A program made the translations under genes and the position numbers. A model generated the notes under the pieces. That model searched no databases and was not told the origin of the DNA. It worked only from the letters and a program-made list of their open reading frames with translations. From an uncultured bacterium (GTDB taxonomy: Bacteria > Auribacterota > JACPWU01), in contig CAZXEQ010000003.1 in NCBI GenBank assembly GCA_964640155.1, forward strand, positions 194,189-226,188: a stretch of DNA of 32,000 bases. The letters are read 5' to 3'. Numbering within the stretch: the stretch's first letter is position 1; every line of letters begins with the position of its first letter. This document shows positions 1 to 32,000 of the stretch, one piece after another.

Positions 1-2
1 TG

Positions 3-107
3 GAATTATGGAATCTTACAGCCTTGACAGTTATGCACGTTAATGAATGGAAGACATTTTTTGACGAAATCGGTTATACAGGGGACTATTACTGGTTTAT
101 TCCTTAA
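3..107 (+). CDS. 3' end of an upstream CDS entering from the left edge (product unknown)
   Basis: Frame 3 is open from the window edge (ELWNLTALTVMHVNEWKTFFDEIGYTGDYYWFIP*) and stops at TAA 105-107, 17 nt before the next start. Only 34 codons are visible and none forms a diagnostic motif. Confidence 0.3.
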   Translation, partial: ELWNLTALTVMHVNEWKTFFDEIGYTGDYYWFIP

Positions 108-124
108 TCTTAGAATATAGAAAT

Positions 125-1105
125 ATGAATATAGAAAATCATTCAAAAATAGCTATCGAGTTACTTCGGCGTATGAAACTGATTCGTATGACTGAGGAAA
201 CAATCGCAGAAAGATATTCTGAAGGTAAAATGCGTTGTCCTACTCATCTTTCTATTGGTCAAGAGGCTGTTGCAGCAGCAGCCGGATTAGCTTTGTCTTC
301 TAAAGATCAGGTTGTAAGTACACATCGATCACATGCTCATTACATTGGCAAAGGGGGTGATCTTAAAGCGATGATGGCTGAACTTTATGGAAAAAAAACG
401 GGGTGTAGTTCTGGGCGTGGAGGGTCCATGCATTTGACCGATATGTCCGTTGGCTATCTTGCCAGTACAGCCATTGTGGGCAATTCTATTCCTATAGGAG
501 TGGGAGCAGCACTCTCTAATCAAATATTAAAAAATGAACTTATCAGTTGTGTTTTTATTGGAGATGCCGCCGTAGAGACAGGCGTATTTCATGAATCAGC
601 AAATTTTGCTGCTTTAAAAAAGTTACCTGTTCTTTTTGTGTGTGAGAATAATTTTTATTCTGTCTACACTCATTTAAGAGAGCGTCAACCAGAGGGTAGG
701 GAAATTTGGAAGCTAGCAGCTGCGCATGGTTTAACATCGCAAACGGGAGACGGGAATGATGCGTGGACATGTTATTGTCAAATTTCAGATGCTTTAAACC
801 ATATTCGACAAGGAGGAAAGCCTGTTTTTTTAGAGTTTTTTACATATCGTTGGAGAGAGCATTGTGGCCCATTTTATGATGATGATTTAGGATACCGTCC
901 ACTCGAGGAGATCAGTGAATGGAAGGCGAAAGACCCTATTCCTAAACTTGAGAAAAAACTGTTGGATAGCGGACTTATAGATGCCAATGAAATTACGATG
1001 ATGAATCAGGAAATATTAGAAGAAGTAAATTCTGCGTTTCGTTTTGCTGAAGAGTCTGATTTTCCTTCAGCTGAGGATGCTTTCACGTTTCTTTATAAAG
1101 AATGA
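125..1105 (+). CDS. ThDP-dependent 2-oxoacid/acetoin dehydrogenase E1 component, alpha subunit-like
   Basis: 326 aa. Carries a ThDP-binding motif of the GDG-X(~26)-NN type (GDAAVETGVFHESANFAALKKLPVLFVCENN). An E1 beta partner follows 6 nt downstream. Confidence 0.85.
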   Translation: MNIENHSKIAIELLRRMKLIRMTEETIAERYSEGKMRCPTHLSIGQEAVAAAAGLALSSKDQVVSTHRSHAHYIGKGGDLKAMMAELYGKKTGCSSGRGGSMHLTDMSVGYLASTAIVGNSIPIGVGAALSNQILKNELISCVFIGDAAVETGVFHESANFAALKKLPVLFVCENNFYSVYTHLRERQPEGREIWKLAAAHGLTSQTGDGNDAWTCYCQISDALNHIRQGGKPVFLEFFTYRWREHCGPFYDDDLGYRPLEEISEWKAKDPIPKLEKKLLDSGLIDANEITMMNQEILEEVNSAFRFAEESDFPSAEDAFTFLYKE

Positions 1106-1111
1106 GGATTC

Positions 1112-2170
1112 ATGGCCAGAAATATTAAGTTTTCTCAGGCAATTAATGAAGCTTTGCATGAAGCAATGGCTGAAGATGCGCGTGTCATTATTTATGGTTT
1201 AGGTGTTCCGGATCCAAAAGCTATATTTGGTACAACATCAGGGCTAAGAGATCGTTTTGGCTCTGAAAGAGTTTTCGATATGCCTATTTCTGAAAATGCT
1301 ATGACAGGGATAGCTGTTGGAGCAGGACTCACGGGTTTAAGACCGGTTATGATTCATCAACGTTTAGACTTCTTTCTTTTGGCCATGGATCAATTGGTGA
1401 ATAGTGCAGCGAAATGGTATTACACTTTTGGTGGTAGAGCCAGTGTTCCTCTGACAATTCGTCTTTTGGTGGGGCGTGGTTGGGGTCAGGGTCCAACACA
1501 TTCTCAAAGTCTTCAATCATGGTTTGCACATATCCCTGGATTGAAGGTTGTAATGCCTACTTTTGCGAAGGATGCCAAAGGTTTGCTTTTATCCAGTATT
1601 TTTGATGATAATCCCGTTGTTTTCATAGAACATCGATGGTTGCATAATTCAGAAGGAGATGTTCCAGAGGAGAACGTTAGAATTCCTTTGGGTAAGGCAG
1701 CCTTGCTGAAAGAAGGGCGTGATTTGACGTTAGTAGGAATGTCTTTGATGACGATTGAGGCTTTAAAAGTTGCTGATGAACTTATGAAATATGGCATTTC
1801 GTGTGATGTTATTGACTTGCGCAGCATTAGTCCCTTAGATTGGGAAACTATTTTCGGTTCTGTTCGTAAAACAGGACGGATGTTAGTGATGGATACAAGC
1901 TGGCCTATCTGCTCTGTTTCTAGCGAAATTGTTGCTCAAGTAACAATGAATCTTTGGAGTTATCTTAAAGAAGCTCCTCAACGAATCACACTACCTCATT
2001 TTCCAGTTCCTACAGGTTTTTCTCTAACAAAAGACTTTTATCCAACGTCAAAACAAATTACTCAGCAAGTCTTGTCCATGTTGAAAGGGGCTCATGGAAA
2101 AGAAACTGTTGGCACAAATCACAATGAACTTCATGATATTCCTGGTAATTGGTTCAAGGGGCCTTTCTAA
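1112..2170 (+). CDS. ThDP-dependent dehydrogenase E1 component, beta subunit-like (transketolase-like Pyr and C-terminal domains)
   Basis: 352 aa. GAGGA Shine-Dalgarno just upstream. Shows typical E1-beta blocks (FDMPISENAMTGIAVGAGLTGLRPV, PVVFIEHRWL, DLTLVGMS, DVIDLRSISPLD). Confidence 0.85.
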   Translation: MARNIKFSQAINEALHEAMAEDARVIIYGLGVPDPKAIFGTTSGLRDRFGSERVFDMPISENAMTGIAVGAGLTGLRPVMIHQRLDFFLLAMDQLVNSAAKWYYTFGGRASVPLTIRLLVGRGWGQGPTHSQSLQSWFAHIPGLKVVMPTFAKDAKGLLLSSIFDDNPVVFIEHRWLHNSEGDVPEENVRIPLGKAALLKEGRDLTLVGMSLMTIEALKVADELMKYGISCDVIDLRSISPLDWETIFGSVRKTGRMLVMDTSWPICSVSSEIVAQVTMNLWSYLKEAPQRITLPHFPVPTGFSLTKDFYPTSKQITQQVLSMLKGAHGKETVGTNHNELHDIPGNWFKGPF

Positions 2171-2199
2171 AAAATTTTTGATTTTTCACGGAGGATTTA

Positions 2200-3246
2200 A
2201 TGAAGATTAAAGCAGCTGTATTGGTTGAGAATAAGAAGCCTTTGGTTATCGAAGAATTGGAAGTTCCTCCTTTAAGATTTGGACAAGTATTAGTTAAAAT
2301 ACTGGCATCAGGAATTTGTGGTTCGCAAATTAATGAAATTGACGCAGTCAAGGGCACAGATAAATTTTTGCCTCATTTGTTGGGGCATGAGGCAACTGCT
2401 ATCGTTGTCGATTGTGGAGAAGGTGTAACAACAGTTCGAAAAGATGATCGAGTGGTGTGTCATTGGAGAAAGGGCGCTGGAATTCATGCTCCAACAGCCC
2501 AATTTAAGTCGGCACGTGGAATGATTAATTCAGGGTGGGTAACGACTTTTAGTCAATATTCTGTTGTATCGGAAAATCGAGTAACAAAAATTCCCCCTGA
2601 TTTTGATCCAGAAATTGGTGCGTTAATGGGATGTGCCGTAACGACAGCCATGGGGGTCATTAATAATGATGCCCATCTAGGAATAGGAGAATCAATCGCA
2701 GTTTTTGGAACGGGGGGAGTGGGATTAAATATTGTGCAATTTGCGGCTTTAGTGATAGGGCATCCCATTATTGCAATTGACCTATATGATCATAAGTTGG
2801 AATTGGCGAAAAAATTAGGTGCAACCCATACCATTAATGCTTCTAGGGAAGATGTAACCACTCAAATAAGAAATATTGTCGGTACGGATGGGGTGGATGT
2901 TGCGATTGAAAATACAGGAGTTGCCGATGTCATAGAGACAGCTTATAACGTTACAAGCGGCAAGGGAAAAACGATTTTAGTGGGCGTATTAAATAAGAAT
3001 GGGAAATATCCCAGTTTCTATACCTTACCGTTACACTTTCAAAAGACTTTAAAGGGTTCCGAAGGTGGAAGTTCTAGACCTGACTTGGACATACCCAAGA
3101 TTGTACGGTTAGTTCAGTCAGGAAAAATCAAATTTGATGGACTTATTAGTAAGAGATATTCATTAAGTAAGATTAATGAGGCTATCGATGATTTGAGAAA
3201 AGGCAAAGTTGCTGGCCGATGTATTATCAATGACTTCGAAAACTAA
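2200..3246 (+). CDS. Zinc-dependent medium-chain alcohol dehydrogenase/reductase
   Basis: 348 aa. GGAGGA SD at about 2189. Has the GHE zinc-ligand motif (LGHEATAIV), an early CGSQ cysteine and a Rossmann GTGGVGLN motif. Confidence 0.85.
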   Translation: MKIKAAVLVENKKPLVIEELEVPPLRFGQVLVKILASGICGSQINEIDAVKGTDKFLPHLLGHEATAIVVDCGEGVTTVRKDDRVVCHWRKGAGIHAPTAQFKSARGMINSGWVTTFSQYSVVSENRVTKIPPDFDPEIGALMGCAVTTAMGVINNDAHLGIGESIAVFGTGGVGLNIVQFAALVIGHPIIAIDLYDHKLELAKKLGATHTINASREDVTTQIRNIVGTDGVDVAIENTGVADVIETAYNVTSGKGKTILVGVLNKNGKYPSFYTLPLHFQKTLKGSEGGSSRPDLDIPKIVRLVQSGKIKFDGLISKRYSLSKINEAIDDLRKGKVAGRCIINDFEN

Positions 3247-4105
3247 ATTGCCATCTACGTTGGTTGTAGGTTCCGATGGTTTGGTGGGACATACATTAAT
3301 AAACTTTTTACGGAAGACTGGGAGAAATGTTCTTGGGACAACGCGTCGTTCTGACTGTGTAAATGACCAAAATTTTTTTCTCGATTTGAGTAAAAATGTT
3401 GAATATTGGAAATCCCCATTAAATGTGCAGACGGCGGTTGTTTGTGCAGGAATCACCAGAATTGAAGCATGTCAAAACACCCCTGAGGAGAGTAAAAAAG
3501 TTAATGTGGATGGTATTTCAATGCTTATAAAGAATCTTGTAGCTGCTGGAATCTTTGTCATTTATTTATCTACAAATCAAGTATTTGATGGATCAAAACC
3601 TTATCGAATGCCAGATGATGCGCTTTGTCCTATTACAGAATATGGTCGTCAAAAAGCTGAGGCCGAGTCGTTTCTTCATACATTAAAAGATAATGTTGCG
3701 ATTGTTAGGTTTTCAAAAATTTTGAGTACGAAGGATCCTCTTTTTGAACAATGGAAAACCTCTCTTAAGAAAGGGGAAGTTATTTATCCATTTTGGGACA
3801 TGGTACTTGCTCCTGTTCCTCTTGATTTTGTAATCAAAGTTCTTCAACTTGTGATAGATAAACATTTGTCGGGAGTTTTACAGGTGTCGGGCGGGTATGA
3901 TTTATCTTATGCTGAGGCAGCTTATTTAAGTGCTAAATATATGAAAGTTGAATCTTCTTTAATTCAACCCATATCTGCTTATATAACAAATCGATTTAAA
4001 GAAACTTTGCCTACGCATACGACTTTGAATTGCGATCGACTTAAGCGTGAATTTAAAATTCTTCCTCCTGACGTGAGGTGGACAATTCAGAAAATGTTTT
4101 CTTAA
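3230..4105 (+). CDS. RmlD-like (dTDP-4-dehydrorhamnose reductase family) sugar-nucleotide SDR reductase
   Basis: Rossmann motif VVGSDGLVGHTL at the N-terminus, YxxxK catalytic motif (YGRQKAEAE), and about 290 aa as in RmlD-type reductases. The tracked ORF opens at TTG 3209. The in-frame ATG 3230 sits directly before the Rossmann strand and is preferred. Confidence 0.6.
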   Translation: MTSKTKLPSTLVVGSDGLVGHTLINFLRKTGRNVLGTTRRSDCVNDQNFFLDLSKNVEYWKSPLNVQTAVVCAGITRIEACQNTPEESKKVNVDGISMLIKNLVAAGIFVIYLSTNQVFDGSKPYRMPDDALCPITEYGRQKAEAESFLHTLKDNVAIVRFSKILSTKDPLFEQWKTSLKKGEVIYPFWDMVLAPVPLDFVIKVLQLVIDKHLSGVLQVSGGYDLSYAEAAYLSAKYMKVESSLIQPISAYITNRFKETLPTHTTLNCDRLKREFKILPPDVRWTIQKMFS

Positions 4106-4217
4106 TATGCGTTTATAGGTTTCTTTACTTTATTATTTGTTTATGAGTAGTTTTGATGAAAATTAATATAGATTTCGCAAATGAATAAGTTTATTTGTTA
4201 CATCAAAGGATTTTAAA

Positions 4218-5213
4218 ATGTCGCAGACATGTGTTGTTATCGGAAGTAACTGTTTTACCGGTAGCCATATCGTAGATGCACTTTTGCATGATTCAACATA
4301 TTCTGTCGTTGGTATAAGTCGATCACCAGAATATCCAGATATTTTTCTTCCTTATAAAAACAGAAAGAGTAACAGTAACAATTTTAAATTTTACCAAATT
4401 GATTTAGTGAAGCAATTTGAAGTTCTTGTTGATCTTTTAGATCGTCTTCGTCCTTCTGTCGTGGTTAACGTAGCTGCTTTGAGCGAAGTTGCTTTAAGTA
4501 ACTATAAACCTGTTGAATATTTTGAAGTGAACACGCTGGGAACCGTGAGGCTTTGTAATCATTTAAGGCAGTGTGATTATCTTAGTCAGTACGTTCATAT
4601 TTCATCGGCTGAGATTGTGGGTTCATGTGATAAAGCGATTCCAGAAGGAAAAATCTTTAAACCAAGTACACCTTATGCAGTTTCTAAAGCAGCTGCTGAT
4701 ATGTACATAGATACCTTAATACAGAATTTTGGATTTCCTGCAACTTTAATTCGGTCTACCAATGTTTATGGTAAGCATCAACAGCTTTTTAAAATTATTC
4801 CTCGAGCTATTATTTATCTTAAGCTTGGGAAAATTATAGAACTTCATGGTGCGGGGAAAGCGATTAAATCATTTATTCATGTGCGTGATGTTGTAGATGG
4901 TTTGATTCGTGCCATCAAGAGTCAAAAATTTGGTACATTTCATTTAAGTGTAATAAGTCAGCAAGCCATTTCGGATATTATTAAACAGATTACTTCCTGG
5001 ATGGGATATGACTTTGAGAAATCTGTTTCGGTAGTAGAAGAGCGGTTGGGACAGGATGCACAGTATTTGCTAGATTGTAATAGAGCAAAAAAAGAACTTA
5101 ATTGGAATCCTAAGATTTCATTTCAAGAAGGGGTTCAGGAAACTATCGATTGGATTGAAACGTATTGGGATTTAATCAAACAGTTCCCTTTGAGCTATGT
5201 TCATAAGATCTAG
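4218..5213 (+). CDS. Extended-SDR NAD-dependent sugar-nucleotide dehydratase/epimerase (candidate LegB-type 4,6-dehydratase)
   Basis: 331 aa. AAGGA SD upstream. Rossmann motif VVIGSNCFTGSHIV, an S-x-E element (ISSAEIVG) and YxxxK (YAVSKAAADMY). The S/T-x-E plus YxxxK combination fits the 4,6-dehydratase pattern, but a GalE-like epimerase cannot be excluded. Confidence 0.75.
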   Translation: MSQTCVVIGSNCFTGSHIVDALLHDSTYSVVGISRSPEYPDIFLPYKNRKSNSNNFKFYQIDLVKQFEVLVDLLDRLRPSVVVNVAALSEVALSNYKPVEYFEVNTLGTVRLCNHLRQCDYLSQYVHISSAEIVGSCDKAIPEGKIFKPSTPYAVSKAAADMYIDTLIQNFGFPATLIRSTNVYGKHQQLFKIIPRAIIYLKLGKIIELHGAGKAIKSFIHVRDVVDGLIRAIKSQKFGTFHLSVISQQAISDIIKQITSWMGYDFEKSVSVVEERLGQDAQYLLDCNRAKKELNWNPKISFQEGVQETIDWIETYWDLIKQFPLSYVHKI

Positions 5214-6456
5214 CCAGGGTCTTTTGCAAGTTTTTTACTGGGATCCGCTTCAAATATTTAAGAACTTTATAAAACTGTGCTTGTATATACTCGCCATTCC
5301 TGGTGTTTTTCTCATTCGTGTGATGCGACCATGGTTTCTAGTGCGCGTAGGATTTTTGATCAGTGAACGGATAGGACATTTTGCGGCCAACACGGAATTA
5401 TACCTCTGTGAGAAAGATGTAGGAATTAATGTGCCTAAGCAGCAGTATGTGGATTTATTTTCGTTACAAAAGAGAATTTGTAATCAACAATTAGTTGTCA
5501 TGTGGAGGCGAATCCTTCGTATTTGGCCATATTGGATTGTTGCCGCAATATTCAGGGTTAATCAGTTTATTCCTGGGGGGGGTATCCATGAAGTAGGGGG
5601 GAATACACAACATGATCGAGATGTTCATAATCTACTCGATCGATTCCCATCACATTTAGAATTTACCTCTGAAGAAGAAATGAGAGGGCAAATGGGTTTA
5701 CTTGCGATGGGGATTCCAAAAGGGGCATCTTTTGTTTGTCTAAATGTAAGAGACAATGCTTATCTTTCTGGCCACATCCCAGAGTATGATTGGAGTTACC
5801 ATGATTATCGTGACAGCAATATAAAGAATTATATTTTAGCTGCAGAGGAGCTTGCAAATCGTGGTTACTATGTAATTCGTATGGGAGCCAAAGTCAGAGA
5901 TCCAATCGATTCAAATCATCCTAAAATCATTGATTATGCAGTGAATGGAATGAGAACTGAATTTATGGATGTCTATCTTGGAGCAAAATGTTTTTTTAGT
6001 ATTTCGACTAGTACTGGATGGGATTCAATTCCCTATGTGTTTAGACGGCCTATTGTTTATGTGAACTTTCTTCCATTGGGAGGAGGATTTACTTTTATAA
6101 GGACTTCGTTATTTATTACAAGACGACATTTTTTAAAGCAAGAAAATAGAGTTCTTTCTTTAAGTGAAATATTTAAATATGGTGTTGGTTTTTCATATAG
6201 ATCAGAAGACTTTACTTCTAGAGGAATCAAATTGCTAGAAAATACTCCGGAAGAAATTCGTGATGTGATCGTAGAGATGGTTGAACGCTTAAATGGAACG
6301 TGGCAATCAAATGAAGTTGATGAAGATTTGCAGAAACGATTTTGGGAGATTTTTCCAGTAGATGCAAAAGCTCATAATGGCAATCCTTGGCATGGTGAAA
6401 TCAGATCGCGTTTTGGAACGATATTTCTGCGCAATAATCAAAATTGGCTAAAATAA
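5197..6456 (+). CDS. Uncharacterised putative glycosyl/other-group transferase (possibly TIGR04372-like); paralogue of 15837-17120
   Basis: 419 aa. Shares collinear blocks with the 15837 ORF: (F/Y)VCL(N/H)VR(D/E), YR(D/N)x(N/E)IKNY, GYxxxR(M/L)G, IDY, (F)MD(V/L)YL, CxFF, EN(T/S)xEEI. The family name is from memory of product names and is not verified. Contains a G8 tract at 5575-5582. Confidence 0.55.
   Translation: MFIRSSQGLLQVFYWDPLQIFKNFIKLCLYILAIPGVFLIRVMRPWFLVRVGFLISERIGHFAANTELYLCEKDVGINVPKQQYVDLFSLQKRICNQQLVVMWRRILRIWPYWIVAAIFRVNQFIPGGGIHEVGGNTQHDRDVHNLLDRFPSHLEFTSEEEMRGQMGLLAMGIPKGASFVCLNVRDNAYLSGHIPEYDWSYHDYRDSNIKNYILAAEELANRGYYVIRMGAKVRDPIDSNHPKIIDYAVNGMRTEFMDVYLGAKCFFSISTSTGWDSIPYVFRRPIVYVNFLPLGGGFTFIRTSLFITRRHFLKQENRVLSLSEIFKYGVGFSYRSEDFTSRGIKLLENTPEEIRDVIVEMVERLNGTWQSNEVDEDLQKRFWEIFPVDAKAHNGNPWHGEIRSRFGTIFLRNNQNWLK
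5575..5582 (+). repeat. Homopolymeric G8 tract inside the 5197-6456 CDS
   Basis: Read directly: cct ggg ggg ggt (P-G-G-G). A G6 run follows 13 nt downstream (5596-5601). Confidence 0.95.
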
Positions 6457-8264
6457 TGAAAAGTAAATCTAGTATTGTTGCAATCTTTAGAGAATTTCTG
6501 ACGCGATATCCCAGGCACTTTGGTTTCCTTTTTTTGCTGTTGTTGCTAGAAGGAGCTGTTGCAGCGATGTCCGTCTTGTCCCTTGTCCCGATAGCTGATT
6601 TTTTATTGGATCCCACATTTGAAAAACCTAGTCGAATAACACATGCATTTATCAACATCCTTTCCTATTTTGATTGGCCTCTTTCATTTTGGATCTTTGG
6701 AGCGTTATTTGTAACATTAAATTTATTAAAGGGGTTACTATCAGTAGGAATTCGTTATGCCATTTTGCGTATTAAATATGGTGTTGTACGTGGATTCTTT
6801 GGTGATGCACTAAGTGCTTTTTTTAGAGCTCGATGGGAATTTTTTAGTGGTTCTGATCATGGACGATTACTCAACACCTTAAATAAAGAGCTTAATACCA
6901 TCGGAGATACGTTAGGTCATTTAGCAACTTTACTGGCACAAATAATTCAACTTTGTATTTATCTTGCGATTCCAGTCTGTTTGAAGCCTCGGATGTCCAT
7001 GGTCGCAATAGGGCTTGCAATATCAGTTGGTTTACCCTTTATGCTTTTGCATCGAGTGAGTTATCGGTTAGGAAAATTTAATACCGAGACAGCCAATGTA
7101 GCAATGGGCGTTTTGAATGAATTGTTACAGTCGGCTCGCTTGATTTTAGGGTTTGGGCGTCAGGATAAAGCGAGGGGACGTTATTTAAATGCATTTGATC
7201 AACATGTACATGTTACGTTGCGCTCTCAAGTGCTGGGAACTGCGATTCCTTTACTGTTTCAACCTTTGGCCATGTTGGCGGTTGTTATTGCAGTAGGGTT
7301 TGGTCTTCAACAACAGGTGAGCATTTCTGAACTAGCAGCTGTCATGTGGAGTTTGCTTGCTTGTCTTCCAATCTTAGCAGCTTTGCTTCAAGGCAATCTC
7401 AGTATCAGTAACTTCTTGCCCAGCTATGAGCAGCTTGTTTCTCTGCGAAATCGGGCCTCTGAATTTGAAGAGGTGCAAGGGTCTCGCCAGTTTACACATT
7501 TAGAAAAAGGGATAGAGGTTAAGGGCGTCCATTTTAATTATCCAGGGCGCTCGCGTACATTGAAAAATTTAAATTTAGTCATTCGTAAAGGACAAATGAC
7601 AGCACTTGTGGGTGAATCTGGGGCAGGAAAATCAACAGTCACAGATTTGGTATTAGGACTACAAGTTCCATCAGAGGGACAGGTGTTGATTGATGGAATC
7701 TCTCTTTCGGAATGGAAGCAGAACAGCTTTCGTGATCGAGTGGGATATGTCCCTCAGGATCCTCTGCTATTCCATGCCTCTATAAAAGATAATTTACTTT
7801 GGGCTTTTGAACAGGCTGATGAGAATGCTCTTTGGGAAGCTTTGCGTTTAGCCAATGCTGAGAATTTTGTTAAAGTATTGCCTCAGGGGATAGATACTAT
7901 TGTAGGTGATCGTGGAGTTCGATTATCTGGAGGTGAGCGACAACGCATTGCACTTGCACGGGCATTGCTACGTAAACCGGAACTATTGATTATGGACGAG
8001 GCGACCAGTGCTTTGGATTCGGAGTCGGAACAATTGATTCAGCAATCTATTGAGCAAGTTGCTCACGATACAACGATTTTAATCATAGCGCATCGACTTT
8101 CTACGATTTCTAAAGCAGATCAAGTTTATATCATGAAAGAAGGACAAGTGATTGAAGAAGGGTCATTTAAAATTTTGAGTGCGACGGCTGGAAGTCGCTT
8201 AAATACAATGCTTAATACCCAACATCCCGCAAATCAAGTTATATCGTCTAAAGTGTTAGCATAA
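6456..8264 (+). CDS. Fused TMD-NBD ABC exporter (MsbA/PglK-like type I exporter)
   Basis: Hydrophobic N-terminal half. Walker A GESGAGKST, signature LSGGERQRIALARAL, Walker B LLIMDEATSALD, H-loop IAHRLST. ATG 6456 overlaps the previous TAA (TAATG). The tracked TTG 6444 start is less likely. Confidence 0.9.
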   Translation: MKSKSSIVAIFREFLTRYPRHFGFLFLLLLLEGAVAAMSVLSLVPIADFLLDPTFEKPSRITHAFINILSYFDWPLSFWIFGALFVTLNLLKGLLSVGIRYAILRIKYGVVRGFFGDALSAFFRARWEFFSGSDHGRLLNTLNKELNTIGDTLGHLATLLAQIIQLCIYLAIPVCLKPRMSMVAIGLAISVGLPFMLLHRVSYRLGKFNTETANVAMGVLNELLQSARLILGFGRQDKARGRYLNAFDQHVHVTLRSQVLGTAIPLLFQPLAMLAVVIAVGFGLQQQVSISELAAVMWSLLACLPILAALLQGNLSISNFLPSYEQLVSLRNRASEFEEVQGSRQFTHLEKGIEVKGVHFNYPGRSRTLKNLNLVIRKGQMTALVGESGAGKSTVTDLVLGLQVPSEGQVLIDGISLSEWKQNSFRDRVGYVPQDPLLFHASIKDNLLWAFEQADENALWEALRLANAENFVKVLPQGIDTIVGDRGVRLSGGERQRIALARALLRKPELLIMDEATSALDSESEQLIQQSIEQVAHDTTILIIAHRLSTISKADQVYIMKEGQVIEEGSFKILSATAGSRLNTMLNTQHPANQVISSKVLA

Positions 8265-8267
8265 TTT

Positions 8268-9452
8268 ATGCATGAAATTATAAAATCACTCGATCAGGTT
8301 TTACTTCAAGGGTTGCAGAAGGTTTTGGGCATACCTCATCAATTAATATCTCTGCATGAACCTGAGTTTCTGGGAAACGAAAATGATTTGGTTCAAGAAT
8401 GTTTAAATTCTACGTTTGTTTCATCAGTTGGCAAATATGTTGAACAATTTGAAAATATGTTGGTGGAGTACACAGGCTCAAAGTATGCGGTGGCGGTGGT
8501 CAATGGCACATCAGCTTTGCATATGGGACTTAGGCTGGTAGGCGTAAAACCCGAAGAAGAGGTGCTTATCCCAACGCTATGTTTTGTAGCAACTGCAAAT
8601 GCAGTTGCTCATTGTGGTGCTGTTCCCCATTTCGTGGATAGTAATTTGGTTACAATGGGAATGGATCCTATCATGCTTGCTGAACATTTGGTTAAAACGG
8701 CAGAAGTAACTACTGAGGGGGTGCGCAATCGGAAGACAGGTCGCCGTATTGCTGCGATAGTCCCCATGCATACTTATGGCCATCCCGTAGACATGGTATC
8801 TTTAATGGACGTTGCAAACCGGTATGATTTACCTGTGGTGGAAGATGCTGCTGAATCGTTAGGCAGCTCCTATCAGGGTCAGCACACAGGCACCTTTGGA
8901 AAATTGGGTATTCTGAGTTTCAATGGCAACAAGATTATTACTACGGGTGGAGGAGGAGCTATTTTAACGAACGATGTTGAAATTGCGCTGCATGCCAAGC
9001 ATTTGACAACGACGGCTAAGCGTCCTCACCGTTGGGAATTTTTTCATGATGAGATTTCGTGGAATTATCGCTTGCCAAATTTAAATGCGGCTCTTGGTTG
9101 TGCACAGATGGAGCAATTGCCAAATTTTTTAACAAGAAAAAGAAAGCTTGCGAGTCAGTATCAGAAAGCATTTTTAAATATTGATGGGATTCGTTTTATG
9201 TTCGAACCCGAAAATTCTTGTAGCAATTACTGGCTTAATACGGTTTGTCTTGAAGCATTGGATTTGATGCTTCGGGATCAGATTTTGCTAGTAGCTAATG
9301 AAGCGGGTTATCAATGCCGTCCTACATGGACGCTTTTGCATAAATTACCCATGTTTGTTCAGTGTCCACGTGCATCATTAACAATCGCTGAGAAATTAGA
9401 GACAAGCTTAATCAACTTGCCAAGCAGTGCAAAACTAGCAAACTCTTTATGA
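8268..9452 (+). CDS. DegT/DnrJ/EryC1/StrS-family PLP aminotransferase (LegC-like sugar-nucleotide 4-aminotransferase)
   Basis: 394 aa. Family blocks NGTSALHMGL, VEDAAESLGS and the PLP-lysine block SFNGNKIITTGGGGAI. Sits directly upstream of the neuC/neuB-like genes. Confidence 0.85.
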   Translation: MHEIIKSLDQVLLQGLQKVLGIPHQLISLHEPEFLGNENDLVQECLNSTFVSSVGKYVEQFENMLVEYTGSKYAVAVVNGTSALHMGLRLVGVKPEEEVLIPTLCFVATANAVAHCGAVPHFVDSNLVTMGMDPIMLAEHLVKTAEVTTEGVRNRKTGRRIAAIVPMHTYGHPVDMVSLMDVANRYDLPVVEDAAESLGSSYQGQHTGTFGKLGILSFNGNKIITTGGGGAILTNDVEIALHAKHLTTTAKRPHRWEFFHDEISWNYRLPNLNAALGCAQMEQLPNFLTRKRKLASQYQKAFLNIDGIRFMFEPENSCSNYWLNTVCLEALDLMLRDQILLVANEAGYQCRPTWTLLHKLPMFVQCPRASLTIAEKLETSLINLPSSAKLANSL

Positions 9453-10615
9453 AAAAAAGAAAAATCTGTGTCGTTACAGGTAGTAGAGCAGAATATGGGC
9501 TTCTTTGCCGATTGATAAAAGAAATTCAATTGGATGAAGATTTGCAGCTACAGATTATCGCAACAGGAATGCATTTATCACCAGAGTTCGGATTAACCTA
9601 TCAACAAATTGAATTAGATGGTTTTAAAATAGATGCCAAAGTTGACATGTTGCTTTCATCGGATTCTCCTATTGGAATTAGCAAATCAATTGGAGTGGGT
9701 GTAATCGGCTTTGCAGATACATTAGAAAGGCTTAAGCCGGATATTATGGTCGTGTTAGGGGATCGTTTTGAAATTTTGGCAGCTGTCCAGGCTGCGATGG
9801 TTGCAAGAATTCCTGTTGCACATATTCATGGTGGAGAAAGCAGTGAGGGTGCCATTGATGAGAATATTCGCCATGCCATTACAAAAATGGCTCAGTGGCA
9901 TTTTGCTGCAGCGGAGGCTTACCGTAAACGTGTTATTCAGTTAGGAGAATCACCGGATCGCGTTTTTAATGTGGGCGCCCCTGGACTCGATTATCTAGAA
10001 GATATTCATTGGCTTGATAAAACTGTTTTGGAAAAAGAACTTGGGATTACTCTGAATTCTCCAACATTTTTGGTGACGTATCATCCAGAAACTTTAGGAT
10101 TGAAAGCACCTCTTGAAGGGATGAATGAATTACTTGGGGCACTTGATGAACTTCCTGATGCTACAGTCATCTTCACTTATCCCAATGCCGATACGGGCGG
10201 GCGTATTTTGATTGAAAAAATAAACCAATGGGTTTCATTAAATAAAAATCGTGCCAAGGCATTTGTTTCACTCGGCCAGAAAAGATATTTAAGTTTGCTT
10301 AAGGCGGTTGATGTAATGATCGGAAACTCTTCGAGTGGGCTCATTGAAGCGCCTGTCCTTAAAAAAGCAACGGTCAATGTGGGGGATCGTCAAAAAGGCC
10401 GGCTCAAAGCCGCGTCTGTTGTTGATGTAGCTAATGACAGAAGTGCAATTGTTAACGCTGTCAAAAAGGTCCTTTCAGAGAAATTTCGCAAAGAACTTCC
10501 CCTTACGAAGTCACACTATGGCTCAGGGAGTGCTAGCTGTAAAATTAAAAATATTCTTAAGACAATTCGACTTGAAACTCAAAAATGTTTTTTTGATATT
10601 CAACATGCAAACTAA
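9449..10615 (+). CDS. neuC: Hydrolysing NDP-sugar 2-epimerase (NeuC/LegG family)
   Basis: 388 aa. KICVVTGSRAEYGLL, VLGDRFE and HIHGGE blocks are typical of NeuC-type hydrolysing 2-epimerases. The start forms an ATGA overlap with the upstream stop. Confidence 0.85.
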   Translation: MKKRKICVVTGSRAEYGLLCRLIKEIQLDEDLQLQIIATGMHLSPEFGLTYQQIELDGFKIDAKVDMLLSSDSPIGISKSIGVGVIGFADTLERLKPDIMVVLGDRFEILAAVQAAMVARIPVAHIHGGESSEGAIDENIRHAITKMAQWHFAAAEAYRKRVIQLGESPDRVFNVGAPGLDYLEDIHWLDKTVLEKELGITLNSPTFLVTYHPETLGLKAPLEGMNELLGALDELPDATVIFTYPNADTGGRILIEKINQWVSLNKNRAKAFVSLGQKRYLSLLKAVDVMIGNSSSGLIEAPVLKKATVNVGDRQKGRLKAASVVDVANDRSAIVNAVKKVLSEKFRKELPLTKSHYGSGSASCKIKNILKTIRLETQKCFFDIQHAN

Positions 10616-11693
10616 AAATAAAGTTTTCATCATTGCTGAAGCAGGCGTGAATCATAATGGTGATATCAATCTGGCTAAGCAATTAATTGATATTGCGGCT
10701 GATGCTCAGGCAGATGCTGTGAAATTTCAGACTTTTTGCGCTGATCAAATGGTTAGTAGGCATGCCCCTAAGGCTCAATATCAGACTCGTGCAAATGAGC
10801 AGAACGAAAGTCAGCTAGAAATGCTTCGTAAGCTGGAACTGTCTCAAGCAAATCATGAGTTTCTGATTAAATATGCCCAGAAGTGCGAAATTAAATTTCT
10901 CTCTACTCCTTTTGATTTCTCTAGTTTAAATCTGCTTACAAAATATTTCGGTTTAGATATTATTAAAATCTCCTCAGGAGAAATGACTAATGCTCCTTTC
11001 TTACTTGCTATTGCTCGCTCTGCAAAACAGATTATTTTTTCTACGGGCATGAGTACACTCGAGGAAGTTGAAGCTGCTTTAGGGGTTTTGGCATTTGGAT
11101 TTACTGCACCGGTTAATGCGGTTCCAGAGGGTGAAGACTTTGAAAGAGCATTTACCTCTGAGAAAGGGAAAAAGATGTTGCATGATAGAGTCACTTTACT
11201 TCATTGCACCAGCGAATATCCTGCTCCTTTTGAAGAAGTTAATTTACGTGCTATGGATACGATGTCTACCACCTTTGGAGTATCAGTAGGATATTCTGAT
11301 CACACACGAGGCATTCATGTTTCTCTTGCTGCGGTGGCTCGCGGCGCGAGAGCGATTGAGAAGCATTTTACAATGGATCGTAATCTTCCTGGACCAGATC
11401 ATCAAAGTTCCTTAGAACCTAATGAATTAAAAGAATTGGTTCGACAAATTAGAGATATTGAGAAAGCACTAGGAGATGGAATTAAGCATCCAACTTTATC
11501 TGAAATGAAGAACCGAAATATTGCTCGCAAGAGTTTGGTTGCGCTAAAAAAAATTAAGGCAGGAGAAGTTTTTACTGAAGCGAATCTGAGTTTTAAGCGC
11601 CCAGGAACAGGCATAAGCCCCTTTAAATATTGGCAGACACTGGGTCAACGTGCAATACGAGATGTTGAGATAGATGAGGTGTTAGATGACTAG
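10605..11693 (+). CDS. neuB: Nonulosonic acid synthase (NeuB/LegI family, PEP-condensing) with C-terminal SAF domain
   Basis: FIIAEAGVNHNGD and KFQT blocks, plus a SAF-type C-terminus (IKAGEVFTEANLSFKRPGTGISP). The tracked ORF opens at 10434 inside neuC. The in-frame ATG 10605 (MQTKNKVFIIAEAG) gives the canonical N-terminus. Confidence 0.9.
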   Translation: MQTKNKVFIIAEAGVNHNGDINLAKQLIDIAADAQADAVKFQTFCADQMVSRHAPKAQYQTRANEQNESQLEMLRKLELSQANHEFLIKYAQKCEIKFLSTPFDFSSLNLLTKYFGLDIIKISSGEMTNAPFLLAIARSAKQIIFSTGMSTLEEVEAALGVLAFGFTAPVNAVPEGEDFERAFTSEKGKKMLHDRVTLLHCTSEYPAPFEEVNLRAMDTMSTTFGVSVGYSDHTRGIHVSLAAVARGARAIEKHFTMDRNLPGPDHQSSLEPNELKELVRQIRDIEKALGDGIKHPTLSEMKNRNIARKSLVALKKIKAGEVFTEANLSFKRPGTGISPFKYWQTLGQRAIRDVEIDEVLDD

Positions 11694-12333
11694 AAAGATT
11701 TACTTGTTGGGTGGCGGCGGACATGGTCGCGTGGTTTTAGGTGCATTATTAGCGAGTCAATTACAAGTCTCTGGCATTCTTGATCCGAAATTTGAATTGG
11801 GACATCAGATATTTGGTGTGAGTATTTTAGGAGGAAATGAGTTCTTAGAAAGTCTTTCACAGCAAGATGTTATTTTGCTCAATGGTCTTGGCGCAAACCC
11901 TGATACTAAAAACAGAAAAAAAATTTTTAAACTAATGCAATTAAAAGGGTTTCAATTCATTTCTGTTCAGCATCCTTCATCGGTGATCGGACAAGATTGT
12001 GAGTTAGGTGAAGGGACTCAAATCATGGCTGGGGTTGTGGTTCAAAACCAAGTGAAAATGGGAGATAATTCTGTCATCAATACACATGCTAGTATTGATC
12101 ACGATTGCATAATTGATGCACATGTTTTTATTTCCCCAGGTGTTGTCTTGTGTGGAAATGTAGCAGTGGGGGATTCAGCTTTTATTGGTGCTGGTGCCAT
12201 TGTATTGCCAGGAATTCAGATTGGTTCTAGTGCTATAGTTGGTGCTGGTGCTGTTGTAACCAAATCAGTTCCTGAAAGATGGATCGTTGCGGGTAATCCA
12301 GCAAAAAAAATAGGAGTAAGAAATCATGGCTAA
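11686..12333 (+). CDS. NeuD/PglD/LegH-family hexapeptide-repeat N-acetyltransferase
   Basis: 215 aa. N-terminal GGGGHGRVV nucleotide-binding-like segment, then left-handed beta-helix hexapeptide repeats (GDSAFIGAGAIVLPGIQIGSSAIVGAGAVV). Confidence 0.85.
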   Translation: MTRKIYLLGGGGHGRVVLGALLASQLQVSGILDPKFELGHQIFGVSILGGNEFLESLSQQDVILLNGLGANPDTKNRKKIFKLMQLKGFQFISVQHPSSVIGQDCELGEGTQIMAGVVVQNQVKMGDNSVINTHASIDHDCIIDAHVFISPGVVLCGNVAVGDSAFIGAGAIVLPGIQIGSSAIVGAGAVVTKSVPERWIVAGNPAKKIGVRNHG

Positions 12334-13375
12334 TTGGAAAGATGTTATTATTTCTCCTGAAACATCGCTTAATGATGCGATTGCCAAGATCGATGCTTCT
12401 GGTTTGCAGGTGGCGCTGGTTTTAGATACTGACAATACTTTGCTGGGTATATTGACGGATGGGGACATTCGACGTGCTATTCTCATGGGAAAAAATCTTC
12501 AGATTTCTGTATCATTGGTTATGAATCCCCATGCTATTTCACTTCCTTCCTCGGTGTCACGTGATCAGATGCTAGCACTGATGAAGAAAAAAGTTATTCA
12601 TCATCTTCCTCTGGTCGATGAAGCAGGTCGGATGGTGGATTTAATCACTCTTAACGAACTTATCGGAGCCGTCGAACGTTCTAATTGGGTTGTGTTAATG
12701 GCCGGAGGGTTGGGAGAGCGTTTACAGCCGCTCACAAATGGATGTCCTAAGCCTCTTTTAACGGTGGGAGATAAACCCATTCTGGAAAATATCTTAGAGA
12801 GTTTTGCCGGACAGGGATTCAAACGTATTTTTTTATCGGTCAACTATAAGGCAGACATGATTCGTAATCACTTTGGTTTGGGAGATCGCTGGGGAGTGCA
12901 GGTAGACTATTTACATGAAAACACACGACGAGGTACTGCTGGTGCATTATCCCTTCTTCCTGAAAAACCGACAGAACCTATTGTTGTGGTGAATGGAGAT
13001 CTAATTACCCGTGCCAACTATGACAATCTTTTGCAGTTTCACAATGCTCATGGGGCTGTTGCAACCATGGCTGTGCGTCAATATGATTTTCAGGTTCCTT
13101 ATGGTGTTGTCCGTCTTGATGGTATGTGTATTAAAGCAATTGACGAAAAATTGGTTCAAAAGTTTTATATTAATGCTGGTATTTATGTTTTATCTCCTGA
13201 AGCTCTAGATTATTTACCGAATGAATCTCTTATTGATATGCCAACATTATTTGAAAACATTATAGCTGCTGGTAAGAAAACAACAGCTTACCCCCTCCGA
13301 GAATATTGGGTGGATATCGGCAAGTTAGATGAGCTTGAGAGAGCGCAACGGGAGTGGACGGTAAACAATTTGTGA
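12326..13375 (+). CDS. CBS-domain-containing sugar-1-phosphate nucleotidyltransferase (PtmE-like)
   Basis: 349 aa. The N-terminal ~110 aa look like a CBS pair (GILTDGDIRRAIL, HHLPLVDEAGRMVDLIT). A nucleotidyltransferase signature VVLMAGGLGERLQPLTNGCPKPLL follows. C. jejuni PtmE of the GDP-linked legionaminic acid pathway has this architecture. Confidence 0.8.
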   Translation: MANWKDVIISPETSLNDAIAKIDASGLQVALVLDTDNTLLGILTDGDIRRAILMGKNLQISVSLVMNPHAISLPSSVSRDQMLALMKKKVIHHLPLVDEAGRMVDLITLNELIGAVERSNWVVLMAGGLGERLQPLTNGCPKPLLTVGDKPILENILESFAGQGFKRIFLSVNYKADMIRNHFGLGDRWGVQVDYLHENTRRGTAGALSLLPEKPTEPIVVVNGDLITRANYDNLLQFHNAHGAVATMAVRQYDFQVPYGVVRLDGMCIKAIDEKLVQKFYINAGIYVLSPEALDYLPNESLIDMPTLFENIIAAGKKTTAYPLREYWVDIGKLDELERAQREWTVNNL

Positions 13376-14286
13376 AAGCTTTGGTGATTGGTTATGGTTC
13401 TATTGGACAGCGCCACACAAGATTGTTGGCTAAATTAGGATGTCAAGTTGCTGTAATGAGCCGCCGCTCAATTAATTTCGCACCTCATTATTTTGATTTG
13501 ACTCAAGCATTAGTTGATTGGAATCCAGAGTATGTTGTAGTAGCAAATCGAACGAACGAACATTATCAAATAATTAAATCTTTGGCTAATGAGGGCTTTC
13601 AGGGGAGGATACTCGTTGAAAAACCTCTTTTCGAGCATCTGTCAAAAGTTCCTCAGCGTAACTTTTCTCTTGAAGCGGTCGCTTATAATTTGCGTTGTCA
13701 TCCATTACTAAAGAAATTGAAATCTTTATTGGATAATTCCGGGGAATTAGTTACAGCAAATATTTATGTTGGTTCATATTTACCTAGCTGGAGACCGAAT
13801 GTAGACTATCAACAGAGTTATTCGGCATGTAAAGATCAGGGTGGGGGGGTGCTAAGGGATCTTAGCCATGAAATTGATTATACTTTTTGGCTTTTTGGAT
13901 CATGGCATCGATTGACAGCAGCGGGGGGGAAATTAAGCCATTTAGAAATAGATAGCGATGATGCGCATACCTTACTTATGGAAACCCAACGTTGTCCTTT
14001 GGTTAGCATGCATTTAAATTATTTAGATCGTATTCCTCGAAGAGAAGTGGTCGTGAATACGAATCAGCATACCATTCGAGTGGATTTAATTAATAATACG
14101 ATTACAATCAATGGCGTTCAGGAGATGATAAAAGTTGATTTAGACGATACTTATCGCGCGGAGCATCAGGCTGTGTTGGCTGGGAATGCTAAAGAACTTT
14201 GTACATTTGATGAGGCTCTAGAAACGTTAAAGACTATTGAATCTGTAGAACGTGCTGCTACGTTGCATACTTGGATAGCAAGATGA
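13372..14286 (+). CDS. Gfo/Idh/MocA-type NAD(P) oxidoreductase (PtmF-like position)
   Basis: N-terminal Rossmann KALVIGYGSIGQRH and a family EKP block (ILVEKPLF). GTG 13372 gives a GTGA overlap with the upstream stop. The alternative start is GTG 13354 as tracked. Confidence 0.7.
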   Translation: MKALVIGYGSIGQRHTRLLAKLGCQVAVMSRRSINFAPHYFDLTQALVDWNPEYVVVANRTNEHYQIIKSLANEGFQGRILVEKPLFEHLSKVPQRNFSLEAVAYNLRCHPLLKKLKSLLDNSGELVTANIYVGSYLPSWRPNVDYQQSYSACKDQGGGVLRDLSHEIDYTFWLFGSWHRLTAAGGKLSHLEIDSDDAHTLLMETQRCPLVSMHLNYLDRIPRREVVVNTNQHTIRVDLINNTITINGVQEMIKVDLDDTYRAEHQAVLAGNAKELCTFDEALETLKTIESVERAATLHTWIAR

Positions 14287-14984
14287 GTCGCATATGTACA
14301 ATTTGTGCCAGAGGTGGTTCGAAAGGTGTTAAGAATAAAAATATCCGTGAAATATCTGGAAAGCCATTGATTTCCTATACAATCGAGCAAGCACAATTAA
14401 GTTGCTTTTTCGATTGTATTGCAGTGAGTAGTGATTCTCTCGATATTCTTGAAATCGCACGTAATTATCATGCTGATATTTTAATAGAACGCCCTGAGGA
14501 GTTGGCAACAGATACAGCAGCCAAAATACCTGTCATTCGACATTGTGTTAGAGGGGCGGAGCAGAGAAAGGGGAAACAATTTGATATTGTAGTGGATCTC
14601 GATGCAACGTCTCCTTTGCGCTCCATTGAAGATATCAAAGGAGCTGTTGAGTTGCTTGAACGCGAGAAAGTTTCAAATGTGATTACTGCTTCTCCAGCAC
14701 AACGGTCTCCTTATTTTAATCTGGTGGAGTTAGAGCAGAATGGTGTGGTAAGACTTTCAAAACCCCTTAAAAAACCCGTTTTACGTCGGCAAGATTCTCC
14801 AAAGTGCTATGACATGAATGCATCCATTTATGTTTGGCAACGAGCAGCTTTGTTCGAAAGTGATACAGTATTTAATGAGGATACGCGGTTGTTTGTAATG
14901 CCTGAGGAACGCTCTAAAGATATTGACAGTGAATTGGATTTTGAGATTGTTGAATTCTTAATGAAGAAGCGGAACAATTTATGA
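14283..14984 (+). CDS. neuA: CMP-nonulosonic acid synthetase (NeuA/LegF-family cytidylyltransferase)
   Basis: ICTICARGGSKGVKNKNI matches the acylneuraminate cytidylyltransferase P-loop-like motif, and DATSPLR is also present. ATG 14283 forms an ATGA overlap with the upstream stop. The tracked start at 14271 is a TTG. Confidence 0.85.
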   Translation: MSRICTICARGGSKGVKNKNIREISGKPLISYTIEQAQLSCFFDCIAVSSDSLDILEIARNYHADILIERPEELATDTAAKIPVIRHCVRGAEQRKGKQFDIVVDLDATSPLRSIEDIKGAVELLEREKVSNVITASPAQRSPYFNLVELEQNGVVRLSKPLKKPVLRRQDSPKCYDMNASIYVWQRAALFESDTVFNEDTRLFVMPEERSKDIDSELDFEIVEFLMKKRNNL

Positions 14985-15808
14985 GAGAGATATCTTATCG
15001 CAGTATGTTCGACTTGTCTGGCAAAGTTGCCTTGGTCACAGGGGGGGCAGGTATTCTTGGTCAGCATTTTTGTTGTGGCCTTGCAGAGTCCGGAGCTGTT
15101 GTTGCTGTTGTCGATATAAAGGCAGAGGCAGCTTTCGAAGTTGCGCAGATGCTTTCCCATCGCTACAAGCGACGAGCGATAGGTGTAGCTTGCGATGTTT
15201 CTGATTCTCAATCTGTTCAAACTGCGGTTAAACGAGTAGTTAATGAACTAGGTGAAATCAATATTCTTCATAATAATGCTGCAGGAAAATCAGATGATCT
15301 TGATGCCTTCTTTGCTCCGTTTGAGAAATATAGCTTGGATCAATGGCGTAAAATTATGGCTGTAAATTTAGACGGAATGTTTCTGGTTGCACAGGAAGTT
15401 GGTAAACAAATGATTACTCAGGGTAAAGGGGGTAGTATCATTCAGACAGCTTCTATTTATGGAAATATGGCGCCGGACCATCGCATATACGAAGATTCTA
15501 AGTGCTTAGGTTATCAAATTAATACTCCAGCTGTTTACAGTGCCTCCAAAGCGGGTGTGATAGGCTTGACCAAGTATCTAGCTACGTATTGGGTTAATAA
15601 AGGAATTCGAGTCAACACTTTAACGCCAGGAGGTGTAGAGAGTGGTCAAAATGAAGAATTTACTCACCGTTACTCAGAGCGTGTTCCTATGAATCGCATG
15701 GCTCAGGCCCATGAAATGGTAGGAGCTTTACTATATTTAGCATCAGATGCATCAAGCTATGTAACTGGTCAGAATATTATGATCGATGGAGGTCTTAGTG
15801 CTTGGTGA
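14981..15808 (+). CDS. Classical short-chain dehydrogenase/reductase (PtmA-like position)
   Basis: 275 aa. TGGAGILG cofactor motif, NNAA, and catalytic YSASKAGVIGLTK (YxxxK). The start forms an ATGA overlap. Confidence 0.85.
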   Translation: MREISYRSMFDLSGKVALVTGGAGILGQHFCCGLAESGAVVAVVDIKAEAAFEVAQMLSHRYKRRAIGVACDVSDSQSVQTAVKRVVNELGEINILHNNAAGKSDDLDAFFAPFEKYSLDQWRKIMAVNLDGMFLVAQEVGKQMITQGKGGSIIQTASIYGNMAPDHRIYEDSKCLGYQINTPAVYSASKAGVIGLTKYLATYWVNKGIRVNTLTPGGVESGQNEEFTHRYSERVPMNRMAQAHEMVGALLYLASDASSYVTGQNIMIDGGLSAW

Positions 15809-15836
15809 ATCTACAAATGCAGGATGAGCTTAGCAA

Positions 15837-17120
15837 TTGTTGATCTATATCATAAATAAACTAAATTCCCTTAAGATTTTTCCCTATCTGATTGTATCGC
15901 CATTGCCCTATGCAATTGGGACTGCATCTGAAGAAATATATTTTGCTGTTTTGAGATCATCAGTTACAAATAAGAAATTAATTTTGTTTTGCCCCATGAA
16001 GTTTACTGAAGTTTTGAGTTATCATCGATGTAATTTAATGTTGTTCAAGATTACCTTTAAGGGACAATATCAACCTTTTGTTGGAGTTAAGATTGTTTTA
16101 GGATTTGTAATTTCTCTTGAGTTTTTCTTTCGTCGGACCATTTCATTATTATTAAGAAAAGTATTTAAATTTCAAACTTCTGAAAGCTGGAGATTTCCTA
16201 GATTAGGAATAAAAGAGATTTATTATACTGGTATTCCTACGGACAGAAAAGAAATAGGGGATTGTTGCTTTGAGAAACTGCCATCCAAATCCTTTAATAT
16301 ATCTATACCTAGCTTTACTGAACAGAAATGTGCAGATAAATTAAGACATTTTGGTTTAGACTCAGGTCAAAAATATGTTTGCCTGCATGTTAGAGAGTCA
16401 GGGTATAGAAGTGACAAAGGTAGGCGTGAATATAGAAACGCTGAAATAAAAAATTATGTAGATGGTGTTTCCAAGCTTATTAATGATGGATATTTGATAT
16501 TTAGATTGGGAGATGATTCGATGACTCCATTCCCCGTTAAGATAAAAGGTTTAATTGACTATCCATTTATGGCTTTGAAATCTGATGAAATGGATCTTTA
16601 TTTGTTAAAGAATTGTGATTTTTTCATAGGCATGCAATCAGGATTACTCGATACAGCTTGGCTTTTTCAAAAGCCAGTTCTTATTACAAACATGTATAAC
16701 GCCTTTACAACATTTCCACGCAATATAGAAGATAGGGGCATCTTTAAACATGTTAAACTTAAAGGTACAAATAATTTTTTTTCTTTAAGAGAATGGTTTC
16801 AGCAATCATGGTCTGCACATAGTTATTCACGTGAAATCTCGGAGTATGAATTTATTGAAAATTCTACAGAAGAAATTTATGATGCCATTAATGAATTTAT
16901 TTTGATTCAAACTAAACGGTTGGATTCCAGTCCGAATGAATTGCAGAAAAAGTTTAATCATCTTTTGAAAGAGACTTTGCGTAATCATATTTTAAAAAAG
17001 AAAACGAGTGCCATAGATACGTTTTCCAACTTGCCAAACTTGCAAAAGGTGAGAATGGGTAGAATGATTATGAGCTCACAAGGTGCTATCTCTGCCAGCT
17101 TTTTGGGAGAAAATTTTTGA
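15837..17120 (+). CDS. Uncharacterised putative transferase, paralogue of 5197-6456
   Basis: 427 aa. Shares the conserved blocks listed for 5197-6456 (YVCLHVRESGY, YRNAEIKNY, GYLIFRLGDD, IDYP, EMDLYL, CDFFIG, ENSTEEI). The start is uncertain: TTG 15837 is the only upstream in-frame start that keeps the conserved N-terminal block. Confidence 0.5.
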   Translation: MLIYIINKLNSLKIFPYLIVSPLPYAIGTASEEIYFAVLRSSVTNKKLILFCPMKFTEVLSYHRCNLMLFKITFKGQYQPFVGVKIVLGFVISLEFFFRRTISLLLRKVFKFQTSESWRFPRLGIKEIYYTGIPTDRKEIGDCCFEKLPSKSFNISIPSFTEQKCADKLRHFGLDSGQKYVCLHVRESGYRSDKGRREYRNAEIKNYVDGVSKLINDGYLIFRLGDDSMTPFPVKIKGLIDYPFMALKSDEMDLYLLKNCDFFIGMQSGLLDTAWLFQKPVLITNMYNAFTTFPRNIEDRGIFKHVKLKGTNNFFSLREWFQQSWSAHSYSREISEYEFIENSTEEIYDAINEFILIQTKRLDSSPNELQKKFNHLLKETLRNHILKKKTSAIDTFSNLPNLQKVRMGRMIMSSQGAISASFLGENF

Positions 17121-17136
17121 ATGAGTTTGGATATTA

Positions 17137-18438
17137 ATGAGCTTTTTTGATCATCCTATAAATCGCTTTATGCAGGGCATGCCCTCATCTTGCGAGTGGA
17201 CGATTGCAGATGAAAGCTTAATCGAGGCAATATGTCATGGGACCACTATTCAAAGAGGTCCTCGAACAACGATTTTAAGAAAATTCTTAACCTTGGGATG
17301 CAGACTGAATCTTTCTCTGTTTTTTATATCCTTATCCGGTGTTCTTTTAACGATAAGACTTATCATGAAAGAACTTCTGTTAGCCTTTAGATCAAAAAAA
17401 ATAAGGGTAGGAGATAAGGAAAAATTAAATATTTTTATTGGTTTTGGTGCTCGTAATGAAGAGTTTCTATTTCATAAATATTGTATAGAGAAGAAATCTC
17501 GTGTGGTTTATGCAGATTTAAACCGGTTGGGAGCTACAGGAATTAGATTTTTTAGAATAGGATTAGTCTTAAAATTTTTAAGAAATGCTATTGGTGATAT
17601 ATCAAAAGTTGTTTCAGCTCTTCCATGTGACTATAAAATTAAAAAAATTGAATTTATTGTCTCTGCAGTTATCAGGTTAGCAAATTATGCTTATGCAAGA
17701 GCTTGGTGGAGAAATCTAGTTATAAAAAATTGGATTGATGAAGCTTGTTTTATTTCAACAGATCCGATTGCATATGCTTCTGTCTATGAAGGGGTTTGGT
17801 CCATATATATGCAACACGGCCTGCTTTCTAAATATTTGCCTTTTCCAGATTTTAATGAAATTAAGACTCTTACTTATTTTGAGTGTGACTATCTTCAAAG
17901 AAAATATCCTAAAGCTTTAATTCGCTTCCCTCAGAACATACAGACCATCTCTTTGAAAAAAAGAAAACCTCGGGTACTTATCGCTTCTGAAATAAGATCT
18001 CCCGAAGATTTGGGTTTAATTGTTCCTTTACTGGCAGATATATCAAAGCTGGGTTTAACCATTCACATTCGACCGATTAAAGAAGAAGTGTTGCTAAAGT
18101 TTTTAGATTCATTACAACTCAATATCAATATTTGTGTTGAAACATCAACAGGTTCATTTGATAAAATATTAGAGCAACTGCAGCCCTGCTTTGTCGCAGG
18201 ATGGGTATCAACGGCCCTTATTGATGCTCTCAATCATGGAATAATTCCTATTAGTGTAGTTAAAGAAAATGATCGTTATGCACATAGAATGTTGTATCCA
18301 GTATACCGCTTTTGTTTGATGTGGCCTAACGATCAATCCTCTATTAAAGAAGCATTTACATGTACAGAAACCTACTCCCAAATTTTTCACAGGCTGATAT
18401 ATAAAGGGGAAAGAACTAATTCCTTTTCATGCGCGTAA
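17137..18438 (+). CDS. Hypothetical protein (orphan; possible membrane-anchored transferase)
   Basis: 433-aa uninterrupted ORF, tightly packed between neighbours, with coding-like composition. One hydrophobic segment (LNLSLFFISLSGVLLTIRLIM). The C-terminal half alternates beta/alpha-like segments (RVLIASEIRSPEDLGLIVPLL, CFVAGWVSTALIDALNHGIIPISV). I recognise no family motif. Confidence 0.5.
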   Translation: MSFFDHPINRFMQGMPSSCEWTIADESLIEAICHGTTIQRGPRTTILRKFLTLGCRLNLSLFFISLSGVLLTIRLIMKELLLAFRSKKIRVGDKEKLNIFIGFGARNEEFLFHKYCIEKKSRVVYADLNRLGATGIRFFRIGLVLKFLRNAIGDISKVVSALPCDYKIKKIEFIVSAVIRLANYAYARAWWRNLVIKNWIDEACFISTDPIAYASVYEGVWSIYMQHGLLSKYLPFPDFNEIKTLTYFECDYLQRKYPKALIRFPQNIQTISLKKRKPRVLIASEIRSPEDLGLIVPLLADISKLGLTIHIRPIKEEVLLKFLDSLQLNINICVETSTGSFDKILEQLQPCFVAGWVSTALIDALNHGIIPISVVKENDRYAHRMLYPVYRFCLMWPNDQSSIKEAFTCTETYSQIFHRLIYKGERTNSFSCA

Positions 18439-18442
18439 TATT

Positions 18443-19666
18443 ATGACTCTTATTCATAAATCTTCTAGAGAAATAGCTAACACATATTCCTTTAATGATG
18501 CTGATCAATGGTTATTGACTAATGCTTTTAATATAGATGAAGTACTTGCAATTGTTTTTTTAGGACGAAGCGGAAGTGTTTTTCTGGGAAGTTTGCTAGA
18601 TAATCATCCTCAGATCATTATGTTGCCTGGAACTCAGTTATCATTTTATTATGATTTTTGGGAAAGTTATGGACATTCGCTTCAAAAAGACCATTTAATT
18701 AAAACTTTTTGCGCCTATTTTTCCGCTTTTTTTGATGTTTTTGCATTTAGTGCCTTGTCATTGAGAACACAGCCAGCCCTTGTTCTTGGCTTTTCTGAAA
18801 TGGGGAGTGAACGTAATGAAAAGATTGAAGTAAATAAAGAGAAGTTTATACAGGTGCTACATTTTATTTTAGATAAAGTTTCCTCTGTTGATCGAAAAAG
18901 TTTTTTTCGAGCTATTCATATTGCATACACCATTGCTAGCAACAGGAGTTCTCAGCTTCATCAATCTAAGTTGCCTATGATCGTTTATCAATTGCATATG
19001 AATTGGCCTCCTTTAGTTAAGCATTTGATATCTGATTTCCCAAAAACAAAAATTATTCATATGATAAGAGAACCTTTTCAAACGATAGGATCACATTTCA
19101 AGCATTCAGGATACAACTGTCATGTTATGAATCACTTTTATAATGATGCATTTTTATACGGAGGTAAAGATCGCTCAAGGGCAATAAAACTTGAAGATTT
19201 ACATACAGAGCCAAAACAAACTTTAGAAAAAATAATTAAATGGATAGGTATTGGTTGGTCTGATTCACTTCTAGAGTCAACTTTTAATGGAAAAAAATGG
19301 TGGAACTTAAAAGATGTAGAGCAAGTCCATGGATTTAATAAAGTGATTATCTCAAAAAATCATAGCAGTTTTTATTATAAATTTGATGAGTATCGATTAA
19401 ATGTTTTGTATTTTAAACGATTTAAATTATGGGGATACCCATGCAGAGATGTTTCGAAGCTCGAGAGGTTTTTAATATTACCCTTATTACTCATGCCTTT
19501 TAAAATGGAACTTATATACTATCGAAATGATATTTCATCAAGAAAATTAGTTCGTCTGAAGAATATTATATTCGATTGGGTCGATCCACGAAGAAGGCGT
19601 AGCTATTTAGTCAAAGCGTGGAGATATTCGTTGTCACACGAACTACGTGAAGTGCCACTTTTGTAA
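18443..19666 (+). CDS. Sulfotransferase-fold protein (3'-phospho-nucleotide-donor-dependent transferase)
   Basis: 407 aa. 5'-PSB-like loop GRSGSVFLGSLLDNHP, 3'-PB-like block IIHMIREPFQTIGSHF, and a C-terminal KLEDLHTEPKQTLEKIIKWIGI block, as in bacterial Sulfotransfer_3-type proteins. Confidence 0.7.
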   Translation: MTLIHKSSREIANTYSFNDADQWLLTNAFNIDEVLAIVFLGRSGSVFLGSLLDNHPQIIMLPGTQLSFYYDFWESYGHSLQKDHLIKTFCAYFSAFFDVFAFSALSLRTQPALVLGFSEMGSERNEKIEVNKEKFIQVLHFILDKVSSVDRKSFFRAIHIAYTIASNRSSQLHQSKLPMIVYQLHMNWPPLVKHLISDFPKTKIIHMIREPFQTIGSHFKHSGYNCHVMNHFYNDAFLYGGKDRSRAIKLEDLHTEPKQTLEKIIKWIGIGWSDSLLESTFNGKKWWNLKDVEQVHGFNKVIISKNHSSFYYKFDEYRLNVLYFKRFKLWGYPCRDVSKLERFLILPLLLMPFKMELIYYRNDISSRKLVRLKNIIFDWVDPRRRRSYLVKAWRYSLSHELREVPLL

Positions 19667-19784
19667 AGATCGTTTAGGGTTTCATGGACGAAGAAAGAGT
19701 GTAGGGCGGACTGATTTAGTTTGTCCTTAAAAATGTGATACATCTCAAAGGTCTTAAAAGTAAACCAGCAGTTGAGGGCAGTCG

Positions 19785-20312
19785 ATGACAAATTTCATTC
19801 CTACTTTGTTCTGGCTAACGGGTCTTTCGGGTGCAGGAAAAACCACGTTAGCATCGTTATTAACAAATAAATTGAGAGATCGTGGTTGCCCGGTTGTTTT
19901 TTTAGATGGCGACAATTTGAGGGAAGTTTACAAAAATCATTTTGGATATGATCGGGAAGGACGATTAGCAGCCAGTTTACAATATGCACGTTTATGTAAA
20001 ATATTGACGGAACAAAAAATTCATGTGGTTTGTGCAACCATCTCTCTGTTTCATCAAACACGGGATTGGAATCGGAAAAATATTAAAGATTATATTGAAG
20101 TTTTTGTTGATGTTCCTTTAGCGGAACTCATAAAACGTGATAGCAAGCAAATTTATTCCAGAGCAAAGGCAGGAGAATTAAAAAATATTGTTGGTATGGA
20201 TATAGAGCCAGAAATGCCAAAGCAAGCAGATATTATTATTCAGAATCATAGTAATGCTACTATTGAAGACAATGTGAATTCAATTTTAGAAATTTATGAT
20301 GCAAGATTTTAG
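19785..20312 (+). CDS. Adenylylsulfate-kinase-family small kinase (CysC-like; better fit to Cj1415-type cytidine diphosphoramidate 3'-kinase)
   Basis: 175 aa. P-loop GLSGAGKTTLA and an LDGDNLR block typical of APS kinases. The region after LDGDN is diverged from canonical CysC and the protein is shorter than typical CysC. The gene context is decisive (see findings). Confidence 0.75.
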   Translation: MTNFIPTLFWLTGLSGAGKTTLASLLTNKLRDRGCPVVFLDGDNLREVYKNHFGYDREGRLAASLQYARLCKILTEQKIHVVCATISLFHQTRDWNRKNIKDYIEVFVDVPLAELIKRDSKQIYSRAKAGELKNIVGMDIEPEMPKQADIIIQNHSNATIEDNVNSILEIYDARF

Positions 20313-20328
20313 TCAAAGGAGAAAATAG

Positions 20329-21093
20329 ATGCAAACAGTATGGGACTATACCAAACTGGCAAATGCTTATATTAAAAGGCCTGATTATTCTGATACAGCC
20401 ATCGACCAAATGTGTCATTTGATGGGGGTTAATGTAGATAGCAAAATTTGTGATATTGGGGCGGGTGCAGGTCATTTAACCATAGCACTTGGGAAACGAG
20501 CTCTAAGCGTTAAGGCTGTAGAACCCAATGATGCGATGCGAGAAAATGGAATTGAGAGAACTAAAAAATTCAAAAATATTAGCTGGTATAAAGGAACTGC
20601 GGAGCAAACCCATCAAGATGAAAATCAATTTGATGCAGTAACATTTGGCTCTTCATTTAACGTATGTGATCAAAAAATCGCTTTGAAAGAATCCTTTCGT
20701 ATTGGTAAATCAGGTGCTTGGTTTGCATGTATGTGGAATCATCGTGATTTAAACGACTTCATTCAAAAAAATATTGAGGATATTATCAAATCTAATTTAC
20801 CAAATTATGATTATGGATTGCGTCGCCAGGACCAAGAACCTATTTTAAAAGCTTCTGGATTGTTTGAGGTTGTTAAATTTATAGAGGGCCCTGTGTTACA
20901 TCAACAATCTATTGATGAATGTGTTGAAGCTTGGCGCTCTCATGGGACATTGCACAGACAAACTAACGAAAATGATAAATTATTTAATAGCATTATCAGC
21001 GAGATTGAGACGTTTTTACGGTCTTTAAGAGTGAAAGATATTACTATTCCCTATGTCACTCGAATATGGGTGGCTAAATTTCTTAAGAAATGA
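20329..21093 (+). CDS. Class I SAM-dependent methyltransferase
   Basis: 254 aa. AAGGAG SD upstream. SAM motif I CDIGAGAGHLT, followed by an acidic post-I residue (VEPND). Confidence 0.8.
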   Translation: MQTVWDYTKLANAYIKRPDYSDTAIDQMCHLMGVNVDSKICDIGAGAGHLTIALGKRALSVKAVEPNDAMRENGIERTKKFKNISWYKGTAEQTHQDENQFDAVTFGSSFNVCDQKIALKESFRIGKSGAWFACMWNHRDLNDFIQKNIEDIIKSNLPNYDYGLRRQDQEPILKASGLFEVVKFIEGPVLHQQSIDECVEAWRSHGTLHRQTNENDKLFNSIISEIETFLRSLRVKDITIPYVTRIWVAKFLKK

Positions 21094-21102
21094 AGGGCTG
21101 CT

Positions 21103-23463
21103 ATGCTAACGGAAGTTAAAGAAGTCTATAAAAAAAAGATAAGTTTTTCTACCAAAGCTGAAACTCTTTTTAATTTGTCCGATAAGCTATCGACTGCAAA
21201 AGTATTACCATTGTATTTTTTTACGGTATTTGCTTGGAAAACAGATAGAAAAACAGTTTTATCAGAACTACAACAGGTTGATTGGTTTTATCAGAAATTA
21301 ATTGTTCGTAGCAGTGCTATTGGTGAAGATAGTGAAAAAAGTTCATTGGCAGGACAATACACTTCTATGATTAATGTAGAAGGTGGCGAAGGTTTTATTT
21401 CTGCTGTAGAAAATGTTATTTCTTCTTTTGATTCAGACAATTTAAATCATCAAGTGTTGGTTCAACCGTATTTATCTGACGTCACAACATCAGGCGTTGT
21501 ATTTGGCCGAGATCCTAACACAGGTGGCCCTTATGTCGTTGTTAATTATAATGATACAAGCGCAGATACTACTTCTATTACTTCAGGTGTTTCTAATCAT
21601 AAATGTTATATTCAGCATCATAAATCTCCTCTTCACGTAGATGAAAATGCTCCTATGAGTAAGATAATTAATCTTATCTTTGAGCTTGAAGATTTATTTA
21701 ATACCGTTTATTTAGATGTTGAATTTGCAATAAATAAACGACATGAATTATATTTATTTCAAGTTAGACCGCTCATCAGTCAAACAAAATGTTCAGTTGT
21801 AACACAGGAACATCAAAGAGCGATTGAACGTGTTGCAAATCGCATTTTTCTGGGTATGAAACCCCACCCCTATTTATATGGAAAACAAACAGTATATGGG
21901 GTAATGCCTGATTGGAATCCTGCTGAAATTATTGGTATCAGACCTAAACCCTTAGCTTTAAGTCTTTATCGAGAGCTTGTGACGGATGCTGTCTGGGCGT
22001 ATCAACGAGACAATTATGGCTATGCAAATTTGCGTAGTTTTCCTTTGCTCGTTGATTTTGAAGGGCTACCCTATATTGATGTGCGAGTTAGTTTTAATTC
22101 TTTTTTACCAAAGGAATTACCCCCTGATCTTGCAGAGAGGCTGGTTAATTACTATCTGGATCGACTCATTGACTGTCCTGGGTTACATGACAAAGTCGAA
22201 TTTGATATTGTTTTTTCTTGTTATACCCTTGATCTTCAGAAACGATTAGGTGCTTTAAATAATTATGGTTTTGATGATAATGATTGCTTGGCAATTTACC
22301 AATCATTAATTAAATTAACCAATCAAATCATTCATAATCAGCAAGGTCTTTGGAGAAAAGATTTAGAAAAAATTGAAGAATTACGCCATCGTCAACAACA
22401 GCTGTTTCAATCTGATCTTGATTCCATTTCAAAAATGTATTGGATTTTAGAAGATTGCAAACGTTATGGCACATTACCTTTTGCTGGTCTTGCTCGCGCT
22501 GGTTTTATTGCCATTCAAATTTTAAAATCATTTATTACCGTAGGGATCATTAACGAAGAGGAATATGCTAGATTTTTATCTTCTGTTAATTCAGTTAGTT
22601 CCACAATGAATGATGATTTTCGAAAAATGTCCAAAAGTAATTTTTTAGAAAAGTATGGGCATTTGAGGCCGGGAACATATGATGTTTTATCTTTACGATA
22701 TGATGAAGCAGCAGAACTTTATTTTGATTGGCAAAATAAAACTGTACCAGAGCACGAAAGACATTCTTCTTTTTCATTAACCGTGCAGCAGTTGTCTAAG
22801 ATTCAAGAACAAATTGATAGAGATGGATTACAAATTACCGCTCTTGAATTGCTTGAATTTATTAAGTTTGCCATTGAATCACGTGAGTATTCGAAATTTA
22901 TTTTTAGTCGAAGCGTGAGTGAATTTTTGAAAATATGTACCGGATTCTCTTCTCAATTTAATATCACACGCGATGACTGTGCTTACATTAACTTGAACAC
23001 GATTACCTCATTGTATAGTTCTAGTATTGATCCGCAAGAAGCATTAAGTAAAAGCATTGAGATTGGTAAAAAGCATTATCAGATGACCTCGGCTATGACT
23101 TCCCCCCCCTTAATAACACATCCATCACAAGCTTGGGCTTTTGAGGTTCCAGAGACTTTCCCTAATTTTATTACTCAAAAAAGTGCTATGGGAGAAGTTG
23201 TATTCCCTGATATTCAGAAACAATTAATAGCAAATGCAATATTAATGATTCCAAGTGCTGATCCTGGATATGATTGGATTTTTTCCCATAAAATTGCTGG
23301 ATTTATCACCAAATACGGTGGTGTTAATTCTCATATGGCCATTCGTGCGGGTGAATTAGGTATTCCTGCAATCATTGGCGTTGGTGAAATCAAATTCAAT
23401 CAATGGAGTCAGGCAAAGAAATTGCGTATTGATTGTTTAAATGCTCAAGTACAATTACTATGA
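21103..23463 (+). CDS. ATP-grasp (PPDK_N-type) / C-terminal phosphohistidine swivel-domain kinase, Cj1418-like (candidate L-glutamine kinase)
   Basis: 786 aa. N-terminal nucleotide-binding block VRSSAIGEDSEKSSLAGQYTS. PEP-utilisers mobile-domain block GGVNSHMAIRAGELGIPAIIGVG at the extreme C-terminus, with candidate phospho-His at residue 744 (CAT 23332-23334). Nothing follows the swivel domain, so there is no PEP/pyruvate TIM-barrel and this is not PpsA/PPDK. Confidence 0.75.
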   Translation: MLTEVKEVYKKKISFSTKAETLFNLSDKLSTAKVLPLYFFTVFAWKTDRKTVLSELQQVDWFYQKLIVRSSAIGEDSEKSSLAGQYTSMINVEGGEGFISAVENVISSFDSDNLNHQVLVQPYLSDVTTSGVVFGRDPNTGGPYVVVNYNDTSADTTSITSGVSNHKCYIQHHKSPLHVDENAPMSKIINLIFELEDLFNTVYLDVEFAINKRHELYLFQVRPLISQTKCSVVTQEHQRAIERVANRIFLGMKPHPYLYGKQTVYGVMPDWNPAEIIGIRPKPLALSLYRELVTDAVWAYQRDNYGYANLRSFPLLVDFEGLPYIDVRVSFNSFLPKELPPDLAERLVNYYLDRLIDCPGLHDKVEFDIVFSCYTLDLQKRLGALNNYGFDDNDCLAIYQSLIKLTNQIIHNQQGLWRKDLEKIEELRHRQQQLFQSDLDSISKMYWILEDCKRYGTLPFAGLARAGFIAIQILKSFITVGIINEEEYARFLSSVNSVSSTMNDDFRKMSKSNFLEKYGHLRPGTYDVLSLRYDEAAELYFDWQNKTVPEHERHSSFSLTVQQLSKIQEQIDRDGLQITALELLEFIKFAIESREYSKFIFSRSVSEFLKICTGFSSQFNITRDDCAYINLNTITSLYSSSIDPQEALSKSIEIGKKHYQMTSAMTSPPLITHPSQAWAFEVPETFPNFITQKSAMGEVVFPDIQKQLIANAILMIPSADPGYDWIFSHKIAGFITKYGGVNSHMAIRAGELGIPAIIGVGEIKFNQWSQAKKLRIDCLNAQVQLL
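23102..23109 (+). repeat. Homopolymeric C8 tract inside the Cj1418-like kinase CDS
   Basis: Read directly: act tcc ccc ccc tta (T-S-P-P-L). Confidence 0.95.
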
Positions 23464-24065
23464 ATCTGATTGCTATATCTCAGCGTACTCAATATATTTC
23501 TGAATATGAAGAGACAAGAGATTGTCTCGATCAACGCTGGCATGAATTCTTAACTTCTTGCCAGATAACCCCTTTACTGATTCCCAATCATCCAAAAATT
23601 GTGTGTGAGATCATTGAGGAAAATATACTTCAAGGTGTTTTATTGAGCGGTGGAAACGAGTCACCATTGCGGACAGAAACTGAAAATTTACTGTTAGAGT
23701 ATGCCATTCAAAAAAGATTACCTGTATTAGGCATTTGTCATGGAATGCAAATGATCCAGCAATATTTTGGTGTAAAGCTTCGAAAGATTACTGGTCATGT
23801 AATAGAGGATCAAGAAATATTAATTCATGGCATGCCGGATAGAGTGAATAGTTTCCATAATTATGGAACAACACAAACGTCGTGCGAACTTACTGTATGG
23901 GCAAAAGCAAGAGATGGCGTAATAAAAGCTATTAAACATAGTCATTTGCCCATTATGGGAATGATGTGGCATCCAGAAAGATGTCATCCCTTTAAAATAC
24001 GCGATATTCAATTTATTAAAAATTTTTTTTCCGGAGAACGATTGCAGTGCGGGCAATTATATTAG
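23460..24065 (+). CDS. Class I glutamine amidotransferase / peptidase C26-like gamma-glutamyl hydrolase (Cj1417-like)
   Basis: About 201 aa. Nucleophile elbow GICHGMQ and the WHPE His/Glu block. ATG 23460 forms an ATGA overlap with the upstream stop. The tracked start 23433 lies inside the previous gene. Confidence 0.8.
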   Translation: MNLIAISQRTQYISEYEETRDCLDQRWHEFLTSCQITPLLIPNHPKIVCEIIEENILQGVLLSGGNESPLRTETENLLLEYAIQKRLPVLGICHGMQMIQQYFGVKLRKITGHVIEDQEILIHGMPDRVNSFHNYGTTQTSCELTVWAKARDGVIKAIKHSHLPIMGMMWHPERCHPFKIRDIQFIKNFFSGERLQCGQLY

Positions 24066-24784
24066 CGGCAGGTCGTGGAAAGCGTATAGGCGATTTAACT
24101 GAAAGACAGCCCAAGGGAATGCTGAATTTGCATGGTAAACCATTTGTCGAATGGCAGATGCATGCTTTGCGTCAAACAGGCATTACTGAAATGGCAATTG
24201 TTAAAGGATATAGAGGTGATATTTTTTCTTATCCTGTTGCTTATTTCAATAATCCACGGTGGGAAAAGACCAATATGTTATCCACTTTGCTATGTGCGCA
24301 AGAGTGGTTAAGCCAGGATACCTGTATTGTTAGCTATTCAGATATTATTTATACGCAAGAAGCAGTTCAAAAGCTTGCAAGTTCACAAGGAGATATTGCA
24401 ATTACTTTTGATGCAAATTGGCTAAAATTATGGGAGCAACGTTTTGATGATCCTTTAAGTGATGCTGAAATTTTCAAATACGAAAAAGATACTCTTATTG
24501 AGGTTGGAGGCAAGGCAGAAGGATTGCATGAAATTCAGGGGCAGTATATGGGGCTCTTAAAGTTTACGGTGAGAGGATGGAAAAAGACTAAAGAATTTTT
24601 AAGTCAGTTATCCGACGATATCATTGATAAAATGGATATGACGACTTTATTAAAATTAATGTTGAAAAATAATTTTGAAATTTTTGTTACAGCAATTAGT
24701 ACACCATGGTGTGAAGTGGATAACATGAATGACTATGAGCTTTGTCAAAAAATTATGAATAAAAATGTGCTTTTACGATCTTGA
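24047..24784 (+). CDS. LicC/MobA-like nucleotidyltransferase (Cj1416-like candidate CTP:phosphoglutamine cytidylyltransferase)
   Basis: 245 aa. N-terminal (V/M)RAIILAAGRGKRIG signature, and a C-terminal WCEVDNMNDYE block like LicC-type cytidylyltransferases. GTG start overlaps the upstream gene by 19 nt. Confidence 0.75.
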   Translation: MRAIILAAGRGKRIGDLTERQPKGMLNLHGKPFVEWQMHALRQTGITEMAIVKGYRGDIFSYPVAYFNNPRWEKTNMLSTLLCAQEWLSQDTCIVSYSDIIYTQEAVQKLASSQGDIAITFDANWLKLWEQRFDDPLSDAEIFKYEKDTLIEVGGKAEGLHEIQGQYMGLLKFTVRGWKKTKEFLSQLSDDIIDKMDMTTLLKLMLKNNFEIFVTAISTPWCEVDNMNDYELCQKIMNKNVLLRS

Positions 24785-24933
24785 GTCAGTTTTGTGCCCA
24801 TCGGTAAATAAGCCCTGTATTGAATCTTGATATATCCCATAAGAAATTGTGTATTGCTTTTGCCTAGTGATAAGCATTTAATTAGTCGCTGTTCTCTTAA
24901 ATGATATTTTCTTAAATTATTTTAGAAGAACTT

Positions 24934-25941
24934 ATGAAAACTTCTTTAGAACTAACTCCTACAAATCTTAATAAAAAATTTATTTGGAAAACAGATATTT
25001 CTCCTGTCGCTTGGGATCAATTGCTTGCCAAAGAGGGGGGGCATCCTTTGCAGTCTGCATTATGGGGGAACGCTCGTAAAGAAGTCGATAGAATCATTGA
25101 TTATCGATGGGCTGCTTTTTTAAAAGACGAGCTAGTCTGGATAGGACGTTTTGAAGAAAGAAGTCTTTCTGGAGTAGGCAAAGTCGCATGGATACCCAAA
25201 GGCCCTATAGCTGTTAAGAACAGTGAGACAGTTCAAGCACAAAGAGAATTTATTTCTTTATTGAGAGATAAAGGATATATGTTGGTCATTTTTGATCCCT
25301 GCTTGGTTGATTCTACTTTTTTTTTATCTTATGTTCCTCTTTTAAAATCTTACACTATTCTGATTGATTTGAATCGTGGGAAAGAGGATTTATGGAGAGG
25401 ACTTGATAAACAGTGGAGATACGGAGTTCGCGCAGCAGCAAGGGCAGGAGTCGTCATTGAACAAACAAAAGACATGCATGATATAGCAAATTTTTATTCT
25501 TTATGCACCCAATTGGGCAAAAAAAAAGGATTTGAAGTTTCAGGATCACAAGAACTGATAGCAGAACTATTAAAAAACTCCCATGAGACTGCTGTACAGA
25601 CGCAGCTCTTTGTTGTTCGCTGCCAAGGTAAAATCGCGTCAGGAGCAGTGATATTGAAAAGCGGAAGATCAATATATTATTTTTGGGGTGCTACGGATCG
25701 TAGTTTTAGCAAACAACGTGTGGCCGAAGCTGTACAATGGGGTGTCATAGAATGGGCATTGGAGCAGGGAGTAGAGACGTATGATCTTGGTGGGATTGAT
25801 CCAATAAAAAATCCAGGTGTATATACTTTTAAAAGTAAAATGGGGGGTAAAGAAGTTTCCTTGTCAAGATTGTATGGATATCCTCTTAACATGACGGGTC
25901 AAGTTGTACTTAAATTAGGACGTTGGCTAAAAAGATTCTGA
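24934..25941 (+). CDS. FemAB-family (aminoacyl-tRNA-dependent peptidyl/aminoacyl) transferase-like protein
   Basis: 335 aa. N-terminal WDQLLAKEGGHPLQSALWGNARK block and a later YYFWGATDR block, as in FemA/FemB/FemX-like proteins of Gram-negative exopolysaccharide loci. Preceded by the longest intergenic gap in the window (149 nt). Confidence 0.7.
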   Translation: MKTSLELTPTNLNKKFIWKTDISPVAWDQLLAKEGGHPLQSALWGNARKEVDRIIDYRWAAFLKDELVWIGRFEERSLSGVGKVAWIPKGPIAVKNSETVQAQREFISLLRDKGYMLVIFDPCLVDSTFFLSYVPLLKSYTILIDLNRGKEDLWRGLDKQWRYGVRAAARAGVVIEQTKDMHDIANFYSLCTQLGKKKGFEVSGSQELIAELLKNSHETAVQTQLFVVRCQGKIASGAVILKSGRSIYYFWGATDRSFSKQRVAEAVQWGVIEWALEQGVETYDLGGIDPIKNPGVYTFKSKMGGKEVSLSRLYGYPLNMTGQVVLKLGRWLKRF

Positions 25942-25946
25942 ATTCT

Positions 25947-27128
25947 ATGAAACTTAAGGTTCTTTGCATTACCCCTTGGTTCCCTAATGTTCCAACTGAT
26001 TCATTAGGAAGTTATATTTATAGGTCCTGCGAGGCTTTGATTGGGGCCGATGTTTCTATAGTGACACTTGTTGTTCGCCCTTGGACGCCGAGAATTTTTG
26101 GGCTCTTTTATGAAGACTGGATTCGTCCACGTCTTCAAAAAGAAAGATTTAGCTCATTATTGAATCTTCATATAAACCATTATCTGAGCATTCCGAGAAA
26201 TTTCTTCTACAATCTATCTCTTTCTTTATACCGTTTTGGAACGGAGAGGATGATTAGAGAGCTGGTACATCGGCATCATATACAGATTATACATGCTCAC
26301 ACAGAAATTCCAGGTACAGGGGCTGTTCGTATTGCGAAGAAACTATCAGTTCCGGTGATCATTACACTTCATGGTATAAGTACTTCTAAACGTATACTTA
26401 ATACGGAAAAAAAACAAAATTCTTTGAAAAAAACTTTGTCTCATGCCGACAGAGTTGTTCTTGTCGGTGAACCTCTGCGGTCTTACTTTTCTCCCTTGGC
26501 GGGGAGGGACGATCATTTTCGTATTGTTCATAATGGATTTTTTCTTCCACATCAAGGATATTACCGCAAGGAGCATCGTAAGAGACTAAAGATCATCAGT
26601 GTGGCAAATCTTCATGAAGGCAAAGGAATAGATCTTACTATACAAGCTCTTGCTCGTGTTGAAAAAGCGGGATTTGTCCACTGGACTTATGATGTTGTAG
26701 GTGGAGGTAGCGAACGTGTTAATCTTGAAGCTTTGGTGAAATCTTTAGGTCTGATGCATAAGATTTTCTTTCACGGAGGCCAGCCTCATGATAAAGCTCT
26801 TGGTTTACTCAAAGAAGCTGATGTTTTTCTTCTTCCTTCCTATAGAGAATCTTTTGGTATTGCTAATTTGGAGGCTATGGGTGCTGGGCTTTTATCCATT
26901 GGTGTTCGAGGGCAGGGGACAGAGGCATTTATTAAAGATGGATTAACAGGTTTTCTAGTTCCTCCTCATGATGTAGATGCAATCACGAATCTTTTGATAG
27001 AGATTATGAGTCAAAAGATTGACTGGAAAAAGATAGCTACTGCAGGCTATGAATATGCCCACAAAGAATTTACCTGGAATGCTCATGCGCAAAAATTAAT
27101 AAAAGTATATGAAGAAATTCTAAAATAG
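25947..27128 (+). CDS. GT4-family (GT-B fold) glycosyltransferase
   Basis: MKLKVLCITPWFP N-terminus. C-terminal EX7E-type region (LLPSYRESFGIANLEAMGAGLLSIG). ATG 25947 lies just after the upstream stop. The tracked TTG 25923 start overlaps the upstream gene and is less likely. Confidence 0.85.
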   Translation: MKLKVLCITPWFPNVPTDSLGSYIYRSCEALIGADVSIVTLVVRPWTPRIFGLFYEDWIRPRLQKERFSSLLNLHINHYLSIPRNFFYNLSLSLYRFGTERMIRELVHRHHIQIIHAHTEIPGTGAVRIAKKLSVPVIITLHGISTSKRILNTEKKQNSLKKTLSHADRVVLVGEPLRSYFSPLAGRDDHFRIVHNGFFLPHQGYYRKEHRKRLKIISVANLHEGKGIDLTIQALARVEKAGFVHWTYDVVGGGSERVNLEALVKSLGLMHKIFFHGGQPHDKALGLLKEADVFLLPSYRESFGIANLEAMGAGLLSIGVRGQGTEAFIKDGLTGFLVPPHDVDAITNLLIEIMSQKIDWKKIATAGYEYAHKEFTWNAHAQKLIKVYEEILK

Positions 27129-27167
27129 ATTTCTTTTATTCTTACAATAAGGATCTTAGAATAAGAT

Positions 27168-28289
27168 ATGTTTCTAATGATTTATATAGAACCAACTCCG
27201 TATATTTTAGGCTTGATTAAAGAAGTTAGAAAGCAGACCGCTGGAAATTTGGAAGTCATCTTTCTCAAAGAAAACATCACTCAAACATGGAATTTATCGA
27301 ATTTGGATGGTGTGGATACAATTCTGTCCCGTTTACGTGTAAATCCAATACAATACCTAATACAAAAGATTACTAAGAATTCGTATCAATGTGTTCATCT
27401 TGCAGGATGGTCAGACTATTTAGTTTTATTTGTGCTGTTTTTTTCATGGTTTAAAAATATACCTGTGGCGATCGAATCTGATACACAGATTTCTTGGCAT
27501 CATATTATGTGGAAGAAAATAGTTAAAAGGATCTTTTATCCTGTTCTTTTTAAGTTCCCATCAGTTTTTCTTCCTGGAGGCTCTCGCCAGGCGGAGTATT
27601 TTCGTTATTACGGTGTTCATGAGTCACGTATTTGTATTGCACAAATGACAGTAGATGTTTCTTATATTATGAGTCGATGTAAGCAAATGGGGAGTCATAG
27701 GAAAATTGAAATAAGAAAACAATTAGGTTTTTCTATGGATGAGGTGCTTTTCATTTTTGTTGGACGGCTTGTAGATTGGAAAGGGATAAAAGATCTCATG
27801 ATGGCGTTTGATGGGATCTCTTCTTTGCATAAGAGTGCACGACTTCTTGTTGTGGGAAATGGACCTGAAAAAGAGTTTGTTGAGGATGCGGTGAGAAAAA
27901 ATGGGGCTATTAAGTATATGGGACGGCTTGATCAAGAAGAAGTTCTCGATATGTACTATGCTTCCGATATTGCAGTTGTCCCATCCTTCAAAGAACCTTG
28001 GGGGCTGGTTGTTAATGAGGCAATGGCTGCTGGACTTCCTGTTATTGTTTCGGATCAGGTTGGGTGCATTGATGATCTTATTCAAAATGGCAAAACAGGT
28101 CTTATCTTTCCTTCTGGTGATAGAAGAGCTTTGGCAGAGGCGATGCAAAAACTACTTTTTTCTAGAGAAGAAAGAAAACGGATGGGGCTAAATGGAATGT
28201 CAGTTATTTCTGGGTGGACGTTTGAAGAAGAGGCTAAACGAATTGTCGCTAGTTGGGATACTATTACACAGGTGGAGAAAATATCATGA
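27168..28289 (+). CDS. GT4-family (GT-B fold) glycosyltransferase
   Basis: 373 aa. FVGRLVDWKGIKDL and VVPSFKEPWGLVVNEAMAAGLPVIVSD blocks (EX7E region). Confidence 0.85.
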   Translation: MFLMIYIEPTPYILGLIKEVRKQTAGNLEVIFLKENITQTWNLSNLDGVDTILSRLRVNPIQYLIQKITKNSYQCVHLAGWSDYLVLFVLFFSWFKNIPVAIESDTQISWHHIMWKKIVKRIFYPVLFKFPSVFLPGGSRQAEYFRYYGVHESRICIAQMTVDVSYIMSRCKQMGSHRKIEIRKQLGFSMDEVLFIFVGRLVDWKGIKDLMMAFDGISSLHKSARLLVVGNGPEKEFVEDAVRKNGAIKYMGRLDQEEVLDMYYASDIAVVPSFKEPWGLVVNEAMAAGLPVIVSDQVGCIDDLIQNGKTGLIFPSGDRRALAEAMQKLLFSREERKRMGLNGMSVISGWTFEEEAKRIVASWDTITQVEKIS

Positions 28290-29632
28290 AAAAATATTAT
28301 CATTGGTTATTTTTACTAACAATACTCGTCTTTACATGTATGTCTATTTCTTCTCCTCTCTTAGAATTTATGCCAAACGCTCGCTGGATTATTCTTTTTA
28401 TTTTGGTGGGACAGGTTTTTCTACTTTTCAAGAAAAGAATGAGCTTTGGATTTTTTGCGGTATCAGGCCTGTATGCAATTTGGTGTTTGCTTACTTTTTT
28501 TTGGTCTGAATCTCCACAACTGACGTTTATGAAATCAAGCGCTTCGTTGGCAATTATATTTACAATGAGTCTATCAGGTTATGCCTGGGCCATGAGGAAT
28601 AATGAGGAAAAGATTTTTGACTATTTACTTCCTGTTGTGGTGGTTACTTTTTTTGCTTTAATTTTAGGACTGGGCAAAGAGAGCAGTTTTTTAAGCCATG
28701 GTCGAGATTTTGCTTTGTATCAAGGTGTAACAAGCAATCCAAATATGTTGGGAGCTCTTATTGGGATGTCATTACCCTTTTGTATATGGCACACATATAA
28801 GAACTGGAAAAGAGGGCGAAGAAAAATGTTTTGGATTGTAATCTGTAGTGGCCTCTTGATCTGTCTTAATGTTACGTTGTCACGTTCAGCTATGTTAATG
28901 GCTTTCACAATAGTGGGAGGTTTCCTCTTTGCTTTTCGCGCAAGAAGAATTGTCGAGGTGATATATCTTATAGCTTTATTAGTGATTAGCTTTTATGCGG
29001 TGATGCCAGAAATAGGAGCAAAGGTAAAGACCAGTGTTCTGTATAAGTTTTCTAGAGAAGATCAAGGAGTCCTTTTCTCCAGGCAATGGATTTGGAGAGA
29101 GTCTTGGGAACAGGCAAAGTTAGGTGGACTTATTGGAGGTGGTTATGGTGTTACAATTGGTATGTCAGAATGGGATAGAATCAATTTTTCATCGGCAAGT
29201 TATGGAAGAGAAAAAGGGAATTCCCAGTTAGCCATTATTGAAGAAATAGGTGTGATAGGCGTTGTTTTGTATAGCTCTTTGATTATCTTGCTACTGAAAT
29301 ATGTTTATACTGCCTTCAAGAGGACATCTGCTGGGAGTGATAGAGTTGCTTTAGGGCTAGCATTAGGAACAATTTGTGGAATGATTCTTCACTCTATCTT
29401 TGAAGCATGGTGGACTGCGCCGGGCTCTCCAGAGAGTATTATATTCTGGTCAACAGTTGGTGTAGCTTTAGGTTTATCAGACTCGGTCTGTAGAAATCGA
29501 AAAAACGAAATGAATTCCTATTTGATGGGAGTCAAGGGGACAAGAGGTTATAGAAGCTTTTATGCTGGCAGAGCAATTTTACCGGGACAATCACAAATCT
29601 CTCAAACTTCAAAGCCAACAGAACTCTTATGA
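28286..29632 (+). CDS. Wzy_C-domain polytopic membrane protein (O-antigen polymerase/ligase family)
   Basis: About 448 aa with many hydrophobic helices. SRSAMLMAF block and a large loop before the C-terminal helices, as in Wzy/WaaL-type proteins. ATG 28286 forms an ATGA overlap with the upstream stop. Confidence 0.75.
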   Translation: MKKYYHWLFLLTILVFTCMSISSPLLEFMPNARWIILFILVGQVFLLFKKRMSFGFFAVSGLYAIWCLLTFFWSESPQLTFMKSSASLAIIFTMSLSGYAWAMRNNEEKIFDYLLPVVVVTFFALILGLGKESSFLSHGRDFALYQGVTSNPNMLGALIGMSLPFCIWHTYKNWKRGRRKMFWIVICSGLLICLNVTLSRSAMLMAFTIVGGFLFAFRARRIVEVIYLIALLVISFYAVMPEIGAKVKTSVLYKFSREDQGVLFSRQWIWRESWEQAKLGGLIGGGYGVTIGMSEWDRINFSSASYGREKGNSQLAIIEEIGVIGVVLYSSLIILLLKYVYTAFKRTSAGSDRVALGLALGTICGMILHSIFEAWWTAPGSPESIIFWSTVGVALGLSDSVCRNRKNEMNSYLMGVKGTRGYRSFYAGRAILPGQSQISQTSKPTELL

Positions 29633-30432
29633 GAAGTCTTGCTTATAAGCGATTGGCGGGAAGGTTGTTTGGGCTTTTAAAAAGAAGTTGTAATCGAAGG
29701 GCAATCATTACCTATCACTCGGTGGGTTCGCGCGGGCCCTGGTCGGTACCCATTGAGCAATTTGTAGAGCAAATGAAATGGCTCAAATCAAATGCCAATG
29801 TACTTTCAATGGATGAAATTGTTTCTGGGAAAGAAGTTAAAGGTTTAAATATTACAATTACATTTGACGACGGATATCGATGTTTACACAATATCGTTGA
29901 TCCTATATTGGCTGAGCATGGATTCCCTGCGATCGTATATATAAACACAGAAGTCATATCTGAAGAAAAGCCAATGCTTTCAAATTCTGATAAGGGTTAT
30001 TATTCCGATGAAGAGTTTCTCACATGGAGTGACGTGATGGAGTTACGGAAAAAAAGTTGGACGATTGGATCGCATAGTGCTAAGCATATGGATATGACAA
30101 AATTAGCTATAGAAGATTTAGAGCATCAAGTAACTGAGTCAAAAAAGGTTATTGAATCTAAGCTTGGTGTTCGTTGTAATCATTTCTGCTATCCATGGGG
30201 ACTTTATAATGAGAGGACTCAACAGGTTTTGCATAAAGCAGGTTATCACAATGCGGTCTGCACCTATCATGCGCCTTTGTCAAAGCAACATAACCGCTTC
30301 GCTTTGCCTAGACTTGATATAAGGAGTGAATACACTCTTAAGGATTTTACTTCTGTTGTTTGTGGGCATTGGGATTTTATTGGATGGGTACATGGATTTA
30401 AAGGCAGATATAGTCGTGATTCTTCTTATTAA
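29629..30432 (+). CDS. NodB-homology (CE4) polysaccharide deacetylase
   Basis: 267 aa. Motif 1 ITFDDGY, motif 2 IGSHSAKH, later FCYPWG. The start forms an ATGA overlap. Confidence 0.85.
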   Translation: MRSLAYKRLAGRLFGLLKRSCNRRAIITYHSVGSRGPWSVPIEQFVEQMKWLKSNANVLSMDEIVSGKEVKGLNITITFDDGYRCLHNIVDPILAEHGFPAIVYINTEVISEEKPMLSNSDKGYYSDEEFLTWSDVMELRKKSWTIGSHSAKHMDMTKLAIEDLEHQVTESKKVIESKLGVRCNHFCYPWGLYNERTQQVLHKAGYHNAVCTYHAPLSKQHNRFALPRLDIRSEYTLKDFTSVVCGHWDFIGWVHGFKGRYSRDSSY

Positions 30433-31555
30433 TGGAATATCTCTTAAGGAAGGCGGAGGTCTTCTCGTTTTTAAACGTCTGGTAGAAGGTTTTTGTGCTT
30501 TATTCCCTGATGTTCATATTCACATTGTAGTTAATAGTCGAGTTTCTAATCATAGCGAGTTTAATTTAGATAAAGTGAAACGATGGGTATATCCATTCGC
30601 TGAAAAATTTCCTTTTACCGTTCGTCTTTGGTATGAATTTTTGCTGCCCAGACTTGCAAAATGCATCAAGGCAGATATTTTATTTTCCTTAACCAATTAT
30701 CTCCCAAGTCGTTTAAAGCTTCCATCTCTTCTCTTAGTTCAGAATGCAGGTCATTTTTCAGATATTTTTCAAAAGGCACAATATGAGGCCTTCCCTGATA
30801 TATTAGATCGTCTAGCTTGGAGAACGAAAACATCTTGGGTTTACCAGTCCATTATGAAAGCCTCTATGGTGACAGTTCAAACAAAAAGCCTTTCAAATAG
30901 TGTTAGTGAAAAACTCAATTTTTCGGAACAGAGATTGCGTGTTATTCCACATGGATCAGGCACATGTAATCATGTTGAAACGAGTAAATCTTTTCCAAGG
31001 AATGATTTTTGGAGAATAGGATACATTACGATGTATGGTGTACAAAAAAACTTCAATGTTCTTTTTCAGGCTATTGCAGAACTTCGTAGGCAGGGACGAA
31101 AAGTTGTTCTGGTTCTCTCTCTGAATCCAAATTCTAAAAAGAATGCAGAGGTTCTTAATGATGCATGCAAGCTTGGTATTGGGGATTTGATTGAAAATCA
31201 TGGAGATGTTCCTTTTGAAGAGGTGCAACGGATTTATCATTCTCTAGATCTTTTTGTTTATCCTTCTTTTTGTGAATCTTTCGGCTTTTCTATGGTAGAG
31301 GCAATGGCGTGTGCTATTCCTATATTGGTTGCTAATATTCCTGGGAATAGAGAAGTTACGGGGGTAGCAGGTATCCCCTTTTCCCCTTTTAATTATCTTA
31401 ATCTCACAGAGAAAATATGTAAATTAATGGAGGATGAAAAGGCTTATACAGAGGCTTCTAGAGCCAGTCTAAAGAAAGCAGGTGATTTTTCCTGGTCGAC
31501 TGCGGTCAAAGAAACGATGGCTCTCATTCAATGCATGGCAGACGGTACTTGTTAA
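30392..31555 (+). CDS. GT4-family (GT-B fold) glycosyltransferase
   Basis: C-terminal FVYPSFCESFGFSMVEAMACAIPILVAN (EX7E region). The tracked GTG 30326 start adds a long overlap with the deacetylase. ATG 30392 (MDLKADIVVILLINGI) or GTG 30416 is more plausible, so the start is uncertain. Confidence 0.75.
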   Translation: MDLKADIVVILLINGISLKEGGGLLVFKRLVEGFCALFPDVHIHIVVNSRVSNHSEFNLDKVKRWVYPFAEKFPFTVRLWYEFLLPRLAKCIKADILFSLTNYLPSRLKLPSLLLVQNAGHFSDIFQKAQYEAFPDILDRLAWRTKTSWVYQSIMKASMVTVQTKSLSNSVSEKLNFSEQRLRVIPHGSGTCNHVETSKSFPRNDFWRIGYITMYGVQKNFNVLFQAIAELRRQGRKVVLVLSLNPNSKKNAEVLNDACKLGIGDLIENHGDVPFEEVQRIYHSLDLFVYPSFCESFGFSMVEAMACAIPILVANIPGNREVTGVAGIPFSPFNYLNLTEKICKLMEDEKAYTEASRASLKKAGDFSWSTAVKETMALIQCMADGTC

Positions 31556-31577
31556 TCTAAAAACGAGAGATGGGTTG

Positions 31578-32000
31578 ATGAAAATTTTAGTGGGTCATAA
31601 TTGGCAAGAAGGTTTTTTAGATTACTTTCGTAGCAATTTTGACTATCGTGTCCAAGTTCTAGCATTTAAGAATCTTGAAAAAATAAACGATCTTTATTTT
31701 GTTCGCCCCTATCGTCTTCATTTGATTTGGAACTATTTTCGTGAAGTCGGAATCATGCAACTTTTTCGAAAAGTTTTATCACGCACTCAGGAAAAATGGC
31801 GCAATGAGAAATATATATCTTGTGGAATAGGAAAAATCATTGAATCAGCTGATGAGTCTATTTTTCCCGTAAATCAGTTGGTTGTTTTCATTGCTCCATG
31901 CCATCCAGCTTGTGTAGAAAGAATTGTTCTTTCTGCTGCTTTTATGATGAAGATCAATTTTGAGATGCTACCACAGATTATTGATGAAAAAAGAATCTTA
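31578..32000 (+). CDS. 5' part of a CDS running off the right edge (product unknown)
   Basis: ATG 31578 opens 141 stop-free codons to the window end (MKILVGHNWQEGFLDYFRSNFDYRVQVLAFKNLEKINDLYF...). It is absent from the ORF track because no stop lies in the window. No recognisable motif. Confidence 0.45.
   Translation, partial: MKILVGHNWQEGFLDYFRSNFDYRVQVLAFKNLEKINDLYFVRPYRLHLIWNYFREVGIMQLFRKVLSRTQEKWRNEKYISCGIGKIIESADESIFPVNQLVVFIAPCHPACVERIVLSAAFMMKINFEMLPQIIDEKRIL

What the first reader, a model, noticed from the sequence alone, without database searches (positions are those of the whole stretch)
18443..19666. Sulfotransferase-fold protein next to the CysC-like kinase: true sulfotransferase or phosphoramidate transferase?
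The protein has PAPS-binding-like loops (GRSGS, IREPFQTIGS) and lies 118 nt upstream of the CysC-like kinase. The naive reading is PAPS supply plus sulfation.

Three things argue for another reading. The window has no ATP sulfurylase. The kinase is embedded in a MeOPN-type cassette. The terminal donor of that pathway, 3'-phospho-cytidine-5'-diphosphoramidate, is a structural analogue of PAPS (a 3'-phosphonucleotide carrying an activated 5' group).

A sulfotransferase fold using that donor to transfer the phosphoramidate would be a new activity for the fold. It would also differ from the Cj1421/Cj1422 transferases assigned in C. jejuni. I did not recognise any protein of the ~600-aa size I recall for Cj1421/Cj1422 in this window; that size comes from memory.
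Basis: inference. Interest (0 to 1): 0.75.

Follow-up and report, generated by a model that had tools for sequence, protein, structure and literature searches.

The report
Sulfotransferase-fold enzyme, probable phosphoramidate transferase
A protein with the fold of a sulfate-transferring enzyme is genetically tied, across many bacterial phyla, to the pathway that makes a cytidine look-alike of the sulfate donor PAPS, so it most likely attaches a rare phosphorus-nitrogen group rather than sulfate to surface sugars.

Summary
ORF 18443-19666 (407 aa) is a Sulfotransfer_3 protein. Its AlphaFold model is confident (pLDDT 94) and matches only PAPS-dependent sulfotransferases. The 5'-phosphosulfate loop (GRSGS) and the 3'-phosphate motif (R209...S217) are intact. 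It lies 118 nt upstream of a Cj1415-type kinase, followed by a methyltransferase and Cj1418-, Cj1417- and Cj1416-like genes. No ATP sulfurylase is in the window.

- 8 of 10 homologs checked sit beside the same cassette (Coxiellaceae, Clostridium, Leptospira, Deltaproteobacteria, Magnetococcales).
- The family occurs in 27 of 80 cassette-bearing genomes, usually touching a cassette gene.
- In 120 metagenome loci it follows the 3'-kinase, not the cassette core (odds ratio 11, p = 6e-4).
- One protein fuses it to a cassette-type kinase, and that kinase type is also fused to glutamine kinases.
- One locus has a separate PAPS synthase plus Sulfotransfer_1 pair alongside this module.

The donor was not tested. 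I could not obtain Cj1421/Cj1422 sequences, so whether they share this fold is unknown. I judge phosphoramidate transfer most likely (about 0.65) and true sulfation the main rival (about 0.17).

The parts
18443..19666 (+). Target: a 407-aa sulfotransferase-fold protein (Sulfotransfer_3) and candidate phosphoramidate transferase. Motifs: GRSGS at residues 41-45 (5'-PSB loop), invariant H185, R209...S217 (3'-phosphate motif), LEDLH at 250-254, ESTFNGKKWWN at 278-288.
   Evidence: Searches give the ORF and motifs. The AF2 model has pLDDT 94.1. Foldseek hits are all PAPS sulfotransferases. The family profile aligns to CurM-ST and TPST. Conservation was measured in 33 cassette-linked members.
19667..19784 (.). 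The 118-nt intergenic gap. The closest relatives carry a CysQ-like Inositol_P gene at this position; the window does not.
   Evidence: The relatives are L001, L009, L010 and L011. No terminator-like site falls in the gap.
19785..20312 (+). Cj1415-type kinase (APS-kinase fold), inferred to be the cytidine diphosphoramidate 3'-kinase.
   Evidence: Pfam APS_kinase at 3e-37. NCBIfam PRK05541 subfamily at 197 bits against a cutoff of 127. It is 41-61% identical to other cassette kinases and 31% identical to the true APS-kinase domain of the L011 Sat-CysC protein.
20329..21093 (+). SAM-dependent methyltransferase, the candidate for O-methylation of the phosphoramidate.
   Evidence: Pfam Methyltransf_11/25. 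It is conserved in the block across loci.
21103..23463 (+). Cj1418-like L-glutamine kinase (786 aa).
   Evidence: Pfam PPDK_N + PEP-utilizers. NCBIfam PRK05849 equivalog at 960 bits against a cutoff of 501. JGI names homologs 'glutamine kinase'.
23433..24065 (+). Cj1417-like gamma-glutamyl-CDP-amidate hydrolase (class-I GATase).
   Evidence: Pfam GATase and Peptidase_C26. The best NCBIfam hit is NF045546, gamma-glutamyl-CDP-amidate hydrolase, at 124 bits, which is below its 250-bit cutoff.
24047..24784 (+). Cj1416-like CTP:phosphoglutamine cytidylyltransferase.
   Evidence: Pfam NTP_transf_3. Its position in the cassette is conserved.

Best explanation
The 407-aa protein is a sulfotransferase-fold enzyme that has most likely been recruited as a phosphoramidate transferase.

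The four cassette enzymes would work as their C. jejuni homologs do. That chemistry is established by Taylor and Raushel (2017-2018), which I know only through citing papers and from memory. Glutamine kinase makes L-glutamine phosphate. The cytidylyltransferase makes CDP-L-glutamine. The GATase-type hydrolase releases cytidine diphosphoramidate. The Cj1415-type kinase adds a 3'-phosphate, giving 3'-phospho-cytidine-5'-diphosphoramidate, a structural analogue of PAPS.

The remaining steps are inferred. The target binds this cofactor the way sulfotransferases bind PAPS: the GRSGS loop sits around the 5' diphosphate and R209/S217 hold the 3'-phosphate. An acceptor hydroxyl on the surface glycan (here an O-antigen or capsule-type glycan built next to a nonulosonic-acid pathway) attacks the terminal phosphorus, possibly activated by the invariant H185. 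This releases cytidine 3',5'-bisphosphate. In close relatives a CysQ-like phosphatase encoded between the two genes would recycle that product. The adjacent methyltransferase would give O-methyl phosphoramidate; whether it acts before or after transfer is unknown.
For: 1. Fold and cofactor motifs. Pfam assigns Sulfotransfer_3. The AF2 model has pLDDT 94. All significant Foldseek hits are PAPS sulfotransferases. The family profile aligns GRSGS and R209...S217 to the cofactor motifs of CurM-ST and TPST. G44, H185, R209, P211 and E251 are invariant in 33 cassette-linked members.

2. Conserved block. The order ST-kinase-MT-Cj1418-Cj1417-Cj1416 occurs in the window, Coxiellaceae, Clostridium sp. 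MB40-C1 (inside a flagellin island), Leptospira alexanderi, a deltaproteobacterium and others. In total 8 of 10 homologs checked directly are linked. Ten more share their contig length with glutamine-kinase hits.

3. Reverse test. The family occurs in 27 of 80 glutamine-kinase-anchored genomes. Of 32 family members that share a locus with cassette genes (all loci fetched up to that point), 20 lie within 200 nt of a cassette gene, and the nearest gene is the kinase in 18.

4. The family follows the 3'-kinase. In 120 metagenome cassette loci it is present in 7 of 22 with the kinase and 4 of 98 without (OR 11, p = 5.7e-4). In L208 the kinase-ST pair sits 3.5 kb away from the core genes.

5. Fusions. 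P0256 joins this family to an APS_kinase domain. That domain is 46-57% identical to cassette kinases and 34% identical to a true CysC domain. The same kinase type is fused to glutamine kinases in P0183 and P0199.

6. L011. This locus carries a Sat-CysC PAPS synthase plus a Sulfotransfer_1 protein, and separately the target-family ST, a CysQ-like gene, the Cj1415-type kinase and the rest of the cassette.

7. Missing piece. In the six-gene block the sulfotransferase is the only protein without an assigned step, and transfer is the only step without an assigned protein.

8. The window has no ATP sulfurylase.
Against: Nothing here tests the donor directly. Every characterised relative uses PAPS, and the motifs that are conserved would bind either 3'-phosphonucleotide.

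Sulfate-activation genes do occur near some cassettes: Sat-CysC in L011, and cysD, cysN and an SLC13 permease in a Vibrio plasmid.

Many cassettes that have the kinase lack this family: 15 of 22 in the metagenome set and roughly 50 of 80 in the genome set. Some carry other candidates instead, such as two 413-aa unknowns in Smac51 or TagF-like proteins. L096 has a TagF-like gene and the sulfotransferase together.

The transferases assigned genetically in C. jejuni are 609-642 aa, and I do not know their fold. The neighbouring ORF 17137-18438 is uncharacterised and cannot be excluded as a transferase.
Confidence: 0.65

Rival explanations
1. It is an ordinary PAPS-dependent glycan sulfotransferase. 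PAPS would come from cysDN/cysC or sat genes elsewhere in the genome, and its position next to the phosphoramidate cassette would only reflect that glycan-decoration genes cluster together.
For: The fold and cofactor motifs are those of PAPS enzymes. PAPS-synthesis genes lie near cassettes in L011 and in the Vibrio plasmid. The rest of the genome could not be inspected.
Against: The link is to the Cj1415-type kinase, not to CysC-type kinases, and it includes a direct fusion. The family follows that kinase statistically. L011 already has a dedicated Sulfotransfer_1 protein next to its PAPS synthase. The same gene order recurs across at least five phyla and in different glycan contexts, including O-antigen/capsule and flagellin islands. 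The window and the other linked loci, apart from L011, show no sulfurylase or sulfate transporter.
Confidence: 0.17
2. It belongs to the phosphoramidate system but is not the glycan transferase. It could bind or hydrolyse the 3'-phosphorylated cofactor, present it to the methyltransferase, or act on a non-glycan acceptor such as a lipid, protein or small molecule. Transfer to the glycan would then be done by another protein, for example ORF 17137-18438 or a TagF-like enzyme as in other loci.
For: TagF-like, LicD or CDP-alcohol phosphatidyltransferase genes accompany many cassettes, and L096 has a TagF-like gene and the sulfotransferase together. ORF 17137-18438 ends 4 nt before the target and is unassigned.
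Against: The window has no Pfam-detectable TagF, LicD or CDP-OH-PT gene. ORF 17137-18438 does not travel with the cassette: its only homolog is in L009, about 6 kb away. Family members are fused to GT2 and GT4 glycosyltransferase domains, which points to glycan acceptors. The kinase-less cassettes are the ones where TagF-like, LicD or CDP-OH-PT genes were seen without a sulfotransferase.
Confidence: 0.1

Closest known systems
C. jejuni O-methyl phosphoramidate (MeOPN) system: Cj1415-Cj1418 biosynthesis, Cj1419/Cj1420 methyltransferases, Cj1421/Cj1422 transferases
   Same: The window has homologs of all four donor-biosynthesis enzymes and a SAM methyltransferase in one operon-like block inside a surface-glycan locus.
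   Different: The candidate transferase is 407 aa, has a recognisable sulfotransferase fold and has no poly-G tract. Cj1421/Cj1422 are 609-642 aa, phase-variable, were first annotated as sugar transferases, and are assigned by genetics only (PMC7901785, PMC9561416). No Campylobacter protein appeared in the sequence or profile searches. Whether the two share a fold was not determined.
PAPS-dependent sulfotransferases closest in structure and sequence: TPST1/TPST2, and the CurM and OLS sulfotransferase domains
   Same: They share the fold, the 5'-phosphosulfate-binding loop and the R...S 3'-phosphate motif.
   Different: Identity is only 14-17% and TM-scores are 0.3-0.5. The target has a C-terminal helical extension of about 130 aa. 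In the HMMER alignment the position of the CurM 'PPELH' segment is 'LPGTQ' in the target (the catalytic role of that Glu and His is from memory). Family-specific invariant residues are H185 and E251, with H254 nearly invariant. The genomic partners are cytidine-phosphoramidate enzymes, not sulfate-activation enzymes.
The PAPS cycle: ATP sulfurylase, APS kinase CysC, sulfotransferase, PAP phosphatase CysQ
   Same: The logic runs in parallel. A kinase adds the 3'-phosphate, a sulfotransferase-fold enzyme uses the donor, and a CysQ-like Inositol_P phosphatase is encoded between the two in close relatives.
   Different: The nucleotide is cytidine, and the activated group is phosphoramidate made from glutamine. 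The kinase forms a separate clade from CysC.
CDP-donor phosphotransferases (TagF-like Glyphos_transf, LicD, CDP-alcohol phosphatidyltransferase)
   Same: They are found next to the same Cj1418-Cj1417-Cj1416 core in other genomes, so they are alternative candidates for the transfer step.
   Different: They have unrelated folds. In the annotated plasmid examples they occur in cassettes that lack the 3'-kinase, which suggests direct use of CDP-amidate. None is detectable in this window.

Membership tests
Sulfotransferase fold (Pfam Sulfotransfer_3, PF13469) | Profile match above the curated threshold | tested here: met
   41.9 bits against a cutoff of 27, E 1.7e-10, covering residues 37-274.
Sulfotransferase fold (Pfam Sulfotransfer_3, PF13469) | Three-dimensional fold similar to solved sulfotransferases | tested here: met
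   The AF2 model has pLDDT 94.1. Nineteen PDB hits have E <= 1e-3, all of them sulfotransferases, with probability 1.0 and TM-scores of 0.3-0.5.
Sulfotransferase fold (Pfam Sulfotransfer_3, PF13469) | 5'-phosphosulfate-binding loop and 3'-phosphate-binding R...S motif | tested here: met
   GRSGS at residues 41-45 aligns to PRSGST of CurM-ST and RSGTT of TPST. R209...S217 aligns to RHPYSVIES and RDGRASVHS. R209 is invariant in 33 linked members.
Sulfotransferase fold (Pfam Sulfotransfer_3, PF13469) | Uses PAPS and transfers a sulfuryl group | not testable with these tools
Sulfotransferase fold (Pfam Sulfotransfer_3, PF13469) | Catalytic base at the position used by the nearest solved relatives (Glu of TPST2 and CurM-ST; residue roles from memory) | tested here: inconclusive
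   In the HMMER alignment CurM 'PPELH' aligns to the family's 'lPgty', which is L61-P62-G63-T64-Q65 in the window. The Glu is absent there, but the invariant H185 could act as the base, as His does in cytosolic sulfotransferases.
MeOPN / phosphoramidate donor cassette (Cj1415-Cj1418 type) | L-glutamine kinase homolog | tested here: met
   PRK05849 equivalog at 960 bits against a cutoff of 501. Sources name homologs 'glutamine kinase'.
MeOPN / phosphoramidate donor cassette (Cj1415-Cj1418 type) | Gamma-glutamyl-CDP-amidate hydrolase and cytidylyltransferase homologs adjacent | tested here: inconclusive
   The best NCBIfam hit for the GATase is NF045546, but at 124 bits it is below the 250-bit cutoff. 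The NTP_transf_3 protein is adjacent. Order and content are conserved in more than 100 loci.
MeOPN / phosphoramidate donor cassette (Cj1415-Cj1418 type) | APS-kinase-fold kinase of the cassette type rather than true CysC | tested here: met
   It is 41-61% identical to other cassette kinases and 31% identical to the L011 Sat-CysC kinase domain. The same type is fused to glutamine kinases.
MeOPN / phosphoramidate donor cassette (Cj1415-Cj1418 type) | A phosphoramidate or MeOPN group present on the glycan | not testable with these tools
   This needs 31P NMR or mass spectrometry of the glycan.
Cj1421/Cj1422 MeOPN transferase family | Sequence homology to Cj1421/Cj1422 | not tested
   The sequences could not be retrieved. 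The genome scan kept only the best 80 loci. The homology list was cut at 120. The PDB has no entry. AFDB50 was unavailable. No Campylobacter hit appeared.
Cj1421/Cj1422 MeOPN transferase family | Size of about 610-640 aa and a phase-variable poly-G tract | tested here: not met
   The target is 407 aa and has no G or C run of 6 or more in the gene. The C. jejuni sizes come from PMC7901785.

The most novel reading that the evidence does not exclude
A Cj1415-type 3'-kinase together with a sulfotransferase-fold enzyme forms a mobile two-gene module that defines a second, cytidine-based 'PAPS-like' cofactor system. Under this reading, sulfotransferase-fold proteins (this family and probably others found beside the cassette) are the general phosphoramidate transferases of bacteria. 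Phosphoramidate decoration of O-antigens, capsules and flagellin glycans would then be far more widespread than the Campylobacter literature suggests, since the glutamine kinase family has at least 7,780 protein clusters and occurs in at least 574 species-level genomes.
Probability: 0.55. Interest if true: 0.85.

Novelty: new variant of a known kind. Interest (0 to 1): 0.72.

Why it matters
The final transfer step of the MeOPN pathway has never been reconstituted. The C. jejuni transferases are assigned by genetics only, and recent papers from the group working on this pathway still list the decoration step as future work (PMC12409886).

A small, soluble-looking enzyme that models with high confidence would make the step directly testable, and it is encoded in cultivable organisms such as Clostridium sp. 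MB40-C1, Leptospira alexanderi and Clostridium beijerinckii.

If the prediction holds, three things follow. The sulfotransferase fold gains a new reaction class, transfer of a P-N group from a cytidine cofactor. Proteins now annotated as 'sulfotransferase' beside these cassettes would need re-annotation. And an immunologically important, phage-receptor-forming glycan decoration would be shown to be common in environmental and host-associated bacteria.

Tried and rejected
Routes to Cj1421/Cj1422 that failed:
- The genome-contig scan with a glutamine-kinase alignment returned only the best 80 of at least 574 loci, none from Campylobacter.
- The PDB holds no C. jejuni cassette proteins to use as stepping stones.
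- A profile search with the family alignment gave no Campylobacter hit.
- The last homology search, with the kinase, listed only 120 of 7,780 hits.
- The original Raushel manuscripts are not held.
- An AT-rich motif scan of metagenomes returned marine contigs only.
- The ~600-aa family members are from Magnetococcales or unnamed metagenomes, not Campylobacter.

Other attempts that led nowhere:
- Choosing a Campylobacter-like query by scoring GATases against NF045546. All scored 99-139 bits, so none was closer.
- Testing whether 'cluster 4' is a cryptic sulfotransferase. It has no Pfam hit, and hhalign gave only E 0.003 at 10% probability despite motif-level alignment. This stays a lead.
- Characterising ORF 17137-18438. 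It has no Pfam, NCBIfam or PDB hit. The single-sequence AF2 model had pLDDT 37. hhalign found no link to TagF-like proteins, the sulfotransferase family or the Smac51 proteins.

Considered and rejected:
- That the kinase is a true CysC supplying PAPS (and the L011 control).
- That a strict rule links 'kinase present' with 'sulfotransferase present'. The Smac51 plasmid and many kinase-positive loci lack the family.

Full report
**Observation.** The ORF at 18443-19666 (+ strand, 407 aa) is as described. GRSGS lies at residues 41-45 and IREPFQTIGS at 208-217. The gap to the next gene is 118 nt. Pfam assigns Sulfotransfer_3 (E 1.7e-10, 41.9 bits against a cutoff of 27).

**The neighbourhood.** The window is a single-strand surface-glycan locus at 37.7% GC. 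It contains:
- E1 alpha/beta dehydrogenase subunits and a zinc alcohol dehydrogenase;
- sugar-nucleotide enzymes and an ABC exporter;
- a legionaminic/pseudaminic-type nonulosonic-acid pathway;
- two TIGR04372 glycosyltransferases and an unassigned 433-aa ORF;
- the target;
- an APS-kinase-fold kinase, a SAM methyltransferase, a 786-aa PPDK_N/PEP-utilizer protein, a class-I GATase and an NTP_transf_3 protein;
- a FemAB-like protein, GT4 enzymes, a Wzy-like protein and a deacetylase.

NCBIfam places the 786-aa protein in the PRK05849 equivalog (960 bits against a cutoff of 501). The GATase's best match is gamma-glutamyl-CDP-amidate hydrolase, though below that model's cutoff. The kinase falls in the PRK05541 subfamily. 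JGI annotates homologs of the 786-aa protein as glutamine kinase. No ORF in the window hits an ATP-sulfurylase family.

**The protein itself.** With a 73-sequence alignment, AlphaFold2 gives pLDDT 94.1 and pTM 0.92. Foldseek against the PDB returns only sulfotransferases at E <= 1e-3: TPST1/2, the CurM and OLS sulfotransferase domains, Stf1, Stf9 and 3-OST. TM-scores are modest and identity is 11-17%. The family profile hits CurM-ST at 4e-16 and aligns both cofactor motifs. In 33 cassette-linked members G44, H55, H185, R209, P211 and E251 are invariant. The protein therefore keeps everything needed to bind a nucleoside 3'-phosphate 5'-diphospho-X donor. The base specificity could not be assessed.

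**Does the family travel with the cassette?**
- *Forward test.* Eight of ten homologs examined in their genomic context lie beside the cassette. They come from a Coxiellaceae MAG, Clostridium sp. MB40-C1 (inside a flagellin island), Leptospira alexanderi, a deltaproteobacterium, a Magnetococcales MAG and three unnamed contigs. The two most distant homologs (27-29% identity) do not.
- *Reverse test.* The glutamine kinase occurs in at least 574 species-level genomes and at least 7,780 protein clusters. In the best 80 genome loci the target's family is present in 27. Of 32 family members that share a locus with cassette genes, across all loci fetched up to that point, 20 lie within 200 nt of a cassette gene, and the nearest gene is most often the kinase.
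- *Other subfamilies.* Sulfotransferase proteins of other subfamilies also sit beside cassettes: L016, the Azospirillum plasmid, and several marine loci.

**The family follows the 3'-kinase.** An independent sample of 120 low-GC metagenome loci all have the core genes (kinase Cj1418-like, hydrolase, cytidylyltransferase). Only 22 have the Cj1415-type kinase. The sulfotransferase family occurs in 7 of those 22 and in 4 of the other 98 (OR 11, p = 5.7e-4). Of those four, two (L164, L202) have the sulfotransferase ORF running into the contig end, and the other two (L147, L155) are weak hits on short fragments. In L208 the kinase-sulfotransferase pair sits 3.5 kb away from the core, so the two genes behave as a module. 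Annotated plasmids show the complement: cassettes without the kinase in Vibrio, Agrobacterium and Pseudohalocynthiibacter carry TagF-like or CDP-alcohol phosphatidyltransferase genes and no sulfotransferase.

**Fusions.** P0256 joins this sulfotransferase family to an APS_kinase domain. That domain is 46-57% identical to cassette kinases and 34% identical to a true APS-kinase domain. The same kinase type is fused to glutamine kinases in P0183 and P0199. Other members are fused to GT2 or GT4 glycosyltransferase domains, which points to glycan acceptors.

**A natural control.** L011 encodes a Sat-CysC PAPS synthase followed by a Sulfotransfer_1 protein. Immediately after these come the target-family protein, a CysQ-like phosphatase, the Cj1415-type kinase and the rest of the cassette. 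That gives two kinase/transferase pairs in one locus. The cassette kinase is therefore not there to make PAPS. The same locus also shows that PAPS can be available nearby, so this evidence cuts both ways.

**Caveats.**
- The donor was not tested.
- Many kinase-positive cassettes lack this family. The Smac51 plasmid instead has two unrelated 413-aa paralogs.
- L096 has a TagF-like gene and the sulfotransferase together.
- ORF 17137-18438 remains unassigned.
- Cj1421/Cj1422 sequences could not be obtained by any route. The statement that the target differs from them rests only on size (407 aa versus 609-642 aa; PMC7901785), the lack of a poly-G tract and the absence of Campylobacter hits.
- No paper in the searchable library mentions MeOPN together with sulfotransferase.

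**Verdict.** The most likely function is phosphoramidate transfer from the cytidine analogue of PAPS (confidence about 0.65), with true sulfation as the main rival (about 0.17). It is best filed as a new variant of a known system, with a predicted activity that would be new for the fold.

Noticed in passing
L021, L025, L028, L039, L043, L078 and others (for example L039:14472-15557, - strand): A family of about 255 aa with no Pfam hit ('cluster 4') lies beside the cassette in at least 21 genomes, mostly Acidobacteriota-type loci. It carries GLFGTGRRY, YRHPLDSLLTNW and LRLEDF motifs that resemble sulfotransferase cofactor motifs. hhalign against the target family is weak (E 0.003) but aligns those motifs. 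It may be a second, cryptic sulfotransferase-fold partner of the cassette.
   Followed up: partly
window 19667-19784; L001:11211-11996; L011:7858-8643: The closest relatives carry a CysQ-like Inositol_P phosphatase gene between the sulfotransferase and the kinase. The window has only a 118-nt gap there. Homologs of this phosphatase occur in at least 16 cassette loci. This fits recycling of a nucleoside 3',5'-bisphosphate by-product.
   Followed up: partly
L089 (Vibrio alfacsensis plasmid), L092 (Agrobacterium vitis plasmid), L093; marine loci L099, L153, L166: Cassettes that lack the 3'-kinase and the methyltransferase carry TagF-like, LicD or CDP-alcohol phosphatidyltransferase genes instead. 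This suggests a second route that uses unphosphorylated CDP-amidate directly. In the Vibrio plasmid cysD, cysN and an SLC13 permease lie divergently next to such a cassette; I have no explanation for that.
   Followed up: partly
L090:6641-9181 (Azospirillum lipoferum 4B plasmid p6); L084:6288-9176: An 846-aa protein annotated 'adenylyl-sulfate kinase' has a cassette-type kinase domain at its C-terminus. Its N-terminal part (about 650 aa) has no Pfam hit but contains FIHFDLPRAAGDS and FVRNPFDWYISSYY motifs that look like sulfotransferase loops. Two Sulfotransfer_1 proteins lie downstream of the same cassette.
   Followed up: no
L094:7646-8887 and L094:12842-14083 (Deltaproteobacteria bacterium Smac51 plasmid): Two paralogous 413-aa proteins of unknown family flank the core genes in a cassette that also has the methyltransferase and the 3'-kinase. 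They are candidates for yet another transferase type, and the paired paralogs recall Cj1421/Cj1422.
   Followed up: partly
window 125-3246; L001:6851-9969; L006:8276-9902: Genes for a TPP-dependent E1 alpha/beta pair, with a zinc alcohol dehydrogenase in the window and L001, recur near or directly upstream of the sulfotransferase in several loci. An E1-beta-like neighbour cluster occurs in five genome loci. They may build an unusual sugar side chain linked to the modification.
   Followed up: no
window 17137-18438: A 433-aa ORF ends 4 nt before the target. It has no Pfam, NCBIfam or PDB match and gave an unusable single-sequence model. Its only homolog among the fetched loci is in the Coxiellaceae MAG (L009:19678-20991).
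   Followed up: partly
L002 (Clostridium sp. MB40-C1); L026, L052, L060, L067, L069 (Pseudomonas); P0212 cluster (Clostridium beijerinckii): The cassette sits inside flagellin or flagellar gene islands in Clostridium and Pseudomonas, which implies phosphoramidate-type decoration of flagellin glycans. C. beijerinckii encodes a GT4-sulfotransferase fusion from the target's family.
   Followed up: no
window 5197-6456 and 15837-17120: Two paralogous TIGR04372-family glycosyltransferases with no Pfam hit bracket the nonulosonic-acid biosynthesis genes. Homologs occur in L001/L009, L005 and L196. They are probably transferases for the nonulosonic acid.
   Followed up: no

What the first reader, a model, noticed from the sequence alone, without database searches (positions are those of the whole stretch)
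19785..24784. Five-gene cassette matching the Campylobacter O-methyl phosphoramidate (MeOPN) pathway, likely to be mis-read as sulfation plus PEP synthase
Five consecutive, tightly coupled genes are present:
- a 175-aa CysC-like kinase;
- a SAM methyltransferase;
- a 786-aa ATP-grasp protein whose phosphohistidine swivel domain is the last domain;
- a ~200-aa class-I amidotransferase/C26 hydrolase (GICHGMQ, WHPE);
- a LicC-like nucleotidyltransferase.

This is the enzyme set established for MeOPN biosynthesis in C. jejuni. Cj1418 is L-glutamine kinase. Cj1416 is CTP:phosphoglutamine cytidylyltransferase. Cj1417 is gamma-glutamyl-CDP-amidate hydrolase. Cj1415 is the CDP-amidate 3'-kinase. Cj1419 and Cj1420 are methyltransferases.

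Sizes and domain orders agree. Gene order differs, and only one methyltransferase is present here. The cassette sits inside a legionaminic-acid glycan locus rather than a Campylobacter capsule locus. That implies a phosphoramidate-decorated glycan in a different setting.
Basis: partly seen in the sequence, partly recalled or inferred. Interest (0 to 1): 0.85.

Follow-up and report, generated by a model that had tools for sequence, protein, structure and literature searches.

The report
Phosphoramidate (MeOPN-type) glycan decoration gene cassette
Five adjacent genes in a Coxiella-like bacterium's surface-sugar locus most likely build the activated phosphorus-nitrogen (phosphoramidate) donor known from the Campylobacter capsule, so automatic labels such as 'sulfate kinase' and 'PEP synthase' misread them; the same cassette turns out to be common across bacteria.

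Summary
Five intact, tightly packed + strand genes lie at 19785-24784: an APS-kinase-like kinase, a SAM methyltransferase, a 786-aa ATP-grasp/phosphohistidine enzyme, a class-I amidotransferase-type hydrolase and a LicC-like nucleotidyltransferase.

- The large enzyme passes NCBIfam equivalog NF004508. It is 52% identical to a protein IMG names glutamine kinase.
- The hydrolase's best model is gamma-glutamyl-CDP-amidate hydrolase, though below that model's cut-off.
- The kinase passes subfamily NF004041 and fails true apsK. E. coli CysC does the reverse.
- In a tree, canonical APS kinases separate from 74 cassette-linked kinases in 50 of 50 bootstraps.
- The five genes co-occur next to each other in about 70-77 of 80 loci from many phyla.
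- The kinase, cytidylyltransferase and hydrolase each occur fused to the large enzyme elsewhere.

Three corrections apply. The cassette is widespread, not special to this locus. Cj1419/Cj1420 have no proven role. The MT-kinase-hydrolase-transferase order actually matches C. jejuni.

One addition: the upstream sulfotransferase-fold gene (18443-19666) is the likeliest phosphoramidate transferase. This is inferred, not shown.

No direct alignment to Cj1415-Cj1422 was possible. Verdict: a new member of a known kind.

The parts
18443..19666 (+). 407-aa sulfotransferase-fold protein (ST407). It is the candidate phosphoramidate transferase that would use the PAPS-like donor 3'-phospho-CDP-amidate.
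   Evidence: - Pfam Sulfotransfer_3, 1.7e-10.
- AF2 model with pLDDT 94. Its top PDB fold matches are all PAP(S)-dependent sulfotransferases: TPST2, CurM/OLS ST and Stf1, probability 1.0.
- The family keeps the GRSGS 5'-phosphate loop and an R209-x7-S217 3'-phosphate motif.
- A homologue lies directly upstream of K-MT-GK-H-CT in L002, L087 and (with an ABC transporter between) Leptospira L086.
- A family member lies within 10 kb of the cassette in 18-25 of 80 loci, sometimes as tandem pairs.
19785..20312 (+). 175-aa APS-kinase-fold kinase (K175), predicted cytidine diphosphoramidate 3'-kinase (Cj1415 role).
   Evidence: - NF004041 scores 196.8 (cut-off 127). TIGR00455 apsK scores 129.5 (cut-off 138.7), a fail.
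- E. coli CysC does the reverse. The IMG-named CDP-amidate kinase P0198 behaves like the window protein.
- 45% identity to P0198.
- Both Phe positions conserved in canonical APS kinases are replaced: position 55 is H/Y and position 135 is V/I. The ISP Pro is replaced by Leu.
- Canonical APS kinases form an exclusive clade in 50 of 50 bootstraps.
- Present next to the glutamine-kinase homologue in 77 of 80 loci, and fused to it in P0097, P0113 and P0207.
20329..21093 (+). 254-aa class I SAM methyltransferase (MT254), the candidate O-methyltransferase for the phosphoramidate. Its substrate is unknown.
   Evidence: - Pfam Methyltransf_11/25 and UbiE-like. No specific NCBIfam family.
- A homologue lies in the cassette in 68 of 80 loci, in two identity classes of about 30-35% and 45-56%.
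21103..23463 (+). 786-aa predicted L-glutamine kinase (GK786; Cj1418 role). It has an N-terminal ATP-grasp, a central helical domain and a C-terminal swivelling phosphohistidine domain (His744).
   Evidence: - NF004508 equivalog scores 960.6 bits (cut-off 501). PpsA, PPDK and RPH models are far below their cut-offs.
- Pfam PPDK_N plus a C-terminal PEP-utilizers domain, with no PEP-utilizers_C.
- H744, in GGVNSHMAIRAGE, is invariant in 60 homologues.
- AF2 model with pLDDT 88.6. The best full-length fold match is rifampin phosphotransferase at 14-16% identity. The N-terminal part matches ATP-grasp ligases.
- Homologues at 50-73% identity are named 'glutamine kinase' by IMG.
23460..24065 (+). 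201-aa class-I glutamine-amidotransferase/C26-type hydrolase (H201), predicted gamma-glutamyl-CDP-amidate hydrolase (Cj1417 role). The longest ORF starts at TTG 23433.
   Evidence: - Best NCBIfam model is NF045546, gamma-glutamyl-CDP-amidate hydrolase: 124.1 bits, E 7.5e-36, full length, but below the 250 cut-off. The next best family scores 58 bits.
- GICHGMQ and WHPE motifs are present.
- 45% identity to the IMG-named hydrolase P0200, which itself scores 121.7 on NF045546.
- Present in 72 of 80 loci, and fused to the glutamine-kinase homologue in P0335.
24047..24784 (+). 245-aa LicC-like nucleotidyltransferase (CT245), predicted CTP:phosphoglutamine cytidylyltransferase (Cj1416 role).
   Evidence: - Pfam NTP_transf_3, 8e-17.
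- Best solved relative is LicC CTP:phosphocholine cytidylyltransferase, 1jyk.
- 48% identity to the IMG-named 'L-glutamine-phosphate cytidylyltransferase' P0201.
- Present in 75 of 80 loci, and fused to the glutamine-kinase homologue in P0313 and P0303.

Best explanation
The cassette makes an activated phosphoramidate donor by the route worked out for C. jejuni Cj1415-Cj1418. It then decorates a surface glycan with an (O-methyl) phosphoramidate.

Steps assigned by homology:
1. [quoted passage not shown]
2. CT245 condenses L-glutamine phosphate with CTP to give CDP-L-glutamine.
3. H201 hydrolyses off glutamate, using its Cys-His-Glu triad, to leave cytidine diphosphoramidate.
4. K175 phosphorylates the 3'-OH to give 3'-phospho-CDP-amidate, a PAPS look-alike.

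Steps inferred only:
5. The sulfotransferase-fold protein ST407, encoded just upstream, binds this 3'-phosphonucleotide donor as sulfotransferases bind PAPS. It transfers the phosphoramidate to a sugar hydroxyl.
6. MT254 supplies the O-methyl group.

The acceptor is unknown. It is presumably the legionaminic-acid-type glycan encoded around the cassette.

My confidence that the five genes are the phosphoramidate-donor pathway is about 0.8. My confidence that ST407 is the transferase is about 0.45.
For: **Family assignment**
- GK786 passes equivalog NF004508 and fails all PpsA, PPDK and RPH models.
- H201's best model by 66 bits is the named gamma-glutamyl-CDP-amidate hydrolase.
- K175 passes NF004041 and fails apsK. 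E. coli CysC does the reverse.

**Independent naming**
- An IMG contig with the same K-MT-GK-H-CT order carries the KEGG-derived names of all four Cj1415-18 activities.
- Its proteins are 45-52% identical to the window's.

**Kinase**
- Canonical APS kinases form a clade that excludes all 74 cassette kinases in 50 of 50 bootstraps.
- The two Phe residues conserved in canonical enzymes are replaced. By my recollection of the APS-kinase structures, these stack on adenine. The P-loop, DGD, Arg46 and Arg60 are kept.

**Linkage**
- Counts in 80 loci from many phyla: GK 80, K 77, CT 75, H 72, MT 68. Every other window gene except ST scores 7 or fewer.
- K, CT and H each occur fused to GK.

**Structure**
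- The GK model has the three-domain layout of rifampin phosphotransferase, with an invariant His744.

**ST407**
- It has a sulfotransferase fold with intact 5'- and 3'-phosphate motifs.
- It recurs next to the cassette in Coxiellaceae, Deltaproteobacteria, Leptospira and others.
- A CysQ-like 3',5'-bisphosphate nucleotidase sits next to the cassette in 10 loci. That fits disposal of a 3'-phospho-CMP by-product.

**Pathway chemistry**
- Cj1415-18 make CDP-phosphoramidate 3'-phosphate, the 'likely donor' (PMC11800397).
Against: - No direct alignment with Cj1415-Cj1422 could be made. The sequences are not in the PDB, were not among the 80 best genome loci, and the primary papers are not held.
- H201 is below the NF045546 equivalog cut-off (124 against 250). 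CT245 and MT254 match only generic families.
- IMG names are automatic.
- No homologue of the genetically defined Campylobacter transferases Cj1421/Cj1422 could be tested.
- ST407 keeps all the hallmarks of a genuine PAPS sulfotransferase, and nothing in the sequence shows cytidine rather than adenosine specificity.
- One ST407 homologue at 29% identity (P0173) and another at 25% (P0190) are not next to a cassette.
- The methyltransferase step is unproven even in C. jejuni.
- No chemistry is available for this organism's glycan.
Confidence: 0.8

Rival explanations
1. The cassette makes the cytidine diphosphoramidate-type donor, but the end product is not the Campylobacter O-methyl phosphoramidate on a sugar hydroxyl. 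It could be an unmethylated phosphoramidate, a phosphoramidate diester bridging two residues, or a decoration of a non-glycan acceptor. MT254 would then methylate something else, and a transferase other than ST407 would do the transfer.
For: - The methyltransferase and transferase steps are unassigned biochemically even in C. jejuni.
- MT254 matches only generic SAM-methyltransferase families.
- 12 of 80 loci show no MT homologue, and 55 or more show no ST homologue.
- Other loci carry different candidate transferases: Glyphos_transf in L084 and an unknown 345-aa family in 15 loci.
Against: - An MT sits inside the cassette in 68 of 80 loci, usually between K and GK or just after CT. This argues that it acts in the pathway.
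- The cassette sits in glycan loci wherever the context could be read.
Confidence: 0.15
2. The literal annotation is right. K175 is an adenylyl-sulfate kinase that makes PAPS, and ST407 sulfates the glycan. The 786-aa protein, the amidotransferase and the nucleotidyltransferase are unrelated sugar-activation or PEP-utilising enzymes.
For: - K175 has the APS_kinase fold (3e-37) and is 32-35% identical to solved APS kinases.
- ST407 has a sulfotransferase fold with PAPS-type phosphate-binding motifs.
- RefSeq labels the Azospirillum copy of the cassette this way.
Against: - K175 fails the apsK equivalog and passes the subfamily that true CysC fails.
- It lies outside the canonical clade in 50 of 50 bootstraps and has lost both conserved Phe residues.
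- No ATP sulfurylase is present in the window.
- The kinase travels with GK, H and CT in 77 of 80 loci and is fused to GK in several proteins. A sulfation role does not explain this.
- The 786-aa protein lacks the PEP/pyruvate domain.
Confidence: 0.04
3. The 786-aa protein is a small-molecule or antibiotic phosphotransferase of the rifampin-phosphotransferase type, not a glutamine kinase.
For: The best full-length structural match is rifampin phosphotransferase: 5hv1 and 5fbs, E about 1e-20, with the same three-domain order.
Against: - Identity to RPH is only 14-16%.
- The NCBIfam RPH model NF041857 scores 37.9 against a cut-off of 999.
- The protein is embedded in a glycan locus and obligately linked to the hydrolase, cytidylyltransferase and kinase.
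- Homologues at 50-73% identity are named glutamine kinase by IMG.
Confidence: 0.01

Closest known systems
C. jejuni NCTC 11168 MeOPN biosynthesis genes: Cj1415 (CDP-amidate 3'-kinase), Cj1416 (CTP:phosphoglutamine cytidylyltransferase), Cj1417 (gamma-glutamyl-CDP-amidate hydrolase), Cj1418 (L-glutamine kinase), plus Cj1419/Cj1420 (putative methyltransferases) and Cj1421/Cj1422 (MeOPN transferases)
   Same: - The same four enzyme types are present, plus a SAM methyltransferase.
- Sizes match the NCBIfam profile lengths: 176, 198 and 789 against 175, 201 and 786 aa.
- The MT-GK-H-CT order is collinear with Cj1419-1418-1417-1416, by locus numbering (my knowledge).
- A transferase candidate lies upstream, where Cj1421/1422 lie.
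- The cassette is embedded in a surface-polysaccharide locus.
   Different: - The kinase gene lies at the start of the cassette instead of the end.
- There is one methyltransferase instead of two.
- No poly-G phase-variation tracts were noted.
- The host is a Coxiellaceae-like gammaproteobacterium.
- The locus is of the legionaminic-acid/ABC-transporter/Wzy-like type, not a kps capsule locus.
- The candidate transferase has a sulfotransferase fold. Whether Cj1421/1422 share that fold was not testable here.
- H201 falls below the Campylobacter-tuned equivalog cut-off.
Sulfate activation and transfer: CysC APS kinase, PAPS, PAPS-dependent sulfotransferases and CysQ
   Same: - K175 has the APS-kinase fold and ST407 the sulfotransferase fold.
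- The logic is the same: a 3'-phosphorylated nucleotide donor, a group transfer, then removal of the 3',5'-bisphosphate by-product. A CysQ-like gene sits next to the cassette in 10 loci.
   Different: - The nucleotide would be cytidine and the transferred group a phosphoramidate.
- K175 fails the apsK model and lies outside the canonical clade.
- There is no ATP sulfurylase in the locus.
Rifampin phosphotransferase (RPH) and the PEP synthase/PPDK superfamily
   Same: - GK786 has an ATP-grasp domain plus a swivelling phosphohistidine domain.
- The three-domain order, with the His domain last, is that of RPH.
   Different: - Identity is only 14-16%.
- There is no PEP/pyruvate TIM-barrel domain.
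- The central domain is family-specific and very highly conserved. Alignment A3 has a mean column identity of 57% across phyla.
MeOPN-like cluster reported in Borg extrachromosomal elements of Methanoperedens (bioRxiv 10.1101/2024.11.05.622173)
   Same: It is also a non-Campylobacter cluster with glutamine-kinase, hydrolase and cytidylyltransferase homologues, interpreted as phosphoramidate biosynthesis.
   Different: - That cluster was assigned by structure prediction only.
- It has four genes, one fused to PEP mutase.
- No kinase, methyltransferase or sulfotransferase-fold partner is described.

Membership tests
Campylobacter-type phosphoramidate (MeOPN) donor pathway | An L-glutamine kinase: ATP-grasp, a central domain, then a C-terminal phosphohistidine domain with the catalytic His | tested here: met
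   - NF004508 equivalog scores 960.6, cut-off 501.
- Domain order confirmed.
- His744 is invariant in 60 homologues.
- 52% identity to the IMG 'glutamine kinase' P0059.
- Catalytic activity itself is not testable here.
Campylobacter-type phosphoramidate (MeOPN) donor pathway | A CTP:phosphoglutamine cytidylyltransferase (Cj1416 type) | tested here: inconclusive
   - Only generic NTP_transf_3/LicC-like matches in Pfam, NCBIfam and the PDB.
- 48% identity to the IMG-named L-glutamine-phosphate cytidylyltransferase.
- 75 of 80 loci have a homologue. Fusions to GK exist.
- Homology and linkage are strong. Substrate specificity is not shown.
Campylobacter-type phosphoramidate (MeOPN) donor pathway | A gamma-glutamyl-CDP-amidate hydrolase (Cj1417 type, class-I GATase triad) | tested here: inconclusive
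   - NF045546 is the best model (124.1 bits, E 7.5e-36, full length) but scores below the equivalog cut-off of 250.
- The Cys and His motifs are present.
- 45% identity to the IMG-named hydrolase, which also scores only 121.7 on NF045546.
Campylobacter-type phosphoramidate (MeOPN) donor pathway | A cytidine diphosphoramidate 3'-kinase distinct from APS kinase (Cj1415 type) | tested here: met
   - Passes NF004041 (196.8 against 127) and fails apsK (129.5 against 138.7). E. coli CysC does the reverse.
- Separated from canonical APS kinases in 50 of 50 bootstraps.
- Shows signature substitutions.
- That NF004041 was seeded on Cj1415 is my recollection, not tested.
Campylobacter-type phosphoramidate (MeOPN) donor pathway | Direct sequence similarity to Cj1415-Cj1420 themselves | not tested
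   The sequences could not be obtained. There is no PDB entry. No Campylobacter locus is among the 80 best. afdb50 was unavailable. A name look-up of AT-rich representatives failed. The primary papers are not held.
Campylobacter-type phosphoramidate (MeOPN) donor pathway | A MeOPN transferase of the Cj1421/Cj1422 type | not tested
   No reference sequence was available. The only candidate in the window is the sulfotransferase-fold ST407.
Campylobacter-type phosphoramidate (MeOPN) donor pathway | A P-N-bonded O-methyl phosphoramidate on the glycan | not testable with these tools
   This needs 31P or 1H-31P NMR, or MS, of the glycan.
Canonical adenylyl-sulfate kinase (CysC, TIGR00455 apsK) | A score above the apsK equivalog cut-off and placement within the canonical clade | tested here: not met
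   - Scores 129.5 against a cut-off of 138.7. E. coli CysC scores 296.8.
- Lies outside the canonical clade in 50 of 50 bootstraps.
- Both conserved Phe residues and the ISP Pro are replaced.
PEP synthase / pyruvate phosphate dikinase | A PEP/pyruvate-binding TIM-barrel domain, and the His domain in the middle of the protein | tested here: not met
   - No PEP-utilizers_C hit, and the His domain is C-terminal.
- PpsA and PPDK models score 33-67 bits against cut-offs of 598-1063.
PAPS-dependent sulfotransferase (for ST407) | A sulfotransferase fold with 5'-PSB and 3'-PB nucleotide-phosphate motifs | tested here: met
   - Pfam Sulfotransfer_3 and Foldseek top hits.
- GRSGS and R209-x7-S217 are nearly invariant.
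- Fold membership is met. Whether the donor is PAPS or 3'-phospho-CDP-amidate is not testable here.

The most novel reading that the evidence does not exclude
The ST407 family would be a sulfotransferase-fold phosphoramidate transferase. It would take the PAPS look-alike 3'-phospho-CDP-amidate instead of PAPS. The conserved in-cassette methyltransferase would be the missing O-methylating enzyme. Together with the distribution found here, this would mean that phosphoramidate-decorated surface glycans are a widespread bacterial trait. At least 576 GTDB species representatives carry the glutamine-kinase homologue, including Leptospira, Pseudomonas, Azospirillum, Clostridium, Paenibacillus, Chlamydiales and Coxiellaceae. 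The literature still treats the modification as a Campylobacter curiosity.
Probability: 0.4. Interest if true: 0.75.

Novelty: new member of a known kind. Interest (0 to 1): 0.55.

Why it matters
MeOPN is a phage receptor and a serum-resistance factor in Campylobacter. Reviews still describe it as found only there, and describe glutamine kinase as 'C. jejuni-specific'.

Showing the full cassette in a Coxiella/Legionella-like bacterium, and as a conserved module in hundreds of species, has three consequences.
- RefSeq-style labels such as 'adenylyl-sulfate kinase', 'PEP-utilizing enzyme', 'gamma-glutamyl-GABA hydrolase' and 'phosphocholine cytidylyltransferase' are misleading for this cassette.
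- P-N-containing glycans are probably far commoner than the chemistry literature records.
- The two unsolved steps, transfer and methylation, now have comparative-genomics candidates that can be assayed: the sulfotransferase-fold ST407 family and the in-cassette methyltransferase.

Tried and rejected
**Attempts to get Cj1415-Cj1422 for direct alignment.** All failed.
- PDB sequence searches returned only APS kinases, GMP synthase subunits, LicC and PEP synthases.
- The Raushel primary papers are not held.
- The afdb50 fold library was unavailable.
- A name look-up of the ten most AT-rich representatives gave no Campylobacter names.

**P0190.** This is an ST407 homologue with 82 members on a 1.73-Mb contig, and I suspected it was Campylobacter. 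It lies in a flagellin-glycosylation-type locus without the cassette.

**Other transferase candidates.** I tested three proteins for hidden sulfotransferase folds by hhalign against the ST407 family.
- The unknown 345-aa family found next to the cassette in 15 loci: probability 35% as a single sequence and 4% as a profile, so inconclusive.
- The 650-aa N-terminus of the Azospirillum kinase fusion: no match.
- The window's orphan 433-aa ORF: no match.

**Promoter and terminator scan of 15.5-25.2 kb.** Nothing above shuffled expectation, so no operon boundaries could be called.

**Legionella longbeachae capsule paper.** It mentions phosphoramidate only when citing Campylobacter work.

**Tree building.** A first BLOSUM-distance bootstrap script timed out. 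I replaced it with a faster Kimura-distance NJ.

The third large protein search was not used. Only the best 120 hits are listed, so no query I could design would have reached Campylobacter.

Full report
**1. What is in the sequence**

Five + strand ORFs occupy 19785-24784 exactly as described.
- K175: 175 aa, 19785-20312.
- MT254: 254 aa, 20329-21093.
- GK786: 786 aa, 21103-23463.
- H201: 201 aa from the ATG at 23460 that the public gene call uses, or 210 aa from TTG 23433. Ends at 24065.
- CT245: 245 aa, GTG 24047-24784.

The gaps are 16 and 9 nt, followed by overlaps of 4 and 19 nt.

Pfam gives the following:
- APS_kinase.
- Methyltransf_11/UbiE.
- PPDK_N plus a C-terminal PEP-utilizers domain, with no PEP/pyruvate-binding domain.
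- Peptidase_C26/GATase.
- NTP_transf_3.

The best solved relatives are APS kinases, GMP-synthase glutaminase subunits and LicC. For GK786, only the roughly 55-residue His domain matches PEP synthases and rifampin phosphotransferase.

The window is a one-strand glycan locus. It holds:
- a LegC-family aminotransferase (TIGR04181, 531 against 420);
- NeuC- and NeuB-type enzymes above their cut-offs;
- a NeuD/PglD-type acetyltransferase;
- a CBS-nucleotidyltransferase and a CMP-sugar synthetase;
- an MsbA/PglK-like ABC transporter;
- GT4 glycosyltransferases;
- a Wzy_C-like protein and a polysaccharide deacetylase.

The cassette and the three genes upstream of it form a low-GC block, 0.31-0.37 against about 0.40.

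The identical protein is on record from a 357-kb NCBI contig and a Logan assembly. The nearest named relatives are Coxiellaceae MAGs, with GK at 72-84% identity.

**2. Are these the phosphoramidate enzymes?**

*NCBIfam scores*

| Protein | Model | Score | Cut-off | Result |
|---|---|---|---|---|
| GK786 | NF004508 (equivalog, 789 positions) | 960.6 | 501 | pass |
| GK786 | PpsA, PPDK, PigC and RPH models | 26-67 | 598-1700 | fail |
| H201 | NF045546 (gamma-glutamyl-CDP-amidate hydrolase) | 124.1 | 250 | best model, below cut-off |
| K175 | NF004041 | 196.8 | 127 | pass |
| K175 | TIGR00455 apsK | 129.5 | 138.7 | fail |
| E. coli CysC | NF004041 | 102.1 | 127 | fail |
| E. coli CysC | TIGR00455 apsK | 296.8 | 138.7 | pass |

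The H201 match to NF045546 is full length at E 7.5e-36. The next family scores only 58 bits.

*Independent naming.* IMG/JGI names several GK homologues at 50-73% identity 'glutamine kinase'. On one such contig (L084) the genes lie in the same K-MT-GK-H-CT order. IMG names them as follows:
- 'cytidine diphosphoramidate kinase';
- UbiE-like methylase;
- 'glutamine kinase';
- 'N5-(cytidine 5'-diphosphoramidyl)-L-glutamine hydrolase';
- 'L-glutamine-phosphate cytidylyltransferase'.

The window's proteins are 45%, 33%, 52%, 45% and 48% identical to these. The IMG-named kinase and hydrolase behave like the window's on the NCBIfam models.

The pathway chemistry itself comes from the literature. Cj1415-Cj1418 make CDP-phosphoramidate 3'-phosphate from L-Gln, ATP and CTP, and this is the likely donor (PMC11800397).

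**3. The kinase is not a CysC**

I aligned 74 cassette-linked kinases with five canonical APS kinases: two methanogen, one Aeropyrum, human PAPSS1 and E. coli.
- Kept in both groups: the P-loop, DGD, Arg46, Arg60 and Lys121.
- Phe at position 55 becomes His or Tyr.
- Phe of the 'FTG' motif (position 135) becomes Val or Ile.
- Pro of the 'ISP' motif becomes Leu.
- Cassette-specific residues appear: Cys71, Gln77, Thr85, Trp95-Asn96 and Tyr103.

By my recollection of the P. chrysogenum and human structures, the two Phe residues sandwich the adenine of APS. Their loss would fit a change of base. That structural reading is from memory, not from a tool.

In NJ trees the five canonical enzymes form a clade excluding every cassette kinase in 50 of 50 bootstraps.

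**4. The five genes are one conserved module**

The 80 best loci span many groups:
- Acidobacteriota, Planctomycetota, Verrucomicrobiae, Gemmatimonadales and Chlamydiales;
- Sericytochromatia/Obscuribacterales;
- Lachnospiraceae, Clostridium, Paenibacillus and Cohnella;
- Pseudomonas, Chitinibacter and Azospirillum.

Within 10 kb of GK, homologues occur as follows:

| Gene | Loci out of 80 |
|---|---|
| K | 77 |
| CT | 75 |
| H | 72 |
| MT | 68 |
| ST | 18 |
| Any other window gene | 7 or fewer |

Several of the misses are truncated contigs.

The 50%-identity representative library holds 1576 GK-family clusters at E <= 1e-30. Some are about 1000 aa long. Pfam shows these as fusions of GK with APS_kinase, NTP_transf_3 or Peptidase_C26/GATase. 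Three partners each fused to GK in different lineages is strong evidence for a single pathway.

The labels are 'adenylyl-sulfate kinase', 'class I SAM-dependent methyltransferase', 'PEP-utilizing enzyme', 'gamma-glutamyl-gamma-aminobutyrate hydrolase family' and 'phosphocholine cytidylyltransferase family'.

**5. Structure of GK786**

The AF2 model (pLDDT 88.6) has three parts:
- an N-terminal ATP-grasp, with Foldseek hits to D-Ala-D-Ala ligases and PurK;
- a large helical middle domain;
- a C-terminal His domain.

The only full-length matches are rifampin phosphotransferase structures, at 14-16% identity. So the protein shares RPH's architecture but is not an RPH. His744 in GGVNSHMAIRAGE is invariant in 60 homologues, and the family is unusually conserved, with a mean column identity of 57%.

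**6. The missed neighbour**

The gene just upstream (18443-19666, ST407) matches Sulfotransfer_3. Its AF2 model (pLDDT 94) matches only PAP(S)-dependent sulfotransferases. The family keeps a GRSGS loop and an R-x7-S motif. These have the form of the sulfotransferase 5'- and 3'-phosphate-binding motifs, by my knowledge.

The product of the four-enzyme pathway is a 3'-phosphorylated nucleoside 5'-diphospho compound, which is a PAPS analogue. ST407 is therefore a natural candidate for the transferase.

Linkage supports this.
- ST sits directly upstream of K-MT-GK-H-CT in the nearest Coxiellaceae MAG (L002) and in a Deltaproteobacteria MAG (L087).
- In Leptospira alexanderi (L086) an ABC transporter lies between ST and the cassette.
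- An HMM of the family finds a member in 25 of 80 loci, with tandem pairs in three.
- At least 13 of its 77 database homologues share a longest-contig length with one of the 120 listed GK homologues, which suggests the same contig.
- A CysQ-like 3',5'-bisphosphate nucleotidase accompanies the cassette in 10 loci. That fits clearing a 3'-phospho-CMP by-product.

Against: more distant ST407 relatives (25-29% identity) are not linked to a cassette. Nothing in the sequence distinguishes cytidine from adenosine donors. I could not test homology to Cj1421/Cj1422. This step is an inference, and I put it at about 0.4-0.45.

**7. Comparison with what is known**

The cassette works like, and by every available test belongs to, the Campylobacter phosphoramidate-donor pathway.

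By the C. jejuni locus numbering (complement strand; my knowledge), the order there is Cj1422-1421 (transferases), 1420-1419 (MTs), 1418 (GK), 1417 (H), 1416 (CT), 1415 (K). So MT-GK-H-CT, and the upstream position of the transferase, are shared. Only the kinase has moved, and only one MT is present here.

The methyl-transfer step is unproven. Raushel's group states that Cj1419/Cj1420 have no assigned function. The presence of an MT inside the cassette in 68 of 80 loci is indirect support that one acts in the pathway.

The literature still calls MeOPN Campylobacter-only and the glutamine kinase 'C. jejuni-specific'. A 2024 preprint noted a similar cluster in Borg elements. IMG/KEGG already auto-names the four enzymes. 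The finding is therefore a new member of a known kind, in a new host and locus type, and not a new system.

**8. Limits**

- There is no direct alignment to the Cj proteins.
- H201 is below its equivalog cut-off.
- CT245 and MT254 rest on linkage and on IMG-named homologues.
- The acceptor sugar and the final structure are unknown.

Noticed in passing
window 5197-6456 and 15837-17120; L086 8694-9935: Two paralogous ORFs (27% identical), with no Pfam hit, are TIGR04372-family glycosyltransferases (230 and 164 bits). A homologue sits immediately upstream of the sulfotransferase-like gene in Leptospira alexanderi. There the order is GT - ST - ABC transporter (47% identical to window 6444-8264) - cassette. 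This hints at a larger shared module.
   Followed up: partly
window 17137-18438: A 433-aa ORF lies between the TIGR04372 glycosyltransferase and ST407. It has no Pfam or NCBIfam match, no homologue in any of the 80 cassette loci, and no profile similarity to the sulfotransferase family. It is an orphan, possibly an acceptor-specific enzyme.
   Followed up: partly
window 16001-25000: This low-GC block (0.31-0.37 against about 0.38-0.44 in the flanks) covers the second TIGR04372 GT, the orphan ORF, ST407 and the five-gene cassette. That fits a horizontally acquired or serotype-variable segment.
   Followed up: no
P0097, P0113, P0207, P0303, P0313, P0335 (proteins from elsewhere): There are natural fusion proteins of the glutamine-kinase homologue with an APS-kinase-like domain, with an NTP_transf_3 cytidylyltransferase-like domain, or with a C26/GATase hydrolase domain. 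The Azospirillum plasmid copy has an 846-aa protein with an unknown 650-aa N-terminus fused to the kinase.
   Followed up: partly
L014 8404-9219, L084 3934-4722 and 8 further loci: An inositol-monophosphatase/CysQ-family gene lies next to the cassette in 10 of 80 loci. IMG names it 3'(2'),5'-bisphosphate nucleotidase. None is in the window. It fits removal of the 3'-phosphate from the nucleotide by-product.
   Followed up: partly
L009, L015, L017, L019, L021, L026, L027, L034, L035, L041 (8158-9198), L042, L045, L059, L060, L069: An unknown family of about 345 aa with no Pfam hit accompanies the cassette in 15 loci, mostly Acidobacteriota. Only one of these (L019) also has an ST407 homologue. 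It shows a weak, inconclusive resemblance to the C-terminal 'LEDL..DP' region of sulfotransferases. It may be an alternative transferase.
   Followed up: partly
window 125-4105; L004, L005, L087: Split E1-dehydrogenase/transketolase-like genes, a zinc alcohol dehydrogenase and an RmlD-like reductase open the window. The E1/transketolase pair also lies near the cassette in L004, L005 and L087. Function unexplored; possibly a branched or modified sugar.
   Followed up: no
window 24934-25941: A FemAB/GNAT-like (Acetyltransf_6) gene lies directly downstream of the cassette. It has no homologue in the other cassette loci. It may add an amino acid or acyl group to the glycan.
   Followed up: no
L082 (ENA contig of 1.73 Mb), 10001-13588: Distant ST407 relatives (25% identity), one fused to TPR repeats, lie among flagellin genes and Glyco_transf_41 genes. 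There is no phosphoramidate cassette within 10 kb. This looks like a flagellin-modification locus.
   Followed up: no
plasmids NZ_CP140104.1 (Vibrio alfacsensis), NZ_CP016951.1 (Cupriavidus taiwanensis), NZ_AP023281.1 (Agrobacterium vitis) and others: A second tier of full-length homologues of the 786-aa protein, at 32-36% identity, is carried on large plasmids. They are annotated 'PEP-utilizing enzyme'. I did not check whether these sit in the same cassette.
   Followed up: no
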